Assembly (NCBI RefSeq): GCF_030013595.1 | Contig: NZ_CP122768.1 | Source of the DNA: Escherichia coli | Lineage (GTDB): Bacteria; Pseudomonadota; Gammaproteobacteria; Enterobacterales; Enterobacteriaceae | Reading direction: 5' to 3' (one strand) | DNA length: 64,000 nucleotides | Part shown: one piece after another, positions 1 to 64,000 of the stretch | How positions within the stretch are numbered: the first letter of the stretch is position 1 | Layout: each line of letters opens with the position of its first letter | The notes under the pieces: model-generated | Databases searched by the model: none | What the model saw: the letters and a program-made list of their open reading frames with translations, nothing else | What the model was told of the DNA's origin: nothing | Position numbers and translations under genes: made by a program

Positions 1-982
1 TACGCCGCCGCCGAAAATGGGGACGACGTCTACAGCTCAGCAACCGCAAATTCAGCCGGTACAGCAGCCACAAATTCAGGCAACTCAACAACCGCAAATC
101 CAGCCGGTGCAGCCAGTAGCTCAGCAGCCGGTACAGATGGAAAACGGACGCATCGTCTACAACCGTCAGTATGGGAACATTCCGAAAGGCAGTTATAGCG
201 GCAGTACCTATACCGTGAAAAAAGGCGACACACTTTTCTATATCGCCTGGATTACTGGCAACGATTTCCGTGACCTTGCTCAGCGCAACAATATTCAGGC
301 ACCATACGCGCTGAACGTCGGTCAGACCTTACAGGTGGGTAATGCTTCCGGTACGCCAATCACTGGCGGAAATGCCATTACCCAGGCCGATGCAGCAGAG
401 CAAGGAGTTGTGATCAAGCCTGCACAAAATTCCACCGTTGCTGTTGCTTCGCAACCGACAATTACGTATTCTGAGTCTTCGGGTGAACAGAGTGCTAACA
501 AAATGTTGCCGAACAACAAGCCAACTGCGACCACGGTCACAGCGCCTGTAACGGTACCAACAGCAAGCACAACCGAGCCGACTGTCAGCAGTACATCAAC
601 CAGTACGCCTATCTCCACCTGGCGCTGGCCGACTGAGGGCAAAGTGATCGAAACCTTTGGCGCTTCTGAGGGGGGCAACAAGGGGATTGATATCGCAGGC
701 AGCAAAGGACAGGCAATTATCGCGACCGCAGATGGCCGCGTTGTTTATGCCGGTAACGCACTGCGCGGCTACGGTAATCTGATTATCATCAAACATAATG
801 ATGATTACCTGAGTGCCTACGCCCATAACGACACAATGCTGGTCCGGGAACAACAAGAAGTGAAGGCGGGGCAAAAAATAGCAACCATGGGTAGCACCGG
901 AACCAGTTCAACACGCTTGCATTTTGAAATTCGTTACAAGGGGAAATCCGTAAACCCGCTGCGTTATTTGCCGCAGCGATAA
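1..982 (+). CDS. nlpD: NlpD murein hydrolase activator lipoprotein, 5' end truncated by the window edge (LysM-like segment and C-terminal M23/LytM-like domain)
   Basis: Open frame runs from the window edge to TAA at 980-982; translation ...[18 protein letters not shown]... matches NlpD as I recall it; the ATG at 17 in the ORF track is internal. Confidence 0.93.
20..140 (+). repeat. Imperfect tandem ~21-24 bp repeats encoding a Gln/Pro-rich linker (QQPQIQP units) inside nlpD
   Basis: Direct reading: repeated cag-caa/cca-ccg-caa-att-cag-ccg-gt units giving [25 protein letters not shown]. Confidence 0.45.
444..472 (+). promoter_or_regulatory. Candidate main rpoS promoter inside nlpD (-35 ttgctt 444-449, 17-bp spacer, -10 tattct 467-472)
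   Basis: Hexamers with 17-bp spacing; predicted start ~479 gives a ~566-nt leader to the rpoS ATG at 1045, matching the known long rpoS 5' UTR (from memory). Confidence 0.55.
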
Positions 983-1044
983 ATCGGCGGAACCAGGCTT
1001 TTGCTTGAATGTTCCGTCAAGGGATCACGGGTAGGAGCCACCTT

Positions 1045-2037
1045 ATGAGTCAGAATACGCTGAAAGTTCATGATTTAAATGAAGATGCGGAATTTGATGA
1101 GAACGGAGTTGAGGTTTTTGACGAAAAGGCCTTAGTAGAAGAGGAACCCAGTGATAACGATTTGGCCGAAGAGGAACTGTTATCGCAGGGAGCCACACAG
1201 CGTGTGTTGGACGCGACTCAGCTTTACCTTGGTGAGATTGGTTATTCACCACTGTTAACGGCCGAAGAAGAAGTTTATTTTGCGCGTCGCGCACTGCGTG
1301 GAGATGTTGCCTCCCGCCGCCGGATGATCGAGAGTAACTTGCGTCTGGTGGTAAAAATTGCCCGCCGTTATGGCAATCGTGGTCTGGCGTTGCTGGACCT
1401 GATCGAAGAGGGCAACCTGGGGCTGATCCGCGCGGTAGAGAAGTTTGACCCGGAACGTGGTTTCCGCTTCTCAACATACGCAACCTGGTGGATTCGCCAG
1501 ACGATTGAACGGGCGATTATGAACCAAACCCGTACTATTCGTTTGCCTATTCACATCGTAAAGGAGCTGAACGTTTACCTGCGAACCGCACGCGAGTTGT
1601 CCCATAAACTGGACCACGAACCAAGTGCGGAAGAGATCGCAGAGCAACTGGATAAGCCAGTTGATGACGTCAGCCGTATGCTTCGTCTTAACGAGCGCAT
1701 TACCTCGGTAGACACCCCGCTGGGTGGTGATTCCGAAAAAGCGTTGCTGGACATCCTGGCCGATGAAAAAGAGAACGGTCCGGAAGATACCACGCAAGAT
1801 GACGATATGAAGCAGAGCATCGTCAAATGGCTGTTCGAGCTGAACGCCAAACAGCGTGAAGTACTGGCACGTCGATTCGGTTTGCTGGGGTACGAAGCGG
1901 CAACACTGGAAGATGTAGGTCGTGAAATTGGCCTCACCCGTGAACGTGTTCGCCAGATTCAGGTTGAAGGCCTGCGCCGTTTGCGCGAAATCCTGCAAAC
2001 GCAGGGGCTGAATATCGAAGCGCTGTTCCGCGAGTAA
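1045..2037 (+). CDS. rpoS: RNA polymerase sigma factor RpoS (sigma-S/sigma-38), 330 aa
   Basis: Translation [34 protein letters not shown]... with sigma-70 family regions; the track ORF from 1009 is a 5' over-extension; codon 33 is GAG. Confidence 0.96.
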
Positions 2038-2054
2038 GTAAGCATCTGTCAGAA

Positions 2055-2089
2055 AGGCCAGTCTCAAGCGAGGCTGGCCTTTTTCTTTT
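2055..2089 (+). terminator. Intrinsic terminator downstream of rpoS
   Basis: Stem aggccag(2055-2061)/ctggcct(2074-2080) followed by tttttctttt. Confidence 0.7.
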
Positions 2090-2157
2090 GGTTGGGAAGT
2101 CGGTGTGTTTTGTCGCCTGGATAAGACTCGTCAGCGTCCTACCCGGCAATCAGCATC

Positions 2158-2565
2158 CTATTTGCTCATCATCTTGCGCACCAACTGCATAAACAGCTCC
2201 TTCTCTTCTGCACTCAAACGCCCCAAAAATTCCTCATCCACACTGTCACCAATGGGGATCGCCGCAGCAAGTACCTTTTCTCCTTCGGCAGTCAGCCAGA
2301 CAAAGCGACGCCGCTTGTCAGCGGCGTCATGTTCACGTCTGACTAAGCCACGATTTTCCATTCTTGCCAACATTTCTGCCAGCGTTGCTTTGGTGCTGAC
2401 TGCTGCTTCTATCAGTGCCACCTGTTCGATACCAGGCTTATCAGCAATGGCGCGCATCACCGCGTACTGTGGTTTGGTGAGGTCAGGTAACTCGTGCTGC
2501 CAGCGAGCCGTGTGCTGCTGAAAAAGCTGTCGTAACTGATGGAACGCTTTATTTCGTAACGCCAT
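2158..2565 (-). CDS. MarR-family winged-helix transcriptional regulator, divergent from the decarboxylase operon
   Basis: Translation MALRNKAFHQLRQLF...DKRRRFVWLTAEGEKV has a MarR-type wHTH; start chosen at ATG 2565 because of GGAG Shine-Dalgarno 6 nt upstream; the track start at 2598 lacks one. Confidence 0.8.
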   Translation of the reverse strand: MALRNKAFHQLRQLFQQHTARWQHELPDLTKPQYAVMRAIADKPGIEQVALIEAAVSTKATLAEMLARMENRGLVRREHDAADKRRRFVWLTAEGEKVLAAAIPIGDSVDEEFLGRLSAEEKELFMQLVRKMMSK

Positions 2566-2680
2566 GTAAACTCCGGGCAAACTATCTGCCGCTATCATAG
2601 CGGTTTTTCAGTGACGAAGAAGATGTTGTTACTTTTCAGTGCTTGCCGCGATGAAAACAGAGGCGTATTTTAATAATGAC

Positions 2681-2694
2681 GTTCGTATACGAAC
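2681..2694. promoter_or_regulatory. Perfect 14-bp palindrome gttcgtatacgaac, candidate operator for the adjacent MarR-type regulator
   Basis: Exact inverted repeat 18 bp upstream of the ATG at 2712, inside the divergent promoter region. Confidence 0.45.
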
Positions 2695-2711
2695 AATTAA
2701 GAGAATAAACA

Positions 2712-3305
2712 ATGAGACTGATCGTCGGGATGACAGGGGCTACCGGTGCGCCTCTTGGGGTGGCATTACTGCAAGCGCTGCGGGAGATGCCGAATGTCGA
2801 GACTCATCTGGTGATGTCGAAGTGGGCGAAAACCACTATTGAACTGGAAACGCCTTACAGCGCTCGCGATGTTGCCGCCCTCGCAGACTTCAACCATAAC
2901 CCGGCGGATCAGGCGGCGACTATCTCTTCCGGCTCCTTTCGTACCGACGGCATGATCGTTATTCCATGCAGTATGAAAACGCTCGCCGGTATCCGCGCTG
3001 GTTACGCCGATGGTCTCGTGGGGCGCGCGGCGGACGTCGTGCTCAAAGAAGGCCGCAAACTGGTGCTGGTGCCGCGTGAAATGCCGCTTAGCACAATCCA
3101 TCTCGAAAATATGCTCGCACTTTCGCGCATGGGCGTGGCGATGGTGCCGCCGATGCCTGCCTTTTATAACCATCCCGAAACGGTAGATGACATTGTCCAC
3201 CACGTGGTAGCCCGCGTGCTGGATCAATTTGGCCTCGAACATCCTCACGCCAGGCGCTGGCAAGGATTGCCGCAGGCCCGGAATTTTTCTCAGGAGAATG
3301 AATAA
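2712..3305 (+). CDS. ecdB: UbiX/Pad1-family flavin prenyltransferase, subunit B of a hydroxyarylic acid (phenolic acid) decarboxylase
   Basis: Translation MRLIVGMTGATGAPLGVALLQAL... typical of UbiX-like proteins; first gene of a B-C-D operon; symbol by analogy to ecdBCD/kpdBCD naming, as recalled. Confidence 0.85.
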   Translation: MRLIVGMTGATGAPLGVALLQALREMPNVETHLVMSKWAKTTIELETPYSARDVAALADFNHNPADQAATISSGSFRTDGMIVIPCSMKTLAGIRAGYADGLVGRAADVVLKEGRKLVLVPREMPLSTIHLENMLALSRMGVAMVPPMPAFYNHPETVDDIVHHVVARVLDQFGLEHPHARRWQGLPQARNFSQENE

Positions 3306-4732
3306 TGGCATTTGATGATTTACGCAGCTTTTTACAGGCGCTTGATGACCACGGCCAGTTACTGAAAATCAGCGAAGAGGTGAACGCGGAACCGGATCTG
3401 GCAGCCGCTGCCAACGCCACCGGACGTATCGGCGATGGTGCACCGGCGCTGTGGTTTGACAATATTCGCGGCTTTATCGATGCCCGCGTGGCAATGAATA
3501 CCATCGGTTCCTGGCAGAACCACGCGATTTCCCTCGGCCTGCCGCCAAACACCCCGGTTAAAAAGCAGATTGATGAGTTTATCCGCCGCTGGGATAACTT
3601 CCCCATTACCCCGGAGCGCCGCGCCAATCCAGCCTGGGCGCAGAACACCGTCGATGGCGACGAGATCAACCTGTTCGATATTCTGCCGCTGTTTCGTTTA
3701 AACGACGGTGATGGCGGTTTCTATCTCGATAAAGCGTGCGTGGTTTCCCGCGATCCGCTCGACCCGGATAACTTCGGCAAGCAGAACGTCGGCATCTACC
3801 GCATGGAAGTGAAGGGCAAACGTAAGCTCGGCCTGCAACCGGTGCCGATGCACGATATCGCTCTGCATCTGCATAAAGCGGAAGAACGCGGTGAAGATCT
3901 GCCGATTGCCATCACCCTGGGTAACGATCCGATCATCACCCTGATGGGCGCCACGCCGCTGAAATACGATCAGTCTGAGTACGAAATGGCGGGCGCGCTG
4001 CGCGAAAGCCCGTACCCGATCGCCACCGCCCCGCTGACCGGTTTTGATGTGCCGTGGGGCTCGGAAGTGATCCTCGAAGGGGTTATCGAAAGTCGTAAAC
4101 GTGAGATTGAAGGGCCGTTCGGTGAGTTTACCGGTCACTACTCCGGCGGGCGTAACATGACCGTGGTGCGTATCGATAAAGTCTCTTACCGTACCAAACC
4201 GATTTTCGAATCGCTCTATCTTGGTATGCCGTGGACCGAAATCGACTACCTGATGGGGCCTGCCACCTGCGTGCCGCTGTATCAGCAACTGAAAGCCGAG
4301 TTCCCGGAAGTGCAGGCGGTAAACGCCATGTACACCCACGGCCTGTTGGCGATTATCTCCACCAAAAAACGCTACGGCGGCTTTGCCCGCGCGGTGGGCC
4401 TGCGTGCAATGACCACGCCGCACGGTCTGGGCTACGTGAAGATGGTGATTATGGTCGATGAAGACGTTGATCCGTTCAACCTGCCGCAGGTGATGTGGGC
4501 GCTCTCCTCGAAAGTGAACCCGGCAGGCGACCTGGTGCAGTTGCCAAATATGTCCGTGCTGGAACTCGACCCTGGCTCAAGCCCGGCGGGGATCACCGAC
4601 AAGCTGATTATCGACGCCACCACGCCTGTCGCCCCGGACAACCGTGGTCACTACAGCCAGCCGGTGGTGGATTTACCGGAAACCAAAGCCTGGGCTGAAA
4701 AACTGACTGCTATGCTGGCCGCACGTAAATAA
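3305..4732 (+). CDS. ecdC: UbiD-family decarboxylase, catalytic subunit C of a hydroxyarylic acid decarboxylase
   Basis: 475-aa ORF with UbiD-like sequence; start overlaps the upstream stop (ATAATGG), indicating translational coupling. Confidence 0.85.
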   Translation: MAFDDLRSFLQALDDHGQLLKISEEVNAEPDLAAAANATGRIGDGAPALWFDNIRGFIDARVAMNTIGSWQNHAISLGLPPNTPVKKQIDEFIRRWDNFPITPERRANPAWAQNTVDGDEINLFDILPLFRLNDGDGGFYLDKACVVSRDPLDPDNFGKQNVGIYRMEVKGKRKLGLQPVPMHDIALHLHKAEERGEDLPIAITLGNDPIITLMGATPLKYDQSEYEMAGALRESPYPIATAPLTGFDVPWGSEVILEGVIESRKREIEGPFGEFTGHYSGGRNMTVVRIDKVSYRTKPIFESLYLGMPWTEIDYLMGPATCVPLYQQLKAEFPEVQAVNAMYTHGLLAIISTKKRYGGFARAVGLRAMTTPHGLGYVKMVIMVDEDVDPFNLPQVMWALSSKVNPAGDLVQLPNMSVLELDPGSSPAGITDKLIIDATTPVAPDNRGHYSQPVVDLPETKAWAEKLTAMLAARK

Positions 4733-4742
4733 GGAGAACAAG

Positions 4743-4979
4743 ATGATTTGTCCACGTTGTGCCGATGAACAGATTGAAGTGATGGCGAAATCGCCGGTGA
4801 AAGATGTCTGGACGGTCTACCAGTGCCAGCATTGCCTTTATACCTGGCGCGATACCGAACCGCTACGCCGCACTAGCCGCGAACATTATCCCGAAGCGTT
4901 CCGCATGACGCAGAAAGATATTGATGACGCGCCGATGGTGCCGAGCATCCCGCCGCTGCTGGCGGAAGGTAAGCGCTAA
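4743..4979 (+). CDS. ecdD: Small subunit D of the hydroxyarylic acid decarboxylase (Cys-rich, 78 aa)
   Basis: MICPRCADEQ...CQHC motif; position and size match the small D subunit of B-C-D operons; AAGGAG Shine-Dalgarno upstream. Confidence 0.75.
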   Translation: MICPRCADEQIEVMAKSPVKDVWTVYQCQHCLYTWRDTEPLRRTSREHYPEAFRMTQKDIDDAPMVPSIPPLLAEGKR

Positions 4980-4981
4980 AT

Positions 4982-5010
4982 AAAAGGTCCGATGCCCATC
5001 GGACCTTTTT
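4982..5010. terminator. Bidirectional intrinsic terminator between the convergent ecdD and ygbN
   Basis: aaaa + stem ggtccgatg/catcggacc (4986-5005) + ttttt. Confidence 0.7.
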
Positions 5011-5017
5011 ATTAAGG

Positions 5018-6382
5018 TCAAATTACCGCCCATACGCACCAGGTAATTAAGAATCCGGTAAAACCGAGAATGGTCGTTAACACTGTCCAGGTTTTCAGAC
5101 CGTCTGCTACCGACAACCCCAGATATTTGGTCACAATCCAGAACCCTGAGTCATTAATATGTGACGCGCCAAGCCCACCAAAGCAGGCTGCCAGCGTCAC
5201 CAATACGCACTGAATCGGATTCAATCCCATCACCGCTTCTGAGAGTAACCCGCCGGTTGTCAGGATTGCTACGGTTGCTGACCCCTGCGATGCACGCAGC
5301 GCCAGTGAAATAATAAATGCGGCTGGTAACAGAGGCAGGTCAATCATTTGTAGCATGTTGGCAAGGGCTTTGCCGACGCCCGATTCCACCAGCACTTTGC
5401 CAAATACCCCTCCAGCACCAGTAACCAAAATCACTACCGCCGCAGTGGGAAGGGCTGAGCCCATAATGTCGCTGGTGTGTTGTAAGCTCCAGCCGCGACG
5501 TAAAGCCAATAACCAGAATGCCAGTACCAGCGCAATCATTAGAGCTACCATTGGTGAGCCGATCAGCTGTAGCGTACCAAGCAGGGGATGCGAAGGCGGC
5601 ATCAGTGTTGCGGAAACCGTACCCGCCATGATAATCGCGATAGGAATAACAATTAGCGAGGTGACCAGCGCGACGCCCGGTGGATTTATTTTATCGCTTA
5701 ATTTTGTCGCGCCTTCCTCACTGGCCGGAGCCAGTTGCATCTGTTCCAGTACTTCCACCGACATCGCATATTGGCGCTTATTGATTATTTTCGCTGCAAA
5801 GTAGCCAACAATCCCTACTGGAATAGAAATCGCAATACCGATGATGGTTAGCCAGCCGATGTCTGCGTGGAGTAACCCCGCTGCGGCGACAGGGCCTGGA
5901 TGCGGCGGTACCGCCACATGAACAGTTAGCATGATTCCAGCGACAGGCAGGCCAAATTTGAGTGGCGATATTTTGGCAACCTTGGCAAAACCGTAAATGA
6001 TTGGCGCAAGAATAATAAAGCCGACATCAAAGAAGACGGGAATACCGAGGAAGAACGCTGCCAGAGTCAGCGCAGCGATAGTTCGTTTGTCACCTAACTT
6101 GCGACTGAAATAATTAGCCAGTGACTCTGCACCACCAGAGTGTTCGATCATACGCCCCAGCATAGCGCCCAGACCAATAATAATAGTGACGGAACCAAGC
6201 ACACCGCCCATCCCGGCGATCATCACTTTACCCACTTCGCCCGCCGGTATACCCGCCGCAAGTGCGACTAACAGGCTGACGAGGAGCAGAGCAACGAATG
6301 GTTGTACCTTTGCCTTGATGACCAGCAGCAACAGCATGATTACGCCAGTTAACGCAATGCATAACAATGTAATTGTGGACAT
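5018..6382 (-). CDS. ygbN: GntP-family permease (putative acid-sugar transporter)
   Basis: 454-aa polytopic membrane protein MSTITLLCIALTGVIMLLLLVIKAK...; order ygbJ-K-L-M-N conserved. Confidence 0.9.
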   Translation of the reverse strand: MSTITLLCIALTGVIMLLLLVIKAKVQPFVALLLVSLLVALAAGIPAGEVGKVMIAGMGGVLGSVTIIIGLGAMLGRMIEHSGGAESLANYFSRKLGDKRTIAALTLAAFFLGIPVFFDVGFIILAPIIYGFAKVAKISPLKFGLPVAGIMLTVHVAVPPHPGPVAAAGLLHADIGWLTIIGIAISIPVGIVGYFAAKIINKRQYAMSVEVLEQMQLAPASEEGATKLSDKINPPGVALVTSLIVIPIAIIMAGTVSATLMPPSHPLLGTLQLIGSPMVALMIALVLAFWLLALRRGWSLQHTSDIMGSALPTAAVVILVTGAGGVFGKVLVESGVGKALANMLQMIDLPLLPAAFIISLALRASQGSATVAILTTGGLLSEAVMGLNPIQCVLVTLAACFGGLGASHINDSGFWIVTKYLGLSVADGLKTWTVLTTILGFTGFLITWCVWAVI

Positions 6383-6470
6383 GGGAAACCCTGTCTGAAA
6401 GTTATAGTTAACCTACCCCATCCGTAGATGGGGGGATGTATGGGTACGTTGTAATTAGGGATTTAACGAA

Positions 6471-7247
6471 TTAGCGCCAGGCGTCAAACCAGCCAAGCCC
6501 TTCTTCGGTGAGGCCACGAGGTTTATATTCACAACCGATCCAGCCCTGATATCCCACCTCATCGAACAGGCGGAACAGCCACGGATAGTTGATTTCTCCA
6601 TCGTCCGGTTCATGTCGATCAGGTAGTCCGGCAATTTGTACGTGCGCATATTTCCCGGCGTAGTCGCGGATTAAATGCGTCAGGTTGCCATCTACTTTTT
6701 GCGCATGAAAAGTATCTAGTTGAATAAACACGTTATCTCGCGCAACTTCTTCAACAATAGCCAGTGCCTGATACTGGCTGGAGAAGAGATAATGAGGCTT
6801 AACGCCGGGGCTGAGTGCTTCAACTAATATTCGCTTGCCGTGTGGCGCAAAGCGGTCGGCAGCGTAGCGGAGGTTATCGATAAATACTGCCCTGTACCGT
6901 TCAGCATCTTCGCCAGCGGGCACGACGCCTGCCATCACATGGACTTGTTCACAATTGAGCGCCAATGCATATTCCAGTGCCAGGTCGATGTCTGCGTGTG
7001 CTTCGTGCTCACGTCCGGGAAGGGCGGATAATCCCCATTCCCCCGCATTAATATCTCCGGGAGCGGTATTGAACAGCGCCAGTGTCAGATGGTTTTGCTC
7101 CAGTTGCTTTTGGATTTGCAGGGTGGAGTAGTCATAGGGAAACAGAAATTCCACAGCATCGAACCCGGCTTTTCGCGCTGCGGCGAAGCGTTCAATAAAA
7201 GGCACTTCGGTGAACATCATGGATAAATTAGCTGCAAAACGAGGCAT
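6471..7247 (-). CDS. ygbM: Hydroxypyruvate-isomerase-like TIM-barrel enzyme (2-oxo-tetronate isomerase OtnI)
   Basis: 258-aa [24 protein letters not shown]...; xylose-isomerase-like fold family. Confidence 0.88.
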
Positions 7248-7251
7248 TGCA

Positions 7252-7890
7252 TTAACTCCTTAATTCCGCAATTTCACCTGCGGTCAGATAACGGATCGGG
7301 CGATCACCGAGAATAAAAATCAGCTTTGCCGTTTCCTCCAGCTCTTCCATATTGTTGGCGGCTTCTTGCAGGCTTTCACCGCAAACCACTGGGCCATGAT
7401 TTGCCAGTAAAAAAGCCTGATTGTCTGCTGCCAGTTCCGCCAGATCCTGTGCGATGCGTTTATCGCCCGGTCGGTAATAAGGCACCAGCGGGATATTTCC
7501 CATCCGCATCACCACGTATGGTGTGAACGGACGAATAACGTTGCTGCTGTCCAGCCCTTGCAGGCAGGAAAGCGCCGTCGACCATGTGCTGTGCAAATGC
7601 ACCACCGCTTTACAGCGCGGATTGTTGCGATACAGCGCCAGATGAAAGAGCACCTCTTTCGAGGGTTTGTCACCACTTAACCATTCGCCATCCGCGGCGA
7701 CTTTGGAAAGCCGCTGCGGATCGAGATTGCCCAGGCATGAACCTGTCGGTGTCGCCAGTAAATTCCCGTCAGGTAAAAGCAGCGACAGATTGCCAGCCGA
7801 ACCGGTTGCATAGCCGCGCTGAAAGAATGAACTGGCAATCCGCGTCATCTCCTCTCGCAAAGACTGCTCTACTTTTGCGAAATCGCTCAT
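7252..7890 (-). CDS. ygbL: Class II aldolase/adducin-family enzyme (3-oxo-tetronate 4-phosphate decarboxylase OtnC)
   Basis: 212-aa ORF; immediately upstream of ygbM in the same operon. Confidence 0.88.
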
Positions 7891-9149
7891 GATAAAAACT
7901 CTCTTTGGGCTCGTGAAAAAAAGGCGTCATCACCGAAGTTGCCAGATTTAAGGGCGAGTGAGACAGGCTTATCCAGTGCGTTTACCCACGGCACGCCGGG
8001 GGAAATGGTTGGGCCAATATGAAACCCTTTTATTCCCAGGCTCTGTGTGACTACGCCGGAGGTCTCACCGCCTGCGACAATAAAGCGTGTTACGCCTTCC
8101 GCGGCTAACCGCGTCGCTAGTTGAGAAAACAGTGTTTCTACTGCCTGACTGGCTTTTTGTGCACCGTATTGCTGTTGAATTGCTGCCAATGCGTCAGTGC
8201 TGGCGGTGGCAAAAACCAGTGGAGCAAGTACACTTTCCTGGCCCAGAACCCACTCTGCCAGTTCGTGTGCATAAGCGGCCAGAGTTTCAATTGAGAGGCA
8301 GCGTGCCACATCAACTTCACGGGCTGGTGCAATTTGACGGTAATGTGCTACCTGGCGGTTGGTCATTTGAGAGCATGAACCGGAGAGCACTACGCCGCGC
8401 CCAGCGAGCGGATGCCCTGCTTTGCGAGCCTGGTTACCGTTTTCTTGCGCCCACTGCCGGGCAAGGCCAATCGCCAGACCAGAACCGCCCGTTACCAGTG
8501 GGGCATCGCGCAAGGCTTCTCCCTGAATTTCCAGATGGTGTTCGGTCAGCGCATCAAGCACCGCGTAGCGGTAGCCCTCTTGCTGTAAGCGAGCCAGCTC
8601 TTGACGAACGGCATCCACACCTTGTTCGAAAACATGTGCCGAAACGACGCCGCAGCGCCCTGTGGATTGCGCTTCAACCAGACGGGGAAGATAGCTGTCG
8701 GTCATGGGATTTACCGGGTGATGGCGCATCCCGGATTCGGCCAGCAGTTGATTCATTACGAACAAATACCCCTGATAAACCGTACGTCCGTTGACCGGCA
8801 GGGCCGGAGAGAAGACCGTAAACGGCGTGTCGAGAGCATCCATTAATGCATCGGTAACCGGGCCGATATTACCTTTCGCCGTACTGTCGAAAGTAGAGCA
8901 GTATTTGAAATAGATCTGTTTGCAACCTTGCTGTTGCAACCAGCTCAGAGCCGCCAGCGATTGCTGTGTGGCTTCAACCACCGGACAGGAACGCGTTTTC
9001 AGGCTGATCACCAGTGCGTCGATTGCTTCCGGCATTTTACTTGTTGGAACACCGTTAATTTGTACCGTTGGTAGACCGTTTTCCACCAGAAAACTGGCGA
9101 TATCCGTCGCGCCGGTAAAATCATCGGCGATAACGCCAATCTTGATCAT
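7887..9149 (-). CDS. ygbK: Four-carbon acid sugar kinase (3-oxo-tetronate kinase OtnK)
   Basis: 420-aa ORF beginning MIKIGVIADDFTGATD (nucleotide-binding N-terminus typical of the family); 4-bp overlap with ygbL. Confidence 0.85.
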   Translation of the reverse strand: MIKIGVIADDFTGATDIASFLVENGLPTVQINGVPTSKMPEAIDALVISLKTRSCPVVEATQQSLAALSWLQQQGCKQIYFKYCSTFDSTAKGNIGPVTDALMDALDTPFTVFSPALPVNGRTVYQGYLFVMNQLLAESGMRHHPVNPMTDSYLPRLVEAQSTGRCGVVSAHVFEQGVDAVRQELARLQQEGYRYAVLDALTEHHLEIQGEALRDAPLVTGGSGLAIGLARQWAQENGNQARKAGHPLAGRGVVLSGSCSQMTNRQVAHYRQIAPAREVDVARCLSIETLAAYAHELAEWVLGQESVLAPLVFATASTDALAAIQQQYGAQKASQAVETLFSQLATRLAAEGVTRFIVAGGETSGVVTQSLGIKGFHIGPTISPGVPWVNALDKPVSLALKSGNFGDDAFFSRAQREFLS

Positions 9150-10054
9150 GATTTCGCTCCCGGTAGAGTGATGCCAGAGAAAATCTTGATAACTGCGCTA
9201 TCGTCTTCTTTCCCGTAACCCGCGTTACTGGCGCTGGTGAACATATTCAATGCTGTTGAGGCCAATGGCAGCGGGAAGTGCAGGGCTTTGGCTGTATCGG
9301 CAACCAGACCAAGATCCTTAACAAAAATATCGACGGCTGAATGCGGGGTGTAATCGCCATCCACCACATGACGCATCCGGTTTTCGAACATCCAGGAATT
9401 TCCGGCGGCATTGGTCACGACGTCATACATCACATCCAGCGGGATCCCCGCACGGGCTGCAAGTGCCATCGCTTCGGCTCCGGCAGCAATATGTACGCCC
9501 GCTAACAACTGGTGAATAATTTTTACGGTCGAACCTAGTCCCGGTTCTGCACCTATGCGATAAACTTTTCCGGCAACGGCTTCCAGCACAGGTGCCAGTC
9601 GTTCAAAGGCAATATCGCTACCGGAGGCCATGACAGTCATTTCACCGTTAGCGGCTTTTACTGCACCACCAGAAACTGGCGCATCCAGCATTTCCAGATC
9701 GAATCCAGCCAGAGCGGTAGCAATTTCTTGCGCATCAGCACTAGCGATAGTGGAAGAAACCATTACTGCCGTACCGGGTTTCAGATGTTGTGCAACGCCT
9801 GTTTCACCAAACAGCACCTGTTTAACCTGGGCCGCATTGACCACCAGCACCAGCAGAGCGTCCAGTTTTTCGGCAAACGTCGCGGCGTTATCAGAAACCC
9901 CGCAAGCACCTGCCTCTTTCAACGTAGCGCAGGCATTGCTGTTCAGGTCTGCGCCCCAGGTAGAAAGACCTGCGCGGACACATGACAGTGCTGCTCCCAT
10001 TCCCATTGACCCTAAGCCAACGATACCGACATGAAACTCAGATCCCGTTTTCAT
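9146..10054 (-). CDS. ygbJ: NAD-dependent 3-hydroxyisobutyrate-dehydrogenase-like oxidoreductase (L-threonate dehydrogenase LtnD)
   Basis: 302-aa ORF with N-terminal GxGxxG Rossmann motif (VGIVGLGSMGMG). Confidence 0.88.
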   Translation of the reverse strand: MKTGSEFHVGIVGLGSMGMGAALSCVRAGLSTWGADLNSNACATLKEAGACGVSDNAATFAEKLDALLVLVVNAAQVKQVLFGETGVAQHLKPGTAVMVSSTIASADAQEIATALAGFDLEMLDAPVSGGAVKAANGEMTVMASGSDIAFERLAPVLEAVAGKVYRIGAEPGLGSTVKIIHQLLAGVHIAAGAEAMALAARAGIPLDVMYDVVTNAAGNSWMFENRMRHVVDGDYTPHSAVDIFVKDLGLVADTAKALHFPLPLASTALNMFTSASNAGYGKEDDSAVIKIFSGITLPGAKS

Positions 10055-10249
10055 CTGCTCTCCTTGTTAATTTAAGTGATATTTTGTTTGATATTGTGAA
10101 TATAGGCGCTGGAAGATAACGATATGGTGAGCTGATTCACAAAAATTAACATTGTGTGTTATTTTATGTGAACTAAGCGTTAGTTGCGCCGCGCACGTTT
10201 CGCAGGCAAATAGCGTAGAATGTCAGCAGGACAAAGGAAGGAGCAAAAG

Positions 10250-11017
10250 TTGATACCCGTAGAGCGTCGCCAAATCATCCTTGAGATGGTAGCTGAAAAA
10301 GGCATTGTCAGTATTGCTGAACTAACGGACAGAATGAATGTGTCACATATGACCATTCGTCGGGATTTACAAAAACTGGAGCAGCAGGGAGCCGTTGTGC
10401 TGGTGTCCGGAGGCGTCCAGTCTCCGGGACGCGTGGCGCATGAACCTTCTCATCAGGTAAAAACTGCGCTGGCAATGACGCAAAAAGCGGCTATTGGCAA
10501 GCTGGCGGCAAGTCTTGTTCAGCCGGGAAGTTGTATCTATCTGGATGCGGGAACGACCACGCTAGCGATAGCACAGCATCTGATTCACATGGAGTCACTG
10601 ACTGTGGTCACAAACGATTTCGTTATTGCGGACTACTTGCTCGACAACAGTAATTGCACAATTATTCACACTGGCGGTGCAGTGTGTCGGGAAAACCGTT
10701 CCTGTGTCGGGGAAGCCGCTGCGACCATGCTGCGCAGCCTGATGATTGATCAGGCTTTTATTTCTGCATCGTCATGGAGTGTGCGGGGGATTTCTACGCC
10801 AGCGGAAGATAAAGTCACGGTGAAACGGGCGATTGCCAGTGCCAGCCGCCAGCGAGTTTTGGTCTGTGATGCGACGAAATATGGTCAGGTGGCGACATGG
10901 CTGGCGTTACCATTAAGCGAGTTTGATCAGATTATTACAGACGACGGTTTGCCGGAGAGTGCCAGTCGCGCGCTGGCGAAGCAGGATCTCTCTTTGCTGG
11001 TAGCGAAAAATGAATAA
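10250..11017 (+). CDS. ygbI: DeoR-family transcriptional regulator, divergent from ygbJ
   Basis: HTH N-terminus and DeoR sugar-binding C-terminus; start assigned to TTG 10250 (…IPVERRQ) with strong AAGGAAGGAG Shine-Dalgarno 6 nt upstream; the upstream ATG at 10220 lacks one. Confidence 0.85.
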   Translation: MIPVERRQIILEMVAEKGIVSIAELTDRMNVSHMTIRRDLQKLEQQGAVVLVSGGVQSPGRVAHEPSHQVKTALAMTQKAAIGKLAASLVQPGSCIYLDAGTTTLAIAQHLIHMESLTVVTNDFVIADYLLDNSNCTIIHTGGAVCRENRSCVGEAAATMLRSLMIDQAFISASSWSVRGISTPAEDKVTVKRAIASASRQRVLVCDATKYGQVATWLALPLSEFDQIITDDGLPESASRALAKQDLSLLVAKNE

Positions 11018-11067
11018 TGGCCTGCAATAACACCGGGTTACTCATGCTTCACAGAAGAAGCATGAGA

Positions 11068-11724
11068 CTACTTTATTTTATAAAATGACAGCCGCCCGCT
11101 TTTCGGCGATCCGGTATCAATATAAATCTGGTTTGCGAACGTCTGAATGTTATCAAACATCATATGTCCAAATATAAAATAATCAGCGCCGTTTATTTGT
11201 TGTAACTCGCCATTAAGCGATTTCTGCACACGATCAACAGGCCAGAGTAGTTCTCTCTCCGCTATTTCTTTGCCAAAGAGATATTCACTCCCCGGATAAT
11301 CTGCATGCGCGATGACATATTTTATTATGTCGTTAGTGATTTCAATAATATGTGGAAGGTGATGAAATTTCAGCAACAGATCTATTGCTTCTTGTTGTTC
11401 CGTCTCATTTAATTCAAAGAACCAGTCGCCGCCGCTGGCAAGCCACATATTGCCATCGCCGGTCGCGAACGCATCCAACGCCATCGCTTCATGGTTGCCT
11501 TTAACCGATGTAAACCAGGGCTGGTTTAGCAGGCGCAGCACGTTAAGACTCTCCGGCCCACGATCAATATTATCGCCGACAGAAATAAGTAAGTCGGTTT
11601 CAGGGCAAAAAGAGAGTTGATGTAAGCGGGATTGTAATAATTGATAGTCACCATGAATATCACCAACGGCCCATATATGGCGATAGTGATGGGCATTAAT
11701 TTTTTGATAGCGTGTAGATGGCAT
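11068..11724 (-). CDS. pphB: Serine/threonine protein phosphatase 2 (PPP-family metallophosphatase)
   Basis: 218-aa ORF with GDIHG and GNHE metallophosphatase motifs. Confidence 0.9.
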   Translation of the reverse strand: MPSTRYQKINAHHYRHIWAVGDIHGDYQLLQSRLHQLSFCPETDLLISVGDNIDRGPESLNVLRLLNQPWFTSVKGNHEAMALDAFATGDGNMWLASGGDWFFELNETEQQEAIDLLLKFHHLPHIIEITNDIIKYVIAHADYPGSEYLFGKEIAERELLWPVDRVQKSLNGELQQINGADYFIFGHMMFDNIQTFANQIYIDTGSPKSGRLSFYKIK

Positions 11725-11829
11725 GGTTTTACCCTGTAAAATAAGATTTCCTATTATACAGGGTGTTTTTATTTGATTCGTCAGTTGTCGTTAATATTCC
11801 CGATAGCAAAAGACTATCGGGAATTGTTA

Positions 11830-14391
11830 TTACACCAGACTCTTCAAGCGATAAATCCACTCCAGCGCCTGACGCGGAGTCAGTGAATCCGGGTCGAGAT
11901 TTTCCAGTGCTTCGACCGCAGGCGAAGTTTCTTCTGGCACTGACAGCAAAGACATTTGCGTACCATCCACTTGCGTAGCGGCGGCGTTCGGCGAAATGCT
12001 TTCCAGCTCACGCAGTTTTTGCCGTGCGCGCTTAATAACCTCTTTTGGCACGCCGGCCAGAGCTGCAACCGCCAGGCCGTAGCTTTTGCTCGCTGCGCCA
12101 TCCTGCACGCTGTGCATAAAGGCAATGGTGTCGCCGTGCTCCAGTGCATCGAGATGCACGTTGGCGACGCCTTCCATTTTCTCCGGTAACTGGGTCAGCT
12201 CGAAATAGTGGGTAGCAAACAACGTCAACGCTTTAATCTTATTCGCCAGATTTTCCGCGCACGCCCACGCCAGCGACAGACCATCGTAAGTGGACGTTCC
12301 ACGCCCAATCTCATCCATCAGCACCAGACTGTACTCGGTGGCGTTATGTAAAATATTGGCGGTTTCGGTCATTTCCACCATAAAGGTTGAACGCCCGGAT
12401 GCCAGATCATCCGCTGCCCCTACGCGGGTAAAGATGCGATCGATAGGTCCAATCTTGACTTTTTGTGCCGGTACATAGCTGCCGATGTAGGCCATCAGCG
12501 CAATCAGTGCGGTCTGGCGCATATAGGTACTTTTACCGCCCATATTCGGACCGGTAATGATCAACATGCGACGCTGCGGCGACAGGTTCAGCGGGTTGGC
12601 GATAAACGGCTCATTCAGCACCTGTTCAACCACCGGATGGCGGCCTTCGGTGATGCGAATACCCGGTTTATCAATAAAGGTCGGGCAGGTGTAGTTCAGC
12701 GTATAGGCCCGTTCCGCCAGGTTCACCAGCACGTCGAGTTCCGCCAGCGCGCTCGCGCTCTGTTGCAACGCTTCCAGATGCGGCAACAGCAGGTCGAACA
12801 ACTCTTCATAAAGCTGTTTTTCCAGTGCCAGTGCTTTGCCTTTTGAAGTGAGAACTTTGTCTTCGTACTCTTTTAGCTCTGGAATAATGTAGCGCTCGGC
12901 GTTTTTCAGCGTCTGGCGACGCATGTAATTGATGGGTGCCAGATGGCTTTGTCCACGGCTGATCTGAATGTAATAACCATGAACCGCGTTAAAGCCGACT
13001 TTCAGGGTGTCCAGGCCAGTACGTTCACGCTCGCGGACTTCCAGACGCTCCAGATAATCGGTCGCGCCGTCAGCCAGCGCGCGCCACTCATCCAGCTCTT
13101 CGTTATAGCCCGATGCGATAACACCACCGTCGCGTACCAGCACTGGCGGTGTGTCGATGATTGCCCGCTCCAGCAGATCGCGCAGCTCGGCAAACTCGCC
13201 CATTTTTTCACGTAGCGCCTGTACCGGAGCGCTATCGACATTTTCTAACTGCGCACGCAGCTCCGGCAGTTGCTGGAAAGCGTGACGCATACGGGCCAGA
13301 TCGCGTGGGCGAGCAGTTCGTAAAGCCAGACGCGCCAGAATACGTTCCAGGTCGCCGACCTGACGCAGCACCGGCTGTAGCTCGGCGGTGAAATCCTGCA
13401 ATGCGCCAATAGTTTGCTGGCGCTCAAGCAACACGCGGGTATCGCGCACTGGCATATGCAGCCAGCGTTTCAGCATACGACTACCCATCGGCGTTACAGT
13501 GCAGTCGAGCACTGAAGCCAGCGTGTTTTCCGCACCGCCCGCCAGGTTCTGGGTAATTTCCAGGTTACGACGCGTCGCGGCATCCATAATGATGCTGTCC
13601 TGCTCACGTTCCATAGTGATAGAACGAATATGCGGCAGAGTCGTACGTTGGGTATCTTTCGCATACTGCAACAGACAACCGGCAGCACAAAGTCCGCGCG
13701 GCGCGTTCTCGACGCCAAAACCGACCAGATCGCGGGTGCCAAATTGCAGATTCAACTGCTGGCGCGCGGTGTCGATTTCAAACTCCCACAGCGGACGACG
13801 GCGCAGACCGCGACGACCTTCAATCAGCGACATCTCAGCAAAATCTTCTGCATATAGCAGTTCCGCCGGATTAGTGCGTTGCAGTTCTGCCGCCATCGTT
13901 TCCCGGTCAGCCGGTTCGCTCAGGCGAAAACGACCGGAACTGATATCCAGCGTCGCGTAGCCGAAACCTTTACTGTCCTGCCAGATAGCCGCCAGCAGAT
14001 TGTCCTGGCGCTCTTGTAACAGGGCTTCATCGCTGATGGTGCCTGGCGTAACGATACGCACAACTTTGCGCTCAACCGGACCTTTGCTGGTCGCCGGATC
14101 GCCAATTTGTTCGCAGATGGCAACGGACTCTCCCTGATTCACCAGTTTGGCGAGATAGTTTTCCACCGCATGGTAGGGGATCCCCGCCATCGGGATCGGC
14201 TCTCCCGCTGAAGCACCGCGTTTGGTCAGTGAAATATCCAGCAGCTGCGAGGCGCGTTTCGCGTCGTCATAAAACAGTTCGTAAAAGTCACCCATCCGAT
14301 AGAACAGCAGGATCTCGGGATGCTGGGCTTTCAGCTTGAGATACTGCTGCATCATTGGCGTATGGGCATCAAAATTTTCTATTGCACTCAT
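11830..14391 (-). CDS. mutS: DNA mismatch repair protein MutS
   Basis: 853-aa [43 protein letters not shown]... with Walker [10 protein letters not shown]. Confidence 0.97.
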
Positions 14392-14637
14392 GGGGTTATG
14401 TCCGGTTCCCTGATATTAAATGGGGTGTGATGGTTTTTATTTTCGTTGTAATCACATAAGGCGCACATGATACCGGAGTTAATCATTTCAGGGGAAGAAG
14501 CGAACGGCGAGTTCTTGATGGTGATTCCGCGAAAGATGCTGTTTTGCAGCTTTTGCGTGATGCTTATGAAGCAGGTACGCAAAATTGCGTCGGTTGAATA
14601 AACCTCCTCCTTCAGAGCCATAGTCCCCTTTCAAATT

Positions 14638-14660
14638 AAGTTGTAATATAAATACACCTT
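14638..14660 (+). promoter_or_regulatory. Candidate NsrR operator upstream of ygbA (aagttgtaatataaatacacctt)
   Basis: 23-bp imperfect inverted repeat resembling the NsrR 11-1-11 consensus, 18 bp upstream of the ygbA ATG; ygbA is a known NsrR regulon member (from memory). Confidence 0.45.
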
Positions 14661-14677
14661 AAGAGTATGGAGGCAGC

Positions 14678-15022
14678 ATGTCCGGCAAGCGTATCTCTCG
14701 TGAAAAACTGACGATTAAAAAAATGATCGATCTTTATCAAGCGAAATGCCCGCAGGCGTCAGCGGAGCCGGAGCATTACGACGCGCTGTTTGCCTACGCG
14801 CAAAAGCGGCTGGATAAATGTGTGTTCGGCGAAGAGAAACCAGCCTGTAAGCAGTGTCCGGTGCACTGTTACCAGCCTGCAAAGCGTGAAGAGATGAAAC
14901 AGATTATGCGTTGGGCCGGGCCGAGAATGCTGTGGCGTCATCCGATCTTAACCGTGCGTCATCTCATCGATGACAAGCGTCCGGTGCCGGAGTTGCCAGA
15001 AAAATATCGTCCAAAGAAATAA
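14678..15022 (+). CDS. ygbA: Small Cys-containing protein YgbA (nitrosative-stress regulon member)
   Basis: 114-aa ORF MSGKRISREKLTIKKMIDLYQAKCP...; GGAGG Shine-Dalgarno upstream. Confidence 0.88.
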   Translation: MSGKRISREKLTIKKMIDLYQAKCPQASAEPEHYDALFAYAQKRLDKCVFGEEKPACKQCPVHCYQPAKREEMKQIMRWAGPRMLWRHPILTVRHLIDDKRPVPELPEKYRPKK

Positions 15023-15025
15023 ATC

Positions 15026-15050
15026 TGCCGGAGAGCCATACTCTCCGGCA
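15026..15050. terminator. Hairpin between the convergent ygbA and molbindin gene (possible bidirectional terminator)
   Basis: Stem tgccggagag/ctctccggca with 5-nt loop; flanking U-runs are weak. Confidence 0.45.
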
Positions 15051-15060
15051 AATAAGGCGT

Positions 15061-15489
15061 TTACGCTTTGGTGGCAATCAGGATGGCTGATGCTTTGATC
15101 AATGCAATAACGCGCGAGCCAGTGGTGAGTTTCATTTCATCCTGACTTTCATTTGTTACCACTGCCACAATTTCAAAACCCGCATCCGTTTTGATATGGA
15201 CAGTGGCGTTCACTGCGCCTTCGGTGATTGTCGACACGCTGCCAGCAAACTGGTTGCGAGCAGAGAATTTCAGTCCACAGTCTTCCGTTGCCAGCGTGAC
15301 CCACGGGGCTTTAATCAGGGCAATCGCTTCTTTCCCTTTTGCCAGACCCAGAGCCTGCTGGCTGCTGTGAGTCACAATTGCCACCAGCTTTGCACCACCT
15401 GCCAGCGTCAGTTCTACTTCATCATTCACAGCGCCCATTGCTACTGCGCTAACTGTTCCGGTTAATTGATTTCTTGCTGAAACTGCCAT
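15061..15489 (-). CDS. Tandem-TOBE (Mop-like) molybdate/tungstate-binding molbindin, ~142 aa
   Basis: Two internal repeats each starting SARNQ(L/F)xGxV...; start at ATG 15489 preceded by AAGGAGG; lies 44 bp downstream of the fhlA stop on the same strand. Confidence 0.75.
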   Translation of the reverse strand: MAVSARNQLTGTVSAVAMGAVNDEVELTLAGGAKLVAIVTHSSQQALGLAKGKEAIALIKAPWVTLATEDCGLKFSARNQFAGSVSTITEGAVNATVHIKTDAGFEIVAVVTNESQDEMKLTTGSRVIALIKASAILIATKA

Positions 15490-15533
15490 ACTGCCTCCTT
15501 TCATTGAATGTTGATCGAGTATAACCACATCTG

Positions 15534-17612
15534 TTAAATCAATGCCGATTTATCAATTCCCAGCCGCTTCATCCGTGACAGCAGGGTCGTGCGTTTCAGC
15601 CCCAGACGTTGCGCAGCGCCTTTAGGCCCGGCAACCACGCCGTTGGTTTCTTTCAGCACGCGCACAATCAACTGATATTCATCTTCGCCCTCCTGGGCGA
15701 CAACCGTTGCGGCAGGCGGCGTTTCAGGCTCCGGTAAAGCAATATCTGGCAATGACAGCTGCAGCACGTTGCCGCGTGTTAGCAATACTGCGCGCTCAAT
15801 GACGTTTTCCAGTTCGCGTACGTTACCCGGCCACTCCATGTTGCTCAAGGTGCGCAGCGTCTCGGCAGGAATGCTGTCGATATTGCGCCCCAGACGACGG
15901 GCAATTTTGAAGGTAAAGGCTTTCGCCAGCAGCGGAATATCTTCCGGACGCTCGCGTAGTGGCGGCAGGTGAATCGGGAATACGTTCAGGCGGTAATAGA
16001 GATCGCTACGGAACTCTCGGTCGGCGACCATTTTTTTCAGATCGCGGTTAGTTGCGGCAATTAAACGTACGTCCGTCTGAATGATTTTGTTGCTGCCGAG
16101 ACGTTCAAACTCCTGTTCCTGCAATACACGCAGCAACTTCGGCTGTAACTCCAGTGGCATATCGCCCACTTCGTCGAGGAACAGAGAGCTTTTATCCGCC
16201 AGTTCAAAACGACCAATGCGCTGGGCGCTGGCACCGGTAAAAGCCCCACGCTCATGACCAAACAGATCGCTCTCCAGCAATCCGGCAGGCATCGCCGCGC
16301 AGTTCATTTTGACCATGCGGCGATTATTACGCCCACTGAGATTATGGATAGCACGGGCAATCAGCTCTTTACCCGTGCCAGTTTCACCGAGGATCAGCAC
16401 GGTACTGTCACTTTGCGCCACCATTTCAACTTGTTTAAGCACGCTGTACATGGCTTCGCTGCGGCCAATAATCTCGCCAAATTCACTATCAACATTGTTG
16501 AGCTGCTCGGTCAGGGCGAGGTTTTCATCAACCAGCCGTTCTTTCAGACGATGGATTTCCTGATAGGCGAGGGCGTTATCGACAGCGATTGCCACACGTT
16601 CGGCAATCTGGCGCAGTAAATTCAGATTGGTAGTGGTAAAGACTTTCTCTTCGCATTGCGCCAGTTTCAGCACGCCCAGCATGGTGTCGCCAGACATCAG
16701 CGGTAACAGGCACAAGGTTTGAATCTGGTTGCCCCAGGTGTCGAACAACATGCGTTCATAGGGGGCTAAATCGTCCCGCTCGTGGAGATTAATCAACAGC
16801 ATCTCTTTACTTTTGAAGACGCGTTCGGTGAGGGTTCCGGCTTCATCGACTTCGCTCTGTTCGTGGGCGGGATGCTGTTTATCAAGATAGTGAGTGGAGT
16901 AGATGTTGAGTTTGTTTTTACGGTGGCTGCGTAAGACGATGCTGATATCGTCAATGTCGAAGTAGTAATGGATTTCTTTGGCGACTTCGCTGACCAGTTC
17001 GTCCATATCCAGGCGGGAAAGCACCGCGTTGGTAATGGCAACCAGGATGCGGAAGTTATCGCGTTCCCGGCATAACAACTCATAGTCGACATTGTTAACG
17101 ACGCGGCTCTGGATTTGTTCGGTGACGACAGAAACGATCTGCGTAAATGTTTGCAGACGATTGAACTCTTTTTCGCTCCAGGGGCGATCGTCATAACGAA
17201 TAAATTCACAGCCACCAAAAATATGCCCTTCCGCCGCCAGTGGCATCAGGCAATAGTGACCAAATTTGGGGTATAGCCCACCTGCGGCCAGCTGCGGCCA
17301 GGTTTCACAAAATTCTTCGTAACTGCAATGCAGCGTATCAGGGCGCGACAAAATGCTGCGTACCGGACCGTGTGCCAGAACAGTTTCGTCTTCATATTTA
17401 ATGGGGGTGTCTTTTTCACGCGACGCGTAATAAGACGCACGTTGAGTCTGCGCTTGCCACAACACAATAGCCGCGTTGTCGGCGAGCGCAGAACGCTTTA
17501 CCAGTAGCGAAAGAGCCTCACACAGCGAGGCCAGATCGGGCTGCTGCAATAGTGTCCGAGTGATGTCGAACAACCCTTGTTGTCCGAGATCACTCATCGG
17601 TGTATATGACAT
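15534..17612 (-). CDS. fhlA: Formate hydrogenlyase transcriptional activator FhlA (sigma-54 dependent, GAF + AAA+ + HTH)
   Basis: Translation MSYTPMSDLGQQGLFDITRTLLQQ... with GAFTGA sigma-54 interaction motif; the track start at 17648 is a 5' over-extension. Confidence 0.95.
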   Translation of the reverse strand: MSYTPMSDLGQQGLFDITRTLLQQPDLASLCEALSLLVKRSALADNAAIVLWQAQTQRASYYASREKDTPIKYEDETVLAHGPVRSILSRPDTLHCSYEEFCETWPQLAAGGLYPKFGHYCLMPLAAEGHIFGGCEFIRYDDRPWSEKEFNRLQTFTQIVSVVTEQIQSRVVNNVDYELLCRERDNFRILVAITNAVLSRLDMDELVSEVAKEIHYYFDIDDISIVLRSHRKNKLNIYSTHYLDKQHPAHEQSEVDEAGTLTERVFKSKEMLLINLHERDDLAPYERMLFDTWGNQIQTLCLLPLMSGDTMLGVLKLAQCEEKVFTTTNLNLLRQIAERVAIAVDNALAYQEIHRLKERLVDENLALTEQLNNVDSEFGEIIGRSEAMYSVLKQVEMVAQSDSTVLILGETGTGKELIARAIHNLSGRNNRRMVKMNCAAMPAGLLESDLFGHERGAFTGASAQRIGRFELADKSSLFLDEVGDMPLELQPKLLRVLQEQEFERLGSNKIIQTDVRLIAATNRDLKKMVADREFRSDLYYRLNVFPIHLPPLRERPEDIPLLAKAFTFKIARRLGRNIDSIPAETLRTLSNMEWPGNVRELENVIERAVLLTRGNVLQLSLPDIALPEPETPPAATVVAQEGEDEYQLIVRVLKETNGVVAGPKGAAQRLGLKRTTLLSRMKRLGIDKSALI

Positions 17613-17685
17613 TTTGTTCTTCCAGGAAAGCACCGCAAAGCGGTGCAAAAGGTCATTGACTAACTATAGGAGATTTAGAATTTTA

Positions 17686-18696
17686 TTAGCATATACGCGG
17701 TAACGGTTCGGCGTGTGGTAAATCGAGGGTTCGTTTCACGCCATACAGACCGGCAAGACGAACACCTTTACGTTCCACCACTTCACCAATCAGCGCCGCG
17801 TCTTTCCCCAGTGGATGGGAATGTAACGCTGCCAGCACTTGCTCTGCCGCGTTGCGTTCAACGGCGATCACCAGTTTGCCTTCGTTGGCAAAGTTAAGGG
17901 CGTCCAGTCCCAGCAGTTCGCAAACGCCGCGCACGGCTGGTTTAACCGGCAGTGCCGCTTCTGAAATTTCAATACCACAACCGCAGGCTGCCGCGAACTC
18001 ATGTACCACCGCGTTTACACCACCACGGGTGGCATCACGCAGCGCTTTCACGCTGGGAATGTCACGCAGCGTCTGAATAAGCGGCGTTAGTACCGCACAG
18101 TCGCTGACCAGTTCGCCATCCAGCCCCAGCTGCTCACGCAGGTTAAGGATAGTCGCCCCGTGATCGCCGAGCGTGCCGCTCACCAGCAATACATCGCCTG
18201 CGGTTAGCGTCTGTGCGCCCCAGTGAATATTCGCCGGAATTGCGCCCATGCCAGCGGTGTTGATAAACAGTTTATCTGCCGCGCCGCGCTGCACCACTTT
18301 AGTATCGCCAGTAACGATGGCAATGCCTGCCGCGCGGGCGGTTTCTGCCATGCTGGTCACTACGGCTTTCAGTGTCTCCATCGGCAATCCTTCTTCGAGG
18401 ATAAAGCCACAGGAGAGATAGCGTGGAATAGCGCCACTGACCGCAACGTCATTCGCGGTGCCGCAAATCGCCAGCTTGCCGATATTACCGCCAGGAAAGA
18501 ACAGCGGGTCAATGACGTAACTGTCGGTGGAGAATGCCAGACGATCGCCTTCCGCTACCAGCTGCGCCAGATCAAGACGGGCCTGATCTTCCTGTTCTGC
18601 CAGCCACGGGTTGGCAAAGGCTTCCATAAACAGGCTGTTGATTAATTGCTGCATCGCCTGGCCGCCGCTGCCGTGGGCGAGTTGGATATTATTCAC
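17686..18696 (-). CDS. hypE: Hydrogenase maturation protein HypE
   Basis: 336-aa ORF MNNIQLAHGSGG...; AIR-synthase-like fold; C-terminal ...PRIC. Confidence 0.93.
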   Translation of the reverse strand: MNNIQLAHGSGGQAMQQLINSLFMEAFANPWLAEQEDQARLDLAQLVAEGDRLAFSTDSYVIDPLFFPGGNIGKLAICGTANDVAVSGAIPRYLSCGFILEEGLPMETLKAVVTSMAETARAAGIAIVTGDTKVVQRGAADKLFINTAGMGAIPANIHWGAQTLTAGDVLLVSGTLGDHGATILNLREQLGLDGELVSDCAVLTPLIQTLRDIPSVKALRDATRGGVNAVVHEFAAACGCGIEISEAALPVKPAVRGVCELLGLDALNFANEGKLVIAVERNAAEQVLAALHSHPLGKDAALIGEVVERKGVRLAGLYGVKRTLDLPHAEPLPRIC

Positions 18697-19814
18697 GCTT
18701 CATTCTCCTGCTGACGATACTGATACCACGCGGCGCACGCTCCTTCGGAGGAGACCATCAGTGCACCAAATGCGGTTTGAGGATTACAGGTGTTACCAAA
18801 CAGCGGGCATTGATGCGGCTTACATTTGCCCGTTAATACTTCACCACAACGCGCGCGCGGGTCATCGCAGACCTGCTGCGGTGCCGGGCGGAAATGTGCT
18901 TCGGCATCGAATCGTTGATAATCCGGCGTCAGGTGCACGCCAGAAGATTCAATCACGCCTAAGCCACGCCATTCGCTGTCGCCGTTGACACAGAACACAT
19001 CAGCAATTGCCTGTTGCGCCAGCAGGTTACCGGCATCCGGCACCACCCGACGATACTGATTCTCTACCTTGCTGTGGGCCGCTATTTTCTGCTCCACCAG
19101 CATGACCACGCCTTGCAGTAGATCAAGGGGTTCGAAACCAGCGACCACCAGCGGACGATGAAAATCGCTGGCGATAAAATTATAGGCATCAGTGCCGATA
19201 ACCATACTAACGTGGCCCGGCGCGAGGAACGCGTCGATACCGTTATCCGGCTGTTCCAGCAAACTGCGCAGCGTCGGGATAAGCGTAATATGCTGGCAGA
19301 AGAAGTAAAAATTCTGCACATCGCGGGCTTTTGCCTGTTGCAGAGTGATGGCCGTCGTCGGCATGGTGGTTTCAAAACCTAAGCCGAAGAATACCACTTT
19401 ACGGGTTGGATTCTCCTGCGCCAGTTTCAACGCATCCATTGGCGAGTAAACGATGCGCACATCGGCACCGCGTGCTTTTGCCTGCAACAGCGATCCCTGT
19501 TTCCCCGGCACGCGCATGGCGTCGCCAAAGGTACAGAAGATGACTTCCGGATGGCTGGCAATCTCCACGCAGGTGTCGATTCTACCCATCGGCAGTACAC
19601 ACACCGGGCAACCGGGACCGTGGATAAACTCAACGTTTTCCGGCAGCAACTGATCGAGGCCGAATTTAAAAATGGCGTGGGTATGACCGCCACACACTTC
19701 CATAATCCGCAGAGGGCGTTCGGCGGTGTAAGAGAGATATGAAGCACGTTCGCGCAGATGCTCAATTAACTGCATCACCTGTTCCGGCGCGCGATATTCA
19801 TCAACAAAACGCAT
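18693..19814 (-). CDS. hypD: Hydrogenase maturation Fe-S protein HypD
   Basis: 373-aa ORF with CGxH and CPVC motifs; 4-bp overlap with hypE. Confidence 0.93.
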   Translation of the reverse strand: MRFVDEYRAPEQVMQLIEHLRERASYLSYTAERPLRIMEVCGGHTHAIFKFGLDQLLPENVEFIHGPGCPVCVLPMGRIDTCVEIASHPEVIFCTFGDAMRVPGKQGSLLQAKARGADVRIVYSPMDALKLAQENPTRKVVFFGLGFETTMPTTAITLQQAKARDVQNFYFFCQHITLIPTLRSLLEQPDNGIDAFLAPGHVSMVIGTDAYNFIASDFHRPLVVAGFEPLDLLQGVVMLVEQKIAAHSKVENQYRRVVPDAGNLLAQQAIADVFCVNGDSEWRGLGVIESSGVHLTPDYQRFDAEAHFRPAPQQVCDDPRARCGEVLTGKCKPHQCPLFGNTCNPQTAFGALMVSSEGACAAWYQYRQQENEA

Positions 19815-20086
19815 TATTTTTCCTCGCCATACAACAGCGCGCCGACATCTGGCTCAACGTCAAACATGTTTTGTAAGGCGTCGAGAGTGTCGCGTGCTTC
19901 GGCTTCATTAATTACGCTCATGGCAAAGCCAACGTGAACCAGTACCCACTGGCCTACGCGTGGCTGACCGTTTTCATCGCAGCTGCCGACTAACGTTAAA
20001 TCGACATCGCGCTGAATGCCGCAGACGTCGACTTTCGCCTGGTTGCCGTCAATGGTGCGGATCTGGCCGGGAACGCCTATGCACAT
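19814..20086 (-). CDS. hypC: Hydrogenase maturation chaperone HypC
   Basis: 90-aa protein starting MCIGVPGQI (conserved N-terminal Cys2); the track ORF is 5' extended. Confidence 0.92.
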
Positions 20087-20949
20087 CGCTGTGTCTCCAG
20101 CCAGTTCAGCCACTGGTCCATCCCTTCGCCGCTGGTGGCGGAAATAAGGATGATTTCAATTTCTGGATTGACTTCGCGGGCGCAGGCGATGCACTTCTCA
20201 ACGTCAAAGTTGAGATACGGCAGCAGGTCAACTTTGTTGAGCAGCATCAGTGAGGCGGCGGCAAACATATGCGGATATTTCAGCGGTTTGTCTTCACCTT
20301 CGGTAACGGAAAGCACCGCCACTTTGTGTTTTTCACCGAGATCGAAGCTGGCCGGGCACACGAGGTTGCCGACGTTTTCGATAAACAGAATACCGTTATC
20401 GTCCAGTGGCAGGCGCGGTGCGGCGTCGGCAATCATCTGTGCGTCAAGATGGCAGCCTTTACCGGTATTCACCTGAATCGCTGGTGTGCCGGTAGCGCGA
20501 ATGCGTGCGGCATCGTTCACGGTTTGCTGATCGCCTTCAATAACCGCGCACGGAACGCTGTCTTTCAGGCGCATTAAGGTTTCCGTCAGCAGGGTGGTTT
20601 TACCGGAACCAGGGCTGGAAACCAGGTTGAGCACCAGTTGCTTGCGGGCAGCAAAGCGCGCGCGGTTGCGTTCAGCCAGACGGTTATTTTTGTCCAGCAC
20701 GTCAATTTCGACTTCCAGCATCCGACGCTGGCTCATGCCCGGCGCGTGAGTACCCGCTTCGCCATGACCGTAATGCAGGTCGCCTTCTTCAGTCTGGCTG
20801 GGGGTAAATTCAGGCGCTTTAATGCCGGTGATTTTCATCTTCGGGCGTGCCGCCGGGGCAAATGGCGCGCTACGAAACGCGGAATGAGGGTTATGTTCAT
20901 CACCCTCGATATACAGGTTGCCTTCACCGCAACCGCATGTTGTACACAT
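20077..20949 (-). CDS. hypB: Hydrogenase nickel-incorporation GTPase HypB
   Basis: 290-aa ORF starting [10 protein letters not shown]; His-rich N-terminus and GSGKTT P-loop. Confidence 0.94.
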
Positions 20950-20952
20950 CGC

Positions 20953-21303
20953 TCACTCCTGGTCTATTTCTATCCGCCGAATCTGTAAACCGTCGTCTGC
21001 CACAATCTGTAGCATGTCACCATGACACTGTGGACAGCGGCGGACGCGCTGGGTCAGTAGCGTCACATACTGTTGGCATGTTTCACACCAGCATTCGGCC
21101 TCTTGTTCTTCGAGGTGCAGTTTACAACCTTCCGCCACGCTGCCGCGGCAAACCAGATCAAAACAAAAGGCAAGAGAGCTGGTTTCGACACAAGAAAATG
21201 CGCCAATTTTGAGCCAGACCCCAGTTACGCGTTTTGCGCCGTGTTTTGCGGCCTGCTGTTCGATCAATTCCAGTGCCCGTTGGCAGAGGGTTATTTCGTG
21301 CAT
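20953..21303 (-). CDS. hypA: Hydrogenase nickel-incorporation protein HypA
   Basis: 116-aa protein MHEITLCQRALELIEQQ... with CxxC...CxxC zinc site. Confidence 0.92.
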   Translation of the reverse strand: MHEITLCQRALELIEQQAAKHGAKRVTGVWLKIGAFSCVETSSLAFCFDLVCRGSVAEGCKLHLEEQEAECWCETCQQYVTLLTQRVRRCPQCHGDMLQIVADDGLQIRRIEIDQE

Positions 21304-21334
21304 ATCGCCTCCCATTAACTATTGCCAGCTACAA

Positions 21335-21350
21335 GCAATAATTGTGCCAG
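21335..21350 (-). promoter_or_regulatory. Sigma-54 (-24/-12) promoter for the hyp operon
   Basis: Reverse strand reads CTGGCACaattaTTGC, a near-perfect TGGCAC-N5-TTGC match. Confidence 0.7.
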
Positions 21351-21375
21351 TGTTGATTATCCCTGCGGTGAATAA

Positions 21376-21416
21376 TGTCGATGATGTCGAAATGACACGT
21401 CGACACGGCGACGAAA
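21376..21416. promoter_or_regulatory. FhlA upstream activating sequence shared by the divergent hyp and hyc promoters
   Basis: tgtcgatgatgtcgaaatgacacgtcgacacggcgacgaaa: TGTCG/CGACA-rich repeats between the two sigma-54 promoters. Confidence 0.6.
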
Positions 21417-21462
21417 TTCATCTTTAGCTTAAAAATCGTTTTAATAACAATGAATTAAAAGT

Positions 21463-21478
21463 TGGCACAGAAAATGCT
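21463..21478 (+). promoter_or_regulatory. Sigma-54 (-24/-12) promoter for the hyc operon
   Basis: tTGGCACagaaaaTGCt with 10 nt between GG and GC, ~37 bp upstream of the hycA ATG. Confidence 0.65.
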
Positions 21479-21514
21479 TAAAGCTGGCATCTCTGTTAAA
21501 CGGGTAACCTGACA

Positions 21515-21976
21515 ATGACTATTTGGGAAATAAGCGAGAAAGCCGATTACATCGCACAGCGGCATCGTCGCCTACAGGACCAGTGGCACATCTACTGCAA
21601 TTCGCTGGTTCAGGGGATCACGTTATCGAAAGCGCGCCTGCATCACGCCATGAGCTGCGCGCCGGACAAAGAACTCTGTTTCGTCCTTTTTGAACATTTT
21701 CGCATTTACGTCACCCTGGCGGATGGCTTTAACAGCCACACCATCGAGTATTACGTCGAAACAAAAGATGGTGAAGACAAACAGCGGATTGCGCAGGCGC
21801 AACTGAGCATTGACGGCATGATTGATGGCAAGGTCAACATCCGCGATCGCGAACAGGTTCTGGAACACTATCTCGAAAAAATCGCTGGCGTTTACGACAG
21901 CTTATACACCGCCATTGAAAACAATGTGCCGGTGAATTTAAGCCAACTGGTAAAGGGACAAAGCCCGGCAGCATGA
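21515..21976 (+). CDS. hycA: Formate hydrogenlyase regulatory protein HycA
   Basis: 153-aa ORF MTIWEISEKADYIAQRHRRLQDQ... Confidence 0.93.
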   Translation: MTIWEISEKADYIAQRHRRLQDQWHIYCNSLVQGITLSKARLHHAMSCAPDKELCFVLFEHFRIYVTLADGFNSHTIEYYVETKDGEDKQRIAQAQLSIDGMIDGKVNIRDREQVLEHYLEKIAGVYDSLYTAIENNVPVNLSQLVKGQSPAA

Positions 21977-22100
21977 GCTGAGGCTTTGCCCGTTTTGCAG
22001 GCGTTACGCCTGTTTGGGGATGGGCGTGTCGATGAGTGTCGAAAATGACATTTCATCGGCATGTTTTCGTCAAAAATGACAATCACCTGAGGAATGCCTG

Positions 22101-22712
22101 GTGAATCGTTTTGTAATTGCTGACTCCACGCTCTGTATCGGCTGCCACACCTGTGAGGCCGCCTGTTCAGAGACGCATCGCCAGCACGGCCTGCAATCAA
22201 TGCCGCGCCTGCGAGTGATGCTCAATGAAAAAGAATCTGCGCCGCAGCTCTGTCACCACTGTGAAGATGCGCCCTGCGCGGTGGTCTGCCCGGTTAACGC
22301 CATCACCCGCGTTGATGGGGCCGTGCAGTTGAATGAAAGTCTGTGCGTAAGCTGCAAACTGTGCGGCATCGCCTGCCCGTTTGGCGCAATTGAATTTTCC
22401 GGCAGCCGTCCGCTGGATATTCCGGCAAACGCCAATACCCCGAAAGCGCCACCGGCACCGCCTGCTCCGGCGCGTGTCAGCACATTGCTTGACTGGGTGC
22501 CAGGTATTCGCGCGATCGCCGTCAAATGTGACCTTTGTAGCTTTGATGAACAAGGTCCGGCCTGCGTGCGGATGTGCCCGACTAAAGCCCTGCATCTGGT
22601 GGATAACACCGATATCGCCCGCGTCAGCAAACGTAAGCGTGAGCTGACTTTTAACACGGACTTTGGCGATCTCACCTTGTTTCAGCAGGCTCAAAGTGGA
22701 GAGGCTAAATGA
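22101..22712 (+). CDS. hycB: Formate hydrogenlyase subunit HycB (4Fe-4S ferredoxin-type)
   Basis: 203-aa ORF with multiple CxxCxxCxxxCP motifs. Confidence 0.94.
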   Translation: MNRFVIADSTLCIGCHTCEAACSETHRQHGLQSMPRLRVMLNEKESAPQLCHHCEDAPCAVVCPVNAITRVDGAVQLNESLCVSCKLCGIACPFGAIEFSGSRPLDIPANANTPKAPPAPPAPARVSTLLDWVPGIRAIAVKCDLCSFDEQGPACVRMCPTKALHLVDNTDIARVSKRKRELTFNTDFGDLTLFQQAQSGEAK

Positions 22713-24535
22713 GCGCAATTTCCCTGATCAATAGCGGCGTGGCGTGGTTTGTCGCCGCCGCTGTTCTGGCATTTCTCTTTTCTTTTCAAAAGGCGCTAAG
22801 CGGCTGGATAGCCGGAATTGGCGGCGCGGTTGGTAGCCTGTATACGGCAGCCGCGGGCTTCACTGTACTGACTGGCGCGGTTGGCGTGAGCGGTGCGCTG
22901 TCGCTGGTAAGCTACGATGTGCAAATCTCTCCGCTTAACGCGATTTGGCTGATTACGCTCGGCCTGTGCGGTCTGTTTGTCAGCCTCTACAACATTGACT
23001 GGCATCGCCACGCGCAGGTGAAGTGCAACGGCTTGCAGATCAATATGTTGATGGCTGCCGCCGTCTGCGCCGTCATCGCCAGCAACCTCGGCATGTTCGT
23101 GGTAATGGCTGAAGTCATGGCCTTGTGTGCGGTGTTCCTTACCAGCAACAGCAAAGAGGGCAAACTGTGGTTTGCGCTGGGGCGTCTTGGCACTCTGCTG
23201 CTGGTGATTGCTTGCTGGCTGCTGTGGCAGCGTTACGGCACGCTGGATCTGCGCCTGCTGGATATGCGTATGCAACAGCTGCCGCTCGGTTCCGATATCT
23301 GGCTGCTCGGTGTGATTGGCTTTGGCCTGCTGGCCGGGATTATTCCGCTGCACGGCTGGGTGCCGCAGGCACATGCTAACGCCTCTGCGCCAGCTGCCGC
23401 GTTGTTTTCTACGGTGGTGATGAAAATCGGCCTGCTGGGCATTTTAACCCTGTCGCTGCTGGGCGGTAACGCACCGCTGTGGTGGGGGATCGCGCTGCTG
23501 GTGCTCGGCATGATCACCGCGTTCGTCGGCGGTCTGTATGCGCTGATGGAGCACAACATCCAGCGCCTGCTGGCTTACCACACCCTGGAAAATATCGGCA
23601 TTATCCTGCTGGGGCTGGGCGCTGGCGTAACGGGTATCGCGCTCGAACAACCGGCGCTGATTGCTCTTGGCCTGGTCGGTGGTCTGTACCATCTGCTTAA
23701 TCATAGCCTGTTCAAAAGCGTACTTTTCCTCGGGGCGGGGAGCGTCTGGTTCCGTACCGGTCATCGCGATATCGAAAAACTCGGTGGTATTGGCAAGAAA
23801 ATGCCGGTTATCTCCATCGCCATGTTAGTCGGGCTGATGGCAATGGCTGCGTTGCCGCCGCTGAACGGGTTTGCCGGGGAATGGGTTATCTATCAATCCT
23901 TCTTCAAACTGAGCAATAGTGGCGCGTTTGTTGCCCGTCTGCTGGGGCCGCTGCTCGCTGTGGGGCTGGCAATTACCGGTGCGCTGGCGGTGATGTGTAT
24001 GGCGAAAGTCTATGGCGTCACGTTCCTCGGCGCGCCGCGTACCAAAGAAGCCGAAAACGCCACCTGTGCGCCGCTCCTGATGAGCGTAAGCGTGGTGGCA
24101 CTGGCGATTTGCTGCGTCATTGGCGGTGTTGCTGCGCCGTGGCTGCTGCCGATGCTCTCTGCTGCTGTACCTCTGCCGCTGGAGCCTGCTAACACCACCG
24201 TTTCTCAACCCATGATCACGTTGCTGCTGATTGCCTGCCCGCTGCTGCCATTCATCATTATGGCGATTTGCAAAGGCGATCGTTTGCCGTCGCGTTCCCG
24301 CGGCGCGGCCTGGGTGTGCGGCTACGACCATGAAAAATCAATGGTGATTACTGCTCACGGTTTTGCCATGCCGGTGAAACAGGCGTTTGCGCCGGTGCTG
24401 AAACTGCGCAAATGGCTGAATCCGGTGTCGCTGGTACCGGGCTGGCAGTGTGAGGGGAGTGCGTTGCTGTTCCGCCGGATGGCGCTGGTTGAACTGGCGG
24501 TACTGGTGGTGATTATTGTTTCACGAGGAGCCTGA
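22709..24535 (+). CDS. hycC: Formate hydrogenlyase membrane subunit HycC (NuoL/M-like antiporter-type)
   Basis: 608-aa polytopic membrane ORF; start overlaps the hycB stop. Confidence 0.94.
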   Translation: MSAISLINSGVAWFVAAAVLAFLFSFQKALSGWIAGIGGAVGSLYTAAAGFTVLTGAVGVSGALSLVSYDVQISPLNAIWLITLGLCGLFVSLYNIDWHRHAQVKCNGLQINMLMAAAVCAVIASNLGMFVVMAEVMALCAVFLTSNSKEGKLWFALGRLGTLLLVIACWLLWQRYGTLDLRLLDMRMQQLPLGSDIWLLGVIGFGLLAGIIPLHGWVPQAHANASAPAAALFSTVVMKIGLLGILTLSLLGGNAPLWWGIALLVLGMITAFVGGLYALMEHNIQRLLAYHTLENIGIILLGLGAGVTGIALEQPALIALGLVGGLYHLLNHSLFKSVLFLGAGSVWFRTGHRDIEKLGGIGKKMPVISIAMLVGLMAMAALPPLNGFAGEWVIYQSFFKLSNSGAFVARLLGPLLAVGLAITGALAVMCMAKVYGVTFLGAPRTKEAENATCAPLLMSVSVVALAICCVIGGVAAPWLLPMLSAAVPLPLEPANTTVSQPMITLLLIACPLLPFIIMAICKGDRLPSRSRGAAWVCGYDHEKSMVITAHGFAMPVKQAFAPVLKLRKWLNPVSLVPGWQCEGSALLFRRMALVELAVLVVIIVSRGA

Positions 24536-24537
24536 GA

Positions 24538-25461
24538 ATGAGTGTTTTATATCCGTTAATTCAGGCGCTGGTGTTATTTGCCGTTGCGCCGCTGCTCTCC
24601 GGTATAACCCGCGTGGCGCGCGCCCGCTTGCATAACCGTCGCGGGCCGGGCGTGTTGCAGGAGTATCGCGACATTATCAAACTGCTGGGCCGCCAGAGTG
24701 TTGGCCCGGATGCCTCCGGCTGGGTGTTCCGCCTGACGCCGTATGTGATGGTGGGCGTCATGCTGACTATCGCTACTGCGCTGCCGGTGGTGACCGTTGG
24801 TTCTCCGCTGCCGCAGCTGGGCGATTTGATCACCTTGCTGTATCTCTTTGCCATCGCGCGTTTCTTCTTTGCCATTTCTGGTCTGGATACCGGTAGCCCG
24901 TTTACTGCTATCGGCGCGAGCCGTGAAGCGATGCTTGGCGTGCTGGTCGAACCGATGCTGCTGCTTGGTCTGTGGGTTGCCGCACAGGTTGCCGGTTCCA
25001 CCAACATCAGCAACATCACCGACACCGTTTATCACTGGCCGCTGAGCCAGAGCATCCCGCTGGTGCTGGCGCTTTGTGCCTGTGCGTTCGCCACTTTTAT
25101 CGAAATGGGCAAACTGCCGTTCGACCTGGCGGAAGCCGAGCAGGAGTTGCAGGAAGGGCCGCTCTCTGAATACAGCGGTAGCGGCTTTGGCGTCATGAAA
25201 TGGGGTATCAGCCTGAAACAGCTGGTGGTGTTGCAGATGTTCGTCGGGGTGTTTATTCCGTGGGGACAAATGGAAACCTTCACCGTCGGTGGGCTGCTGC
25301 TGGCGCTGGTGATTGCCATCGTCAAACTGGTGGTTGGCGTCCTGGTTATCGCGCTGTTCGAAAACAGCATGGCCCGTCTGCGTCTTGATATTACTCCGCG
25401 CATTACCTGGGCTGGGTTTGGCTTTGCATTTTTAGCGTTCGTCTCCTTGCTGGCGGCGTGA
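24538..25461 (+). CDS. hycD: Formate hydrogenlyase membrane subunit HycD (NuoH-like)
   Basis: 307-aa membrane ORF. Confidence 0.94.
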   Translation: MSVLYPLIQALVLFAVAPLLSGITRVARARLHNRRGPGVLQEYRDIIKLLGRQSVGPDASGWVFRLTPYVMVGVMLTIATALPVVTVGSPLPQLGDLITLLYLFAIARFFFAISGLDTGSPFTAIGASREAMLGVLVEPMLLLGLWVAAQVAGSTNISNITDTVYHWPLSQSIPLVLALCACAFATFIEMGKLPFDLAEAEQELQEGPLSEYSGSGFGVMKWGISLKQLVVLQMFVGVFIPWGQMETFTVGGLLLALVIAIVKLVVGVLVIALFENSMARLRLDITPRITWAGFGFAFLAFVSLLAA

Positions 25462-25478
25462 TTAAAGAGAGTTTGAGC

Positions 25479-27188
25479 ATGTCTGAAGAAAAATTAGGTC
25501 AACATTATCTCGCCGCGCTGAATGAGGCATTTCCCGGCGTCGTGCTGGACCACGCCTGGCAGACCAAAGATCAGCTGACTGTCACCGTAAAGGTGAACTA
25601 CCTGCCGGAAGTGGTGGAGTTTCTTTACTACAAACAGGGTGGCTGGCTGTCGGTGCTGTTTGGCAACGACGAACGCAAACTGAATGGTCATTACGCCGTT
25701 TACTACGTGCTGTCGATGGAGAAGGGCACTAAGTGTTGGATTACGGTTCGCATCGAAGTTGACGCCAACAAACCGGAGTATCCGTCCGTGACGCCGCGCG
25801 TTCCGGCGGCGGTGTGGGGCGAGCGCGAAGTGCGCGATATGTACGGTTTGATTCCGGTTGGTCTGCCGGATGAACGTCGTCTGGTGCTGCCGGATGACTG
25901 GCCGGATGAACTTTATCCGCTGCGTAAAGACAGCATGGATTATCGTCAACGTCCGGCACCGACTACCGATGCTGAAACCTACGAGTTCATCAACGAACTG
26001 GGCGACAAGAAAAACAACGTCGTTCCGATTGGTCCGCTGCACGTCACTTCTGACGAACCGGGCCACTTCCGTCTGTTCGTCGATGGCGAAAACATTATCG
26101 ACGCAGACTACCGCCTGTTCTATGTCCATCGCGGCATGGAAAAACTGGCGGAAACCCGCATGGGTTACAACGAAGTGACCTTCCTCTCTGACCGTGTGTG
26201 CGGGATCTGCGGCTTTGCTCACAGCACCGCCTACACCACGTCGGTGGAAAACGCGATGGGTATTCAGGTGCCAGAACGTGCGCAGATGATCCGCGCCATT
26301 CTGCTGGAGGTAGAACGCCTGCACTCGCATCTGCTCAACCTCGGCCTCGCCTGTCACTTTACCGGCTTCGACTCCGGCTTTATGCAGTTCTTCCGCGTGC
26401 GTGAAACCTCCATGAAAATGGCAGAGATCCTTACCGGTGCGCGTAAAACCTACGGCCTGAACCTGATCGGCGGGATTCGTCGCGATCTGCTGAAAGATGA
26501 CATGATCCAGACCCGTCAACTGGCACAGCAGATGCGTCGTGAAGTGCAGGAGCTGGTGGATGTGCTGCTGAGCACACCGAACATGGAACAGCGCACCGTC
26601 GGCATTGGTCGTCTGGACCCGGAAATTGCCCGCGACTTCAGTAACGTCGGCCCGATGGTCCGTGCCAGCGGTCACGCCCGCGATACCCGCGCCGATCACC
26701 CGTTTGTTGGTTATGGCCTGCTGCCAATGGAAGTCCACAGCGAGCAGGGCTGCGACGTTATTTCGCGTCTGAAAGTGCGTATTAACGAAGTCTATACCGC
26801 GCTGAACATGATCGACTACGGTCTGGATAATCTGCCGGGCGGCCCGCTGATGGTGGAAGGCTTTACCTACATTCCGCACCGTTTTGCGCTGGGCTTTGCC
26901 GAAGCGCCGCGCGGCGATGATATCCACTGGAGCATGACCGGCGACAACCAGAAGCTGTACCGCTGGCGCTGCCGTGCGGCGACCTACGCGAACTGGCCGA
27001 CCCTGCGCTACATGCTGCGCGGCAACACCGTTTCCGATGCGCCGCTGATTATCGGTAGCCTGGACCCTTGCTACTCCTGTACCGACCGCATGACGGTGGT
27101 CGATGTACGTAAGAAGAAGAGCAAAGTGGTGCCGTACAAAGAACTCGAGCGTTACAGCATTGAGCGTAAAAACTCGCCGCTGAAATAA
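25479..27188 (+). CDS. hycE: Hydrogenase 3 large subunit HycE ([NiFe] catalytic subunit)
   Basis: Starts MSEEKLGQHYLAALNEAFPG; CxxC near the N-terminus and a C-terminal Ni-binding region; the track ORF is extended 7 codons. Confidence 0.95.
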   Translation: MSEEKLGQHYLAALNEAFPGVVLDHAWQTKDQLTVTVKVNYLPEVVEFLYYKQGGWLSVLFGNDERKLNGHYAVYYVLSMEKGTKCWITVRIEVDANKPEYPSVTPRVPAAVWGEREVRDMYGLIPVGLPDERRLVLPDDWPDELYPLRKDSMDYRQRPAPTTDAETYEFINELGDKKNNVVPIGPLHVTSDEPGHFRLFVDGENIIDADYRLFYVHRGMEKLAETRMGYNEVTFLSDRVCGICGFAHSTAYTTSVENAMGIQVPERAQMIRAILLEVERLHSHLLNLGLACHFTGFDSGFMQFFRVRETSMKMAEILTGARKTYGLNLIGGIRRDLLKDDMIQTRQLAQQMRREVQELVDVLLSTPNMEQRTVGIGRLDPEIARDFSNVGPMVRASGHARDTRADHPFVGYGLLPMEVHSEQGCDVISRLKVRINEVYTALNMIDYGLDNLPGGPLMVEGFTYIPHRFALGFAEAPRGDDIHWSMTGDNQKLYRWRCRAATYANWPTLRYMLRGNTVSDAPLIIGSLDPCYSCTDRMTVVDVRKKKSKVVPYKELERYSIERKNSPLK

Positions 27189-27197
27189 GGAATCGCC

Positions 27198-27740
27198 ATG
27201 TTTACCTTTATCAAAAAAGTTATCAAAACCGGCACGGCGACCTCATCTTATCCGCTGGAGCCGATTGCGGTTGATAAAAACTTCCGTGGTAAGCCAGAGC
27301 AGAACCCGCAGCAGTGCATCGGCTGCGCGGCCTGCGTCAATGCCTGCCCGTCAAACGCCTTAACGGTTGAAACTGACATCGCCACAGGAGAGCTGGCCTG
27401 GGAGTTTAATCTCGGGCGCTGCATCTTCTGTGGACGCTGCGAAGAAGTTTGCCCGACGGCGGCGATCAAACTGTCGCAAGAGTACGAACTGGCGGTGTGG
27501 AAGAAAGAAGACTTCCTGCAACAGTCCCGCTTCGCGCTGTGCAACTGCCGCGTCTGCAATCGTCCTTTCGCCGTCCAGAAAGAGATCGACTACGCCATTG
27601 CGCTGCTTAAGCACAATGGCGACAGCCGCGCGGAAAACCACCGCGAAAGCTTTGAGACTTGCCCGGAATGTAAGCGCCAGAAATGCCTGGTGCCGTCCGA
27701 CCGTATTGAACTGACTCGCCATATGAAAGAGGCCATCTGA
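27198..27740 (+). CDS. hycF: Formate hydrogenlyase Fe-S subunit HycF
   Basis: 180-aa ORF with two CxxCxxCxxxCP ferredoxin motifs. Confidence 0.94.
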
Positions 27741-28507
27741 TGAGCAATTTATTAGGCCCCCGTGACGCCAACGGCATTCCGGTCCCGATGACGGTGGATG
27801 AATCCATCGCCAGCATGAAGGCGTCGTTACTGAAAAAAATCAAACGTTCTGCCTACGTTTACCGCGTGGACTGCGGCGGCTGCAACGGCTGCGAAATCGA
27901 AATTTTCGCCACGCTTTCGCCGCTGTTTGATGCAGAACGCTTCGGCATTAAAGTCGTTCCTTCACCGCGTCATGCGGATATTTTACTGTTTACCGGCGCG
28001 GTCACCCGTGCAATGCGATCCCCTGCGCTGCGTGCGTGGCAGTCCGCGCCGGACCCGAAAATTTGTATCTCCTACGGTGCCTGCGGTAACAGCGGCGGGA
28101 TCTTCCACGATCTCTACTGCGTGTGGGGCGGTACGGATAAAATCGTCCCGGTAGATGTCTACATCCCTGGCTGCCCGCCAACGCCTGCCGCTACGCTATA
28201 CGGCTTTGCAATGGCGCTCGGCCTGCTGGAGCAGAAAATTCACGCCCGTGGGCCGGGTGAGCAGGATGAACAACCGGCAGAAATTCTGCATGGCGATATG
28301 GTGCAGCCGCTGCGCGTGAAAGTGGATCGCGAAGCACGCCGCCTGGCGGGTTATCGTTACGGTCGTCAGATTGCCGATGATTACCTTACACAGTTAGGGC
28401 AGGGCGAAGAACAGGTTGCACGCTGGCTGGAAGCGGAAAACGATCCGCGTCTGAACGAGATTGTCAGCCATCTGAATCATGTTGTTGAAGAGGCGCGTAT
28501 CCGATGA
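27740..28507 (+). CDS. hycG: Hydrogenase 3 small subunit HycG
   Basis: 255-aa [19 protein letters not shown]... Confidence 0.94.
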
Positions 28508-28914
28508 GTGAAAAGGTGGTGTTCAGTCAACTGAGCCGTAAATTTATTGATGAGAACGATGCCACGCCCGCCGAGGCGCAGCAGGTGGTCTATTACAGCC
28601 TGGCGATTGGTCACCACCTTGGGGTTATCGATTGCCTGGAAGCGGCGCTCACCTGTCCGTGGGATGAATATCTGGCATGGATTGCCACTCTGGAGGCGGG
28701 CAGCGAAGCCCGCCGCAAAATGGAAGGCGTGCCGAAATATGGTGAGATTGTCATCGACATTAACCATGTGCCGATGCTGGCCAACGCATTCGATAAAGCC
28801 CGGGCAGCGCAAACTTCGCAGCAGAAGGAATGGAGTACAATGCTGTTAAGTATGCTGCATGATATTCATCAGGAAAACGCCATCTATTTGATGGTGAGGA
28901 GATTGCGTGACTGA
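28504..28914 (+). CDS. hycH: Formate hydrogenlyase maturation protein HycH
   Basis: 136-aa ORF; 4-bp overlap with hycG. Confidence 0.92.
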
Positions 28915-29377
28915 CGTTTTACTCTGTGTTGGCAATAGCATGATGGGCGATGATGGCGCAGGCCCGCTACTGGCGGAAAAGTGCGCCGCCGCGCCGAAAG
29001 GTCACTGGGTGGTGATTGACGGCGGTAGTGCACCGGAAAACGACATTGTCGCTATTCGCGAACTGCGCCCGACACGACTGCTGATTGTCGACGCCACGGA
29101 TATGGGGCTAAACCCCGGCGAGATCCGCATCATCGATCCGGATGATATCGCCGAGATGTTTATGATGACTACCCATAACATGCCGTTGAACTACCTTATC
29201 GACCAGTTAAAAGAAGACATTGGCGAAGTGATTTTCCTCGGCATCCAGCCGGATATCGTCGGCTTTTACTACCCGATGACCCAGCCGATTAAAGATGCGG
29301 TAGAAACCGTTTATCAACGACTGGAAGGCTGGGAAGGGAATGGCGGATTCGCGCAGTTAGCGGTGGAAGAAGAGTAG
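28907..29377 (+). CDS. hycI: Hydrogenase 3 maturation endopeptidase HycI
   Basis: 156-aa [23 protein letters not shown]... Confidence 0.93.
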   Translation: MTDVLLCVGNSMMGDDGAGPLLAEKCAAAPKGHWVVIDGGSAPENDIVAIRELRPTRLLIVDATDMGLNPGEIRIIDPDDIAEMFMMTTHNMPLNYLIDQLKEDIGEVIFLGIQPDIVGFYYPMTQPIKDAVETVYQRLEGWEGNGGFAQLAVEEE

Positions 29378-29401
29378 TTTTTCAGTAAGGAATTCAGGGG
29401 A

Positions 29402-30175
29402 TTGAACATCAGAACAGGGATGTGCGCTTTTTTATTGAGCTTAGTGCTGCCTGCACAGGCCACCAGCTTTACCGAATATCTGCCGATGAGTGACAGCGAA
29501 TACGCGCAAAAGCGGGCGCTGAAACCTCTCCTGACCATGCCTTATGATGCCGAGCAAAACTGGCATTTTAGAAAAGTCGGCGTTGCTGGCGTGACGCTTG
29601 AAAAGATGCCAAATGATGATAGTGAATGGCAATTGAACGGTAAAGATCGCGCCGGTAAATCCTGGTCTGTGCCTGTGGGGGTGCTGCAAAATATGGCGGG
29701 TAATGCGCAACTTTACCGTGCCGATCTTGATCGTAACGGCATTCAGGATCTAGTTATCTGGCGGGGTATTTCAGGAAATGGTCTGGCACCTAACGCGTTT
29801 TTGATTCTGATGACCTTTAATCAGCAAGGTCGCCCGTGTGTTTTTCAGTCCGATGGTTTTTATACCGCAAGTGAAACTGGCATTGATGATTTGCTGGATT
29901 TACAAAGGAATGGCCACACGCAATTGCTGGATATGCAGTTTGATTCCGGTTACTGGATAACCAGTCTGTATCAGGTAAAAGACGCCAAATGGCAGCGTGT
30001 TCACGGCTGGTTTGGCAAGTTAAGCTATCCCGCGCTCACGCGTTTTACTTATACCCCCAACCGTAAACTCGTCCTCAAACCCATCGCCGGGCGCGACCCG
30101 CAATCGGAAGATCTGGCGCTGACGCAGCGTTGCTTGATAAAGGGGGATGTGCTTTATGGGGTGAATCAGAACTGA
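29402..30175 (+). CDS. Uncharacterised predicted secreted protein (~257 aa) with N-terminal signal peptide and two Asp-rich D-x-D/Q-x-N-G loops
   Basis: n-region with Arg, hydrophobic core CAFLLSLVL, AQA|TS cleavage site; motifs ADLDRNGIQDLVIW and LDLQRNGHTQLLD; start ambiguous between TTG 29402 and ATG 29420; only 24 bp after the hycI stop with no terminator. Confidence 0.6.
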   Translation: MNIRTGMCAFLLSLVLPAQATSFTEYLPMSDSEYAQKRALKPLLTMPYDAEQNWHFRKVGVAGVTLEKMPNDDSEWQLNGKDRAGKSWSVPVGVLQNMAGNAQLYRADLDRNGIQDLVIWRGISGNGLAPNAFLILMTFNQQGRPCVFQSDGFYTASETGIDDLLDLQRNGHTQLLDMQFDSGYWITSLYQVKDAKWQRVHGWFGKLSYPALTRFTYTPNRKLVLKPIAGRDPQSEDLALTQRCLIKGDVLYGVNQN

Positions 30176-30237
30176 CTTTTTGCAGAGTGGCTATGTGGAT
30201 TTTGGGGGTAATTATATAGCGTACAAGTGTTTACATA

Positions 30238-30266
30238 TTGTGAACTTTGATTTGATGAGCTATAGT
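30238..30266 (+). promoter_or_regulatory. Candidate sigma-70 promoter for the HigBA-like pair (-35 ttgtga, 17-bp spacer, -10 tatagt)
   Basis: Hexamers in an AT-rich spacer ~70 bp upstream of the toxin ATG. Confidence 0.4.
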
Positions 30267-30336
30267 TTCCGAACACATAAGGATAGAACTCGCAGATGTG
30301 GCTGTTTACTTACTATAAGGAAGTTAAAACTTAAAA

Positions 30337-30648
30337 ATGCACATCATTTCTAAAGCGCCATTTGAAGAGTGTGCGCGCAAATATCCTAACGACGCTCTGG
30401 CTCTACACTCATTGTATCGGGTTATTAAGGAAACGGATTTTTCTACACCAGAAGAAATGCGAACGGCGTTTCCCAACCTCGACAATTTTAGATATCGCAA
30501 CAAATGGTACGTTCTGGATGTCGGCGGGAACAATCTTAGGGTTATTGCCTACATAAACTTTGTTAATAAGCGGTTCTTTGTGAAGCACATAACGAATCAC
30601 GCAGAGTATGACAAACTGACACGTTACTACAGAGAGAACAAAGAATGA
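30337..30648 (+). CDS. HigB-family type II toxin (RelE/ParE-fold mRNA interferase), 103 aa
   Basis: MHIISKAPFEECARKYP...FPNLDNFRYRNKWYVLDVGGNNLRVIAYI... resembles HigB/YgjN-type toxins; toxin gene precedes the antitoxin with a 4-bp ATGA overlap. Confidence 0.8.
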   Translation: MHIISKAPFEECARKYPNDALALHSLYRVIKETDFSTPEEMRTAFPNLDNFRYRNKWYVLDVGGNNLRVIAYINFVNKRFFVKHITNHAEYDKLTRYYRENKE

Positions 30649-31064
30649 CTGCTAATGCTGCACGCGCTGTTAAAGCAACAAGAGAACTGGTCAATGCAGT
30701 CCCCTTTCTGGGAGGTAGTGACTCAGAAGATGATTATCGTGAAGCACTGGAACTGGTCGAATATTTGATTGAAGAAGATGACACCAATCCACTTATCGAC
30801 TTTCTGGCGAGCCGCATTGCAGAGTATGAAAGCAACAACGAAAAGTTTGCAGAGTTCGACAAAGCCGTTGCTGCAATGCCGGTTGGCGTGGCGTTACTTC
30901 GTACGCTGATTGATCAACATAATCTGACCTACGCGGATTTGAAGAACGAAATCGGCTCTAAATCCCTGGTCAGTCAGATTTTGTCTGGGCAACGATCCCT
31001 GACGATATCCCACATTAAGGCACTTTCAGCCCGATTTGGTGTTAAGCCGGAATGGTTTCTTTGA
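30645..31064 (+). CDS. HigA-family antitoxin (XRE-type HTH at the C-terminus), 139 aa
   Basis: ...GSKSLVSQILSGQRSLTISHIKALSARFGV... HTH segment; translationally coupled to the upstream toxin. Confidence 0.8.
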   Translation: MTANAARAVKATRELVNAVPFLGGSDSEDDYREALELVEYLIEEDDTNPLIDFLASRIAEYESNNEKFAEFDKAVAAMPVGVALLRTLIDQHNLTYADLKNEIGSKSLVSQILSGQRSLTISHIKALSARFGVKPEWFL

Positions 31065-31090
31065 TTTTGACTGATGCCAAACCCAAGATT

Positions 31091-31120
31091 GCCCGATGCG
31101 CAACGCTTATCGGGCTTTCT
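31091..31120. terminator. Bidirectional hairpin terminator between the HigA-like gene and convergent ascB
   Basis: Stem gcccgat/atcgggc (31091-31115) followed by tttctt; A-rich on the opposite side. Confidence 0.6.
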
Positions 31121-31142
31121 TGGTTCGTGCGACGGTAGTTAC

Positions 31143-34033
<2,891 letters not shown>

Positions 34034-34118
34034 CGGATTTTATCCTGTTATCAGTAGGGTAGATGTAGTTGTTATCAGTCGACGTGACGGAAAAATGCCG
34101 ATGCTGAAACGGAATTAA

Positions 34119-34130
34119 GAAACCGGTTTC
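34119..34130. promoter_or_regulatory. Perfect 12-bp palindrome gaaaccggtttc, candidate LacI/GalR-type (AscG) operator
   Basis: Exact inverted repeat in the ascF-ascG divergent intergenic region. Confidence 0.45.
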
Positions 34131-34192
34131 ACAAAATCATGAATAGTTGTCACTAAATAAGCAAGAGAGTTAATTGTTCATTTTTTATATTT

Positions 34193-34206
34193 GTGAAACC
34201 GGTCAC
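34193..34206. promoter_or_regulatory. Second, imperfect AscG-type operator (gtgaaaccggtcac)
   Basis: Near-palindrome related to the site at 34119-34130, ~75 bp downstream. Confidence 0.4.
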
Positions 34207-34292
34207 CTGAATATTTTTCCCGCCGATTGCGCAAGGACAATCGGCAAACGGTGCAGTACACTGCGTTAATTGCGTGTAAAGGGATGAAAATG

Positions 34293-35303
34293 ATGACGAC
34301 GATGCTGGAAGTGGCGAAGCGCGCCGGGGTTTCAAAAGCGACCGTTTCCCGCGTGCTTTCAGGTAATGGCTACGTCAGCCAGGAGACTAAAGATCGCGTG
34401 TTTCAGGCGGTAGAAGAGAGCGGTTACCGTCCAAACTTGCTGGCGCGCAATCTGTCGGCGAAGAGTACTCAGACGCTGGGGCTGGTAGTGACCAACACAC
34501 TTTACCACGGCATTTATTTTAGTGAATTACTGTTTCATGCCGCGCGAATGGCGGAAGAGAAAGGGCGACAGTTGCTATTGGCAGATGGTAAACACAGCGC
34601 CGAAGAAGAGCGCCAGGCGATTCAGTATCTGCTGGATTTGCGCTGCGACGCCATTATGATTTACCCGCGTTTTTTAAGCGTGGATGAGATTGATGACATC
34701 ATTGACGCACACAGTCAGCCGATAATGGTGCTTAATCGCCGCCTGCGCAAAAACAGCAGCCATAGCGTCTGGTGCGATCATAAACAGACCAGCTTTAACG
34801 CCGTGGCAGAGTTGATAAACGCCGGACATCAGGAGATTGCTTTCCTTACCGGCTCGATGGATTCCCCCACCAGCGTTGAACGTCTTGCCGGGTATAAAGA
34901 CGCGCTGGCGCAGCATAGTATTGCGCTCAATGAAAAACTTATCGCTAACGGTAAATGGACGCCCGCCAGCGGGGCCGAAGGGGTAGAAACGTTGCTCGAA
35001 CGTGGGGCTAAATTTAGCGCGTTAGTTGCCAGTAACGACGATATGGCGATAGGTGCGATGAAAGCGTTACACGAGCGCGGCGTAGCGGTGCCAGAGCAGG
35101 TGTCAGTTATCGGATTCGATGATATCGCTATTGCCCCCTATATCGTTCCGGCGCTCTCCAGCGTAAAAATTCCGGTGACTGAGATGATTCAGGAAATTAT
35201 TGGACGGCTGATTTTTATGCTCGATGGCGGGGATTTCTCACCGCCGAAAACCTTCAGCGGAAAATTGATCTGCCGCGACTCACTCATTGCCCTTTCGCGA
35301 TAA
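34293..35303 (+). CDS. ascG: LacI/GalR-family repressor of the asc operon
   Basis: N-terminal HTH MTTMLEVAKRAGVSKATVSRVLSG; start taken at ATG 34293; upstream in-frame ATGs at 34284/34290 cannot be excluded. Confidence 0.88.
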   Translation: MTTMLEVAKRAGVSKATVSRVLSGNGYVSQETKDRVFQAVEESGYRPNLLARNLSAKSTQTLGLVVTNTLYHGIYFSELLFHAARMAEEKGRQLLLADGKHSAEEERQAIQYLLDLRCDAIMIYPRFLSVDEIDDIIDAHSQPIMVLNRRLRKNSSHSVWCDHKQTSFNAVAELINAGHQEIAFLTGSMDSPTSVERLAGYKDALAQHSIALNEKLIANGKWTPASGAEGVETLLERGAKFSALVASNDDMAIGAMKALHERGVAVPEQVSVIGFDDIAIAPYIVPALSSVKIPVTEMIQEIIGRLIFMLDGGDFSPPKTFSGKLICRDSLIALSR

Positions 35304-35307
35304 ACAT

Positions 35308-35346
35308 TGTCATCACATGTCATCGTCACTAGTGTCGATGACATCG
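35308..35346. promoter_or_regulatory. FhlA-UAS-like repeat cluster upstream of hydN
   Basis: tgtcatcacatgtcatcgtcactagtgtcgatgacatcg resembles the TGTCG/CGACA repeats of the hyc-hyp UAS. Confidence 0.4.
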
Positions 35347-35451
35347 TTTTTCCTGCATTGCAGAATTTAATTTCTTTAAATAACAGTAAATTAAAAACTG
35401 GCATGATTTGTGAGTGTATCGGCGCATTAACTGTCATTGCTGGAGAATTTG

Positions 35452-35979
35452 ATGAACCGTTTCATCATTGCTGACGCGAGTAAATGTATTGGTTGCCGTA
35501 CCTGTGAAGTGGCGTGCGTGGTTTCTCATCAGGAGAATCAGGACTGTGCATCGCTGACCCCGGAAACTTTTTTACCGCGAATCCATGTCATTAAAGGTGT
35601 GAACATTTCTACGGCGACAGTTTGCCGTCAGTGTGAAGATGCACCGTGCGCTAACGTCTGCCCGAATGGTGCTATCAGTCGTGATAAAGGGTTTGTTCAT
35701 GTGATGCAGGAACGTTGCATTGGTTGCAAAACCTGCGTTGTGGCTTGCCCGTATGGCGCGATGGAAGTGGTGGTACGTCCGGTGATTCGCAACAGCGGCG
35801 CGGGGCTGAATGTACGGGCTGACAAAGCCGAAGCCAATAAATGCGACCTCTGTAACCATCGTGAAGACGGCCCGGCGTGTATGGCGGCTTGCCCGACCCA
35901 TGCGCTGATTTGTGTCGATCGTAATAAACTTGAACAACTGAGCGCAGAAAAACGTCGCCGTACGGCGCTGATGTTCTAA
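35452..35979 (+). CDS. hydN: Formate dehydrogenase-H associated 4Fe-4S ferredoxin-type electron transfer protein HydN
   Basis: Starts [22 protein letters not shown]; four Cys clusters; paralogous to hycB. Confidence 0.93.
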
Positions 35980-36131
35980 AAATCTTACAGAACTGTTCTG
36001 GTATCAAAGGAATTCCCGGAAATATTCGTAGAATACGAAGCGGGCAGTATCGCCGACCTGTGACTGCCGGATGCGACGCGCTCGTGTCCGGCTGGGCGGG
36101 TTACGCAATTCATGATGGCGGGAATAACTCA

Positions 36132-38372
36132 ATGGCAAAAAACACATCTTGCGGTGTCCAACTGCGTATTCGTGGCAAAGTGCAGGGCGTCGGTTTTCGT
36201 CCGTTTGTCTGGCAGCTGGCACAGCAATTAAATCTTCACGGCGATGTCTGTAATGACGGCGATGGAGTGGAAGTCCGGCTGCTGGAAGACCCGGAAACGT
36301 TTCTTGTGCAGTTGCATCAGCACTGCCCGCCGCTGGCGCGTATTGATAGCGTCGAGCGTGAGCCGTTTATCTGGTCACAACTGCCCACCGAGTTCACTAT
36401 CCGTCAGAGCACAGGCGGAGTCATGAATACGCAAATTGTTCCCGATGCCGCGACTTGTCCTGCCTGTCTTGCTGAAATGAATACCCCGGGCGAGCGGCGT
36501 TATCGTTATCCGTTTATCAACTGTACCCACTGCGGCCCACGTTTCACCATTATTCGCGCCATGCCTTACGACCGCCCGTTTACCGTGATGGCGGCGTTTC
36601 CGCTGTGTTCGGCCTGTGACAAAGAATATCGCGACCCGCTCGATCGTCGCTTCCACGCCCAGCCGGTGGCCTGCCCGGAGTGTGGCCCCCATCTTGAATG
36701 GGTAAGTCATGGTGAACATGCAGAACAAGAGGCGGCATTACAGGCAGCTATCGCACAGTTAAAAATGGGCAACATTGTCGCCATCAAAGGGATTGGCGGA
36801 TTTCATCTCGCCTGCGATGCGCGTAACAGTAACGCGGTGGCGACACTTCGGGCGCGCAAACATCGCCCGGCGAAACCGCTGGCGGTCATGTTGCCAACGG
36901 CAGAAGGTTTACCAGACGCTGCGCGCCAGTTGCTCACCACACCCGCCGCGCCGATTGTGCTGGTGGATAAAAAAAACGTTCCTGAGCTTTGTGATGATAT
37001 CGCCCCTGGCCTTAATGAAGTCGGGGTGATGTTGCCTGCGAACCCGCTCCAGCATTTGCTGTTACAGGAACTGCAATGCCCGCTGGTGATGACCTCCGGC
37101 AACCTGAGCGGTAAACCACCGGCTATCAGCAACGAACAGGCGCTGGCGGATTTGCAGGGCATTGCCGACGGATTCTTGATACATAACCGCGACATCGTGC
37201 AGCGGATGGATGATTCGGTGGTGCGCGAAAGCGGCGAAATGCTGCGCCGTTCGCGGGGGTATGTGCCGGATGCGCTGGCTTTGCCTCCGGGCTTTAAAAA
37301 TGTTCCGCCTGTGCTGTGTCTCGGCGCGGATCTGAAAAATACCTTCTGCCTGGTGCGCGGTGAACAAGCGGTGTTGAGTCAGCATCTGGGCGATTTAAGT
37401 GACGATGGCATCCAGATGCAGTGGCGCGAAGCGTTACGCCTGATGCAAAACATCTACGATTTTACCCCGCAATACGTTGTGCATGACGCGCATCCGGGCT
37501 ATGTCTCCAGCCAGTGGGCGCGCGAAATGAATCTGCCGACGCAAACGGTGCTGCATCATCATGCTCATGCGGCGGCGTGTCTGGCAGAACATCACTGGCC
37601 ACTGGATGGCGGTGATGTCATTGCGTTGACGCTCGACGGTATCGGTATGGGGGAGAACGGCGCTTTGTGGGGCGGCGAATGCCTGCGGGTGAACTATCGC
37701 GAATGTGAGCACCTGGGCGGCTTGCCTGCGGTGGCGCTTCCGGGGGGCGATTTGGCTGCAAAGCAGCCGTGGCGTAACCTGCTGGCGCAGTGCCTGCGCT
37801 TTGTGCCGGAGTGGCAGAATTACCCTGAAACGACAAGTGTGCAACAGCAAAACTGGAGCGTGCTGGCGCGGGCCATTGAGCGTGGAATTAACGCGCCGCT
37901 GGCGTCATCGTGTGGGCGTTTGTTCGATGCTGTGGCGGCGGCACTGGGCTGTGCGCCAGCCACGTTAAGTTATGAAGGTGAAGCGGCTTGTGCTCTGGAG
38001 GCGCTCGCAGCCTCATGCGACGGAGTGACGCATCCGGTGACGATGCCGCTGGTGGACAATCAACTGGATCTCGCCACTTTCTGGCAGCAGTGGCTGAACT
38101 GGCAGGCACCGGTTAATCAACGCGCGTGGGCGTTTCATGATGCGCTGGCGCAGGGTTTTGCCGCGTTGATGCGTGAGCAGGCCACGATGCGCGGTATCAC
38201 TACGCTGGTATTTAGCGGTGGGGTTATTCATAACCGATTGCTGCGTACACGCCTGGCGCATTATCTCGCTGATTTCACATTGCTATTTCCACAGAGTTTA
38301 CCGGCGGGTGATGGCGGCTTGTCTCTGGGGCAGGGGGTTATTGCTGCGGCGCGCATCCTGCATGCTGCATAG
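36132..38372 (+). CDS. hypF: [NiFe]-hydrogenase maturation carbamoyltransferase HypF
   Basis: Starts [30 protein letters not shown] (acylphosphatase domain), then two CxxC Zn-finger pairs, YrdC-like and Kae1-like domains; the track start at 36060 is a GTG over-extension. Confidence 0.94.
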
Positions 38373-38449
38373 TGGCGGATGTGGCGTAACTAAGCGTAAA
38401 AAGAGCGCGGACAGTCCCCTCGCCCTTTGGGCGAGGGAGAAAACCATGC

Positions 38450-39583
38450 CTACATCGGCAACGTTTTCAACAATGCAAACGCCTCTTTCATCCGATCCTC
38501 ACTGACCACAAAGGCGCGAAGCTGGTCAGCATCGTCAACGCCGCGCGCCACCATTCCCTGGCGTTCGGTATTAATTTGCCAGCGTAAATCCTGACGCTGG
38601 GTTTCGCCTGCCAGATGCAGCGGTAATTCCGGCGTTTTGATTTTCACCAGCATCGCCGGGAGTTTCAGTGGCGTGTTATTGCCGAGAAGATTTTTTGCCA
38701 GCACCATCGCGCTAAGTTGAATCGGCTGCAGGAACGGCAGTACCTGACCGTTAATTTCCGCGCAATCGCCCAGAGCGTAAATATCGGCATTACTGGTTTG
38801 CAGATAACTATCGACGCAAACGCCGCGATTAATCGTCAGCCCGGCGCGTCGTGCCAGGGCGGTTTCCGGGCGCAGCCCGGTGGCGGCAATTACCGCATCC
38901 ACTTCGATGCTGCGCTGGCGGTCCAGCGTTGCCAGAATGCCAGAATCCGTTTTTTCCAGCCCCTGCAACTGAGATTTTAACAGCAGATGAACGCCCATCT
39001 CCGTCAACCGATGCTGCAAGCGGCTGCTTACTTCCGGTGGCATTAACGACGCCAGAATACTGGCAGCGTTGTCGATTAGCGTGACCGCTTTGCCTGCACG
39101 ACAAAAATCCATCGCCAGTTCGCTACCAATCAAGCCACCGCCAACAATCAACACGCGTCGGGCATCCCGCAGTTGCGTTTCACAGGCGCGATACTCTTGC
39201 TGACTATTTAACGTCAGCATTAACTCACGCCCGGGCACTGGCGGGACAAAGGCGCTGGCACCGGTTGCCAGCACTAACTTGTCGTATTGCCACTGATTAT
39301 TCTGACTTTTCACCACATGGGCTTCGGCATCGATATCCGTTACCCAGGTGTGCGGAAACAGGTGCAGATTAAACTGCTCGGCAAATTCACCCGCCGTCTG
39401 GCGGGTAAGGTCATCGGCACGTTGCCTCTGGCTGATAACATGGCTGAGGTCCGGTTTGTTGTACTCATCCATGCTGTCGGCGGCAATCAGGGTTAATGGA
39501 ATACAGGCGTCCTGTTTGCGAATATTTTTCACCAGTTGGCGGGCGGCGAAGCCCGAACCAATGATCACAATGCCGTTGCTCAT
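38450..39583 (-). CDS. norW: NADH:flavorubredoxin reductase NorW
   Basis: 377-aa [21 protein letters not shown]... with two FAD/NAD Rossmann motifs. Confidence 0.94.
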
Positions 39584-41019
39584 TTTGCCTCCGATGCCAG
39601 TTCGTCAAAGACGTCTTTGCCAAGGGAGCATTCCGGGCACAGGAAGTTATCCGGAACTTCACTCCACGGCGTTCCTGGCGCAACGTCCTGCATTGGCTCG
39701 CCTTTTGCCGGATCGTAAATCCACTGGCAGACGCTGCACTGCATCCGTGGGCCGAGGTCAGCCGTCGTGGTGGCAGAGGTTTCTTCTTTAACCACCGTAT
39801 TCACCGTGCTCTGCGGCAGCGGCGCGAGCGCCCACTGACGGGCGATTTCGCGACCGTGTTCACGACATAGCTCCAGAGCGTCCTGGTCCGGTCGCCATTT
39901 GGCTTTCAGGCTAAGCGACATTTCGAAACCCGCATCCTGCAGGCGTGTGGAAAGACGATCCACCGCACCGCCGCTCCAGCCATGAGAGCCGAAAGCACTG
40001 GCGCGTTTGTTACGAAAGCGTAAACCAGTCATCTCCTCCACCAGCCCGGCGATTTTTGGCATCATCACGTTATTCATCGTCGAAGTGCCGACCAGCACGC
40101 CTTTTGAGCGGAAGACATTGGTCAGGATTTCGTTTTTATCGCTTCGGGCGACGTTGAAAATTTTCACCGCTACGCGTGGGTCGGTTTCCGCAATACCCTG
40201 GGCTATAGCATCGGCCATCATGCGGGTATTATTCGACATGGTGTCGTAGAAAATGGTGATTCTGTCTTCCTGATAATCCGCCGCCCATTTCAGGTACAGC
40301 TCGACAATTTGCGTCGGGTTATCGCGCCATACCACGCCGTGAGAGGTCGCTATCATATCGACTGGTAAGTTAAAGCCCAGGATCTCGGTAATTTTCGGCG
40401 TTACCAGGCGGCTGAACGGCGTCAGGATATTGGCGTAATAACGCTGGCACTGCTCGAAAAGCTCCGTCTGATCCACTTCATCGTTGAACAGATGCTCGTC
40501 GCAGTAGTGCTGACCGAAAGCATCGTTACTGAACAGTACCGCGTCGCCTGTCAGGTAAGTCATCATGCTGTCCGGCCAGTGCAGCATTGGCGTTTCGACA
40601 AAAATGAGCTGTTTGCCGTTGCCGATATCCAGCGTGTCGCCAGTTTTCACCACATTAAAATTCCACTCCGGATGATGGTGATGACCATTTATCGAGTCGA
40701 TAGCGTTGGCAGTACAGTAGATCGGCGTATCGGGAATTTGTGCCATCAGTTCGGTCAGCGCCCCGGCGTGGTCCTCTTCTGCATGGTTAATCACGATGTA
40801 ATCGATATCCGCCAGATCGATTTCATTACGCAGGTTCTGCACAAATTCGCGGCTGAATTTATGGTCAACGGTGTCGATCAGCACGTTTTTTTCTTCGCGG
40901 ATGAGGTAGCTGTTGTAGCTGCTGCCGCGCAGCGTTTTATATTCCGTGCCGTGAAAATCACGCACTTCCCAGTCACGTTGACCAACCCAATGAATGTTAT
41001 TTTTCACCACAATAGACAT
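39580..41019 (-). CDS. norV: Anaerobic nitric oxide reductase flavorubredoxin NorV
   Basis: 479-aa ORF: metallo-beta-lactamase-like and flavodoxin domains plus C-terminal rubredoxin CxxC...CxxC. Confidence 0.95.
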
Positions 41020-41065
41020 AGCAACCTCAATTTATTCAGCGTGTTCTAAAAAGATGTCTTGCTAA

Positions 41066-41083
41066 TTGCAGATTGCGTGCCAG
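41066..41083 (-). promoter_or_regulatory. Sigma-54 promoter of norVW
   Basis: Reverse strand reads CTGGCACgcaatCTGCA, ~50 nt upstream of the norV ATG. Confidence 0.65.
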
Positions 41084-41137
41084 TTTTTTATCTGATTGTT
41101 TTTACTCTATAAATAAAATTATGCTCATTAATGAATA

Positions 41138-41193
41138 GTCAAAATGACTATCAATAAAATGGTCGATATGACAATATCTATAGTCAAATTGAC
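41138..41193. promoter_or_regulatory. Three NorR enhancer sites (GT-N7-AC): gtcaaaatgac 41138-41148, gtcgatatgac 41162-41172, gtcaaattgac 41183-41193
   Basis: Three evenly spaced GT-N7-AC inverted repeats in the norR-norV intergenic region. Confidence 0.7.
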
Positions 41194-41205
41194 AGTGAGG
41201 CAAAG

Positions 41206-42720
41206 ATGAGTTTTTCCGTTGATGTGCTGGCGAATATCGCCATCGAATTGCAGCGTGGGATTGGTCATCAGGATCGTTTTCAGCGCCTGATCACCACGCT
41301 GCGTCAGGTGCTGGAGTGCGATGCGTCTGCGTTGCTACGCTACGACTCGCGGCAGTTTATTCCGCTTGCCATCGACGGGCTGGCAAAGGATGTACTCGGT
41401 AGACGCTTTGCGCTGGAAGGGCATCCACGGCTGGAAGCGATTGCCCGCGCCGGGGACGTGGTGCGCTTTCCCGCAGACAGCGAATTGCCCGATCCCTATG
41501 ACGGTTTGATTCCCGGGCAGGAGAGTCTGAAGGTTCACGCCTGCGTTGGTCTGCCATTGTTTGCCGGGCAAAACCTGATCGGCGCATTGACGCTCGACGG
41601 GATGCAACCCGATCAGTTCGATGTTTTCAGCGACGAAGAGTTACGCCTGATTGCCGCGCTGGCGGCGGGAGCGTTAAGCAATGCGTTGCTGATTGAGCAA
41701 CTGGAAAGCCAGAATATGCTGCCGGGCGATGCCGCGCCGTTTGAAGCGGTGAAACAGACGCAGATGATTGGCTTGTCGCCAGGCATGACGCAATTGAAAA
41801 AAGAGATTGAGATTGTGGCGGCGTCCGATCTCAACGTCCTGATCAGCGGTGAGACGGGAACCGGTAAGGAGCTGGTGGCGAAAGCGATTCATGAAGCCTC
41901 GCCACGGGCGGTGAATCCGCTGGTCTATCTCAACTGTGCCGCACTGCCGGAAAGTGTGGCGGAAAGTGAACTGTTCGGGCATGTGAAAGGGGCGTTTACT
42001 GGCGCTATCAGTAACCGCAGCGGGAAGTTTGAAATGGCGGATAACGGCACACTGTTTCTCGATGAGATCGGCGAGTTGTCGTTGGCATTGCAGGCCAAGT
42101 TGCTGCGAGTGTTGCAGTATGGCGATATTCAGCGTGTTGGCGATGACCGCAGTTTGCGGGTCGATGTGCGCGTGCTGGCGGCGACTAACCGTGACTTACG
42201 GGAAGAGGTACTGGCAGGGCGATTTCGCGCCGATTTGTTTCATCGCCTGAGCGTGTTTCCACTTTCAGTGCCGCCGCTGCGTGAGCGGGGCGATGATGTC
42301 ATTCTGCTGGCGGGGTATTTCTGCGAGCAGTGTCGTTTGCGGCTGGGGCTCTCCCGCGTGGTATTAAGTGCCGGAGCGCGAAATTTACTGCAACACTACA
42401 GTTTTCCGGGAAACGTGCGCGAACTGGAACATGCTATTCATCGGGCGGTAGTACTGTCGAGAGCCACCCGCAGCGGCGATGAAGTGATTCTTGAGGCGCA
42501 ACATTTTGCTTTTCCTGAGGTGACGTTGCCGCCGCCAGAAGCAGCGGCGGTGCCCGTTGTTAAGCAAAATCTGCGTGAAGCGACAGAAGCGTTCCAGCGT
42601 GAAACCATTCGCCAGGCACTGGCACAAAATCATCACAACTGGGCTGCCTGCGCGCGAATGCTGGAAACTGACGTCGCCAACCTGCATCGGCTGGCGAAAC
42701 GTCTGGGATTGAAGGATTAA
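41206..42720 (+). CDS. norR: Nitric-oxide-responsive sigma-54 activator NorR (GAF + AAA+ + HTH)
   Basis: 504-aa [21 protein letters not shown]... with GETGTGKE Walker A and GAFTGA motif. Confidence 0.95.
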
Positions 42721-43682
42721 ATAATCCCGGCCTGATAGAAATCCTGCAGGTTAATTGCGCCGGTGAGTTTGCCGTTTTCATCCACTACCGGTGCGGCGGT
42801 GATTTTGCGTTTCATCAGGATTTCTTTGGCGTCGATGGCACGGCTTTGCGATTGCAACGTAGTGCCGCCGACAGTCATCGCTTCATTGACTGGCGTGGTG
42901 AGTGCGCCGCCGCCAACCAGCCAGCGACGTAAATCGCCGTCGGTAAAGACGCCTTGTACCTGTTGTTGAGCGTCACATACCGCCACCAGCCCCAGACCAG
43001 TGCGGCTAAGTTCCAGCATCGCGTCCATCACGCTGGCGGTTAACGCCACCTGCGGGATGGCATCGTCACGACGCATAAGATGATGCACTTTGTTCAGCAA
43101 GCGAGCGCCCAGCGCACCGGCTGGATGTGAACGGGCAAAATCTTCTTCATTAAAACCGCGCGCCTGCATGACTGCCATCGCCAGCGCGTCGCCCATCATC
43201 AGGGTATTTACAGTGCTGGAAGTCGGCGCAAGGTGCATCGGGCAGGCTTCGCGTTCCACGGAGATATCCAGCACCGCTTTCGCCGCCAGGCCCAGCGGTG
43301 ACGTCGGTTTGCCGGTCATCGCCAGCAGCGCGATAGATTTGTCTTCCAGACGTGGAATAATCAGATCCAGTTCCTTCGCGCCACCGGAGTAAGAGATAAA
43401 CAGCATCACATCGCGGCTTTCGATCATCCCCAGGTCGCCGTGCAATGCCTCTGCCGGATGGACAAAAAAGGCAGGAGTGCCGGTGCTGGCAAGCGTTGCG
43501 GCGATTTTCTTACCAATGTGGCCCGATTTGCCAATTCCCGAAACCACCACTTTGCCTTCGCAGTGCAGGATGATATTGGCGGCGCGAACAAAATCATCGC
43601 CCAGACGTTCCGGTAAACGGCTTGCTTCCTGTAACTCCAGCATTAACGTCTGACGTCCCGCGTTCAGTAGTGCTTCACTCAT
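42717..43682 (-). CDS. gutQ: D-arabinose 5-phosphate isomerase GutQ (SIS + tandem CBS)
   Basis: 321-aa [26 protein letters not shown]... Confidence 0.93.
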
Positions 43683-44448
43683 TGCTCTCTCCGGTTATGA
43701 TCACATCGATCCCTTTCTTTTCCAGCGCCTGACGAAACGCCGGATCGATACCTGCGTCGGTAATTAGCTTATCGACGCTTTCAAGACTGCAAACTACGTT
43801 GGGGCTTTTACGGCCAAACTTTGATGAGTCCGCCATCAAAATCACTTCGCGCGCGGCATTGCACATTGCCTTACTGACGGTATAAACCTCGTTGAACGTG
43901 GTTACGCCCGCATTGAGATCGATGCCGTCGGTGCCCATAAACAATTTATCGAAGGTGAAATGCTCGAAGGCATTCTCTGCCAGTTGCCCGTGAAATGAGG
44001 CCGATTTTTTACGAAATGTTCCGCCTGGCATCAGGATAGTTTGTTCGTTATCCAGTTCGGATAGCGCATTGACGATATGCAGACTGTTGGTCATCACTGT
44101 GATGTTATTAAAGCGCGAGAGCAGGGGAACCATCTGCAAAACGGTACTGCCAGCATCAAGAATGATCGAATCGCCATCATGGATAAAACTAACGGCAGCT
44201 TCTGCAATCAGCTCTTTCTTGTGGGTGTTGATGAGTGTTTTATGATCGATAGGCGGATCGGATTCCTCTTTATTCAACACCACTCCGCCATAAGTACGAA
44301 TGACGGTTCCGGCATGTTCCAGAATGACCAGATCTTTGCGAATGGTTGTGCCTGTGGTGTCAAAGTATTGCGCCAATTCTTCAACCGAGCATTTACCCTG
44401 CTTTTGCAGATACTCCAGAATGGCGGCCTGACGCTGACGAGGTTTCAT
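43675..44448 (-). CDS. srlR: DeoR-family glucitol operon repressor
   Basis: 257-aa [32 protein letters not shown]... Confidence 0.93.
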
Positions 44449-44514
44449 GGGCGTGATTACCTGATTTAGGTTTCAAAATGATAACTTCGCAAGCAAGTAA
44501 CATTCACAACGAAA

Positions 44515-44874
44515 TTATCCACGTTTCAGTTTAAGCGCCAATGATAGAGCATTCTGTGATAGTGGATCATGGGGAAAGATCACATCGGGCTGTAAATCAC
44601 CCGCATACATACCGGTAATTGCGGGAATTTTTTGTGGTCGGGCGAAGACGGTCAGTCCTTTCATAAACAAGGTGTCGACGATGCGTTGCTGATCGTCCAG
44701 GGCGATGGCGACCACGACCCGCGGTTTAAAGCGCCCGCTGGAACGGCCCACGCCAACCCGCCCTTGCTGGCATAGTGTGTCGAAGGCACGGTTAAAACGA
44801 GAAATTTGCCAACCGCCTAAGGCCAGTTGCGCACACCAGGCGATAACGGCGACGGTGATGAGTGCGGATACCAT
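44515..44874 (-). CDS. gutM: Glucitol operon activator GutM
   Basis: 119-aa ORF MVSALITVAVIAWCAQLALGGWQISRF... Confidence 0.9.
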   Translation of the reverse strand: MVSALITVAVIAWCAQLALGGWQISRFNRAFDTLCQQGRVGVGRSSGRFKPRVVVAIALDDQQRIVDTLFMKGLTVFARPQKIPAITGMYAGDLQPDVIFPHDPLSQNALSLALKLKRG

Positions 44875-44909
44875 AACTTTTCCTTAATGTAGTGGCGGAA
44901 GTCCTGTAT

Positions 44910-44934
44910 GCCTGATGAGCGTAGCGCATCAGGC
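44910..44934. repeat. REP-like palindromic element in the srlD-gutM intergenic region
   Basis: gcctgatg...catcaggc palindrome resembling the REP consensus; a second hairpin gcggagatcc/ggatctccgc lies at 44950-44974. Confidence 0.4.
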
Positions 44935-44979
44935 ATTTTATTAGTCTCGCGGAGATCCTTAACGGATCTCCGCTGTTAA

Positions 44980-46134
<1,155 letters not shown>

Positions 46135-46144
46135 GTTTCAGCCT

Positions 46145-47682
<1,538 letters not shown>

Positions 47683-47919
47683 TTATTGTTTTATTACCAA
47701 ACGGCAACCTAATCTAATCAGATTGAAAGATTTAAAAGTGTTATTTTGATCGCAAAATGAAAGATAAATATTTTAATTTGAAAGTTTGAATAAAAGGATT
47801 GCGAGGAGAATGAGTTGAGTTATGTAAAGTCCGTATCGGGCAGTGACTACCGCTTCCTTGTGCGGGGCGTGATGCTTTACCATACTTGCCCCTGGTTGAA
47901 TCTGTTAAATGGACCCCTC

Positions 47920-49005
47920 ATGTTCAAGCGTCGTTATGTAACATTGCTTCCCCTTTTTGTGTTGCTTGCCGCCTGTAGCAGCAAGCCAAAACCTACTGAG
48001 ACTGAAACGACCACCGGAACGCCGTCTGGCGGCTTCCTGCTTGAGCCGCAGCACAATGTGATGCAGATGGGCGGTGACTTCGCCAATAACCCGAATGCCC
48101 AGCAGTTCATCGACAAAATGGTGAACAAACACGGTTTCGATCGTCAGCAGTTGCAGGAAATTCTCTCTCAGGCGAAACGTCTGGATTCGGTACTGCGGCT
48201 GATGGATAACCAGGCACCAACCACATCGGTGAAACCGCCATCAGGTCCGAACGGCGCATGGCTGCGTTATCGCAAAAAATTTATTACGCCGGACAACGTG
48301 CAGAATGGTGTGGTTTTCTGGAATCAGTATGAAGATGCGTTGAATCGCGCGTGGCAGGTGTATGGCGTACCGCCGGAAATTATCGTCGGGATTATCGGCG
48401 TTGAAACCCGCTGGGGGCGCGTGATGGGGAAAAACCGTATCCTCGATGCGCTGGCAACGCTGTCATTTAACTACCCACGCCGCGCGGAGTATTTCTCTGG
48501 CGAGCTGGAAACTTTCCTGCTGATGGCGCGCGATGAGCAGGACGATCCGCTCAATCTGAAAGGTTCCTTTGCCGGGGCGATGGGCTACGGACAGTTTATG
48601 CCGTCGTCTTACAAACAATATGCGGTAGATTTCAGCGGCGACGGGCATATCAACCTGTGGGATCCGGTTGATGCGATCGGTAGTGTGGCGAACTATTTCA
48701 AAGCGCACGGCTGGGTGAAAGGTGATCAGGTTGCGGTGATGGCAAACGGTCAGGCTCTAGGCTTGCCAAATGGCTTCAAAACCAAGTACAGCATTTCGCA
48801 GCTTGCCGCGGCAGGTTTAACGCCACAGCAGCCGCTGGGCAACCATCAACAAGCCAGCCTGCTGCGTCTGGATGTCGGTACCGGTTACCAGTACTGGTAC
48901 GGTCTGCCGAACTTCTACACCATCACCCGTTACAACCACAGTACCCATTACGCAATGGCGGTCTGGCAGTTAGGACAAGCCGTGGCGCTGGCGCGCGTGC
49001 AGTAA
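47920..49005 (+). CDS. mltB: Membrane-bound lytic murein transglycosylase B (lipoprotein)
   Basis: Starts MFKRRYVTLLPLFVLLAACSS (lipobox LAAC); the track ORF from 47815 is a 5' over-extension. Confidence 0.93.
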   Translation: MFKRRYVTLLPLFVLLAACSSKPKPTETETTTGTPSGGFLLEPQHNVMQMGGDFANNPNAQQFIDKMVNKHGFDRQQLQEILSQAKRLDSVLRLMDNQAPTTSVKPPSGPNGAWLRYRKKFITPDNVQNGVVFWNQYEDALNRAWQVYGVPPEIIVGIIGVETRWGRVMGKNRILDALATLSFNYPRRAEYFSGELETFLLMARDEQDDPLNLKGSFAGAMGYGQFMPSSYKQYAVDFSGDGHINLWDPVDAIGSVANYFKAHGWVKGDQVAVMANGQALGLPNGFKTKYSISQLAAAGLTPQQPLGNHQQASLLRLDVGTGYQYWYGLPNFYTITRYNHSTHYAMAVWQLGQAVALARVQ

Positions 49006-49149
49006 CTATTTGCAAGAGGGGAGCGTGAGCTTCCCTCTGGCTAATCAGCTTTTTTCTGAATCCTCCTCGTAAAATTGCAACGCCAACACCATCTTCCTGA
49101 CGAAAGTGCTATCTTGTCCGGCATAAATTTTTGACTGACAGAGGTTGTG

Positions 49150-49643
49150 ATGACTGACAGTGAACTGATGCAGTTAAGCGAACAGGTTGGGCAGGCGCTG
49201 AAAGCCCGTGGCGCAACCGTAACAACTGCTGAGTCTTGTACCGGTGGTTGGGTAGCGAAAGTGATTACCGATATTGCCGGCAGTTCCGCCTGGTTTGAAC
49301 GCGGATTTGTCACCTACAGTAACGAAGCGAAAGCGCAAATGATCGGTGTACGCGAAGAGACGCTGGCGCAGCATGGCGCGGTGAGCGAACCTGTCGTGGT
49401 GGAAATGGCGATAGGCGCACTGAAAGCGGCTCGTGCTGATTATGCCGTGTCTATTAGTGGTATCGCCGGGCCGGATGGCGGCAGTGAAGAGAAGCCTGTC
49501 GGCACCGTCTGGTTTGCTTTTGCCACTGCCCGTGGTGAAGGCATTACCCGGCGGGAATGCTTCAGCGGTGACCGTGATGCGGTGCGTCGTCAGGCTACTG
49601 CGTATGCATTGCAGACCTTGTGGCAACAATTTCTACAAAACAC

Positions 49644-49647
<4 letters not shown>
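49150..49647 (+). CDS. pncC: NMN amidohydrolase PncC (CinA C-terminal-domain family)
   Basis: MTDSELMQLSEQVGQALKARGATVTTAESCTGGW...; ATG 49150 preferred over the in-frame GTG at 49147. Confidence 0.9.
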
Positions 49648-50788
<1,141 letters not shown>

Positions 50789-50808
50789 TCGTCTTGTTTG
50801 ATACACAA

Positions 50809-50836
50809 GGGTCGCATCTGCGGCCCTTTTGCTTTT
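50809..50836 (+). terminator. Intrinsic terminator downstream of recA
   Basis: Stem gggtcgc/gcggccc with 4-nt loop followed by ttttgctttttt. Confidence 0.65.
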
Positions 50837-50856
50837 TTAAGTTGTAAGGATATGCC

Positions 50857-51357
50857 ATGACAGAATCAACGTCCCGTCGCCCGGCATATGCTCGCCTGTT
50901 GGATCGTGCGGTACGCATTCTGGCGGTGCGCGATCACAGTGAGCAAGAACTGCGACGTAAACTCGCGGCACCGATTATGGGCAAAAATGGCCCGGAAGAG
51001 ATTGATGCCACGGCAGAAGATTACGAGCGCGTTATTGCCTGGTGCCATGAACATGGCTATCTCGATGACAGCCGATTTGTGGCGCGCTTTATCGCCAGCC
51101 GTAGCCGCAAAGGTTATGGACCTGCGCGTATTCGTCAGGAACTGAATCAGAAAGGTATTTCCCGCGAAGCGACAGAAAAAGCGATGCGTGAATGTGACAT
51201 CGACTGGTGCGCACTGGCGCGCGATCAGGCGACGCGAAAATATGGCGAACCTTTGCCAACTGTCTTTTCAGAAAAAGTTAAGATCCAGCGTTTTCTGCTC
51301 TATCGTGGCTATCTGATGGAAGATATCCAGGATATTTGGCGAAATTTTGCCGACTGA
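50857..51357 (+). CDS. recX: RecA regulator RecX
   Basis: 166-aa [39 protein letters not shown]... Confidence 0.93.
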
Positions 51358-51485
51358 ACGCATACGGGATTTTACTTCCCAGTCAAGAAAACTTATCTTA
51401 TTCCCACTTTTCAGTTACCAGCCGGGCGGTTAACAACACGCAACGGCTGGTAGCGATATTTCGTTAGCTTGATTTCAGGATAATT

Positions 51486-54116
51486 ATGAGCAAGAGCACC
51501 GCTGAGATCCGTCAGGCGTTTCTCGACTTTTTCCATAGTAAGGGACATCAGGTAGTTGCCAGCAGCTCCCTGGTACCCCATAACGACCCAACTTTGTTGT
51601 TTACCAACGCCGGGATGAACCAGTTCAAGGATGTGTTCCTTGGGCTCGACAAGCGTAATTATTCCCGCGCTACCACTTCCCAACGCTGCGTGCGTGCGGG
51701 TGGTAAACACAACGACCTGGAAAACGTTGGTTACACCGCGCGTCATCATACCTTCTTCGAAATGCTGGGCAACTTCAGCTTCGGCGACTATTTCAAACAC
51801 GATGCCATTCAGTTTGCATGGGAACTGCTGACCAGCGAAAAATGGTTTGCCCTGCCGAAAGAGCGTCTGTGGGTTACCGTCTATGAAAGCGACGACGAAG
51901 CCTACGAAATCTGGGAAAAAGAAGTAGGGATCCCGCGCGAACGTATTATTCGCATCGGCGATAACAAAGGTGCGCCATACGCATCTGACAACTTCTGGCA
52001 GATGGGTGACACTGGTCCGTGCGGCCCGTGCACCGAAATCTTCTACGATCACGGCGACCACATTTGGGGTGGCCCTCCGGGAAGTCCGGAAGAAGACGGC
52101 GACCGCTACATTGAGATCTGGAACATCGTCTTCATGCAGTTCAACCGCCAGGCAGATGGCACGATGGAACCGCTGCCGAAGCCGTCTGTAGATACCGGTA
52201 TGGGTCTGGAGCGTATTGCTGCGGTGCTGCAACACGTTAACTCTAACTATGACATCGACCTGTTCCGTACGCTGATCCAGGCGGTAGCGAAAGTCACTGG
52301 CGCGACCGATTTGAGCAACAAATCGCTGCGCGTAATCGCTGACCACATTCGTTCTTGTGCGTTCCTGATCGCGGATGGCGTAATGCCGTCCAATGAAAAC
52401 CGTGGTTATGTACTGCGTCGTATCATTCGTCGCGCAGTGCGTCACGGTAATATGCTCGGCGCGAAAGAAACCTTCTTCTACAAACTGGTTGGTCCGCTGA
52501 TCGACGTTATGGGCTCTGCGGGTGAAGACCTGAAACGCCAGCAGGCGCAGGTTGAGCAGGTGCTGAAGACTGAAGAAGAGCAGTTTGCCCGTACTCTGGA
52601 GCGCGGTCTGGCGCTGCTGGATGAAGAGCTGGCAAAACTTTCTGGTGATACGCTGGATGGTGAAACGGCTTTCCGTCTGTACGACACCTATGGCTTCCCG
52701 GTTGACCTGACGGCTGATGTTTGTCGTGAGCGCAACATCAAAGTTGACGAAGCTGGATTTGAAGCAGCAATGGAAGAGCAGCGTCGTCGTGCGCGCGAAG
52801 CCAGCGGCTTTGGTGCCGATTACAACGCAATGATCCGTGTTGACAGTGCATCTGAATTTAAAGGCTATGACCATCTGGAACTAAACGGCAAAGTGACCGC
52901 GCTGTTTGTTGATGGTAAATCGGTTGATGTCATCAATGCAGGCCAGGAAGCTGTGGTCGTGCTGGATCAAACGCCATTCTATGCGGAATCCGGCGGTCAG
53001 GTTGGTGATAAAGGCGAACTGAAAGGCGCTAACTTCTCCTTTGCGGTGGAAGATACGCAGAAATACGGCCAGGCGATTGGTCACATCGGTAAACTTGCTG
53101 CGGGTTCTCTGAAAGTGGGCGACGCGGTGCAGGCTGATGTTGATGAAGCTCGTCGCGCCCGTATTCGTCTGAATCACTCCGCAACGCACCTGATGCACGC
53201 GGCGCTGCGCCAGGCTCTGGGTACTCATGTATCGCAGAAAGGTTCACTGGTTAACGACAAAGTGCTGCGCTTCGACTTCTCACACAACGAAGCGATGAAG
53301 CCAGAAGAGATTCGTGCGGTCGAAGACCTGGTGAACGCACAGATTCGCCGTAACTTGCCGATTGAAACCAACATCATGGATCTCGAAGCGGCGAAAGCGA
53401 AAGGTGCGATGGCACTGTTCGGCGAGAAGTATGATGAGCGCGTACGCGTGCTGAGCATGGGCGATTTCTCCACCGAGCTGTGTGGCGGTACTCACGCCAG
53501 TCGCACCGGTGATATTGGTCTGTTCCGCATCATCTCTGAATCGGGTACTGCTGCAGGCGTTCGTCGTATCGAAGCGGTAACCGGAGAAGGCGCTATCGCC
53601 ACCGTTCATGCAGACAGCGATCGCTTAAACGAAGTCGCGCATCTGCTGAAAGGCGATAGCAATAATCTGGCTGATAAAGTGCGCTCAGTACTGGAACGTA
53701 CGCGTCAGCTGGAAAAAGAGTTACAACAGCTTAAAGAACAAGCTGCCGCACAGGAGAGCGCAAATCTTTCCAGTAAGGCAATTGATGTTAATGGTGTTAA
53801 GCTGTTGGTTAGCGAGCTTAGCGGTGTTGAGCCGAAAATGTTGCGTACCATGGTTGACGATTTAAAAAATCAGCTGGGGTCGACAATTATCGTGCTGGCA
53901 ACGGTAGTCGAAGGTAAGGTTTCTCTGATTGCAGGCGTATCTAAGGACGTCACAGATCGTGTGAAAGCAGGGGAACTGATTGGTATGGTCGCTCAGCAGG
54001 TGGGCGGCAAGGGTGGTGGACGTCCTGACATGGCGCAAGCCGGTGGTACGGATGCTGCGGCCTTACCTGCAGCGTTAGCCAGTGTGAAAGGCTGGGTCAG
54101 CGCGAAATTGCAATAA
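51486..54116 (+). CDS. alaS: Alanine--tRNA ligase
   Basis: 876-aa [34 protein letters not shown]... with class II aaRS motifs. Confidence 0.97.
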
Positions 54117-54350
54117 TATAAGCGTCAGGCAATGCCGTGGACTCGCTTCACGGCATTCGCATTAACGCTATCGACAACGATAAAGTCAGGTTGAAGTTGT
54201 GTATATCGGCTAAACTTAGGTTTAACAGAATGTAATGCCATGACTGCTTACATGTAATGTGTTTGTCATTGCTTACTTTTTGGCGTTATATGATGGATAA
54301 TGCCGGGATACAGAGAGACCCGACTCTTTTAATCTTTCAAGGAGCAAAGA

Positions 54351-54536
54351 ATGCTGATTCTGACTCGTCGAGTTGGTGAGACTCTCATGATTGGGGATGA
54401 GGTCACCGTGACAGTTTTAGGGGTAAAGGGCAACCAGGTACGTATTGGCGTAAATGCCCCGAAGGAAGTTTCTGTTCACCGTGAAGAGATCTACCAGCGT
54501 ATCCAGGCTGAAAAATCCCAGCAGTCCAGTTACTAA
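54351..54536 (+). CDS. csrA: Carbon storage regulator CsrA
   Basis: 61-aa [51 protein letters not shown]. Confidence 0.97.
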
Positions 54537-54761
54537 TCTTTCCGCGTCTCATCTTTATCGGTGAGACGCACCCTCAAAATTTCTTCTTCACTCCATTGTC
54601 TTTTCGCTTTACTCCCGTTCATTCAACTTAAGTTTCCATTTTTTTGCATTACTGCTATCTGACAGACCTCCGTTTTTTTGTTGATAAAACACTCTTTTTG
54701 ACGTTTTTACAGACTAATTGAGCGTGAAGTGTGCAAACGATAAAAGTGTGGGAAAAATTGT

Positions 54762-54789
54762 TTGACTTATAAGTCTCAGAAAGTAATAT
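54762..54789 (+). promoter_or_regulatory. Candidate promoter of the tRNA-Ser/tRNA-Arg cluster (-35 ttgact, 16-bp spacer, -10 taatat, GC-rich discriminator)
   Basis: Hexamers followed by gtgcgcc, typical of stringently controlled stable-RNA promoters. Confidence 0.45.
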
Positions 54790-54851
54790 GTGCGCCACGC
54801 AGCGACGATGAGCGATAAACAAGTTCTTCGAAGCACTCGTAAGAGGCGTGT

Positions 54852-54944
54852 GGTGAGGTGGCCGAGAGGCTGAAGGCGCTCCCCTGCTAAGGGAGTATGC
54901 GGTCAAAAGCTGCATCCGGGGTTCGAATCCCCGCCTCACCGCCA
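54852..54944 (+). tRNA. serV: tRNA-Ser (anticodon GCU), 93 nt including CCA
   Basis: Cloverleaf with long variable arm; anticodon loop cuGCUaa; ends ...ccgcctcaccgcca. Confidence 0.93.
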
Positions 54945-54947
54945 TTT

Positions 54948-55024
54948 GCATCCGTAGCTCAGCTGGATAGAGTACTCGGCTACGAACCGAGCGGTCGGAG
55001 GTTCGAATCCTCCCGGATGCACCA
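54948..55024 (+). tRNA. tRNA-Arg (anticodon ACG), 77 nt, copy 1
   Basis: gcatccgtagctcagctggatagagtactcggctACGaaccgagcggtcggaggttcgaatcctcccggatgcacca; 3 nt after tRNA-Ser. Confidence 0.93.
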
Positions 55025-55139
55025 TATTCTACGTACTTTCAGCGATGAAGGTATAGAAGAGGTGGCGGTAATAACCGCAGGCACCAGGGAGGATAACGTT
55101 GCTTTAGCAACGGCCCGAAGGGCGAGCCGCAAGGCGAGT

Positions 55140-55158
55140 AATCCTCCCGGATGCACCA
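55140..55158 (+). other. 19-nt 3'-terminal fragment of tRNA-Arg (aatcctcccggatgcacca) in the long spacer
   Basis: Exact match to the last 19 nt of the intact copies; upstream sequence diverges. Confidence 0.7.
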
Positions 55159-55222
55159 TCTCTTACTTGATACGGCTTTAGTAGCGGTATCAAAAAATCT
55201 GCAGTAAAGTAAGTTTCCCGAT

Positions 55223-55299
55223 GCATCCGTAGCTCAGCTGGATAGAGTACTCGGCTACGAACCGAGCGGTCGGAGGTTCGAATCCTCCCGGATGCACCA
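55223..55299 (+). tRNA. tRNA-Arg (anticodon ACG), 77 nt, copy 2
   Basis: Identical to copy 1. Confidence 0.93.
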
Positions 55300-55401
55300 T
55301 ATTCTCCGTAATCATCAGTGATGATGGTTAAGATGGATTTTCTTATTTGATATGGCTTTAGTAGCGGTATCAATATCAGCAGTAAAATAAGTTTTCCCGA
55401 T

Positions 55402-55478
55402 GCATCCGTAGCTCAGCTGGATAGAGTACTCGGCTACGAACCGAGCGGTCGGAGGTTCGAATCCTCCCGGATGCACCA
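55402..55478 (+). tRNA. tRNA-Arg (anticodon ACG), 77 nt, copy 3
   Basis: Identical to copy 1. Confidence 0.93.
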
Positions 55479-55688
55479 TATTCTCCGTAATCTTCAGCAA
55501 TGAAGGTATCGAAGAGGTAGCGGTTCTAACCGCAGGCACCATCTTCTCCAAAAAATTTCCTTCAAAAATATCTCATTTCTAAATAACTACTTTATCCATT
55601 TCCTGAATTTTCTTCTCCTTCGCCATCAGCGACAAAATCAAGCAATTACGCTAAAGTAGCGTCATATTTTTCGACTTGCGAGAAGACC

Positions 55689-56255
55689 ATGTACGAGCGT
55701 TATGCAGGTTTAATTTTTGATATGGATGGCACAATCCTGGATACGGAGCCTACGCACCGTAAAGCGTGGCGCGAAGTATTAGGGCACTACGGTCTTCAGT
55801 ACGATGTTCAGGCAATGATTGCGCTTAATGGCTCGCCCACCTGGCGTATTGCTCAGGCGATTATTGAGCTGAATCAGGCCGATCTCGACCCGCATGCGTT
55901 AGCGCGTGAAAAAACAGAAGCAGTAAGAAGTATGCTGCTGGATAGTGTCGAGCCGCTTCCTCTTGTTGAAGTGGTGAAAAGCTGGCATGGTCGTCGCCCA
56001 ATGGCTGTAGGAACGGGGAGTGAAAGCGCCATCGCTGAGGCATTGCTGGCGCACCTGGGATTACGCCGTTATTTTGACGCCGTCGTCGCTGCTGATCACG
56101 TCAAACACCATAAACCCGCGCCAGACACATTTTTGTTGTGCGCGCAGCGTATGGGCGTGCAACCGACACAGTGTGTGGTCTTTGAAGATGCCGATTTCGG
56201 TATTCAGGCGGCCCGTGCAGCAGGCATGGACGCTGTGGATGTTCGCTTGCTGTGA
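55689..56255 (+). CDS. yqaB: HAD-superfamily sugar phosphatase YqaB
   Basis: 188-aa ORF with DMDGT HAD motif I (…LIFDMDGTILDTEP…). Confidence 0.92.
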   Translation: MYERYAGLIFDMDGTILDTEPTHRKAWREVLGHYGLQYDVQAMIALNGSPTWRIAQAIIELNQADLDPHALAREKTEAVRSMLLDSVEPLPLVEVVKSWHGRRPMAVGTGSESAIAEALLAHLGLRRYFDAVVAADHVKHHKPAPDTFLLCAQRMGVQPTQCVVFEDADFGIQAARAAGMDAVDVRLL

Positions 56256-56665
56256 GTGAAGCGTTATCGCTTTTCTCGTTGTTTGCCAGTAGTTTTCTCA
56301 GCGCTACACTATTACCCGGCAACTCCGAAGTCGTGCTGGTGGCAATGTTGCTTTCCGGGATCAGTCATCCCTGGGTTTTAGTTTTAACAGCAACAATGGG
56401 TAATAGCCTTGGAGGGTTAACTAACGTTATCCTTGGGCGTTTCTTTCCATTGCGTAAAACATCGCGCTGGCAAGAGAAAGCTACCGGCTGGCTGAAACGC
56501 TATGGTGCAGTCACGCTATTATTAAGCTGGATGCCCGTGGTTGGCGATTTACTGTGTCTGTTAGCGGGATGGATGCGCATCTCCTGGGGGCCGGTAATCT
56601 TTTTTTGTGCCTTGGTAAAGCGTTACGCTATGTTGCAGTTGCAGCAGCGACCGTTCAGGGCATGA
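56252..56665 (+). CDS. yqaA: Small DedA/YqaA-family inner membrane protein; C-terminus altered by an apparent -1 frameshift in a T7 tract
   Basis: GTG start overlapping the yqaB stop; after ...WGPVIFF the frame ends CALVKRYAMLQLQQRPFRA*; one extra T in the run at 56600-56606 would give a hydrophobic LCLGKALRYVAVAAATVQGMMWWH* tail and a 142-aa product. Confidence 0.8.
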   Translation: MSEALSLFSLFASSFLSATLLPGNSEVVLVAMLLSGISHPWVLVLTATMGNSLGGLTNVILGRFFPLRKTSRWQEKATGWLKRYGAVTLLLSWMPVVGDLLCLLAGWMRISWGPVIFFCALVKRYAMLQLQQRPFRA

Positions 56666-56724
56666 TGTGGTGGCACTAATTGTAGGCCTGCACATATGGT
56701 CACCATTACAGTTATGCTAATTAA

Positions 56725-58308
<1,584 letters not shown>

Positions 58309-58316
58309 CAGAAAAG

Positions 58317-58389
58317 AAAAAGGCCACTCGTGAGTGGCCAAAATTTCATCTCTGAATTCAGGGATGATGATAACAAATGCGCGTCTTTC
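58317..58389 (-). ncRNA. micA: MicA (SraD) Hfq-dependent small RNA, ~73 nt
   Basis: Reverse strand reads GAAAGACGCGCATTTGTTATCATCATCCCTGAATTCAGAGATGAAATTTTGGCCACTCACGAGTGGCCTTTTT, ending in a terminator hairpin (58322-58339) plus U-run; sits between gshA and luxS. Confidence 0.9.
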
Positions 58390-58395
58390 ATATAC

Positions 58396-58422
58396 TCAGA
58401 CTCGCCTGGGAAGAAAGAGTTC
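58396..58422 (-). promoter_or_regulatory. Sigma-E type promoter of micA (-35 GAACTC, 16-bp spacer, -10 TCTGA)
   Basis: Reverse strand reads gaactc-N16-tctga-gtatat then the MicA 5' end at 58389. Confidence 0.7.
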
Positions 58423-58457
58423 AGAAAATTTTTAAAAAAATTACCGGAGGTGGCTAA

Positions 58458-58973
58458 ATGCCGTTGTTAGATAGCTTCACAGTCGATCATACCCGGATGG
58501 AAGCGCCTGCAGTTCGGGTGGCGAAAACAATGAACACCCCGCATGGCGACGCAATCACCGTGTTCGATCTGCGCTTCTGCGTGCCGAACAAAGAAGTGAT
58601 GCCAGAAAGAGGGATCCATACCCTGGAGCACCTGTTTGCTGGTTTTATGCGTAACCATCTTAACGGTAATGGCGTAGAGATTATCGATATCTCGCCAATG
58701 GGCTGCCGCACCGGTTTTTATATGAGTCTGATTGGTACGCCAGATGAGCAGCGTGTCGCTGATGCCTGGAAAGCGGCAATGGAGGACGTGCTGAAAGTGC
58801 AGGATCAGAATCAGATCCCGGAACTGAACGTCTACCAGTGTGGCACTTACCAGATGCACTCGTTGCAGGAAGCGCAGGATATTGCGCGTAGCATTCTGGA
58901 ACGTGACGTACGCATCAACAGCAACGAAGAGCTGGCGCTACCGAAAGAGAAGTTGCAGGAACTGCACATCTAG
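58458..58973 (+). CDS. luxS: S-ribosylhomocysteine lyase LuxS (AI-2 synthase)
   Basis: 171-aa [43 protein letters not shown]... with HxxEH metal motif. Confidence 0.96.
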
Positions 58974-59009
58974 TCAGTAAACTATCTTCACAATTAATTG
59001 AATAAATAT

Positions 59010-59033
59010 CCTCCGGCATAGCCGGAGGTTTTT
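59010..59033 (+). repeat. Subterminal hairpin at the tnpA-distal end of the IS200-like element (cctccggcatagccggagg + ttttt)
   Basis: 19-nt palindrome; 14/19 identity and same architecture as the hairpin at 59681-59699. Confidence 0.6.
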
Positions 59034-59109
59034 CAAATGCGCCTATAAGGCTCTCTTACCAGCCGCGCCCTAACAGGCGCACACGATCTGACATTTGCAT
59101 CCAACTTCG

Positions 59110-59568
59110 TTACTTACGGCCCGTAAACGGGCTGCCCGGATAGGGAATCGATAACTGATCTCCCATTTTATCCTCTTCAAGCTGGTGCTTTATGTAATCC
59201 TGTATCTTCGCCGTGTTCTTACCCACTGTATCGACGTAGTACCCTCTGCACCAGAACTCCCTGTTCCTGTATTTGAATTTCAAATCACCAAACTGCTCGT
59301 AAAGCATCAGACTGCTTTTCCCTTTCAGATATCCCATAAACCCGGATACGCTCATTTTGGGCGGGATCTCCACAAGCATATGGATATGATCTGCACAGCA
59401 TTCAGCTTCCAGAATCCGTACGCTTTTCCACTCACACAGCTTTCTCAAAATACTGCCTATTGCTCTACGCTTCTCTCTGTAGAACACCTGTCTTCGGTAT
59501 TTTGGCGCAAAAACTATGTGATATTTACAGTTCCATCGGGTGTGCGCTAAGCTCTTTTCGTTCCCCAT
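59110..59568 (-). CDS. tnpA: IS200-type transposase TnpA (HuH single-strand transposase), 152 aa
   Basis: MGNEKSLAHTRWNCKYHIVFAPKYRR...CCADHIHMLVEIPPK...YVDTVGKN (HuH and catalytic Tyr region); the track ORF is extended 17 codons. Confidence 0.92.
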   Translation of the reverse strand: MGNEKSLAHTRWNCKYHIVFAPKYRRQVFYREKRRAIGSILRKLCEWKSVRILEAECCADHIHMLVEIPPKMSVSGFMGYLKGKSSLMLYEQFGDLKFKYRNREFWCRGYYVDTVGKNTAKIQDYIKHQLEEDKMGDQLSIPYPGSPFTGRK

Positions 59569-59573
59569 TGGGA

Positions 59574-59643
59574 CCCCCTTTTGATTTCTTGTTTGACACT
59601 TGCAGTTGCCAGACCGCAAGGTGTTTTAACAAATCAAAAGGGG
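59574..59643 (-). promoter_or_regulatory. Long imperfect stem-loop in the tnpA leader that pairs with the Shine-Dalgarno sequence
   Basis: cccccttttgattt (59574-59587) pairs with aaatcaaaagggg (59631-59643); the tnpA Shine-Dalgarno lies in the 3' arm, as described for IS200. Confidence 0.6.
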
Positions 59644-59680
59644 TTTTAATAACTGGCTCAAAGCTGAAAGCTTTCCGGAA

Positions 59681-59704
59681 CCCCCAGCCTAGCTGGGGGT
59701 TTTC
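59681..59704 (+). repeat. Subterminal hairpin at the tnpA-proximal end of the IS200-like element (cccccagcctagctggggg + tttt)
   Basis: 19-nt palindrome matching the other end hairpin in architecture. Confidence 0.6.
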
Positions 59705-59711
59705 TGTGCAC

Positions 59712-59739
59712 AAAAAAGCCAGTTCAAATGAACTGGCTT
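59712..59739 (-). terminator. Intrinsic terminator of emrB
   Basis: Reverse strand: stem aagccagttc/gaactggctt followed by a U-run, 8 nt after the emrB stop. Confidence 0.7.
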
Positions 59740-59747
59740 AGTTGTAC

Positions 59748-61286
59748 TTAGTGCGCACCACCTCCGCCGCCACCTGCGCCAAATGGCGGTTTAGCAAACC
59801 ACACCAGCCCCAGCAGGACGAGGAATATCCCGGCTGACATCCAGAAGATCTCATTGGCGGAAATTATCAGCCCCTGATTGGTGATCTGCTGGGCAATCCA
59901 GCCTGATGCCTGCTGTTGCGTCATTCCCAGTCCTTCCAGTTGACTGTACATCGCCTGGGCATTCGGGTTGAACGGGTTTACCGACTCGGTTAACTGTGCG
60001 TGGTGCATCGACTCGCGGTTGGTCCACATGGTGGTGGTGATGGATGTGCCGATAGACCCCGCCAGCGTTCGCGTAAAGTTAGAGAGGCTCGATGCCGCCG
60101 CCAGTCGTTCCGGTGGCAAACCAGACAGCGTAATGGTGGTCAGCGGCATAAAGAAGCAGGCCACCGCAAAACCCTGGATAAACTGCGGCCAGGCCGACGC
60201 GCCAAAATCCATACCTGGTTCAAAGGTATAGGCACGCCAGTAGAAGCAGACGGCATACATAATAAAGCTGAAGGTTACCAGCCGCCGCATATCCAGTTTA
60301 TGCGCGAAGCGGCCGATAATCGGCGACAGGATCACCGGAATAATCCCTACCGGCGCAGAGGCCAGACCTGCCCACGTTGCCGTGTAACCGTAGACCTCCT
60401 GCAACAACTGCGGCAGCAGAACAATCGCGCCGAAGTAGAGCATATACGCGAGGCTGATACACAAGCAGCCGATGGTGAAGTTGCGCGACTTAAACAACGA
60501 CAGATCGACTATCGGGTTATCGTCGGTCAGCTCCCAGACAATCAGGAAGCAGATAGCCACCACCGCCACCACGGTGAGGATGATAATTTCCTGTGATGAG
60601 AACCAGTCCAGCTCTTTACCGCGGTCGAGCATAATCTGCAGGCTGCCGATACCAATAACCAGCAGTGCCAGCCCCACGGCATCAATCCGCCGCCGTTCGG
60701 TGCGGGTTTCACGTCCGCGCAGAGTTTGCAGTGTCATCAACACCACCGCCACGCCAATCGGCACGTTGATGAAGAATATCCAGCCCCAGTGGTAATTATC
60801 GCTGATATAACCGCCGAGGATCGGGCCGCAAATTGGCGCGACAATCACCGTCATCGACCACAACGCCAGTGCGATCGAGCGTTTGGCTGGTGGGTAGTTA
60901 TTCAGCAATAGACTTTGCGAAAGCGGAATTAACGGCCCGGCGACAATCCCCTGAATCACGCGGAAGAAGATCAGCATATTCAGGCTGCTGGAGACACCAC
61001 ACGCCCACGACGCAATAGCAAAGGCGATGGTGGACCAGAGGAACAGTTTCACTTCCCCGACGCGCTTTGCCAGCCAGCCGGTAAGCGGGATCGAGATGGC
61101 ATTCGCCACCCCGAAAGAAGTGATTACCCACGTTCCCTGGCTGAGCGATGAGCCCAGATTCCCGGCGATAGTGGGGATCGCCACGTTAGCAATGGTGGAG
61201 TCCAGCACCTGCATGAATGTCGCCAGTGACAGCGCAATCGTCATAATGACCAGTTGCGCGCCTTCCAGCGGTTTTTGCTGTTGCAT
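59748..61286 (-). CDS. emrB: Multidrug efflux MFS transporter EmrB
   Basis: Starts MQQQKPLEGAQLVIMTIALSLATFMQ...; 14-TMS MFS; Gly-rich C-terminus GAGGGGGGAH. Confidence 0.95.
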   Translation of the reverse strand: MQQQKPLEGAQLVIMTIALSLATFMQVLDSTIANVAIPTIAGNLGSSLSQGTWVITSFGVANAISIPLTGWLAKRVGEVKLFLWSTIAFAIASWACGVSSSLNMLIFFRVIQGIVAGPLIPLSQSLLLNNYPPAKRSIALALWSMTVIVAPICGPILGGYISDNYHWGWIFFINVPIGVAVVLMTLQTLRGRETRTERRRIDAVGLALLVIGIGSLQIMLDRGKELDWFSSQEIIILTVVAVVAICFLIVWELTDDNPIVDLSLFKSRNFTIGCLCISLAYMLYFGAIVLLPQLLQEVYGYTATWAGLASAPVGIIPVILSPIIGRFAHKLDMRRLVTFSFIMYAVCFYWRAYTFEPGMDFGASAWPQFIQGFAVACFFMPLTTITLSGLPPERLAAASSLSNFTRTLAGSIGTSITTTMWTNRESMHHAQLTESVNPFNPNAQAMYSQLEGLGMTQQQASGWIAQQITNQGLIISANEIFWMSAGIFLVLLGLVWFAKPPFGAGGGGGGAH

Positions 61287-61302
61287 TACACGCACCTCTG
61301 GA

Positions 61303-62475
61303 TTAGCCAGCGTTAGCTTTTACGATATCGTCGATCAGTTTATTGACAGGTGCCAGGCTGATTTCACGCGCGGTGCTTACCGCTACCGGTGTGGAACGTA
61401 CTTTATTTGCCAGTACCTGACCGTCACGGTTAGTGGTATTGACGCTCACCAGCGTGGATAAACCGATACGCAGCGGGTATTGCTCCAGCTGTTTTTGGTC
61501 CAGTTCGATACGAACAGGCAGACGCTGAACGACTTTGATCCAGTTACCAGTCGCATTTTGCGCCGGAAGCAGTGAGAACGCGCTACCTGTGCCCATATCC
61601 AGACCAACCACTTTACCGGTGTATTTCACATCATCGCCGTAAATATCGGTGGTGATGGTGACCGGCTGACCGATGCGCATATTGGCAATCTGCGTCTCTT
61701 TAAAGTTGGCATCCACCCACATATTGGTGGCTGGAACGACCGCCATCAGCGGCGTCGTTGGGCTAATTTGTGCCCCAGGCTGTACCGCGCGGCGGGAGAC
61801 ATAACCGGTCATCGGACTGACAATACGAGTACGCTCCAGCGCCAGCCAGGCGTTACGTACTTCGGTGGCAGCCTGTTGCACGGCAGGCTGATCTTCCAGT
61901 TTAGTCCCCAGAATCATCGCCTGATTGGCATTGTATTGTTGAATCGCGACGTCCAGTTGCGCCTGGGCACTGGTGACGGCGTCGCGGGCGTGTTGCAACT
62001 CTTCGCGACCAATCAGGTTGGCATTGCCCAGCGGCACACGGCGGTTGTAGTCGCTTTGTGCTTTCGCGAGGGCGATTTTTTGCACCTCAATATTCGCCTG
62101 CAACTGTTTGCTGTTAATCATCAGCTGGTGGGTTTGGCGAACGCTGGAAGCCAGTGCAGTTTTGGCTTTTTCAAACGCCTGGCGAGCATCTGTCGGGTCG
62201 AGAGTGACCAGCACATCGCCTTCTTTTACAAAATCGGTGTTATCGGCCCAGACTTTCGTCACGCTGCCAGACACCTGAGACATAATTTGAATCTGATTCC
62301 CTGCCACGTATGCGTCATCAGTTTCTTCGAAATGACGCAGTACTAAAAACCAATAAATCCCTATCGCTACGGCAATAATTATAAAGAGCAAGGTGAGAAG
62401 GAGGAGCAGACGCTTACGTTTGCCGCTCTTCTTTACCGGTTGCTGCGGGGTTTGAGTCTCCGCATTTGCGCTCAT
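61303..62475 (-). CDS. emrA: Multidrug efflux membrane fusion protein EmrA
   Basis: Starts MSANAETQTPQQPVKKSGKRKRLLLLLTLL...; the track ORF is extended 4 codons. Confidence 0.95.
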   Translation of the reverse strand: MSANAETQTPQQPVKKSGKRKRLLLLLTLLFIIIAVAIGIYWFLVLRHFEETDDAYVAGNQIQIMSQVSGSVTKVWADNTDFVKEGDVLVTLDPTDARQAFEKAKTALASSVRQTHQLMINSKQLQANIEVQKIALAKAQSDYNRRVPLGNANLIGREELQHARDAVTSAQAQLDVAIQQYNANQAMILGTKLEDQPAVQQAATEVRNAWLALERTRIVSPMTGYVSRRAVQPGAQISPTTPLMAVVPATNMWVDANFKETQIANMRIGQPVTITTDIYGDDVKYTGKVVGLDMGTGSAFSLLPAQNATGNWIKVVQRLPVRIELDQKQLEQYPLRIGLSTLVSVNTTNRDGQVLANKVRSTPVAVSTAREISLAPVNKLIDDIVKANAG

Positions 62476-62525
62476 ATTGTTCTCCACGATCTTCTTAACT
62501 CATCGGCTGAGCCGACCTGCTTGCC

Positions 62526-62554
62526 AAAAAGGCCAGCATGTTGCGATGCTGGCC
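62526..62554 (-). terminator. Hairpin plus U-run between emrR and emrA (attenuator or partial terminator inside the emrRAB operon)
   Basis: Stem ggccagcat/atgctggcc with 6-nt loop; T-runs on both strands. Confidence 0.55.
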
Positions 62555-62601
62555 AGTCATTTTTTCTTTTATAAATCTGGATTTTTGAGCGAGATGACGC
62601 G

Positions 62602-63132
62602 TTAGCTCATCGCTTCGAGAACCACACCGTCTTGTTCCATCTGGTCGAGACGGGAGAGCAATTTGCGGGTGATTTGCTCGAGCTGATCTTTTTCTGTTGT
62701 GCTGAGCGCGGACCAGAGTTGATGCAGGCAGTTATGCTGCGGTGGTAAAACCTCGCGCAAAAACTCGTGACCTTTTTCCGTTAATTGCAGATGCAGGCAG
62801 CGGCGATCGTTATCGCTTTCACGACGTTCAATCCAACCGCGTTTTTCCAGTTCATCGGCAATACGCGTCGCGTTGGTACGGGATGATCCAAGAGCACAAC
62901 TCAATTCAGAAGGCTGAATACTGTGGTTTTCCTGAGACTCCAGCGTAATCAACGCCATAAACAACGTCTCGTTAATCCCCTGAGCCTTCAGCATTTTATT
63001 GCGGTTCTCCAGCAGCTTGCTTTGCATATGCATGCAAAGACGAGTCAGAAGGATCTCCTGATAAGGAAAATCTTCGTGGCGGCTGGCGCGAAATTTTAGC
63101 ATTTGTTCAATGGGCGTAAACGAACTATCCAT
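62602..63132 (-). CDS. mprA: MarR-family repressor of emrAB (EmrR/MprA)
   Basis: 176-aa [35 protein letters not shown]... Confidence 0.95.
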
Positions 63133-63222
63133 TTGGGTATGACCTCATTAATTTCAGCCGATATAGTAACGACAGTGACAAATAAAGTAAATGTATTGTT
63201 TTAGAAAAATGATTCTTGTGGG

Positions 63223-63558
63223 TTATATAATCGCCATCACTTTCCAGGCGAGCCCGTAGGCCAGCGCACTAAGCAGTGTTGGGATGATAATGCTGCGTGT
63301 TTTATAGAAACTGGCACCCAGTACCGCGAAGCCGACCAGCGTGGGCACGAAACGGCGTGTATCGTGCATCACTTCTGGTGCGGTAGAGACAACCAGCAGA
63401 GCGCATATCGAGGCGATGCCAATGGTGTCGAGCAATATGCCTATCGCGCCACGTTTGGTTGGGCGGGCATTACCCACACGCAGGCGCAGCGGCAAATAGC
63501 GGAAGCAATAATTCGCCGCGCCAACCAGTAACCCAAGCAGCAGAACCTCATAGCTCAT
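63223..63558 (-). CDS. ygaH: Branched-chain amino acid (L-valine) exporter small subunit YgaH
   Basis: 111-aa membrane [31 protein letters not shown]... Confidence 0.9.
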
Positions 63559-64000
63559 CGGGCGCTCCTTGCCAGAATGCCTGGATTAACGCAGTGAGGC
63601 AGCCACAGACAATGCCTGCCAGAATGGCGACGGGAATAGAAAATAGCGTTACGCCTGCAAGGGCACCAACTAACGCTGCGGTAACGCAAAGAGATTGTTT
63701 GCGCTGGAAAGAGGCGAGCAGGAAACTCATAAAGAGTGCCGGAAGCATAAAACCTAATGCTGCTTCAACGGCGGGATATCCTTGCAGCAAGCCGCTGCCG
63801 GAGAATGCCCCTATTACCGTACCAAATACCCACGATGACCATGAACTGAAGGCAATGCCGATCATCCAGTTCTCGCTCCAGCGGCGATTATTGCGTACCA
63901 GTTTTGCGGTTGCGGCGGCAAAAACCTCATCCGTCAGGCCAAATGCCCACAGGGCGGTTTTCGATTTTTGCAGACGCTGAATAATACGGCTACGCAGTGA
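63548..64000 (-). CDS. ygaZ: Branched-chain amino acid exporter large subunit YgaZ (AzlC family), N-terminus beyond the window edge
   Basis: Reverse frame open from the window edge to the stop at 63548-63550; C-terminal part ...[21 protein letters not shown]...QGAPDEL; 11-bp overlap with ygaH. Confidence 0.88.

Follow-up and report, generated by a model that had tools for sequence, protein, structure and literature searches.

Codon 33 of rpoS is GAG in a non-K-12 Escherichia coli chromosome, most probably the standard natural allele

Codon 33 of rpoS is a site at which laboratory and natural strains of Escherichia coli are known to vary, and a GAG codon read there raises the question of what it can tell us about the gene and about the chromosome that carries it. 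K-12 stocks have TAG, CAG, TAT or GAG at this codon and natural non-K-12 isolates commonly have GAG, according to PMC2700278, which cites Atlung 2002 and Subbarayan & Sarkar 2004; all ten of the verotoxigenic strains sequenced there have GAG (PMC2700278), as do all isolates of PMC1852560. We address this question in the window, by which we mean the whole stretch of 64,000 nucleotides of E. coli DNA that was analysed. An earlier note on this DNA had proposed that codon 33 is GAG, that the gene is full length, and that both facts argue for an intact RpoS from a non-K-12 background. We propose that the window rpoS is the standard wild-type allele of natural E. coli (rpoS33E), with Glu33 ancestral and the polymorphism peculiar to the laboratory K-12 lineage, and we put the probability of this reading at roughly 95%.

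The codon is read directly from the sequence. Counted from the ATG at 1045, codon 33 begins at 1141 (1045 + 32 x 3), and the local reading GTA GAA GAG GAA CCC gives V31 E32 E33 E34 P35 within the protein context KALVE-E33-EPSDND, which is the glutamate codon that had been claimed for this position. The numbering is fixed because a Shine-Dalgarno sequence lies at the expected place 5' of this ATG (Table 1), and the same start codon is used in the RefSeq annotation of rpoS in MG1655, PCN033 and HCP5S3_I2; another in-frame ATG, at 1009 in the mechanical list of open reading frames, is used by neither the annotations nor the profiles. The reading of a single codon is deterministic, so a chance test does not apply to it. 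Translation yields 330 residues with a single terminal stop and is free of internal stops, frameshifts and insertions. The upstream neighbour nlpD ends at 982, an arrangement shared with MG1655 and PCN033, which places the gene in the conserved enterobacterial context of RpoS.

Table 1. Coordinates of the features discussed, in window positions.
Feature	Position	Strand	Remarks
nlpD, 3' part	1..982	+	cut by window start; conserved upstream neighbour of rpoS
Putative PrpoS hexamers, TTGCTT (444-449) and TATTCT (467-472)	444..472	+	placed from published start site
Putative rpoS 5' UTR, 567 nt	478..1044	+	from promoter inside nlpD; window position placed from published start site
Shine-Dalgarno TAGGAG	1031..1036	+	8 nt 5' of ATG; read from sequence, presumed role in ribosome binding
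rpoS coding sequence	1045..2037	+	330 codons and TAA stop at 2035-2037
rpoS codon 33	1141..1143	+	GAG (Glu)
Terminator-like hairpin followed by T run	2051..2084	+	just 3' of rpoS stop; 15-pair stem, 7 G-C pairs
rpoS-proximal insert, not in K-12	2158..4979		two parts, ygbN beyond; RefSeq annotation of near-identical genome
MarR/SlyA-like regulator	2158..2565	-	part of rpoS-proximal insert
Hydroxyarylic acid decarboxylase subunits B, C, D	2712..4979	+	part of rpoS-proximal insert
hycI-ascB interval: 251-aa hypothetical protein, HigB-family toxin, helix-turn-helix antitoxin-like gene	29420..31064		RefSeq annotation of near-identical genome
tRNA array, Ser(GCU) and three Arg(ACG)	54852..55478		
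Antisense tRNA-Arg(TCG) call (ARAGORN)	54968..55039		overlaps first Arg gene; probably spurious
MicA sRNA	58318..58389	-	luxS-gshA region
IS200-family element	~59110..59701		between luxS and emrB
IS200 transposase ORF	59110..59619	-	mechanical ORF list
Match to Rfam STnc490	59578..59701		leader upstream of IS200 transposase; 146 bits

The identity of the protein is equally plain. It scores 604.6 bits against the NCBIfam equivalog NF004207 (cutoff 394), with residues 1-329 on profile positions 1-329, and 480.7 bits against TIGR02394 (cutoff 378.7), which places it within that family. Alignments to PDB chains of 6KJ6, the 5IPL series and 6OMF span residues 1-330, at E-values near 1e-210, and the codon 33 numbering used here agrees with both the NF004207 alignment and the PDB chains of E. 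coli sigma-S. The full-length gene that had been claimed encodes exactly WP_000081550.1, the same protein that is annotated in PCN033, ECO_2_R and HCP5S3_I2; in a cluster look-up this exact sequence is recorded on at least 1,000 contigs, under source names that include 'MULTISPECIES: RNA polymerase sigma factor RpoS [Enterobacteriaceae]'. The nucleotide sequence of the window rpoS is in turn 100% identical in PCN033 and five other genomes.

Alignment with rpoS of K-12 MG1655 (NC_000913.3) isolates codon 33 as the only coding difference. The two genes differ at 9 of 993 bases, and eight of the nine differences, at codons 88, 90, 119, 168, 183, 188, 191 and 273, are synonymous. The ninth falls on the first base of codon 33, G in the window vs C in MG1655, so that the window encodes Glu and MG1655 Gln (CAG). 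This alignment, which had been suggested as a check, confirms the numbering and the position of the polymorphism, and it leaves the window rpoS outside the class of K-12 laboratory alleles with CAG or TAG at codon 33.

The allele frequencies can be counted. Three versions of a 73-mer (codon 33 with 35 nt on either side) were compared with 5,426 complete E. coli genomes. Since a genome with one mismatch in the 73-mer drops below the 99% identity band, the top band holds exact matches, and the counts are of such matches rather than a per-genome tally of RpoS proteins. Among 5,414 matching genomes, the exact 73-mer with GAG occurs in 4,814, with CAG in 173 and with TAG in 121. GAG is carried by roughly nine in ten complete E. 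coli genomes. A further 163 genomes match the GAG 73-mer at 90-95% identity; in the one checked, ECO_2_R, the flanks have five synonymous changes while GAG is kept and the protein is WP_000081550.1, which suggests from this single case that the class consists of distinctly diverged rpoS alleles under strong purifying selection. About 140 genomes lie outside all the counted classes, and the one inspected, 13E0780 (98.6% match), has GAG at codon 33, yet has a GAA to TAA change at codon 27.

Among the genomes listed, the minority alleles follow K-12. Of the 60 of 173 CAG genomes listed, those named are K-12 or laboratory strains (MG1655 and its derivatives, BW25113, DH10B, MC4100, BW2952, RV308 and DHB4), and the remainder have the genome size and rpoS position of MG1655. 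The 60 of 121 TAG genomes listed are mostly named K-12 laboratory strains (W3110, EMG2, WG1, J53, NCM3722, AG100, HMS174, S17-1); a few bear field-type names, but their genome sizes are J53-like. The exception is BLR(DE3), a B strain, which received about 85 kb around recA, amber rpoS included, from K-12 (PMC5454202). K-12 derivation of all CAG and TAG genomes, beyond these 60 of 173 and 60 of 121, is an extrapolation; by extension from the 120 listed, nearly all genomes without K-12 ancestry may carry GAG. The statements that codon 33 is a known polymorphic site, with CAG or TAG in K-12 lineages and often GAG in natural isolates, are thereby upheld, both by the counts and by PMC2700278.

Which state came first is shown by relatives outside E. 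coli. Glu33 is ancestral and the K-12 alleles are derived, because these relatives have Glu or Asp at this position: among members of the 90% cluster, Escherichia albertii and Leclercia adecarboxylata have E33, and the aligned residue is E in Hafnia alvei and D in Sodalis. Within the same cluster, Gln33 is confined to the K-12 sequence and a single ENA contig, which has a further substitution. We propose that a G-to-T change early in K-12 would have turned GAG into the amber codon TAG, and that later single-base changes would have turned TAG into sense codons such as the CAG (Gln) of MG1655. This likely order of mutation, from GAG through TAG to CAG and others, fits the presence of TAG in the early K-12 stocks EMG2 and WG1 and also fits PMC2700278. 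The window rpoS would never have undergone this history. It has GAG at codon 33, an uninterrupted frame of 330 codons, the majority allele and a residue shared with relatives outside E. coli, which together place it in the rpoS33E class.

The chromosome around the gene speaks to its background without recourse to codon 33. Over its first 25 kb the window matches two pig faecal isolates, HCP5S3_I2 and LCP30S3_I5, at 100.0% identity and the remaining complete E. coli genomes at 98.8% or less; against HCP5S3_I2, 20 substitutions are scattered over 50 kb, none of them before 2678. Downstream of rpoS, about 2.98 kb separates the gene from ygbN, vs 93 nt in MG1655, so the mutS-rpoS region is not of the K-12 type. 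The intervening DNA is a 2.9-kb rpoS-proximal insert in a region known to be a mosaic (PMC4209514). With the insert and ygbN both present, the region is reminiscent of the larger 'pattern IV' described in PMC4209514. A non-K-12 background is established independently of codon 33 by the eight synonymous differences in rpoS, the 2.9-kb insert and an identity below 99% over 25 kb to all but two genomes. The non-K-12 origin that had been argued from the codon is hence borne out by its surroundings, whereas GAG alone would be insufficient to exclude K-12, in which reversion of the amber allele to GAG has been reported (PMC2700278).

Other parts of the window also differ among strains. The hycI-ascB interval carries three genes (Table 1) that look like a small strain-variable insertion; in K-12 hycI adjoins ascB, and K-12 is not known to have a HigB/antitoxin pair at the corresponding site. 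Toward the end of the window, the spacer before the third Arg tRNA is 39 nt longer than in HCP5S3_I2. An IS200-family element with an STnc490-like leader lies between luxS and emrB, and MicA is found in the luxS-gshA region.

The upstream region of rpoS is close to that of K-12. The 1,044 nt 5' of the gene differ from MG1655 by 13 substitutions and zero indels, and none of these falls in the 161 nt that directly precede the ATG and contain the ribosome binding site. The transcription start of rpoS lies 567 nt 5' of its ATG (PMC10948607), and the corresponding leader in the window would differ from MG1655 at four positions (751, 760, 862 and 883). The published start site also allows us to place candidate PrpoS hexamers within nlpD. 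A consensus scan of 1-2700 found no sigma-70-like site and so neither supports nor refutes this assignment, and an Rfam scan at gathering thresholds found zero families in the rpoS leader. The leader hairpin and the small-RNA pairing site of rpoS also fall within the invariant 161-nt stretch.

Within the putative -35 hexamer, base 448 is T in the window and G in MG1655, PCN033, 13E0780, ECO_2_R and FDAARGOS_1058. The change is synonymous in nlpD (third position, GCT vs GCG) and occupies position 5 of the presumed hexamer (TTGCTT vs TTGCGT). An exact 73-mer with T448 is found in 325 of 5,418 complete genomes, and IAI39, SMS-3-5, CE10 and an ST648 strain are among them. T448 is a lineage polymorphism rather than a private mutation, and it looks like a lineage marker.

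Residue 33 itself lies in an acidic, poorly conserved and loosely constrained N-terminal tail of sigma-S. Of residues 10-46, 17 of 37 are Asp or Glu; in the RpoS alignment the first ~70 residues are variable and residues 72-314 almost invariant, and the more distant PDB RpoS chains (7F0R, 7VF9) align from residue 52 onward only. The residue sits outside the conserved regions that contact core polymerase and promoter DNA. Both variants are found in PDB entries with RpoS-labelled chains, E33 in the 5IPL series (19 entries) and Q33 in 6KJ6. In function, E33 and Q33 are not necessarily equivalent in the strict sense.

Three other accounts of the locus have to be weighed against this reading. Since some K-12 strains have GAG at codon 33 (PMC2700278), the window might come from a K-12 derivative whose amber codon TAG had reverted to GAG, as in some K-12 stocks. 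We consider this exceedingly improbable and reject it on the flanking sequence: reversion of one codon would account for neither the eight synonymous rpoS differences and 13 upstream substitutions relative to MG1655, nor the MarR and decarboxylase genes that occupy 2.9 kb where K-12 has 93 nt, nor the restriction of 99% identity over 25 kb to two genomes, each from a pig isolate. The HigB/antitoxin pair, which K-12 is not known to have at that site, points the same way. A second account accepts the coding sequence as intact and supposes that RpoS function is nonetheless attenuated, through transcription (for example by T448 in the putative -35 element), translation, proteolysis, or mutations elsewhere in rssB, crl or hfq. 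Attenuation of rpoS is common and takes many forms, and three null alleles were met in this work; the deviation of base 448 from MG1655 and four other strains gives it a possible local cause. We nevertheless regard it as quite unlikely here, as T448 is common to hundreds of genomes, neither G nor T at base 448 matches the -35 consensus, the final 161 nt of the leader with the ribosome binding site are as in MG1655, and the window protein is the commonest RpoS sequence. The null alleles themselves illustrate how frequently rpoS is lost in sequenced isolates, having arisen independently among a few sampled genomes: the codon 27 stop (GAA to TAA) of 13E0780, the frameshift of FDAARGOS_1058, where 16 bp at codons 27-32 are duplicated in tandem, and the ISEcp1 element inserted near codon 32 in 2020N21-246-1.

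The remaining account concerns the residue. If the charge at residue 33 tuned the level or activity of sigma-S, E33 and Q33 would be non-equivalent and GAG would encode a sigma-S physiologically distinct from that of MG1655. The authors of PMC5405132 remark that RpoS expression seemed somewhat higher with the residue 33 change, and Atlung's view, as relayed in PMC1852560, ties 33E strains to more variable rpoS phenotypes. Against this, introduction of Gln33Glu into K-12 rpoS left HPII catalase activity and glycogen unchanged (PMC5405132), and the residue belongs to a poorly conserved acidic tail in which relatives have Asp or Glu. Even if the two forms did differ, it is K-12 that would have the unusual one, and we judge the idea unlikely. 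That residue 33 tuning sigma-S abundance and T448 shifting rpoS transcription might jointly set the balance of stress protection against nutritional competence in this lineage differently from the K-12 reference is a speculation that we hold to be very unlikely. The standard natural allele remains our preferred reading: the strain would make a full-length sigma-S of the commonest sequence, from an essentially K-12-like leader, on a non-K-12 chromosome nearly identical to that of a pig faecal isolate.

What can be said of function is more limited. RpoS is probably active in the window strain, as far as an open frame and its leader allow us to predict. The earlier note's description of RpoS as intact holds for the coding sequence, whereas activity is not readable from sequence and depends as well on rssB, crl, hfq and small RNAs, whose loci the window does not include. 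The nearest evidence on activity is published: K-12 RpoS with Gln33Glu is fully active (PMC5405132).

The codon 33 observation is correct but ordinary, and the polymorphism was already known. It matters little beyond annotation, in that the RpoS of the window is the normal natural form. Its practical side is that the Gln33 of MG1655 and the amber codon of W3110-type strains are laboratory peculiarities, to be kept in mind when K-12 serves as the variant-calling baseline for natural isolates. The counts over 5,426 complete genomes also bring up to date the figures for a polymorphism whose first description drew on about twenty strains.

Set beside known forms of the protein, the window RpoS differs little. 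It is identical to WP_000081550.1 at all 330 residues, with zero differences at the protein level. Comparison with the 5IPL chain shows changes at residues 2 and 329 and six extra residues at the C-terminus, and identity elsewhere. With RpoS of K-12 MG1655 (NP_417221.1, RPOS_ECOLI) it shares its length and 329 of 330 residues, the one difference being E33 in the window and Q33 in MG1655. The nlpD-rpoS arrangement, the ribosome binding site and the proximal leader are likewise the same in both, whereas the downstream neighbour of rpoS is the MarR and decarboxylase insert in the window and ygbN in MG1655. Another contrast is with the K-12 amber allele rpoSam (TAG; W3110, EMG2, WG1, J53 and, via transduction, BLR(DE3)), which lowers sigma-S activity (PMC5454202): the codon position and both flanking 35-mers are identical, and a sense codon stands in the window where rpoSam has its stop, so that a full-length sigma-S is encoded.

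Follow-up and report, generated by a model that had tools for sequence, protein, structure and literature searches.

The hosA-ecdBCD locus between rpoS and ygbN of an Escherichia coli strain: a probable 4-hydroxybenzoate-inducible decarboxylase operon, ancestral within the rpoS-mutS interval and lost by K-12

The main finding of this work is that the interval between rpoS and ygbN of an Escherichia coli strain carries hosA-ecdBCD, very probably a HosA-regulated, 4-hydroxybenzoate (4-HBA)-inducible decarboxylase operon of the BCD type and an ancestral locus that K-12 has lost. Gene identity, intactness, family, operator, distribution and synteny were analysed here, while enzyme activity, inducer, promoter position and the role of zinc are taken from the literature or from inference. 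The ORF listing of the window (the whole stretch of 64,000 nucleotides that was analysed) revealed four intact genes, hosA, ecdB, ecdC and ecdD, filling the interval from the rpoS terminator to ygbN as the first-pass annotation had described, and each of them is full length when compared with family profiles or solved structures. The interval is flanked on the left by an intact rpoS (1045-2037, plus strand, 330 aa; ORF and RefSeq annotation of a near-identical strain, WP_000081550.1) and on the right by ygbN (o454), annotated as a GntP-family transporter (5018-6382, minus strand; NCBIfam PRK09821, 827.5 bits, cut-off 524). In K-12 MG1655 the rpoS and ygbN stop codons are 93 bp apart, in agreement with the short K-12 gap mentioned at first pass. 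The first 46 nt of that gap (to window position 2083) and its last 39 nt (from 4979) are exactly those of the window, so the prefix and suffix identity delimits a K-12-absent segment of 2895 bp (2084-4978), in place of which K-12 has 8 nt; the coordinates initially proposed, 2090-5017, were off by a few bases only. The K-12 comparison covered just 3% of the query, in both flanks only; the gene set is thus missing from K-12 at this site and, as had been anticipated, marks the strain as non-K-12. The convergent gap between ecdD and ygbN contains a hairpin (4982-5009) with A-runs and T-runs on its sides, likely a bidirectional terminator, which folds at -18.7 kcal/mol on the plus strand and -17.3 kcal/mol on the minus strand (z = -4.4 and -3.5). 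This hairpin was absent from the output of the terminator scan and was confirmed by folding; it is the same in K-12, where it lies 3' of ygbN within the identity that starts at window position 4979. No known RNA families were found by an Rfam search of positions 1-6500.

The three structural genes are adjacent and all on the plus strand, the ATG of ecdC overlapping the stop codon of ecdB by 1 nt and a gap of 10 nt separating ecdC from ecdD, with AGGAG-type ribosome-binding sites before ecdC and ecdD. The first, ecdB (pad1, kpdB or vdcB type; 2712-3305, 197 aa), encodes a predicted UbiX-family flavin prenyltransferase that scored above the cut-off of the NCBIfam VdcB model (NF041206, 312.8 bits, cut-off 290) and is the same as the B subunit of O157:H7 (PDB 1SBZ) at 194 of 197 residues; its score against BagM/FevK was numerically better (343.6 bits), yet under that model's own cut-off of 420. 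The product of ecdC (yclC, kpdC or vdcC type; 3305-4732, 475 aa), a predicted prFMN-dependent decarboxylase of the UbiD family, likewise exceeded the VdcC cut-off (NF041204, 788.9 bits, cut-off 650) and failed that of the UbiD equivalog (PRK10922, 173.5 bits, cut-off 788). Its best solved relative is ShdC (7AE4 chain A), with an end-to-end alignment and E = 3.5e-160, over 110 orders of magnitude ahead of the match to E. coli UbiD (2IDB, E = 1e-46). EcdC carries the motifs N161VGIYR166, MH183D, SE226YEMAG and E269GPFGE274, in alignment with those of ShdC and UbiD; we take them (N-x-G-x-Y-R, H, E, E-G-P-F-G-E), after Fdc1 and UbiD, to be metal- and prFMN-binding and catalytic. The small subunit gene ecdD (4743-4979, 78 aa) encodes a CxxC...CxxC zinc-ribbon-like motif (C3, C6, C28, C31) and passed the VdcD model (NF041205, 121.2 bits, cut-off 30); all four cysteines, presumably zinc-binding, align with those of ShdD (PDB 7AE4 chain a, E = 3.4e-11). 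In RefSeq, identical genes from thousands of genomes are named as the B, C and D subunits of a non-oxidative hydroxyarylic acid decarboxylase. Judged by these profile and structure matches, the B, C and D proteins belong to the non-oxidative, reversible hydroxyarylic acid decarboxylase clade (Vdc/Bsd/Shd/Kpd/Ecd) and not to the ubiquinone UbiX/UbiD proteins, which agrees with the phenolic-acid decarboxylase assignment made at first pass. An AroY-type protocatechuate decarboxylase was also considered and rejected, since 5O3M and 5NY5 gave E values of ~1e-24 to 1e-27 against 3.5e-160 for ShdC.

The divergent MarR-type regulator proposed at first pass was also confirmed. The gene, hosA, encodes a repressor of the MarR/SlyA family (2158-2565, minus strand, 135 aa); its longest ORF spans 2158-2598, and the start annotated in RefSeq and used for crystallization is at 2565. 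In addition to its matches to the MarR family, the protein differs by 2 substitutions in 134 aligned residues from PDB 8AGA, 'Transcriptional regulator HosA' (E = 2.5e-83), and by this match it is HosA. Inside the intergenic region common to hosA and ecdBCD lies a perfect 14-bp palindrome, GTTCGTATACGAAC (2681-2694, 17 nt upstream of the ecdB ATG), which together with its flanks agrees with the HosA binding-site oligonucleotides of strain UMN026 (PMC6261655 supplement). The oligonucleotide table of that paper gives the site as GTTTCGTATACGAAC, of 15 nt, with one extra T in comparison to the window, while its text says 14 bp; the extra T could come from variation between strains or from a printing error. 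The operator is invariant across three divergent E. coli alleles, and GTTCG-N4-CGAAC occurs in 45 out of 45 hosA-ecdB intergenic regions of other species. A repeat search (seed 6) missed the palindrome, probably since its arms abut, and it was read directly from the sequence. A GTAnnTT element upstream of the operator is also conserved in other alleles and genera. The sigma-70 consensus scan of positions 2000-5100 returned no promoter reaching threshold; the putative ecdB promoter (2643-2671, plus strand), with a -35 TTGCCG at 2643-2648, a 17-nt spacer and a -10 TATTTT at 2666-2671, was picked manually below that threshold, matches the consensus at 8 of 12 positions and draws its support from conservation.

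We hypothesize that EcdB makes prenylated FMN and that EcdC, in an obligate complex with the small four-cysteine subunit EcdD, uses it for the non-oxidative and reversible removal of CO2 from 4-HBA to yield phenol, with related 4-hydroxyaryl acids probably accepted too. HosA would occupy GTTCGTATACGAAC, a little downstream of where ecdB transcription is inferred to start, and shut off transcription of ecdBCD, probably along with its own, whereas 4-HBA would bind HosA and take it off the DNA. Since 4-HBA would free the DNA of HosA in this way, the substrate would induce its own removal. Previous studies with these proteins and their relatives bear on this hypothesis. Relief by 4-HBA of HosA repression, of both the HAD operon and hosA itself, is described in the literature (Roy and Ranjan, 2016, via bioRxiv 10.1101/2024.04.24.590444; PMC6261655; PMC6694116), VdcC is inactive without VdcD (PMC10865409) and, according to PMC6424909, which cites Lupa (2005), 4-HBA is turned into phenol by lysate from E. 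coli that expresses the kpdBCD genes of K. pneumoniae. By analogy with these orthologues and through the ligand of HosA, the activity of EcdBCD on 4-HBA is supported. It is unlikely that the decarboxylase, although real, has another phenolic acid as its main substrate (vanillate, protocatechuate, gallate, or one supplied by the host or the diet) or works chiefly as a carboxylase in the anaerobic, high-CO2 gut. The family is named 'reversible', Vdc and Shd accept vanillate besides 4-HBA (family names; PMC10865409), and purifying selection is very strong, perhaps beyond expectation for occasional detoxification. Nevertheless, HosA answers to 4-HBA but not to compounds that closely resemble it (PMC6694116), the AroY-type protocatechuate decarboxylases (5O3M, 5NY5) are distant, and the Klebsiella enzyme for which phenol production from 4-HBA is described is near-identical.

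The locus is already known, having also been published as slyA/kpdR-kpdBCD, pad1-yclC and the 'HAD operon', and the first-pass annotation was right in calling it not novel. Its original descriptions, as a '2.9-kb segment', are reportedly those of Herbelin in 2000 and LeClerc in 1999. The o454-nlpD 'pattern IV' (EPEC E2348/69 type) has the order rpoS - slyA(hosA) - kpdB - kpdC - kpdD - o454(ygbN) (PMC4209514). The window has this same order, rpoS-hosA-ecdBCD-ygbN, followed by ygbM through ygbI, pphB and mutS, as read from the annotation of a strain whose sequence matches that of the window over 2980 bp with 1 mismatch; nothing substantive differs from the published pattern, for which that paper gives an amplicon of 4,546 bp. 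Among 5426 complete E. coli genomes, the operon was found in 2380 and the exact arrangement of the window, with the same junction, in 1592. The proposed resemblance to the EcdBCD/KpdBCD cluster holds, but with 2380 carriers the cluster extends beyond the 'some pathogenic lineages' to which it was assigned at first pass. The closest known systems are EcdBCD (Pad1/YclC) of O157:H7 and HosA-HAD of UMN026/EPEC, which have the same genes, order, divergent regulator and operator as the window. The O157 comparison proposed at first pass recovered the same operon and regulator at 95.9% nucleotide identity, the window allele departing in its DNA by 4-5% from alleles of the O157 and ET565 types; in an O157-like strain, pphB-mutS follows directly after ecdD, whereas in the window ygbN does. 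KpdBCD of K. pneumoniae and Enterobacter cloacae's 4-hydroxybenzoate decarboxylase are encoded by orthologous operons at the same rpoS/mutS site. The EcdC protein shares about 97-98% identity with its counterparts there (97.5% with the Klebsiella orthologue), while HosA is only 71-81% and EcdB 83-90% identical to those of K. pneumoniae/Enterobacter, and in Enterobacter, Leclercia and Lelliottia the stretch from rpoS to hosA is longer by about 2.6 kb. ShdCD/VdcCD of Sedimentibacter hydroxybenzoicus (7AE4, 7AE5, 7AE7) is alike in the heteromeric C and D architecture, the UbiD motifs and the D cysteines, but it belongs to a distant lineage (Firmicutes) and has many C-subunit substitutions and another regulator.

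Within Enterobacteriaceae, 32 loci from about 15 genera showed the order nlpD-rpoS-hosA-ecdBCD-(pphB)-mutS, among them loci of Salmonella, Citrobacter, Klebsiella, Kluyvera and Enterobacter. Because this order is common across the family, it points to loss of the segment by K-12, and the term 'insertion', used for the locus at first pass, was not borne out. On these comparisons the locus is more aptly called an ancestral component of the rpoS-mutS interval, one that this strain kept together with the ygbI-ygbN block and that K-12 lost; the cross-genus data, from current genomes, document the short rpoS-ygbN gap of K-12 as a derived, deleted state. In addition, dN/dS of ecdC is ~0.015-0.02, with dS like that of flanking core genes, and in most genera its synonymous divergence (0.8-1.1) follows the values for rpoS and mutS. 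That the segment is instead a recent genomic islet, inserted horizontally into a K-12-like rpoS-ygbN junction, seems improbable to us. This reading draws on the G+C content of 55-59% over positions 2800-4800, compared to 50-53% in the flanks, on the 4-5% difference among alleles within E. coli, where rpoS differs by about 1%, and on bioRxiv 10.1101/2024.04.24.590444, which calls HosA horizontally acquired and argues for transfer from Shigella. It also draws on an intergenus exchange, since the 3' part of ecdC and ecdD are 92-98% identical to Pseudocitrobacter and hosA and ecdB only 62-86%. This pattern indeed suggests that Escherichia and Pseudocitrobacter exchanged the 3' part of ecdC plus ecdD, the breakpoint being sharp and close to window positions 3400-3450, but the replacement of alleles by recombination, at a locus that is itself ancestral, accounts for such a mosaic without any insertion event. 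Besides the shared order beside rpoS and mutS and the synonymous divergence of ecdC, which keeps pace with these genes, the signatures of insertion that were sought also argue against an islet: neither direct repeats nor a target duplication were found at 2083/2084 or 4978/4979, the 8-nt filler of K-12, CTGTGCAC, occurs nowhere in the segment, and the ORF listing contained no mobility genes. Carriage on true plasmids was not found for E. coli, where the 'plasmid' matches in tblastn were to mislabelled chromosomes, with record lengths of 4.8-4.9 Mb; the genuine plasmid carriage in this search was limited to megaplasmids of Pantoea, Rahnella and Chimaeribacter.

Taking ancestry and loss by K-12 as the preferred reading, a further proposal concerns rpoS itself. 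The operon could be a core Enterobacteriaceae module kept beside rpoS, whose loss in K-12-type and B2 strains alters the rpoS 3' end or convergent transcription, although we consider this very unlikely. A core module, rather than an optional detoxification accessory, is suggested by the dN/dS of ~0.02 for ecdC, by its conservation, which at the protein level is on par with MutS and approaches RpoS, and by operator half-sites that are invariant across genera. The intrinsic terminator hairpin of rpoS (2051-2084, plus strand; terminator scan and junction mapping; fold -25.4 kcal/mol) is intact in the pattern IV configuration. K-12 has the same stem, and within the T-tract of the hairpin lies the left edge of the segment (2083/2084), the tail being TTTTTCTTTT in the window and TTTTCTGTG in K-12. 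The rpoS 3' end or convergent transcription may change upon loss because the U-tract UUUUUCUUUU becomes UUUUCUGUG and ygbN takes the place of hosA as the convergent gene; if true, the loss could contribute to the known strain differences in RpoS level. Ubiquinone is made by K-12 without the segment, which counts against the weakest alternative, a redundant second UbiX/UbiD copy acting on 3-polyprenyl-4-hydroxybenzoate for ubiquinone. This is extremely improbable: superfamilies are shared with UbiX/UbiD (TIGR00421 ubiX_pad, 245.7 bits; TIGR00148 UbiD family, 418.8 bits) and E. coli UbiD is detectable as a relative of EcdC, but EcdC fails the PRK10922 cut-off and matches ShdC far ahead of UbiD, a D subunit is there, which is a VdcCD-type trait, and HosA is described in the literature as sensing free 4-HBA.

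As the locus, regulator, inducer, operator, three related crystal structures and the use in strain typing have all been published, the discovery value of the operon is little. For typing, it assigns the strain to a non-K-12, non-B2, 'pattern IV' rpoS-mutS configuration. For the biology of the strain, the presence of hosA-ecdBCD predicts that it would be able to turn 4-hydroxybenzoate, as derived from parabens, plant phenolics and tyrosine breakdown, into phenol, a precursor of a gut-derived uraemic toxin.

The six-frame ORF list of the window places the 3' part of nlpD (17-982) upstream of rpoS (1045-2037), followed by a MarR-type regulator ORF on the minus strand (hosA, 2158-2598 as the longest ORF), by plus-strand ORFs of 197, 475 and 78 aa (ecdB, 2712-3305; ecdC, 3305-4732; ecdD, 4743-4979), the last with four cysteines, and by ygbN (5018-6382, minus strand), which is convergent to ecdD. 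A MarR regulator, UbiX-like and UbiD-like proteins and a small Cys-containing subunit are found between rpoS and ygbN, as the first-pass annotation had described. In a RefSeq strain with a single base difference from the window over 2038-5017, the hosA start is annotated at window position 2565 (135 aa), and ecdB, ecdC and ecdD are named non-oxidative hydroxyarylic acid decarboxylases subunit B, C and D. Since the ecdB stop and the ecdC start share one base (TAATG), only 10 nt separate ecdC from ecdD, and AGGAG-type ribosome-binding sites precede both ecdC and ecdD, the layout of ecdBCD is compatible with a single transcription unit.

In K-12 MG1655 the stop codons of rpoS and ygbN lie 93 bp apart, so that the short K-12 gap given in the first-pass annotation is correct. 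Up to position 2083 the window agrees base for base with the first 46 nt of the K-12 gap, which run through the stem of the rpoS terminator, and from position 4979 it agrees likewise with the last 39 nt, where the ygbN terminator hairpin lies; between these ends K-12 has 8 nt and the window 2895 bp (2084-4978, hereafter the segment), and the four genes are missing from K-12 at this position. The rpoS terminator hairpin is the same in both, but its tail differs, the T-tract reading TTTTTCTTTT at 2076-2092 of the window and TTTTCTGTG at 3039-3055 of the K-12 MG1655 record. At the other end, the hairpin at 4982-5009 is flanked by A-runs and T-runs and folds with -18.7 and -17.3 kcal/mol on the two strands; because of this strong folding of both strands it is probably bidirectional, and probably terminates ecdD as well as ygbN.

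The assignment of the proteins to the phenolic-acid decarboxylase clade, rather than to UbiX/UbiD proper, was upheld by the family models. Subunits B, C and D scored 312.8, 788.9 and 121.2 bits against NCBIfam VdcB, VdcC and VdcD (cut-offs 290, 650 and 30), whereas the equivalog for true UbiD gave only 173.5 bits, below its cut-off of 788. The UbiD-family motifs N161VGIYR166, H183, E226 and E269GPFGE274 are all found in EcdC, where, by analogy with Fdc1 and UbiD, they would serve metal and prFMN binding and the catalytic Glu-Arg-Glu network. EcdB is identical in 194 of 197 residues to 1SBZ, titled "Probable aromatic acid decarboxylase" in the PDB table, which we take to be the Pad1 structure from O157:H7. 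Among PDB entries, EcdC aligned over its full length with ShdC, part of the ShdCD complex from Sedimentibacter (7AE4, E = 3.5e-160), far ahead of E. coli UbiD (1e-46) and AroY-type enzymes (about 1e-25 to 1e-27), and EcdD aligned with ShdD, keeping all four cysteines. The subfamily cut-offs and the ranking of ShdC well above UbiD place the proteins outside ubiquinone UbiX/UbiD proper. The regulator differs from the HosA structure 8AGA by two substitutions in 134 aligned residues and also matches six further PDB entries.

A perfect 14-bp palindrome, GTTCGTATACGAAC, lies at 2681-2694 in the hosA-ecdB intergenic region, 17 nt before the ecdB ATG. The HosA-binding oligonucleotides for the UMN026 site carry this palindrome with its natural flanks, ...TTTTAATAATAAC-site-AATTAAGAGAATAAACA-TGAG (PMC6261655 supplement); the oligonucleotide table of that paper shows one extra T in the HosA site, while its text gives 14 bp (PMC6261655). 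The palindrome is unchanged in three E. coli alleles, with the rest of the intergenic region 88-99% identical to the window, and all 45 orthologous intergenic regions examined from other species contain the half-sites GTTCG-N4-CGAAC, mostly 16-19 nt before ecdB. According to Roy and Ranjan (2016), HosA binds downstream of the transcription start, represses the HAD operon and itself from there, and is released by 4-hydroxybenzoate (4-HBA) (cited in bioRxiv 10.1101/2024.04.24.590444; PMC6261655; PMC6694116); HosA is also reported to prefer 4-HBA over close analogues (PMC6694116). A putative ecdB promoter may be formed by TTGCCG (2643-2648) and TATTTT (2666-2671) with 17 nt between them; transcription is predicted to start near 2678-2680, immediately before the operator, which would then lie at about +2 to +16. 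This candidate is a weak match to the consensus, was not called by an automatic scan, and draws its sole support from a conserved GTAnnTT element upstream of the operator.

At least 80% of the segment is held by 2380 of 5426 complete E. coli genomes, and the ecdD-ygbN junction of the window by 1592 of them. Besides the K-12 type with its 93-bp gap, the genomes checked included an O157-like type with the order ecdD-pphB-mutS and without ygbI-ygbN, a variant of it with an added TPR gene, and a B2 type that carries a flavodoxin-family gene and a gene for an MBL-fold hydrolase instead of the segment. These configurations correspond to patterns I-IV as published for the o454-nlpD region, o454 being ygbN, and the window to pattern IV, the EPEC E2348/69 type (PMC4209514).

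An EcdC peptide pattern, run against one genome per bacterial species, gave 96 stretches, 80 of which were examined by tblastn. The order nlpD-rpoS-hosA-ecdBCD followed by (pphB and) mutS was found at 32 loci, in Citrobacter, Klebsiella, Kluyvera, Enterobacter, Leclercia, Lelliottia, Salmonella, Atlantibacter, Cedecea, Phytobacter, Pluralibacter, Pseudocitrobacter, Pseudenterobacter and other Escherichia species. The cluster lies away from rpoS in Rahnella, Pantoea, Erwinia, Mixta and Vibrio, in some of them on megaplasmids. At loci in Salmonella enterica subsp. arizonae and diarizonae (L034, L050) and Phytobacter (L025) hosA-ecdBCD is inverted, so that ecdD, not hosA, adjoins rpoS, and about 2.6 kb of extra DNA separates rpoS from hosA in Leclercia, Enterobacter and Lelliottia (L013, L017, L026, L035). 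Synonymous divergence of ecdC is about 0.8-1.1, on par with rpoS and mutS in most genera, with dN/dS of about 0.015-0.02, and no mobility genes or repeats were found at the segment junctions. The simplest history is that hosA-ecdBCD was ancestral at rpoS, that Escherichia gained the ygbI-ygbN block, and that hosA-ecdBCD was afterwards lost from K-12-type strains. What had been termed an insertion is therefore better read as a retained segment deleted in K-12, given the order shared by the 32 loci and a dS similar to that of rpoS and mutS.

The segment has a higher G+C content, its E. coli alleles diverge by 4-5%, and comparison with loci L082, L015 and L011 reveals a sharp mosaic boundary near 3400-3450. 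Because of these three features, the data favour recombination between alleles at this known hotspot over a fresh insertion. Across hosA, ecdB and the 5' part of ecdC, 62-86% of positions are identical to Pseudocitrobacter; beyond about 3445 the figure is 92-98%, up to the end of ecdD, compared with 86-92% for rpoS; dS is 0.28 for ecdC, 0.68 for rpoS and 1.00 for ecdB. This suggests that ecdCD was exchanged between Escherichia and Pseudocitrobacter.

Other features of the window were also recorded. Next to ygbN, ygbM (6471-7247, minus strand) bears the RefSeq label "HPr family phosphocarrier protein" (source NCBIfam PRK09989.1), which looks like a database misnomer; YgbM is homologous to hydroxypyruvate isomerase and also scores above the cut-off of the 2-oxo-tetronate isomerase equivalog (396 bits, cut-off 325). 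Between ygbA and fhlA, 15061-15489 (minus strand) encodes 142 aa with two molybdopterin-binding domains of the Mop/TOBE kind; the product is annotated "TOBE domain-containing protein" and corresponds to c3292 in PMC4209514; no such gene is annotated there in the O157-like strain L003. Between hycI and ascB, 29402-31064 (plus strand) holds a 251-257-aa hypothetical ORF lacking an NCBIfam match and a HigB-family toxin/HTH antitoxin pair (30337-30648 and 30645-31064); this stretch has the appearance of a small insert in the hyc-asc interval that varies between strains. MicA is in its usual place (58318-58389), and between luxS and emrB lies an IS200 copy (59110-59701, minus strand) whose tnpA (IS200 family, 147.7 bits) is immediately preceded, on its own strand, by the Rfam STnc490 RNA element (59578-59701). 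The serV-arg tRNA array (54852-55478) has three tRNA-Arg(ACG) copies, and that of K-12 has four; in the otherwise near-identical pig strain HCP5S3_I2 the spacer ahead of the third copy is shorter by 39 bp, and the two records lose register there.

Taken together, the first-pass observation is confirmed and its interpretation supported, and the locus is already known in all respects that matter, from its genes and structures to its regulator, with ligand and operator, and its population polymorphism. As cited in PMC6424909, Lupa (2005) found that kpdBCD of K. pneumoniae, when expressed in E. coli, turns 4-hydroxybenzoate into phenol; the Klebsiella orthologue is 97.5% identical to EcdC here, and VdcC is inactive without VdcD (PMC10865409). 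Based on this activity, identity and subunit dependence, the most likely scheme is that EcdB would produce prFMN, that the EcdCD holoenzyme would decarboxylate 4-HBA, and perhaps also vanillate, to the corresponding phenol, and that 4-HBA would induce the operon through HosA.

Follow-up and report, generated by a model that had tools for sequence, protein, structure and literature searches.

What could be the function of a perfect inverted repeat placed between a divergently oriented regulator gene and a decarboxylase operon, and which protein, if any, recognises it? This question is raised by a locus in a 64,000-nucleotide stretch of Escherichia coli DNA, here called the window. The gene order at the locus is nlpD, rpoS, a MarR-family gene, decarboxylase subunits B, C and D, and ygbN, as read from the open reading frames and the RefSeq context. 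The repeat, GTTCGTATACGAAC, is its own reverse complement when read directly, a perfect 14-bp palindrome at positions 2681-2694; a preliminary description of this DNA had reported an exact 14-bp inverted repeat there, with correct sequence and coordinates. It had also placed the repeat between the divergent regulator and the operon, where it is indeed found, inside the 146-nt gap from the start of the MarR-family gene (2565, minus strand) to ecdB (2712). The distance of 18 bp upstream of the ecdB start given in that description is the same as the 17 nt lying between the dyad and the ATG (2712-2714), counted from end to start. Positions -1/+14, -2/+15 and -3/+16 around the repeat show no consistent pairing for a longer palindrome, so the dyad is 14 bp long. 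The features of the locus are collected in Table 1.

Table 1. Coordinates in the window of the genes, the dyad and the predicted expression signals at the hosA-ecdBCD locus.
Feature	Position	Strand	Basis
hosA, MarR-family repressor, 135 aa	2158..2565	-	ORF list; RefSeq 408-nt CDS; 8AGA match
Predicted -35 TTGCCG of the ecdB promoter (inferred)	2643..2648	+	recurrent TTG(C/T)C(A/G); CTTG columns conserved in the unanchored alignment
Predicted -10 TATTTT of the ecdB promoter (inferred)	2666..2671	+	17-nt spacer from TTGCCG
Predicted transcription start (+1)	2678	+	inferred from the -10 position
HosA operator (very probable), dyad GTTCG-TATA-CGAAC	2681..2694	.	read directly; equal to the published-oligo site; kept in 85/85 loci
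Shine-Dalgarno-like AAGAGA of ecdB, 7 nt before the ATG	2699..2704	+	read from the sequence
ecdB/vdcB, UbiX-type flavin prenyltransferase subunit, first operon gene	2712..3305	+	NCBIfam VdcB NF041206, RefSeq
ecdC/vdcC, UbiD-family decarboxylase subunit C	3305..4732	+	NCBIfam VdcC NF041204
ecdD/vdcD, small subunit D	4743..4979	+	NCBIfam VdcD NF041205

The exactness of the palindrome had been regarded as unlikely to arise by chance. This holds for the intergenic sequence, within whose 146 nt a perfect 14-bp palindrome has P ~0.014, but does not hold for the window as a whole, where three perfect palindromes of 14 bp or longer were observed against a mean of 5.5 expected in first-order Markov simulations. 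Since palindromes of this length are not enriched across the window, exactness is weak evidence alone and was dropped as an argument. The significance of the dyad rests instead on its position, its conservation and published experiments. The other two perfect 14-bp palindromes of the window, CAAAGACGTCTTTG and TACCAGTACTGGTA, are located at 39606-39619 and 48886-48899. A search of the window for a further copy of the dyad gave none, all other matches having three mismatches, which is the chance level.

The products of the operon were assigned with curated NCBIfam models. The ecdB product scored 312.8 bits against VdcB (NF041206, cutoff 290), the ecdC product 788.9 bits against VdcC (NF041204, cutoff 650) and the ecdD product 121.2 bits against VdcD (NF041205, cutoff 30). 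VdcB, VdcC and VdcD are the subunits of non-oxidative hydroxyarylic acid decarboxylase (HAD), and all three ecdBCD genes are thus above the curated cutoffs of this enzyme.

The divergent gene carries the RefSeq name 'MarR family winged helix-turn-helix transcriptional regulator'; its NCBIfam matches are all MarR-family models, and its PDB matches are all MarR-family proteins. Its product is identical to PDB entry 8AGA ('Transcriptional regulator HosA') at 132 of 134 positions (98.5%; residues 1-134, E = 2.5e-83), and six more PDB entries of HosA were matched besides. By this degree of amino acid identity the adjacent regulator is HosA. The coordinates of the hosA coding sequence were taken from the RefSeq annotation of a strain that is 99.9% identical to the window over positions 2040-2760. 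Both the RefSeq protein and the crystallised HosA start at the ATG at 2565 (135 aa). A longer product of 146 aa would result from a start at the ATG at 2598, further upstream in the same reading frame and within the conserved hairpin at 2588-2604 (described below).

HosA is a known protein. Two sources that relay earlier work (Roy & Ranjan 2016, via 10.1101/2024.04.24.590444 and 10.1101/2024.06.07.597875) present it as a MarR-family protein that represses both the divergent HAD operon and itself; at a palindromic site it sterically blocks RNA polymerase, and it is released by 4-hydroxybenzoic acid (4-HBA) with derepression of the HAD operon. The site is given there as palindromic, 14 bp long and downstream of the transcription start of the HAD operon (Roy & Ranjan 2016, via 10.1101/2024.04.24.590444), and HosA autorepression is likewise reported (10.1101/2024.06.07.597875). 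In vitro, a 43-bp DNA carrying the 14-bp transcription factor binding site (TFBS) of HosA was shifted by HosA and freed by 4-HBA in EMSA; biolayer interferometry (BLI) kinetics of HosA on the same 43-bp site DNA were reported, and isothermal titration calorimetry (ITC) gave a KD of 4.7 uM for HosA and 4-HBA (PMC6261655). The EMSA was repeated in PMC6694116 and PMC10992608.

The published site could be compared with the window through the supplementary oligo table of PMC6261655; a full-text literature search for the 14-mer string found no paper, and the sequence is known from that table. The oligos DNA_HosA-F0 and DNA_HosA-R0 carry the native promoter; F0 reads CAGAGGCGTATTTTAATAATAAC-site-AATTAAGAGAATAAACA..TGAG and equals window positions 2659-2716 except for A/G at 2678, while oligo T_H holds the exact GTTCGTATACGAAC. 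In the machine-read version of the table the site printed in bold appears as GTTTCGTATACGAAC, 15 nt long with an extra T. This is probably a transcription error for the 14-mer, since the forward and reverse oligos share the string, which needs self-complementarity, the text says 14 bp, and T_H is exact. The dyad sequence is the published 14-bp HosA binding site. The window agrees with the published HosA/HAD module in the regulator, the arrangement of the genes, the promoter around the site and the 14 bp themselves; one base alone differs, G instead of A at 2678, which is just outside the site. This G lies 3 nt 5' of the dyad; A is present in every other E. coli allele that was examined and in the published UMN026 oligo, and none of the 5,426 complete E. 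coli genomes matches positions 2640-2716 at 100%.

The suggestions of the preliminary description are supported at this point. It had taken the dyad for the operator of the adjacent MarR-type protein, which agrees with the HosA identity, with the published oligos and with the half-sites kept in 85 of 85 loci (below). It had expected phenolic ligands to release the regulator, and release by 4-HBA is published (PMC6261655; 10.1101/2024.04.24.590444). The check that it proposed, EMSA with and without phenolic acids, has already been published by others (PMC6261655). Binding, release by 4-HBA and repression were shown in the experiments of others; in the present analysis the protein and the site were identified and the conservation was established.

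Conservation was examined in a comparative set obtained by scanning for the HosA protein with one genome per species. The scan gave 80 loci from about 25 genera with HosA identities of 60%-99% (including Escherichia, Citrobacter, Salmonella, Klebsiella, Kluyvera, Enterobacter, Leclercia, Lelliottia, Kosakonia, Phytobacter, Atlantibacter and Rahnella), and with five further E. coli alleles, which share 92-99.9% of their intergenic DNA with the window, the set came to 85 loci. In all 85, hosA and the decarboxylase genes are divergent, and in all 85 the element GTTCG-N4-CGAAC adjoins the start of the operon. Over 81 distinct contexts, dyad positions 2-5 and 10-14 are invariant, and position 1 has G in 75 contexts and A in the other 6. 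In the 4-bp centre, changes are by transition only (TATA 30, TACA 19, TATG 11, TGTA 9, CATA 4, TGTG 1), and the palindrome is perfect in just 30 of 74 distinct orthologous sites. By these alignments, the constrained element is GTTCG-YRYR-CGAAC and not perfect palindromy as such.

In the motif-anchored profile the columns flanking the dyad carry 0.0-0.5 bit. Since the motif had served as the anchor of this first profile, 76 entire intergenic regions were also aligned in MAFFT without any anchor, and the dyad was again the longest fully conserved block. Outside the dyad, the A at 2696 is nearly invariant (79 of 81 contexts). On the protein side, the recognition helix STKATLAEM and the wing DKRRRF are nearly invariant among 83 distinct HosA proteins, whereas the C-terminal third is not, and this pattern would fit an unchanged DNA target.

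Across about 25 genera the dyad stays with the start of the operon and not with hosA. The distance from its end to the start codon of the first gene is 15-19 nt in 72 of 78 loci. In one locus with an intergenic region of about 600 nt (L076), a perfect dyad is still found 17 nt from ecdB. Six loci have no ecdB (L054, L069, L071, L075, L081, L085); their operon starts at ecdC, and the dyad is kept just upstream of it.

The position of the dyad relative to the ecdB promoter could be estimated from the same alignments. A generic sigma-70 promoter scan of positions 2000-2800 returned no site. It missed the ecdB promoter because the predicted elements match only 8 of 12 consensus positions, and we infer the geometry of promoter and start from conservation across genera instead. 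The pattern TTG(C/T)C(A/G)-N17-TA(T/G)nTT precedes the dyad in most of the 81 distinct contexts, and the end of the -10 element is 9-10 nt from the dyad in 53 of them (9 nt in the window). At the aligned Shine-Dalgarno position other genera have GAGG. With these elements the dyad is predicted to occupy about +4 to +17 of the ecdBCD start, which agrees with the position published for the site, downstream of the transcription start (10.1101/2024.04.24.590444).

Taken as a whole, the dyad is very probably the DNA operator of HosA, the divergent MarR-family repressor of ecdBCD. In the proposed mechanism a HosA dimer would contact the half-sites GTTCG and CGAAC, split by a 4-bp pyrimidine-purine centre. 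When bound just downstream of the predicted start, HosA could block initiation or promoter clearance by RNA polymerase. 4-HBA entering the cell would bind HosA and take it off the DNA; the decarboxylase, which converts 4-hydroxybenzoate to phenol, would then be made.

Other explanations of the same sequence could be considered. The palindrome could be a functionless chance occurrence, as the window shows no excess of perfect palindromes of 14 bp or longer (3 against 5.5 expected). Against this stand the retention of the dyad in 85/85 loci, with HosA identities as low as 60% and with randomised neighbouring bases, the narrow spacing of 15-19 nt to the start codon in 72/78 loci and the published binding of HosA (PMC6261655; also 10.1101/2024.04.24.590444). 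Chance is ruled out by the conservation data, and the probability left to it is close to nil. An RNA element is a more specific alternative: a hairpin GUUCG-UAUA-CGAAC in the ecdB 5' leader could affect mRNA stability or translation, with no protein operator involved. The dyad would be transcribed if the start is near 2678, a 5-bp hairpin does appear in the predicted fold of 2678-2740, and a terminator scan detected the dyad stem on the minus strand. The 63-nt leader is, however, no more stable than its shuffled versions (-8.9 kcal/mol, z = -0.28, with 66 of 200 shuffles as good), and the hairpin leaves the Shine-Dalgarno sequence and the ATG untouched. The stem bases are invariant over 81 contexts with randomised flanks, so that compensatory pairs, which selection on structure alone would permit, are absent, and in 36 loci a second copy of the dyad is situated upstream of the -35 element, outside the ecdB transcript. 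HosA, moreover, binds double-stranded DNA in vitro (PMC6261655). With neither extra stability (z = -0.28) nor covariation, a cis-regulatory RNA hairpin was rejected as very improbable.

A further explanation keeps a protein at the dyad and changes its role: the dyad could be mainly the operator of an unlinked factor, HosA binding being incidental, or could serve mainly for hosA autoregulation and not for repression of the operon. We know of no E. coli factor whose consensus matches GTTCG-N4-CGAAC. Autorepression by HosA is reported (10.1101/2024.06.07.597875), the dyad overlaps a possible minus-strand hosA promoter (TTGTTC at 2696-2691, 18 nt, TAAAAT at 2672-2667), and the A at 2696 is nearly invariant (79/81) in spite of its place outside the dyad. 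On the other hand, the dyad is accompanied by hosA in every case and stays at the start of the operon as the intergenic distance changes, and the literature assigns operon repression to the site (10.1101/2024.04.24.590444). A main role of either kind is accordingly given little probability. A possible role in hosA autoregulation adds to the reading of the dyad as the operon operator of HosA and does not compete with it.

Besides TTGTTC-N18-TAAAAT, which overlaps the dyad, hosA has a second promoter candidate, the conserved TATGAT at 2599-2594 (minus strand). Positions 2588-2604 of the window hold an inverted repeat, GCCGCTATCATAGCGGT, followed by TTTTT, which is terminator-like on the plus strand, and its core TAT(C/G)ATAGC is conserved across genera. 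This repeat could serve as the hosA -10 element (TATGAT, minus strand), insulate the locus from read-through out of rpoS or be the site of another protein.

The second HosA-type dyad, G(A/G)(T/C)CG-N4-CGAAC, occurs in 36 of the 80 loci, most commonly as GATCG-N4-CGAAC. Its centre lies 56-57 bp upstream of that of the proximal dyad, and in every case it is found 4 nt ahead of the TTG of the -35 element. The genera with this distal dyad are Klebsiella, Enterobacter, Kluyvera, Leclercia, Lelliottia, Pseudocitrobacter and others (loci L011, L013, L019, L020, L024-L026, L028, L034, L037, L039, L042, L043, most of L045-L065, L070 and L072). Escherichia (including the window), Salmonella, the Citrobacter freundii group and Rahnella have the proximal site only, and a search for a degenerate distal copy at the aligned position of the window (~2624-2637) gave nothing recognisable. 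A tentative suggestion is that repression at the two-site loci is cooperative or involves looping, or that hosA is controlled separately there, and that the single site of E. coli does double duty via the minus-strand hosA promoter; this is possible and rather doubtful.

Several known systems resemble this arrangement. PcaV of Streptomyces coelicolor is a protocatechuate-responsive MarR repressor, which a hydroxybenzoate-type ligand frees from its palindromic operator. Among solved structures, those of PcaV (PDB 4FHT, 4G9Y) come next after HosA in closeness to the regulator (E = 7.6e-16); it is nevertheless only a distant homologue, and its operator sequence and its target (pca catabolism, not decarboxylation) differ. 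MarR with marO, HucR with hucO, and SlyA are like HosA in that a winged-helix dimer recognises a short dyad that overlaps the promoter or start site in a divergent intergenic region and is derepressed by a small aromatic ligand. marO consists of two sites, whereas E. coli HosA has a single 14-bp site located downstream of the predicted +1, with no overlap of the -35 and -10 elements. Among decarboxylase operons, bsdBCD of Bacillus subtilis is homologous: it encodes UbiX, UbiD and small subunits of a phenolic acid decarboxylase and is induced by the substrate. Its control is realized by BsdA, a LysR activator and not a MarR repressor, and the operator of BsdA is unrelated to that of HosA.

Within the species the module is not universal. 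The hosA-ecdB region (2040-2760) was found in 2,381 of 5,426 complete E. coli genomes; in the remaining ones the match to 2040-2760 is limited to the first 44-53 nt after rpoS. The region is a presence/absence polymorphism, in keeping with its place in the variable segment that follows rpoS. In E. coli 1532WA (L003, 773-920) ecdB is annotated as a frameshifted pseudogene, and the upstream operator is still perfect.

The feature is an already characterised HosA operator, the same element as described in another E. coli strain, and is not new: the regulator, operator, ligand and mechanism have been in the literature since 2016, and HosA has been crystallised and its structures solved. The 14-bp site is already in use as the DNA element of in-vitro biosensors for 4-hydroxybenzoate and parabens. 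As a discovery the dyad carries little weight. Its value is that of a confirmation, since a validated operator had been inferred in the preliminary description from the sequence alone.

Follow-up and report, generated by a model that had tools for sequence, protein, structure and literature searches.

The core operators of Escherichia coli ytfE, hmp and hcp share an 11-1-11 dyad, AAGATGCATTT-n-AAATGCATCTT, located near the start of a gene that is repressed by NsrR and induced by nitric oxide (NO). NsrR is an Fe-S repressor of the Rrf2 family that is released from DNA when NO attacks its cluster, as described in published work (PMC9338935; PMC11500311, PMC5411485, PMC4861436). The crystal structure of the Streptomyces coelicolor NsrR-hmpA1 complex (PMC9338935) also contains a 23-bp operator, which is covered by a dimer of [4Fe-4S] NsrR with its wings at the operator ends and from which the protein is released by NO. 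The specificity of the S. coelicolor protein differs, however, in that it does not bind sequences specific for E. coli NsrR (PMC9338935), and PMC10783083 describes the cluster type and structure of enterobacterial NsrR as not determined.

The NsrR site of ygbA is already known; its prediction dates from 2005, and genome-wide NsrR studies have included it since then. In K-12, the core GATGtAaTaTAAATaCATC was predicted at -37 (Rodionov 2005, PMC1274295 supplementary table), and in strain CFT073 the site is given as AAGGTGCATTTATATTACAACTT (Mehta 2015, PMC5320621 Table 4). We analyzed a 64,000-nt stretch of E. coli chromosome, hereafter the window, in which a 23-bp element at 14638-14660, AAGTTGTAATATAAATACACCTT, is very likely the operator by which NsrR, a repressor of the Rrf2 family that senses NO, controls ygbA. 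The published K-12 and CFT073 sites correspond to this element in gene, in distance from the start codon and in 23-bp register. The reverse complement of the CFT073 site, AAGTTGTAATATAAATGCACCTT, has 22 of 23 bases in common with it, the single difference being G in CFT073 and A in the window at site position 17 (14654). The K-12 allele, AAGATGTAATATAAATACATCTT, has 21 of 23 bases in common with the window, with A4 and T20 in place of T4 and C20. On matrix 1 (see below), the ytfE (31.5 bits) and hcp (26.1 bits) operators are both stronger than that of ygbA (21.7 bits), and hmp (22.2 bits) is about equal to it.

Results

The ygbA locus

Genes in this part of the window are ordered pphB-mutS, ygbA, a TOBE-domain gene, and fhlA-hyp-hyc. 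The ygbA coding sequence (14678..15022, plus strand) specifies a 114-residue protein, and an identical sequence is annotated ygbA in RefSeq. The protein belongs to the YgbA_NO family (Pfam PF11756, E = 4.2e-41): residues 4-106 align with profile positions 1-104 of 106, a full-length match whose score of 140.1 bits lies well above the Pfam gathering score of 25. To one side of ygbA lies mutS (11830-14391, minus strand), preceded by pphB; to the other are a gene for a 155-residue protein with two TOBE domains (15061-15528, minus strand; Pfam E = 1.3e-34) and then fhlA (15534-17648, minus strand), with hypE-A and subsequently hycA, hycB and onward following. A GC-rich, terminator-like hairpin with its T-run on the minus strand (15023..15053) separates ygbA from the TOBE gene, the two genes being convergent. 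Strain HCP5S3_I2 has a ygbA region with 100% identity to this one, and 5,419 of 5,426 complete E. coli genomes contain the region; within this genome collection, one match that carries the exact operator allele of the window is on a plasmid record, and one genome contains the region in two copies. K-12 is without the two-TOBE-domain gene, and its ygbA is annotated as 117 residues with a different C-terminal end (...KKPHE versus ...KK).

YgbA contains five cysteines, at residues 24, 48, 57, 60 and 64, including the arrangement C48-x8-C57-x2-C60-x3-C64. Cysteines spaced in this way are suggestive of a metal or Fe-S site; if true, this would be notable for an NO-induced protein of unassigned function.

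The spacer between mutS and ygbA has features of its own. A RefSeq 'hypothetical protein' of 44 residues (WP_165787351.1) is annotated at 14467-14601 (plus strand), ending 37 nt before the operator. A Pfam search with this protein returned no match, a terminator-like hairpin (14538-14550) followed by a T-run lies inside its reading frame, and the frame is probably not a real gene. The spacer (14392-14700) is also unusually diverged within E. coli: the 309-bp query matched 3,903 of 5,420 records at only 90-95% identity, a divergence that could have arisen by recombination around mutS. Despite it, comparison of three alleles shows variation in the operator at site positions 4, 17 and 20 alone.

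A 23-bp imperfect dyad that matches NsrR matrices

The earlier note on this DNA had described a 23-bp imperfect dyad resembling the 11-1-11 NsrR consensus 18 bp upstream of the ygbA start, and each element of that description is borne out. The exact string is present at 14638-14660, and its last base is 18 bp before the A of the ATG at 14678; the 17 nt between them, AAGAGTATGGAGGCAGC, include the predicted Shine-Dalgarno sequence GGAGG (14669..14673, plus strand) 4 nt before the ATG. GGAG-like runs occupy the Shine-Dalgarno location in most of the orthologous ygbA upstream regions that were printed. At 8 of 11 positions, the left half, AAGTTGTAATA, is the same as the right half read as its reverse complement, AAGGTGTATTT. 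Counted by hand against the textbook consensus, 16 of 22 positions match (left half 7/11, right half 9/11). The resemblance is moderate, and the two halves differ when scored with a half-site matrix. The left half-site (14638..14648, plus strand), which carries most of a predicted -10 hexamer discussed below, is weak, with 7.6 of a possible 16.3 bits, and site positions 9 and 11 contribute negatively to its matrix score. The right half-site (14650..14660, read on the minus strand) is strong, with 14.1 of 16.3 bits, and at columns 15-19 and 21-23 it hardly varies from genus to genus.

Two NsrR position weight matrices, each constructed without ygbA, were used to scan the window. Matrix 1 was built from 16 distinct ChIP-seq-positive CFT073 23-mers (Mehta 2015, PMC5320621 Table 4) and symmetrised; matrix 2, which is 19 bp wide, was built from 26 distinct Enterobacterales sites (Rodionov 2005, PMC1274295 supplementary table). 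With matrix 1, the 11-1-11 inverted repeat at 14638-14660 scored 21.7 bits and ranked first of 63,978 positions; the runner-up scored 17.1 bits and the remainder 13.9 bits or less. The exact P value of this score is 2.2e-8 per position, corresponding to 0.0014 expected occurrences per 64 kb, and under a background of 70% A+T (35/15) the expectation becomes 0.07 per 64 kb, which amounts to roughly 5 in a whole genome. When the window was shuffled 300 times with its dinucleotides preserved, no shuffle attained 21.7 bits, and the mean maximum was 14.2. With matrix 2, the 19-bp core at 14640-14658 also ranked first in the window, at 17.0 bits versus 11.3 for the next position, a score that is nevertheless below that of every training site (18.7-31.3 bits). 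The earlier note had named a matrix scan as the check on its reading, with a poor score to count against it; instead, the site ranks first with both ygbA-free matrices. It is thus a real yet middling match to NsrR.

The runner-up with matrix 1, at 22043-22065 (AAATGACATTTCATCGGCATGTT), is the published hycB site. It lies between hycA and hycB, 36 nt ahead of the hycB start (22101), and is identical to the CFT073 hycB site, which is among the strongest ChIP-seq peaks (PMC5320621); it is also a member of the training set, and its score is therefore not independent. Other matches to matrix 1, at 29177 (13.9 bits), 6399 (13.6 bits) and 41063 (12.0 bits), are at or below the mean maximum of the shuffled windows and were set aside as chance matches.

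Conservation of the site across genera

A scan for the YgbA protein with one genome per species yielded 80 ygbA loci, which represent more than 25 enterobacterial genera, including Escherichia, Citrobacter, Salmonella, Enterobacter, Klebsiella, Raoultella, Kluyvera, Leclercia, Lelliottia, Pluralibacter, Phytobacter, Trabulsiella, Hafnia and Rahnella. In all 80, in genomes where the presence of nsrR was assumed, the top match to matrix 1 over the whole locus (about 3.3 kb) was the orthologous 23-mer upstream of ygbA. These sites end 12-22 nt ahead of the ygbA start codon (in Hafnia, 41 nt) and have a median score of 20.1 bits. When the sequences were anchored on the site, information averaged 1.40 bits per column over the 23 site columns, compared with 0.19 over 70 upstream columns and 0.49 over 12 downstream columns. 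Columns A1, A2, G6, T7, A8, A11, T12, A15, T16, (G17), C18, A19, C21, T22 and T23 are nearly invariant. The 80 loci are related by descent, yet their flanks have diverged past alignment and are saturated with change while the site has been kept. Shared descent alone is therefore insufficient to account for its conservation. The sequence itself, its fit to the matrices, its near-identity to the published site and this conservation at a constant location across Enterobacteriaceae are the points that the present analysis itself demonstrates.

The invariant AA...TT ends of the site fit with wing contacts at the ends of the operator, as observed in the S. coelicolor complex (PMC9338935).

A predicted promoter overlapping the operator

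Part of the conserved pattern points to a promoter element within the site. Among 81 sequences, T7, A8 and T12 are invariant and A11 is present in 80, giving the pattern TAnnAT at site positions 7-12; the hexamer is TAATAT in the window (14644..14649, plus strand) and TATTAT in most other genera, and is predicted to be the ygbA -10 element. At position 11, matrix 1 favors T (0.84); at position 12, the unspecific center of the motif, it has no preference. Column 13, which corresponds to column 11 by symmetry, can be either A or T. That A11 and T12 do not vary is thus unexplained by the NsrR motif and appears to be accounted for better by a -10 hexamer lying within the left half-site. At ygbA, the left half departs from ATTT to AATA or ATTA, and it is this departure that forms the TAnnAT hexamer.

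A weak -35 hexamer, TAGTCC (14621..14626, plus strand), is predicted 17 bp upstream and matches TTGACA at three of six positions. Averaged over the 81 sequences, the match to TTGACA peaks only at the 17-bp spacing (2.81, versus about 0.8-2.1 at 34 other spacings), and the G of TTG in this region is present in 74 of the 81. TAGTCC-17-TAATAT matches the sigma-70 consensus at 7 of 12 positions, and a consensus sigma-70 promoter scan of 14350-15100 found none with at least 9 of 12 matches. Because TAGTCC is a poor -35, the consensus scan calls no promoter here, and because that scan is empty, the -10 and -35 assignments rest on conservation. The predicted transcription start is an A inside the right half-site (14656, plus strand), 7 nt after the -10 hexamer, which is the usual distance from -10 to start; a start near this position would give a leader of about 22 nt. 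Two other arrangements were considered and rejected: an extended -10 (TGn), since the window lacks TG at site positions 4-5 and these positions are unconserved, and TATAAA at site positions 10-15 as an alternative -10, since columns 13 and 14 are variable and positions 7-12 are preferred.

The earlier note had the operator overlapping the ygbA promoter. The support for this overlap is comparative, consisting of TAnnAT inside the site and a -35-like signal at exactly 17-bp spacing; the site ends 18 bp before the ygbA ATG with the predicted -10 inside it, and it is therefore at or near the core promoter of the gene it is proposed to control.

These same observations raise the question of whether the AT-rich stretch is simply the ygbA core promoter, with a -10 region, a fortuitous dyad and no repressor. 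The invariant TAnnAT embedded in the site would be expected of such a promoter, and AT-rich DNA inflates matrix matches, as reflected in the higher expectation under the 70% A+T background. Conservation exceeds the -10 hexamer, however: A1, A2, G6, the block A15-T16-G17-C18-A19, and C21-T22-T23 are nearly invariant, and the columns downstream of the -10 spell the NsrR half-site AAATGCAnCTT. In addition, ygbA is derepressed in nsrR mutants (see below). We regard it as improbable that the element is a promoter and nothing else.

NsrR control of ygbA

The dependence of ygbA on NsrR and NO, in vivo binding of NsrR in K-12, and the cluster chemistry are taken from the literature. Mutation of nsrR derepresses ygbA in E. 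coli (Bodenmiller & Spiro 2006, cited through PMC5320621 and PMC2884951), and in a Salmonella nsrR mutant the level of ygbA mRNA is raised 31.8-fold (PMC2884951). For CFT073, the authors of PMC5320621 state that ygbA belongs with the genes that NO derived from nitrate induces most strongly; Table 1 of that paper does not list it by name. ygbA is also highly transcribed in the macrophage vacuole (PMC7232297). The description of ygbA as a nitrosative-stress gene in the earlier note thus agrees with published NsrR dependence and induction by nitrate and NO. ChIP-chip in K-12 placed NsrR at the ygbA promoter (Partridge 2009, cited through PMC5320621). ChIP-seq in CFT073 gave no NsrR peak at ygbA, which its authors view as a probable false negative (PMC5320621).

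This missing CFT073 peak would be accounted for if the dyad were the operator of another regulator, such as a different Rrf2-family member (e.g., IscR) or a nitrate/nitrite regulator, and the effect of NsrR on ygbA were indirect; Rrf2 paralogues do bind dyads of similar length. Set against this are the first rank of the site with two NsrR-specific matrices, the correspondence of its conserved right half to the NsrR consensus AAATGCATCTT, and the K-12 ChIP-chip signal at this promoter. On this indirect evidence, an operator for some other protein is an explanation to which we give little credence.

The inverted repeat could instead function in RNA, as a leader hairpin affecting ygbA translation or stability, and the minimum-free-energy fold of 14630-14690 does pair both arms. 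That fold has an energy of only -7.1 kcal/mol (z = 0.44), and 135 of 200 shuffled sequences fold at least equally well; an Rfam search gave no family match. A start near 14656, as predicted, would leave most of the dyad untranscribed. Moreover, the conserved positions track the protein-binding motif, and the partner columns 11 and 13 lose complementarity, with A11 invariant and column 13 either A or T. A function of the repeat in RNA is therefore very improbable. Chance resemblance without function, to which the imperfect 8/11 dyad and a matrix 2 score below the training range might be ascribed, is effectively refuted by the shuffled windows, none of which reached the score, and by retention of the site at the same place in 80 loci with unalignable flanks.

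With NsrR as the regulator, a mechanism can be outlined in which a holo-NsrR homodimer carrying its Fe-S clusters would bind both 11-bp half-sites. As the -10 (14644-14649) is predicted to lie in the left half-site and the start (about 14656) in the right, bound NsrR would exclude RNA polymerase. Nitrosylation of the cluster by NO would then take NsrR off the DNA and allow ygbA to be transcribed. Because the operator would cover the -10 as well as the probable start, the simplest mechanism is that NsrR occludes the promoter until NO lifts the block, a mechanism that we infer from the predicted -10, -35 and start positions.

Operator alleles in E. coli

The three E. coli alleles were counted by exact 30-mer search in 5,426 complete genomes. 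The K-12 allele was found in 2,111 of them, that of the window in 1,299 and that of CFT073 in 1,090; with exact 30-mers in 1,299 genomes, the window allele is a common natural variant. Their matrix 1 scores are similar (window 21.7, CFT073 22.4 and K-12 22.6 bits).

The alleles, which differ at site positions 4, 17 and 20, may conceivably bind NsrR with unequal affinity and thereby give each lineage its own NO threshold for ygbA. Separately, nesting of the -10 in the left half-site may be a trade-off that weakens that half (7.6 versus 14.1 bits) and tunes the ease of derepression. Both ideas are speculative, and we consider them unlikely, if less so than the alternatives discussed above. In favor of the allele-affinity idea, ChIP found NsrR at the K-12 allele and not at the CFT073 allele, and the CFT073 allele is the nearer of the two to that of the window.

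Discussion

Taken together, the first rank of the 23-bp dyad with two ygbA-free NsrR matrices, its near-identity to the sites published for K-12 and CFT073, and its retention upstream of ygbA in every locus compared make NsrR, acting directly at 14638-14660, very probably the repressor of this gene. The finding has little import beyond correct annotation. Its additions are modest: a cross-genus footprint of the operator positions under constraint, the argument for a -10 located within the left half-site, and counts of three alleles in 5,426 genomes. If correctly placed, a -10 nested in the left half-site would support repression by promoter occlusion. Because the function of YgbA is unassigned, a well-defined NO-responsive ygbA promoter is mainly useful as a reporter and as an annotation landmark.

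Follow-up and report, generated by a model that had tools for sequence, protein, structure and literature searches.

A ModG-type tandem TOBE protein encoded directly after fhlA in Escherichia coli and other Enterobacteriaceae

The sequence analysed here (the window) is a stretch of 64,000 nucleotides from Escherichia coli. It carries a small gene coding for a protein of 142 amino acids, the TOBE gene, which lies between fhlA, located upstream on the same strand, and ygbA, which is its convergent downstream neighbour. The features of the locus are collected in Table 1. A preliminary description, made from the letters of the sequence alone, had reported an open reading frame of about 142 codons at this place, with an AAGGAGG ribosome-binding site and a gap of 44 bp to the fhlA stop codon on the same strand. 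All of this is confirmed: the stop codon occupies 15534-15536, and exactly 44 nt separate it from the TOBE gene. The translation reads MAVSARNQLTGTV...ILIATKA*, and within it are found MAVSARNQLTGTVSAV...SARNQFAGSVSTI...ILIATKA. The protein has no N-terminal extension, the upstream frame being closed by the ribosome-binding site and the fhlA stop codon.

Table 1. Features of the fhlA-ygbA region, in coordinates of the window
Feature	Position	Strand	Basis
di-TOBE (di-Mop) protein CDS, ModG-type molbindin, 142 aa	15061..15489	-	ORF and translation; RefSeq CDS
TOBE/Mop domain 1, residues 4-66	15292..15480	-	Pfam PF03459, E=1.6e-17
TOBE/Mop domain 2, residues 76-137	15079..15264	-	Pfam PF03459, E=6.2e-16
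Shine-Dalgarno AAGGAGG, 4 nt 5' of the TOBE gene ATG	15494..15500	-	read from the sequence
TATACT, -10-like hexamer in the fhlA-TOBE spacer, candidate weak internal promoter element	15518..15523	-	
fhlA, sigma-54 activator of the formate hydrogenlyase regulon	15534..17612	-	RefSeq identical coordinates; tblastn
intrinsic terminator hairpin, 14-bp stem and T-rich tail, 7 nt past the TOBE stop codon	15023..15053	-	terminator scan
ygbA, convergent downstream neighbour of the TOBE gene	14678..15022	+	

Some neighbouring parts of the window deserve mention in their own right. Between hycI and ascB (29420-31064) the annotation lists a hypothetical protein and also a HigB-family toxin / HTH antitoxin pair, in a place where K-12 is not known to have any gene. 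A MarR-family regulator, together with hydroxyarylic acid decarboxylase subunits B, C and D, lies between rpoS and ygbN (2158-4979), and matches the yclC/kpdC-containing pattern that is a known polymorphism of the mutS-rpoS region (PMC4209514). The mutS-ygbA intergenic region contains a 44-aa 'hypothetical protein' (WP_165787351.1; 14467-14601, plus strand), of which a K-12-like strain has a 59-aa version. For fhlA itself, PGAP gives the symbol 'flhA' and the product 'FlhA', that is, the name of a flagellar export gene, and does so in thousands of RefSeq E. coli genomes.

The TOBE gene has already been annotated and reported, and is a strain-variable member of a structurally solved family. A RefSeq coding sequence, WP_000301062.1 ("TOBE domain-containing protein"), has the same coordinates in E. 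coli HCP5S3_I2 (NZ_CM149870.1), a comparison genome with 100% identity to the window across a 951-bp query (window 14650-15600). The gene also corresponds to c3292 of strain CFT073, from which it differs in nothing, and which bears a homology-based name only; the c3292 primer of an earlier study (PMC4209514) matches window 15446-15464 exactly. In the databases the identical protein goes under the names "TOBE domain-containing protein", "transporter", "molybdopterin-binding protein", "molybdenum-pterin-binding protein" and "molybdate transport system regulatory protein", and Lerminiaux et al. (PMC7232297) named the gene "modE". A search of the literature found passing mentions (PMC4209514, PMC7232297) and no functional study of the protein, whether of binding, expression or phenotype.

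Two TOBE/Mop domains span the whole of the 142 residues, and a DNA-binding or ATPase domain is absent. Each domain opens with SARNQ(L/F)xGxV, as had been read from the sequence previously. With the NCBIfam model TIGR00638 (Mop, molybdenum-pterin binding domain) the score is 142 bits, the cutoff being 55; PF03459 and TIGR00638 thus both place the protein in the TOBE/Mop family. The full-length ModE and ModC models of NCBIfam score far under their cutoffs; for the ModE model NF007957 the score is 88 bits versus a cutoff of 369, and the protein aligns solely to ModE residues ~124-261.

Solved structures were searched both by sequence and by fold. By sequence, the best match is ModG from Azotobacter vinelandii (1h9j, E=5e-33, residues 1-140), followed by weaker matches to the di-Mop region of E. 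coli ModE (~1e-15) and to single-domain Mop and Tub proteins (~1e-9). A monomer model was made with AlphaFold2, using an alignment of 30 sequences that reaches down to 40% identity (alignment A2), and has a mean pLDDT of 96.6. The top Foldseek matches of the model are again ModG, namely 1h9j, 1h9k and 1h9m (TM 0.94-0.95, rmsd 1.3-1.4 Å), with 48% identity, TM 0.95 and rmsd 1.3 Å for 1h9j; the ModE di-Mop region gives TM 0.88-0.90 at 34-36% identity. Pfam, TIGR00638, the PDB sequence search and the fold search therefore all agree with the tandem-TOBE molbindin assignment made in the preliminary description.

The oxyanion-binding sites of this family have been described in detail for Tub from Eubacterium limosum (9beb). 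Its type-1 site is formed by the backbone of A20, V21 and N22, and its type-2 site by S4, R6, K60 and A61 of one chain with S40 of the neighbouring chain; the sites are described as resembling those of ModG, Mop and ModE (PMC11980592). In the 142-aa protein, the candidate ligands of domain 1 are S4, R6, A20-V21-N22, T40, S43, K60 and A61, and all but S43 have the same numbering as the Tub site residues. The corresponding candidates in domain 2 are S76, R78, A92-V93-N94, T112, S115, K132 and A133. In alignment A2 most of these positions are invariant in both domains, and the remainder nearly so.

Comparison with the known relatives places the protein closest to ModG of A. vinelandii (PDB 1h9j/1h9k/1h9m; Delarbre et al. 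2001). ModG has 145 residues and, like the protein described here, consists of two Mop/TOBE domains only, with SARN, GAVN and KA(P/S) motifs in both. By architecture, fold and conserved predicted ligand positions, the 142-aa protein is thus a ModG-type molbindin. The genetic setting is different: A. vinelandii modG is described as located with modEABC and regulated by ModE (Mouncey 1996, as cited in PMC11980592), whereas the TOBE gene follows hyp-fhlA, has no ModE box, and has no mod genes in the annotated 50 kb of the window. Linkage to mod genes and ModE control belong to the type example, however, and are not a strict mark of the family.

The likeness to E. coli ModE (1h9r/1h9s/1o7l) is confined to its di-Mop part, which has the same tandem TOBE fold, and whose SARN, T-x-x-S and KAP motifs align with the ligand residues of domain 1. 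The second domain of ModE has lost its SARN motif (NADNQ), which the 142-aa protein and ModG keep in both domains. The N-terminal winged-helix DNA-binding domain of ModE is absent here. Lacking this helix-turn-helix part, the protein is ruled out as a ModE-type transcription factor, which makes "modE", the name used by Lerminiaux et al. (PMC7232297) and in some annotations, a misnomer. The single-domain proteins, namely Mop (C. pasteurianum MopII, 1gug; S. ovata, 1fr3; H. influenzae) and Tub, share the same TOBE domain and the type-1 and type-2 ligand positions, with 40% identity per domain for Tub. They differ in having one domain of ~70 aa and in forming hexamers, in place of two fused domains.

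The coding status of the gene was examined by comparison with 23 orthologues for which dS could be estimated, including those of E. albertii, Citrobacter, Klebsiella, Raoultella, Kluyvera, Pluralibacter and Kosakonia. By the Nei-Gojobori method, dN/dS is 0.02-0.10, with dS >1 in most comparisons, and amino-acid identity across genera is 80-99% while dS exceeds 1. The GGAG of the ribosome-binding site does not vary among the 15 orthologous upstream regions of alignment A3, and among the E. coli genomes that carry the gene, 1889 of 1892 have it at full length. The gene is under strong purifying selection. A chance open reading frame is ruled out by the dN/dS values and by the RefSeq coding sequence at the same coordinates, and a pseudogene by the dN/dS values together with the full-length copies.

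These results bear directly on the idea that the gene has no function and is a remnant, such as a modE duplicate that was truncated, is decaying, and has already been lost by K-12. Such an idea draws on the fact that ~65% of E. coli genomes do without the gene, and on the 'modE' and 'molybdate transport system regulatory protein' labels found in some annotations. The selection data effectively refute a decaying modE fragment, conservation extends to the ligand residues and the ribosome-binding site, and the identity to the E. coli modE product is so low (34-36%) that the gene is no recent copy of it. We consider a remnant extremely improbable.

Within E. coli the gene shows a presence/absence polymorphism. 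It is carried by 1892 of 5426 complete genomes (35%), always as one copy and always on the chromosome. Nearly all the genomes that lack it have matches to the two flanks only, and in every listed example, namely the K-12-like strain EC590, O157:H7 and O111:H8, the flank matches fall at the same coordinates. In the alignment, K-12-type, O157 and O111 strains show a clean gap of ~470 bp, which runs from the fhlA stop codon to the hairpin following ygbA. In MG1655 the distance from fhlA (b2731) to ygbA (b2732) is 36 bp, with no gene between, versus 511 bp in the window. The preliminary description had suggested that the K-12 interval might be of similar length, which is incorrect; it had also offered the gene as either unannotated or strain-variable, of which the second stands, and the first does not, given the RefSeq entry and c3292 of CFT073.

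The same difference is visible in published work. The fhlA-mutS amplicon measures 1,673 bp in CFT073 versus 1,208 bp in MG1655 and EDL933 (Ewers et al., PMC4209514), and the longer form is reported as typical of strains with pattern III, CFT073 among them, this pattern being associated with phylogroup B2 (PMC4209514). In K-12, ygbA is the sole gene between fhlA and mutS (Lerminiaux et al., PMC7232297).

One interrupted copy was seen in E. coli FDAARGOS_1285, a clinical isolate (NZ_CP070152.1; locus L003, 2288-3126), in which an IS1A copy cuts the TOBE gene short after ~46 codons. Annotation of this strain gives the order surE-pcm-nlpD-IS1-TOBE'-fhlA. Since rpoS, the entire mutS-rpoS variable region, mutS and ygbA all seem to have been deleted, the strain would be a probable rpoS-null mutator.

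Gene context outside E. coli was surveyed using one genome per species, which gave 49 related loci; these were sorted by tblastn with FhlA, HypE, YgbA and MutS. The TOBE gene lies directly after fhlA at 36 of them, with spacers of ~38-105 nt, in Escherichia, Citrobacter, Pseudocitrobacter, Klebsiella, Raoultella, Kluyvera, Pluralibacter, Enterobacter, Yokenella, Lelliottia and Kosakonia. At three loci (Phytobacter and Kosakonia sp. S29) it directly follows hypE, and at two it follows ascB, with the hyc-hyp-fhlA block missing and ygbA still downstream. Five loci place it in unrelated contexts (Serratia, Cedecea, Edwardsiella), and the other three are distant non-enterobacterial homologues. Because the gene is found across Enterobacteriaceae, and follows fhlA at 36 loci and hypE at three, its presence is ancestral. 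The comparison of loci likewise shows that the position after hyp-fhlA is the ancestral one in this family, and that K-12, O157 and O111 represent a derived state brought about by deletion.

At the two ascB-type loci, namely L021 (Raoultella sp. BIGb0138) and L037 (Enterobacter sp. BIGb0383), ascF-ascB is directly followed by the TOBE gene (600-4450). Its retention there without hyc-hyp-fhlA argues that the protein is useful in the absence of formate hydrogenlyase. An exact-protein look-up found further copies in Pantoea and Salmonella, which are also located away from fhlA. The homologues in contexts other than fhlA imply that the protein is not strictly dependent on formate hydrogenlyase.

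The copy in Salmonella enterica is 87-89% identical and occurs in some serovars (L004 and L059, in both at 4963-5429). It sits in an island with insertion sequence fragments and fimbrial genes around it; the neighbours are IstB and TnpB_IS66 fragments, fimbrial usher and chaperone genes, and CaiF/GrlA-like genes. By blastn, nucleotide homology to E. coli extends only from -37 relative to the ATG to the stop codon, which suggests that the gene moved there, or came in by horizontal transfer, as a bare unit. A MAFFT alignment of the upstream regions (A3) had hinted at an fhlA remnant upstream of the Salmonella copies. This was rejected, as the blastn homology begins 8 nt past the fhlA stop codon.

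The tight and ancient linkage to fhlA could also point to a regulatory protein that senses molybdate and, in its loaded form, interacts with FhlA, or with ModE or HycA, so as to tune transcription of the formate regulon, in effect a ModE-like sensor without the DNA-binding head. The tandem domains have their homologue in the sensing half of ModE, and transcription of hyc and fdhF reportedly depends on molybdate. Sequence identity, however, puts the protein nearer to the storage-type ModG (48%) than to ModE (34-36%), and it has full ligand sets in both domains, as ModG does, whereas the second domain of ModE is without SARN. The gene is moreover kept where fhlA is absent or elsewhere (loci L021, L037, L042, L047 and L054, and Pantoea and Serratia). 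In addition, the formate hydrogenlyase of K-12 is fully molybdate-responsive without the TOBE gene, which makes the gene dispensable. On this evidence we regard a sensing role as unlikely.

Expression signals around the gene were then considered. The terminator hairpin, which is placed between the convergent TOBE gene and ygbA, has an RNA fold of -25.2 kcal/mol (z = -5.15 versus shuffled sequences), and the same terminator scan found no terminator-like hairpin in the 44-nt fhlA-TOBE spacer. The anatomy of the locus (same strand, a spacer free of terminators, and conserved adjacency) is compatible with co-transcription with hyp-fhlA. Because the only strong terminator comes after the TOBE gene, the latter would form the last cistron of hypBCDE-fhlA transcripts, reached by read-through under anaerobic conditions with formate present. 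The FhlA/sigma-54 hyp promoter and an FNR-dependent promoter within hypA drive hypBCDE-fhlA, from which we infer that expression of the TOBE gene would be anaerobic and stimulated by formate.

In K-12-type strains a similar hairpin is found directly 3' of fhlA, so that transcripts ending there in K-12 would traverse the TOBE gene in the window. The two hairpins are not the same in sequence: the stem reads GCCGGAGAG/CTCTCCGGC in the window (15023-15053) versus GCCGGACAG/CTGTCCGGC in the K-12 type (L002, 1886-1915), which is a compensatory change, and the loops differ too. The C-terminus of YgbA also differs, with 114 aa ending KK* here versus 117 aa ending KKPHE* in K-12-type strains.

The fhlA-TOBE spacer contains a possible promoter element. 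A hexamer TATA(C/A)(T/A) occurs ~30 nt before the ATG, and its TATA is invariant in the 15 upstream regions of alignment A3, including those of the Salmonella and Pantoea copies that do not adjoin fhlA; the Salmonella homology from -37 includes the motif. The window version, TATACT, might act as the -10 element of a promoter, weak or activator-dependent, that belongs to the TOBE gene itself, and the gene may therefore have its own promoter instead of, or besides, read-through. A consensus scan of 14400-15900 found no sigma-70 promoter, and a relaxed scan anchored on the TATA motif, with 6-10/12 matches, found no conserved -35 partner, so that an internal promoter gains no support from these scans. 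No structured RNA was found in 14300-15800, where there are zero Rfam matches even at E<=1.

Control by ModE was assessed by scanning for its operator, ATCGNTATATA-N5-7-TATATANCGAT, in the 200 nt upstream of the TOBE gene in the window and in 31 orthologous loci. The best scores are 10-14/20, compared to 9-13 in random pieces of the window. The scores are indistinguishable from background, and the scan thus provides no evidence for ModE control of the TOBE gene.

The molecular function can be proposed with good confidence by analogy. The protein is probably a trimeric molbindin of the ModG type, which would bind molybdate or tungstate at sites between subunits. A trimer and eight bound molybdates are features of ModG itself, and are predicted on that model for the 142-aa protein. 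Its trimer would be a pseudo-hexamer of Mop domains, since two fused domains per chain make a trimer equal to the hexamer assembled from single-domain proteins, and would hold as many as eight oxyanions, molybdate or tungstate, at the subunit interfaces. The predicted ligands are provided by the SARN, GAVN, T-x-x-S and KA(P/S) motifs of both domains.

The physiological role is proposed less firmly than the molecular function, and is most likely that of a cytoplasmic molybdate buffer or store. The role of ModG has been defined in relation to nitrogenase, and E. coli has no nitrogenase. Here molybdate would be buffered or stored for the anaerobic molybdoenzymes, foremost among them FDH-H of formate hydrogenlyase. 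Expression would coincide with that of the maturation and regulatory genes of formate hydrogenlyase, at a time when FDH-H and other anaerobic molybdoenzymes are being made. The synteny across Enterobacteriaceae lends support to the putative functional link to the molybdenum-dependent formate hydrogenlyase that the preliminary description had proposed. From the ancestral arrangement, K-12-type lineages have lost the gene by the clean ~470-bp deletion.

A variant on the nature of the ligand is that tungstate is the physiological one ('TudG'-type), the protein serving either to sequester tungstate, and so spare Mo-cofactor enzymes such as FDH-H from poisoning by tungsten, or to supply a tungsten enzyme. 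TOBE proteins bind both molybdate and tungstate, and the ModG/TudG architecture is reported as frequent among those gut genomes for which tungsten use is predicted (PMC11980592), E. coli being a gut organism. The neighbourhood holds no tungsten-related genes, however, with no tupABC or WOR nearby, and a preference for molybdenum or tungsten looks the same at the level of sequence, so that the variant refines the molybdate buffer rather than replaces it. We think it quite improbable that tungstate is the physiological ligand.

A bolder reading is that the molbindin is a dedicated component of the formate hydrogenlyase system that K-12 has lost, co-expressed with FhlA, and either delivering molybdate for the FDH-H cofactor or signalling to FhlA-dependent transcription. 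This seems to us unlikely. If it were true, decades of work on hyc/fdhF and molybdate in K-12 would have been done without a part of the ancestral circuit.

The practical value of the analysis is modest, and no new kind of system is described. What is added is the family assignment, the ancestral presence with deletion in K-12, the breadth of the hyp-fhlA linkage, and the finding of neither a ModE box nor a convincing promoter. As regards annotation, "modE", "transporter" and "molybdate transport system regulatory protein" are erroneous names for what is a ModG-type molbindin. As regards evolution, the gene is ancestral and linked to hyp-fhlA throughout Enterobacteriaceae, with K-12, O157 and O111 showing the derived condition. 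About one third of E. coli (including the ExPEC strain CFT073), together with Citrobacter and Klebsiella, carry a predicted molybdate buffer, possibly co-expressed with the regulator of formate hydrogenlyase, and this buffer could affect molybdenum and tungsten homeostasis and hydrogen production in the gut.

Follow-up and report, generated by a model that had tools for sequence, protein, structure and literature searches.

The divergent hypA-hycA control region of an Escherichia coli chromosome, with two sigma-54 promoters and two putative FhlA-type enhancers

In Escherichia coli, the hyc genes for hydrogen production and the hyp genes for hydrogenase maturation are controlled in response to formate from one divergent intergenic region. 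A sequence-only reading of 144 bp of this locus described two back-to-back sigma-54 promoters sharing one FhlA enhancer. Here, the locus was analyzed within the window, i.e., the whole 64,000-nt stretch of E. coli chromosome (NZ_CP122768.1) in which it lies.

A 501-bp query around the control region matched 5425 of 5426 complete E. coli genomes, where the flanking annotation is hypA and hycA. The hypA-hycA intergenic region is divergent, chromosomal, and 211 bp long, and the genes of the regulon around it are as follows:

15537-17612, minus strand: fhlA, formate-sensing sigma-54 activator; 692/692 aa aligned at 99.4% identity by tblastn with K-12 FhlA
20953-21303, minus strand: hypA, first gene of hypABCDE-fhlA; 100% identity to K-12 HypA, 116 aa
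21515-21976, plus strand: hycA, FhlA anti-activator and first gene of the hyc operon; 100% identical to K-12 HycA (PF11046 homologues)
22101-29374, plus strand: hycB to hycI, hydrogenase-3 structural and maturation genes; full length, 98.9-100% identity to K-12

An upstream in-frame ATG at 21315, listed as the hypA start among the open reading frames, was rejected, the true start being the ATG at 21303. FhlA, HypA-E, HycA-I, HydN, and HypF of the window match their K-12 counterparts over the full length at 97.7-100% identity, except that the last 7 C-terminal residues of HypF do not align (743/750 residues). As the last gene of the hyp operon (hypABCDE-fhlA), fhlA is under its own control, and with the anti-activator gene at the head of hyc, the locus forms both a positive and a negative feedback loop.

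Two sigma-54 promoters, each oriented toward its own gene, lie inside the intergenic region:

21334-21350, minus strand: hyp sigma-54 promoter CTGGCACAATTATTGCT, with GG at 21348-21347, GC at 21336-21335, and a predicted start at ~21323
21462-21478, plus strand: hyc sigma-54 promoter TTGGCACAGAAAATGCT, with GG at 21464-21465, GC at 21476-21477, and a predicted start at ~21489

Both promoters were found to the base where the sequence-only reading had placed them. The near-consensus hyp element on the reverse strand is CTGGCACAATTATTGC, read on the minus strand from 21350 to 21335, and the hyc element on the forward strand, given as TGGCAC-N6-TGC, is TGGCACAGAAAATGC at 21463-21477; it may equivalently be written TGGCAC-N5-aTGC, and its full match form is TGGCAC-N5-aTGCT. 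In both, GG and GC are separated by the 10 bp of TGGCAC-N5-TTGCW, and hyp agrees at all specified positions, being the sole zero-mismatch match to TGGCAC-N5-TTGC within the 64 kb. Mutations in GG or GC had been named as what would speak against the promoters, and none was present, as both dinucleotides are unchanged in hyp and hyc alike. The predicted starts precede the start codons of hypA and hycA by 20 and 26 nt, distances that agree with the table of K-12 hypA and hycA promoters (PMC4591121).

A scan with sigma-54 and FhlA matrices, which had been proposed as a check, was run with an RpoN matrix of 186 sites and an FhlA matrix of 13 sites (PMC7658346, Table 2). The FhlA matrix was built on the sites of Schlensog 1994 and Leonhartsberger 2000 (PMC7658346). 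With the RpoN matrix, hyp ranked first in the window at 19.0 bits, the best score of all 100 shuffles being 18.7, and hyc ranked third at 15.6 bits, which carries no significance by itself because the mean top score of the shuffles was 14.7. The FhlA matrix placed the enhancer between the promoters second in the window. As the K-12 counterparts of these sites were probably in the training sets of both matrices, the scores are supportive but not independent, and those of the FhlA matrix are partly circular. Loose patterns occurred about as often as expected in the 64 kb (one-mismatch sigma-54 sites, 10 observed versus 8.2 expected; TGTCG, 154 versus 147), and the degenerate FhlA pattern, with 14 matches versus 7.8 expected, was likewise taken as being at expectation. 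Since window-wide counts are at chance, the case rests on position, orientation, and conservation, and it is the local cluster of TGTCG that carries the signal, rather than the word itself.

The K-12 sites TTGGCACAAAAAATGCT (hycA) and CTGGCACAATTATTGCT (hypA) are sigma-54 ChIP-seq peaks (PMC4591121) and targets in genomic SELEX (PMC8743547), and the orthologous promoters of Salmonella are bound and sigma-54 dependent (PMC3844500). At the hyp promoter, the window has the same sequence as the K-12 site verified by ChIP-seq; at the hyc promoter, it differs from K-12 by one spacer base. The arrangement was rightly described as known: it is the canonical hyp/hyc control region, with sites verified by ChIP in K-12 and Salmonella (PMC4591121, PMC3844500).

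A further sigma-54-like sequence, TGGCACATCTACTGCA, lies inside hycA (21584-21599, plus strand, 15.05 bits) and was rejected as a promoter. It coincides with the codons W24-H-I-Y-C28, and its -12 GC is replaced by GT (TGT, Cys) in about a quarter of 81 species, so we regard it as a coding coincidence. The two promoters are also spanned by a 27-nt imperfect inverted repeat (78%; 21323-21349 and 21463-21489), which continues beyond the -12 elements and takes in another CTGGCA at either predicted start, giving TGGCAC..TGCTT..AGCTGGCA on both sides. These second copies were rejected as alternative promoters, as a correctly spaced GC is missing and the copies are conserved in Escherichia only; they may be a vestige of an inverted duplication. 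An Rfam scan gave no hit in or near the control region, and in a pattern scan for sigma-70 promoters and terminators the counts equaled the shuffle expectation.

Between the promoters, the TGTCG/CGACA-repeat enhancer described earlier was recovered as a cluster of TGTCG, TGACA, and CGACA, here called UAS1:

21376-21419, no strand assigned: UAS1, FhlA-type enhancer TGTCGATGATGTCGAAATGACACGTCGACACGGCGACGAAATTC, the second-ranked FhlA-matrix match of the window at 16.1 bits

Its repeats are TGTCG at 21376 and 21385, TGACA at 21393, and CGACA at 21401 (TGTCG on the minus strand), followed by CGGCGACGAAATTC, and its best match to the FhlA matrix is at 21376-21389. The FhlA consensus TGWC-RAWRAT-GWCA is cited in PMC4987338 and PMC7658346; open papers also give the consensus CATTTCGTACGAAATG and describe FhlA binding on one face of the DNA. 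The core of UAS1 (21376-21404) is kept across genera, and its right part (21406-21419) is kept within Escherichia and close relatives only.

The hyc side of the spacer contains an additional element:

21445-21457, plus strand: IHF-like site TAACAATGAATTA, located in the AT-rich linker that separates UAS1 from the hyc promoter and matching WATCAANNNNTTR at 12 of 13 positions

The orthologous site is a perfect AATCAATTAATTA in Klebsiella and Kluyvera and is also perfect in Enterobacter. No such site was found on the hyp side.

A very similar layout is seen in the window at the hydN-hypF control region (35296-35414), where an FhlA-type TGTCR repeat array is followed by an AT-rich module and then TGGCA. 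Immediately ahead of TGGCA, hydN and hyc both carry AATAACA(A/G)T(G/A)AATTAAAA, a module that at hyc contains the IHF-like TAACAATGAATTA, and from UAS1 up to the hyc promoter, the elements are collinear with those at hydN, deviating by no more than 4 bp. Given this collinearity and the IHF-like module, UAS1 appears to form a standard unit together with the IHF-like site and the hyc promoter. In contrast to hypA-hycA, hydN has a single promoter, and neither a divergent partner nor a second enhancer was seen there. The hydN sigma-54 promoter of the window, CTGGCATGATTTGTGAG, has one mismatch to K-12. At fdhF in K-12, the UAS likewise consists of TTTCGT/GTCA...TGAC repeats upstream of a sigma-54 promoter, whereas this unlinked locus has another linker with no recognizable IHF module of the hyc/hydN type. 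More distantly, norR-norVW in the window and enhancers of the glnA/ntrBC type share the principle of a bEBP bound to repeated sites ~80-150 bp upstream and acting by looping; at norR-norV, only a single divergent promoter depends on sigma-54, whereas at hypA-hycA, both do. The norV sigma-54 promoter (41067-41082, minus strand) is the second-best RpoN match in the window.

A second array of FhlA-type sites lies in the hycA-hycB spacer, outside the 144 bp considered earlier:

22026-22082, no strand assigned: UAS2, second FhlA-type enhancer, composed of TGTCGATGAGTGTCGAAAATGACA (22026-22050) and CATGTTTTCGTCAAAAATGACA (22059-22082)

UAS2 contains TGTCGAAAATGACA (22037-22050), which at 17.47 of a possible 17.64 bits ranks first in the window with the FhlA matrix, and CGTCAAAAATGACA, which scores 12.2. 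UAS1 and UAS2 are the two best FhlA-matrix matches in the 64 kb and fit the site model TGWC-RAWRAT-GWCA with the half-site CATTTCGT/ACGAAATG (16.1 and 17.5 bits, respectively, with a matrix probably trained there). The left half of UAS2 equals TGTCGATGA-TGTCGAAA-TGACA of UAS1, save for two single-base insertions. UAS2 is identical to K-12, and its cores are invariant in 15 genera while the hycA-hycB spacer ranges from 73 to 152 bp, which makes it the best-conserved noncoding DNA at the locus. It lies inside the hyc transcription unit and ends ~20 bp before the hycB start codon (22101), with the part that varies least directly adjoining the ribosome-binding site of hycB. Two conserved putative FhlA-type enhancers instead of one are present at the locus, and this is the substantive correction to the sequence-only reading.

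Just past the hycA stop and before UAS2, two stable hairpins are predicted at 21959-22024 (-35.7 kcal/mol, z = -2.4). The segment includes CAGGCGTTACGCCTG followed by TTTGGGG and is absent in genera with a short hycA-hycB spacer; the hairpins may act as a partial terminator or stabilizer.

Conservation of the control region was assessed in species-representative genomes scanned with a HycA alignment, which yielded 80 loci from ~20 genera and, with the window, 81 Enterobacteriaceae sequences. Divergent hypA followed by hycA-hycB was kept in all 80 loci, and GG and GC were invariant in both promoters in 81/81 sequences. The spacer alignment shows five conserved blocks. Two are on the hyp side, namely, the hypA ribosome-binding site and the promoter elements (-12 GCAATAA and -24 TGCCA); the others are the enhancer core TGTCGAT..TGTCGAAATGACACGTCGA (21376-21404), a portion of the AT-rich linker, and the promoter elements of hyc (-24 TGGCA and -12 TGCTTA).

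Within E. coli, alleles down to 91.7% identity have GG and GC of both promoters and the whole 21374-21420 block unchanged, with variation confined to the linker and the hyc spacer. The comparison with K-12, also proposed beforehand, gave the same picture. Genes and the 211-bp spacing are the same, and no base differs in the hyp promoter, UAS1, or UAS2. The differences are four intergenic substitutions, three in the linker (21438 G/T, 21439 T/C, and 21452 G/A) and one within the spacer of the hyc promoter (21470 G/A). All four are natural alleles of other E. coli or Escherichia species; E. albertii, E. whittamii, and other E. coli share the A-to-G change in the hyc spacer, which brings a small gain in RpoN matrix score (from 15.0 to 15.4). 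With GG and GC unchanged, UAS1 as in K-12, and the regulon genes at full length, the control region is intact, as had been stated, and ordinary in this strain.

The position of the enhancers relative to the promoters bears on which enhancer serves which operon. The conserved core of UAS1 is centered at ~-99 from the hyc start and at ~-67 from the hyp start, and the whole E. coli UAS1 block covers ~-70 to -113 and ~-53 to -96, respectively. The UAS of hydN (35305-35345) is centered at ~-97 and that of fdhF at ~-104, and UAS2 is at ~-700 to -760 from the hyp start. The -24 to -24 distance between the hyp and hyc promoters is 116 bp in the window and takes only values of 94, 104-105, or 114-118 bp in the 81 spacers, and across genera, the UAS1 anchor shifts relative to each promoter by steps of ~10-11 bp, so that helical phase is kept among both promoters and UAS1. 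As few independent indel events underlie this quantized spacing and the UAS repeats may shift the alignment by one unit, a helical-phase constraint is suggestive only. The center of the full UAS1 block lies only ~8 bp off the point halfway between the two predicted starts. Together with the quantized spacing, this would fit contacts of UAS1 with both promoters, but also neighboring complexes that constrain each other sterically.

From -24 to -24 distances and whole-turn shifts of UAS1 such as these, one FhlA oligomer could be positioned toward either closed complex. Carried further, both promoters and UAS1 might form one phase-locked nucleoprotein unit in which UAS1 is bidirectional and UAS2 sets the hyp:hyc ratio, a speculative idea that we consider rather unlikely.

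We consider it very probable that the locus is the canonical formate-regulon hypA-hycA divergent region, in which two sigma-54 promoters are combined with a UAS1-IHF-hyc module and UAS2 likely serves hyp. That the motifs arose by chance and mark no sigma-54/FhlA control region at all would agree with the window-wide counts of loose patterns and with an hyc score that, alone, is within the shuffle range. Chance does not account for the position and orientation of the elements, the invariance of GG/GC and the enhancer cores across genera, or the published ChIP for the same sequences; conservation and ChIP-seq effectively refute this explanation, which we hold to be extremely improbable.

The earlier claim of one shared enhancer stands insofar as UAS1 does lie between both promoters, with the ~10-11-bp steps keeping phase on both sides. 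As a description of the whole locus, it is not supported, given a second and better-conserved enhancer at 22026-22082 that also scores higher than UAS1. UAS1 and the IHF-like site are laid out for hyc as at hydN, the IHF-like site being on that side only, and the core, at ~-67 from hyp, departs from the -97 to -104 seen at fdhF, hydN, and hyc. That UAS1 alone activates both hyp and hyc, with nothing else needed, is thus doubtful. Alternatively, UAS2 might be an auxiliary downstream enhancer for hyc or an FhlA-bound element modulating hycB rather than the hyp enhancer, as it lies inside the hyc transcription unit next to the hycB ribosome-binding site and sigma-54 enhancers act from either side and at a distance (PMC3844500). 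However, with the RpoN matrix no sigma-54 promoter is detectable between UAS2 and hycB, and divergent hypA is kept in all 80 loci; this constant synteny means that comparative data cannot part a link of UAS2 to hyp from a link to hyc. We regard this alternative as very unlikely.

Both alternatives would also be at odds with older work. Schlensog, Lutz, and Böck in 1994 and Hopper et al. in 1994 reportedly found FhlA binding in the hyc-hyp intergenic region as well as between hycA and hycB, are said to have assigned the hycA-hycB site to hyp activation, and reportedly located an IHF site in the stretch that separates the hyc promoter from its UAS. In the open full-text literature, we found no paper stating which enhancer serves hyp. 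On the basis of the 1994 studies, the most likely target of UAS2 is the hyp promoter, at a distance of ~700 bp, and UAS2 may reinforce hyc, too.

The elements suggest how the preferred arrangement, with UAS2 acting on hyp and the UAS1-IHF module on hyc, would operate; here, the sequence shows the elements, how well they are conserved, and that they are intact, and the occupancy by FhlA and IHF and the pairing of enhancers with promoters are what we infer. Judging from the protein families, RNA polymerase with sigma-54 would sit as a closed complex on each promoter. Formate-activated FhlA would bind the arrays of TGTCG/TGACA sites, which contain CGAAAT, and oligomerize there, reach sigma-54 by DNA looping, and open the promoters through ATP hydrolysis. 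UAS1 and the IHF-like bend site (21445-21457) would correspond to the standard module for hyc, with a UAS at ~-100, then IHF, then the promoter, and IHF would aid looping on the hyc side.

Beyond annotation, the result matters little: it documents that, in this strain, the formate-inducible control over the synthesis and maturation of hydrogenase-3 is intact. The control region extends beyond the 144 bp first considered, and when intactness is scored or hyc/hyp are engineered for hydrogen production, UAS2 and the IHF-like linker should be included.

Several segments elsewhere in the window set it apart from K-12. Between rpoS and ygbN, a 2.9-kb segment (2084-4978) absent from K-12 encodes a MarR-family regulator, a UbiX-like flavoprotein, and a UbiD-family decarboxylase; we take it to be the known polymorphic rpoS-mutS region. 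Another inserted segment absent from K-12, between hycI and ascB (29399-31137), carries a HigB-like toxin gene (30337-30645) and an HTH_3 antitoxin-like gene (30645-31061), as well as a 257-aa ORF with no Pfam match (29402-30172). The hypF-norW spacer (38354-38448) does not align with K-12 and is 95 bp long here versus ~157 bp in K-12. Near the right end of the window, Rfam matches comprise four tRNAs, MicA, and STnc490 (54852-55475; 58318-58389; 59578-59701). Finally, a 513-bp segment absent from K-12 lies between ygbA and fhlA (15020-15532) and encodes, on the minus strand (15064-15489), a 142-aa protein with two TOBE (molbindin/Mop-like) domains, which adjoins the activator of a molybdenum-dependent regulon.

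Follow-up and report, generated by a model that had tools for sequence, protein, structure and literature searches.

Two described toxin–antitoxin systems lie closest to the pair reported here, SehAB of Salmonella (STM4031/STM4030) and HigBA of E. coli K-12 (YgjN/YgjM; PDB 5IFG, 6KML). SehA is reported to bind RNase III (dsRBD) and to block rRNA maturation; it showed no RNase activity in the same study, whose mutagenesis found D61, K93, Y97 and Y98 to be required for toxicity and R54 not (PMC12817084). This mechanism rests on that one study, and an earlier SehAB paper is marked retracted (PMC3868539). K-12 HigB is a translation-dependent mRNA interferase (PMC2814082). A third system, PD-lambda-2, has first two proteins that are distantly homologous to HigB and HigA of the locus studied here; its PD-lambda-2B, in which an Xre domain is fused to a peptidase, carries the toxicity itself, and the system also needs a third gene of P4-antitoxin-like type (Vassallo et al. 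2022, PMC9519451).

We analyzed a 64,000-nucleotide stretch of an Escherichia coli genome (the window), in which three intact open reading frames, hyp, higB and higA, occupy the interval from the stop codon of hycI (29377) to that of ascB (31143, minus strand). In K-12-like genomes the hycI–ascB spacer is only 158 bp, and all three genes are missing. An initial annotation of the window had correctly described this near-adjacency in K-12. The features of the interval are as follows.

29402 (TTG) or 29420 (ATG, the RefSeq start) to 30175, plus strand: hyp, 257 aa (251 aa from the ATG), predicted periplasmic
29417–29425, no strand: left copy of the 9-bp direct repeat GGGATGTGC, the junction of the K-12-type hyp deletion (repeat scan and K-12 spacer alignment)
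30144–30152, no strand: right copy of the same repeat, GGGATGTGC (repeat scan and K-12 spacer alignment)
30176–31074, plus strand: higBA cassette, 899 bp, downstream of the hyp stop codon and ahead of the terminator; made up of the promoter region, the two genes and a short tail
30227–30266, plus strand: promoter-like site (TTGTGA-17-TATAGT at 30238–30266) and inverted repeat (GTTTACAtatTGTGAAC at 30229–30245)
30337–30648, plus strand: higB, 103-aa toxin, SehA type by sequence, HigB_toxin family (PF09907)
30645–31064, plus strand: higA, 139-aa antitoxin/repressor
31083–31123, no strand: conserved hairpin terminator separating the asc transcription unit from the convergent hyc(-hyp) unit

The interval consists of two independent, unrelated elements, an ancestral gene, hyp, and an inserted higBA cassette. 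The best joint explanation, to which we assign a probability of roughly 0.7, is that hyp is an old gene at the tail of the hyc operon, deleted in K-12, and that higBA is an inserted SehA-like pair of mobile origin. The anatomy and gene order of the locus, the junctions of the deletion and of the insertion, the protein families and the distribution were observed directly; co-transcription, the operator, the target of the toxin and the function of hyp are inferences.

Orthologues of hyp, 61–89% identical, directly follow hycI in several other enterobacteria. They occur in Salmonella, K. spallanzanii (two loci) and Phytobacter and, within Escherichia, in E. albertii (three loci), E. whittamii and E. 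coli E69. Its place behind hycI in no fewer than five other species marks the gene as ancestral there. In alignment, the K-12 spacer matches first the beginning of hyp (29378–29423) and then its end (30144–30175), joined at GGGATGT. Because the spacer keeps the first and last hyp codons joined at the 9-bp repeat, the K-12 state is a deletion of hyp between the two repeat copies that left a scar behind. About half of E. coli, K-12 included, have lost hyp by deletion between these repeats. Where the gene persists it is under purifying selection, with dN/dS of 0.17–0.26 against seven diverged alleles (28–47 non-synonymous and 36–50 synonymous differences). The protein evolves fast, its dN being roughly tenfold that of hyc genes.

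The cassette has a different history. Removing 30176–31074 leaves the same unbroken junction that E. coli E69 and E. whittamii have, and the cassette is missing from the Salmonella and Phytobacter loci. The pentamer ACTGA stands at both ends (30171–30175 and 31070–31074); the repeat scan returned no longer relevant flanking repeat. Base composition also sets the cassette apart: its GC content is 0.428 overall and 0.39–0.43 in 300-bp windows, against 0.50–0.57 in the flanks (hyc 0.569, hyp 0.495, ascB 0.516), in line with the AT-richness noted by eye in the initial annotation. Homologues of the toxin are 76–78% identical among 1,040 matching plasmid records (the one plasmid copy inspected adjoins IncFII repA), 76% identical in Cronobacter phage JK004 and 68% in Salmonella lambdoid prophages. 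On this reading the 899-bp cassette is of mobile origin and entered between the hyp stop codon and the terminator in the Escherichia lineage. Within the interval, higBA is the only insertion.

We compared the pair with its described relatives. The higB product matches PF09907 (1.2e-22) and PDB chain 5IFG_A (1.8e-21), and the higA product matches 5IFG_B over residues 9–138 (2.6e-35) and Pfam HTH_3 over residues 85–138 (7.9e-9). By these profile matches the genes, as had been proposed, form a type II HigBA toxin–antitoxin pair with a RelE-fold toxin of the HigB_toxin family. The toxin gene comes first, as in SehAB, and overlaps higA by ATGA. In a gapless alignment the toxin is 56.3% identical to an STM4031 (SehA) orthologue, taken from a Salmonella contig in a phage collection, and 36.9% identical to K-12 HigB. 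Salmonella homologues that are 66–69% identical to the toxin were rejected as SehA, being prophage-borne. All ten residues tested in SehA (Y53, R54, K56, D61, H88, Y91, K93, T95, Y97 and Y98) are identical in our toxin, whereas K-12 HigB keeps five of the ten. Y53, K56, H88, Y91 and T95 are common to the three proteins; D61, K93, Y97, Y98 and R54 are present here and differ in K-12 HigB. Further likenesses to SehA are the 103-aa toxin and its C-terminal helix, HAEYDKLT-YYR-NKE (PMC12817084, PMC7160566).

The antitoxin follows the same plan as SehB, with an N-terminal dimerization and toxin-binding half and a C-terminal Xre HTH (PMC12817084, PMC7160566). Correspondingly, the N-terminal half of HigA aligns to the toxin-binding/dimerization domain and its C-terminal half is the HTH_3 domain. 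It is 139 aa long, against 142 aa reported for SehB (PMC7160566), and is 45% identical to SehB and 47% to K-12 HigA. The two settings differ, higBA lying behind hyp at the hyc operon and Salmonella SehAB adjoining fdhE, sehCD and yiiD. K-12 HigBA shares Pfam families, gene order and fold-level homology with the pair, but at 37% (toxin) and 47% (antitoxin) identity and with five of the ten SehA-tested residues changed; because its locus differs, it is a paralogue and not the same system. PD-lambda-2 membership was rejected, as the peptidase domain and third gene are missing: HigA covers only positions 9–115 of the 402-position PD-lambda-2 profile, and no third gene precedes the terminator. In the literature search, no paper linked higBA to hycI or named the RefSeq protein accessions or STM2844.

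In such a pair, free HigB would stop growth and HigA would bind and neutralize it. HigA would also be expected to repress its own operon. The inverted repeat GTTTACAtatTGTGAAC overlaps the −35 hexamer of the promoter-like site; 19 bases at 30227–30245 are identical in an otherwise divergent allele of the locus, and near-identical inverted-repeat motifs stand upstream of plasmid and prophage homologues. The inverted repeat is therefore probably the HigA operator, at which repression would be exerted over the −35 hexamer. The initial annotation had given the module its own AT-rich promoter region and a bidirectional terminator. The pair does have a promoter-like region of its own, with TTGTGA-17-TATAGT, but the sigma-70-like match is not significant by itself, because the scan gave 5 sites against 3.4 expected. 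The hairpin is real, folding at −24.9 kcal/mol (z = −3.7), but it is common to K-12, E69 and E. whittamii and is an ancestral terminator outside any insert. A search against Rfam placed no RNA family in 28800–31400 at E ≤ 1.

The same hairpin bears on hyp. Since no terminator-like site is predicted between hycI and hyp, and since the shared hairpin follows hyp at uninterrupted sites, we infer that hyp is co-transcribed with hyc, by read-through from the hyc promoter.

Distribution was counted over 5,426 complete E. coli genomes. Full-length higA occurs in 2,508 (46%), full hyp in 1,462 (27%) and full-length higB in 1,091; 747 carry all three genes. Some 344 genomes have higBA without hyp, and Salmonella, E69 and E. 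whittamii have hyp without higBA. The antitoxin usually outlives the toxin, given 2,508 full higA genes against 1,091 full higB genes. The toxin gene has been deleted repeatedly across E. coli and higA left intact: higA persists in 1,417 genomes that lack a full higB, and every one of its 2,508 carriers has it at full length.

The hyp protein is beta-rich and has a signal-peptide-like N-terminus, in agreement with its earlier description as secreted. Its family, which has no name, shows Ca-site motifs of FG-GAP/VCBS-like type, and hyp has two conserved DxDxNGxxD-type motifs; the sequence contains ADLDRNGIQD and LLDLQRNGH. Sequence searches of Pfam, NCBIfam, PHROGs, PADLOC and PDB found nothing for hyp, and the protein of the window has no Pfam match even at E ≤ 10. 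Across the family, 4 of 59 members match Pfam FG-GAP/FG-GAP_3 at E ≤ 0.001 and 22 of 59 at E ≤ 0.1. A profile search of PDB yielded nothing beyond FG-GAP matches to integrin alpha-V, 21 residues long and below threshold, and XAC2610 at E = 1.6. The majority of the family has an additional C-terminal domain of about 100 aa, which the enterobacterial form lacks.

The AF2 model of hyp has a pLDDT of 92. Foldseek returned no PDB match at E ≤ 0.001 and, in AFDB50, only uncharacterized "periplasmic or exported" or "VCBS repeat" proteins. The model most resembles, weakly, the periplasmic peptidoglycan-hydrolase inhibitors PliI, X-Tfi (XAC2610) and Tsi1, whose family is marked by an export signal and a beta-propeller-like fold; XAC2610, PliI-Ah and Tsi1 have been grouped as one fold of such inhibitors (PMC10933484). 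A best guess, weak and drawn from fold similarity only, is that hyp might act in the periplasm as a binding protein or inhibitor like PliI, X-Tfi and Tsi1, with an exposed loop that would block a peptidoglycan hydrolase. X-Tfi and Tsi1 are immunity proteins encoded beside their cognate effectors; hyp has no such neighbor, with no effector or hydrolase gene beside it in the window or among the neighbors checked at seven distant loci. PliI-type lysozyme inhibitors are stand-alone genes, so the missing effector neighbor does not exclude that subtype. Distant homologues at metagenome-assembled and Pseudomonas loci have only housekeeping neighbors (fruK, ugd, argG, MTAP, purA and ndk) and no conserved partner, which counts against the inhibitor guess, as does the additional C-terminal domain of most of the family; three metagenome contigs with distant homologues were too short for context.

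Other explanations of the locus can be weighed against this evidence, beginning with its origin. The initial annotation took the whole 1.8 kb as strain-specific inserted DNA, a cargo gene delivered together with an addiction or defense module. The absence of all three genes from K-12 and an interval GC below that of the hyc genes do fit a single insertion, and the higBA cassette is indeed inserted. Yet in Salmonella, Klebsiella, Phytobacter and other Escherichia species hyp stands behind hycI whether or not any toxin–antitoxin pair is present, the K-12 spacer keeps both hyp ends, and the cassette junctions at 30176 and 31074 exclude hyp. The two elements are found apart in hundreds of genomes and the site has no integrase, IS or tRNA, so that a single insertion is barely credible. 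A genomic island was rejected on the same ground, the interval holding no integrase, transposase, IS ends or tRNA target. Nor is the DNA strain-specific, at 46% of complete genomes for higA and 27% for full hyp; cargo and addiction module are no functional unit, because hyp and higBA occur independently; and the unit is not undescribed as a kind, since RefSeq already assigns the toxin to the HigB family. The cassette-free E69 and E. whittamii sites could in principle reflect a precise excision between the two ACTGA copies, but this is the less likely direction, as the outgroups argue for insertion.

Turning from origin to function, we favor the SehA mechanism for the toxin, binding of RNase III and a block of rRNA maturation, over ribosome-dependent mRNA cleavage of the K-12 HigB kind, because its sequence is SehA-like throughout, down to the complete C-terminal helix on which SehA toxicity depends; an identity of 56% would be no proof of a shared target. 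That the toxin instead acts like YgjN, entering the ribosomal A site and cutting translated mRNA with no action on RNase III, is somewhat unlikely. Such action would be in keeping with the Pfam family and fold common to the toxin and K-12 HigB, with the five residues shared by all three proteins and with the cutting of mRNA by K-12 HigB only while it is translated (PMC2814082). It sits poorly with 37% identity to K-12 HigB against 56% to SehA, with D61, K93, Y97 and Y98 being kept here and different in K-12 HigB, and with the lack of RNase activity in SehA (PMC12817084). A separate matter, compatible with either mechanism, is biological role. That the pair is mainly an anti-phage abortive-infection system, or that orphan HigA serves as an anti-addiction factor against plasmid and prophage toxins, with no stress or persistence module involved, we regard as unlikely. 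In favor are the close relatives on plasmids and prophages and the PADLOC matches of HigB and HigA to PD-Lambda-2_A and _B (1.9e-15 and 3.8e-14), but PD-Lambda-2 needs three genes and the Xre–peptidase fusion, both missing here. Also in favor are the genomes that keep higA with no full higB and a higA dN/dS of 0.02–0.15 in three such strains, although only 1–3 non-synonymous changes lie behind these values. The HTH half of HigA is 81–88% identical to plasmid and prophage HigA, which share the operator motif, but the toxin-binding N-terminal half is only 61–66% identical. Finally, it is highly doubtful that hyp, instead of inhibiting an enzyme, serves formate hydrogenlyase as an accessory factor or binds carbohydrate in the manner of a lectin. 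K-12, the strain in which hyc has been studied, lacks it; the four to six neighboring ORFs checked at each homologue locus outside the Enterobacteriaceae include no hydrogenase genes; and there is no evident use for a secreted protein in a complex that has its catalytic side toward the cytoplasm.

A bolder combination is decidedly unlikely: that hyp founds an unrecognized family of periplasmic Ca-binding PliI/X-Tfi-like inhibitors expressed by hyc read-through and, separately, that the orphan HigA kept by roughly a quarter of E. coli is an anti-addiction factor directed at SehA-like toxins of plasmids and prophages. If true, formate-induced read-through of hyc would switch on a shield against cell-wall hydrolases and lysozyme during fermentative growth in the gut, and the fast evolution of hyp would reflect an arms race with the enzymes it inhibits.

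Neither hyp nor the SehA-like higBA pair amounts to a new kind of system, and both are common in E. coli. K-12, the reference strain, is itself derived, having lost a gene that several enterobacterial genera retain behind hycI, and the apparent direction of the insertion is thereby corrected. A well-folded, conserved protein, hyp comes with a testable lead to its function. About one fifth of E. coli genomes carry an uncharacterized close relative of SehA, for which the label "mRNA interferase HigB" may be wrong, since the reported target of SehA, RNase III, differs from that of K-12 HigB, the protein on which the annotation of such genes is usually based. With several independent toxin deletions, the locus forms a clean natural series of toxin–antitoxin decay on which ideas about orphan antitoxins could be tested.

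Between the hycI stop at 29377 and the convergent ascB stop at 31143, ORF calls in the window recover three intact plus-strand genes, as the initial annotation had described. The first, hyp, encodes an uncharacterised protein predicted to be secreted, and the other two form a higBA toxin–antitoxin pair.

29402 (TTG) or 29420 (ATG, the RefSeq start) to 30175, plus strand: hyp ORF
30229-30245: inverted repeat GTTTACAtatTGTGAAC, overlapping the -35 hexamer
30238-30266: sigma-70-like site TTGTGA-17-TATAGT, from a promoter scan that overall was not above chance
30337-30648, plus strand: higB (toxin) ORF
30645-31064, plus strand: higA (antitoxin) ORF, overlapping higB by ATGA
31083-31123: terminator hairpin, -24.9 kcal/mol, z = -3.7, common to K-12, E. 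coli E69 and E. whittamii

A locus 99.9% like the window, in E. coli HCP5S3_I2, is annotated 'hypothetical protein' (hyp), 'type II toxin-antitoxin system HigB family toxin' (higB) and 'helix-turn-helix domain-containing protein' (higA); we found no literature on the hycI-hyp-higBA-ascB locus. The toxin–antitoxin part is more AT-rich than its flanks, as had been judged by eye (GC 0.428, against 0.569 for the hyc genes and 0.516 for ascB; hyp, 0.495), and the near-adjacency of hycI and ascB given for K-12 was right, the spacer in K-12-like genomes being just 158 bp. The observation is therefore confirmed and its interpretation supported in part: of the single insertion absent from K-12 that had been proposed, higBA (an 899-bp insert) stands, whereas hyp is ancestral and was deleted in K-12.

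The boundaries of the insert are sharp. E69 and E. whittamii read ...GTGAATCAGAACTGA/TGGCAAAC...hairpin, and in the window the two halves are parted by 30176-31074, with ACTGA at 30171-30175 and 31070-31074. Taking out these 899 bp in silico restores the uninterrupted junction. The cassette opens with a 161-bp upstream region of its own, continues through higB and higA, and closes with a 10-bp tail. Because the hairpin is common to K-12, E69 and E. whittamii, it is the old hyc/asc convergent terminator, lying outside the insert, and not the module's own as first supposed. Excision elsewhere is the alternative, and we favour insertion of higBA alone since the cassette is missing from the loci of Salmonella and Phytobacter, has a low GC content and has close relatives on mobile DNA. 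Homologues of the toxin occur in 1,040 plasmid records (best 76-78% amino-acid identity; the one inspected, from K. aerogenes, adjoins IncFII repA), in Cronobacter phage JK004 (76%) and in Salmonella lambdoid prophages (68%, beside the cI/cro region).

For hyp, synteny of the retrieved loci places homologues directly after hycI in several other taxa.

Gene order at hycI and hyp identity to the window
E. albertii (L011, L012): hycI-hyp-higB-higA-DUF4259-hydN; 88-89%
E. albertii type strain (L018): hycI-hyp-hydN only
E. whittamii: hycI-hyp-hydN; 86%
E. coli E69: hycI-hyp-ascB; 84%
Salmonella enterica: hycI-hyp-hydN-hypF, without toxin–antitoxin or asc operon; 70%
Phytobacter diazotrophicus: hycI-hyp-ascB; 63%
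Klebsiella spallanzanii: hycI-symE-hyp-parD-parE-symE-ascB; 61-62%

The K-12 spacer retains both ends of the gene. Its first 30 bases align to 29378-29423, where hyp has its ribosome-binding region and its start codon; the following 32 align to 30144-30175 (final hyp codons and stop), and the remainder from 31071 on. The join falls at GGGATGT, within a 9-bp direct repeat, GGGATGTGC, with copies at 29417-29425 and 30144-30152. Since both hyp ends are joined in this repeat, K-12 lost hyp by deletion between short repeats. Rather than an empty site, the spacer is the product of a deletion from an E69-like state, in which the hairpin directly follows the hyp stop.

In K. spallanzanii (L010 4422-6814), SymE-like genes flank hyp on both sides and a ParD/ParE pair lies directly 3′ of it; toxin–antitoxin modules seem to have landed repeatedly in the gap between hycI and asc. 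The hyp match in E. albertii NBRC 107761 (L018 6231-6243) is split into two overlapping pieces in different frames and looks like a frameshifted pseudogene. A 343-aa Salmonella AFDB entry named 'Hydrogenase 3 maturation protease' (A0A633HV03) matches hyp over 188 residues, and looks like a HycI-hyp fusion call made by frameshift or read-through of the short gap. Between the hairpin and the ascB stop, K-12 (L002 ~990-1030) and E69 (L017 6840-6875) carry a REP-like element, GTAGGCCGGATAAGGCGTTCACGCCGCATCCGGCA, that is missing in the window.

Across 5,426 complete E. coli genomes, higA is present full length, single copy and chromosomal in 2,508, higB full length in 1,091 (another 581 retain only its last ~33 bases) and hyp full length in 1,462 (in ~837 others only its first 182 or 69 bases remain); 747 genomes carry the complete trio.

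Locus states in E. coli
hyp + higB + higA: window
hyp + higA: L003, 30199-30609 deleted
62-aa hyp remnant + higA: L005 and L006, 29584-30615 deleted
higBA without hyp: L004
hyp alone: E69 (L017)
neither hyp nor higBA: K-12-like L002; L008

A DUF4259 gene takes the place of the asc operon in some E. coli and E. albertii (L006 5122-5559, L007 6155-6583, L011 6737-7165). It encodes 142-145 aa on the opposite strand between higA and hydN, and the whole asc operon is missing; in L006 and L007, ~62 bp with 87% identity to the 3′ end of ascB (window 31138-31199) persist farther on, towards hydN. In genomes with higBA and no hyp, the 166 bp from the hycI stop to higB (L004 879-1044) are unlike the window, with which they have nothing in common but the operator-like 19-mer and the region of the ribosome-binding site; they begin 2 bp past the hycI stop, and the hyp scar is absent. 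This looks like a second cassette allele, older or separately acquired. Within E. coli, hyp alleles diverge by as much as 12-16% at the DNA level (dS 0.26-0.39; window 29420-30175 against L017, L031 and L032), some being as distant from the window's as E. whittamii hyp. For the neighbouring higA alleles the difference exceeds 5% in only five genomes. The hyp divergence points to old allelic lineages or recombination at hyp.

The antitoxin usually outlasts its toxin. At least two independent deletions take out higB, both also removing the cassette promoter, and yet higA matches are full length in 2,508 of 2,508. Its dN/dS against the window allele is 0.02-0.15, including three sampled strains without higB, whose values derive from just 1-3 non-synonymous changes. 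In such strains higA would be transcribed only from upstream, from the hyc promoter. The helix-turn-helix half of HigA is 81-88% identical to plasmid and prophage HigA, the toxin-binding half 61-66%; an anti-addiction or cross-regulatory role for the orphan antitoxin is possible. Upstream of higB, the 19 bases 30227-30245 are identical in the L004 allele despite a very different remaining upstream region, and near-identical motifs (GTTTACATCTTGTGAAC, GTTTACATCTTGTCAAC) precede the plasmid and prophage homologues. The inverted repeat is a probable HigA operator, consistent with HigA repressing its own operon in the way reported for SehB (PMC7160566).

HigB matches Pfam HigB_toxin (PF09907, 1.2e-22) and the K-12 HigB structure (5IFG_A, 1.8e-21), and HigA, with a C-terminal HTH_3 domain, matches K-12 HigA (5IFG_B, 2.6e-35, residues 9-138). 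The toxin gene comes first, the arrangement by which higBA loci are defined (PMC2814082), and identity to K-12 HigBA is low (toxin 37%, antitoxin 47%). PADLOC scored HigB and HigA as PD-lambda-2 A (1.9e-15) and B (3.8e-14); that system (PMC9519451) requires a third gene as well as an Xre-peptidase fusion, both missing here, and the matches reflect distant homology only.

Two mechanisms are described for relatives of the toxin. K-12 HigB acts as an mRNA interferase whose cleavage depends on translation (PMC2814082). Salmonella SehA, in contrast, is reported to lack RNase activity and to bind the RNase III dsRBD, blocking rRNA maturation; eight of its ten mutated residues (Y53, R54, K56, D61, H88, Y91, K93, T95, Y97, Y98) are needed for toxicity, six of the eight in an extra C-terminal helix (PMC12817084). 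For SehA and SehB we used the orthologues that bear the LT2 tags STM4031 and STM4030 on a contig of Salmonella Infantis. Against SehA, the window toxin aligns without gaps across its full 103 residues at 56.3% identity and shares all ten mutated residues, against five of ten in K-12 HigB. On this basis we rate a SehA-type mechanism, itself reported in one study (PMC12817084; an earlier SehAB paper, PMC3868539, is marked retracted), as likelier than the K-12 HigB type (roughly 55:30).

The hyp protein had no match in Pfam, NCBIfam, PHROGs, PADLOC or PDB sequences. Exhaustive search returned 255 cluster representatives (E <= 0.001), mostly of 330-360 aa from soil and freshwater bacteria. Because the query covers only their N-terminal ~240 residues, the enterobacterial form lacks a ~100-aa C-terminal domain. 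That domain closes in a conserved ...CxPExxWA motif (alignment A1, columns ~400-576) and is missing from the hyc-linked hyp of E. coli, Salmonella and Klebsiella; the long form is found, at 47% identity, in Leminorella richardii. A signal-peptide-like N-terminus runs across the family (MCAFLLSLVLPAQA|TS in the window protein). D108, D110, G113 and D116 are nearly invariant within ADLDxNGxxD, and this motif and a second, DLLDLDxDG, resemble FG-GAP calcium sites; FG-GAP_3 matched weakly in 22 of 59 family members, and a profile search gave sub-threshold matches to the FG-GAP motif of integrin alpha-V. Against the seven diverged alleles, dN/dS for hyp is 0.17-0.26, which marks it as a genuine gene kept by purifying selection, and it evolves fast (dN 0.05-0.086 versus 0.000-0.015 for hycG, hycH and hycI).

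The 24-42 nt that separate hycI from hyp contain no predicted terminator-like site and, at uninterrupted sites, the terminator comes after hyp, from which we infer that hyp is the final gene of the hyc transcription unit in strains that carry it. A hydrogenase-3 role is unlikely: K-12, the strain used for the study of hyc, lacks hyp. The AlphaFold model is confident (pLDDT 92, pTM 0.87) and nearly all beta, and its weak structural resemblances include XAC2610, PliI-Ah and Tsi1, periplasmic peptidoglycan-hydrolase inhibitors of one beta-propeller-like fold (PMC10933484). Foldseek found nothing significant in the PDB and, in AFDB50, only uncharacterised relatives, among them B7LED0 of E. coli 55989 (99% identity). 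No effector gene adjoins hyp at the loci checked, and distant homologues lie amid housekeeping genes. A periplasmic inhibitor is therefore a tentative lead and not a finding.

Taken together, the toxin–antitoxin pair is a new, uncharacterised, SehA-like member of a known family, which RefSeq already annotates at family level, and hyp is a conserved, uncharacterised protein. The interest of the locus is modest: it corrects the direction of evolution, provides E. coli with a probable toxin of the SehA type, offers a series of orphan antitoxins and gives a structural lead on hyp.
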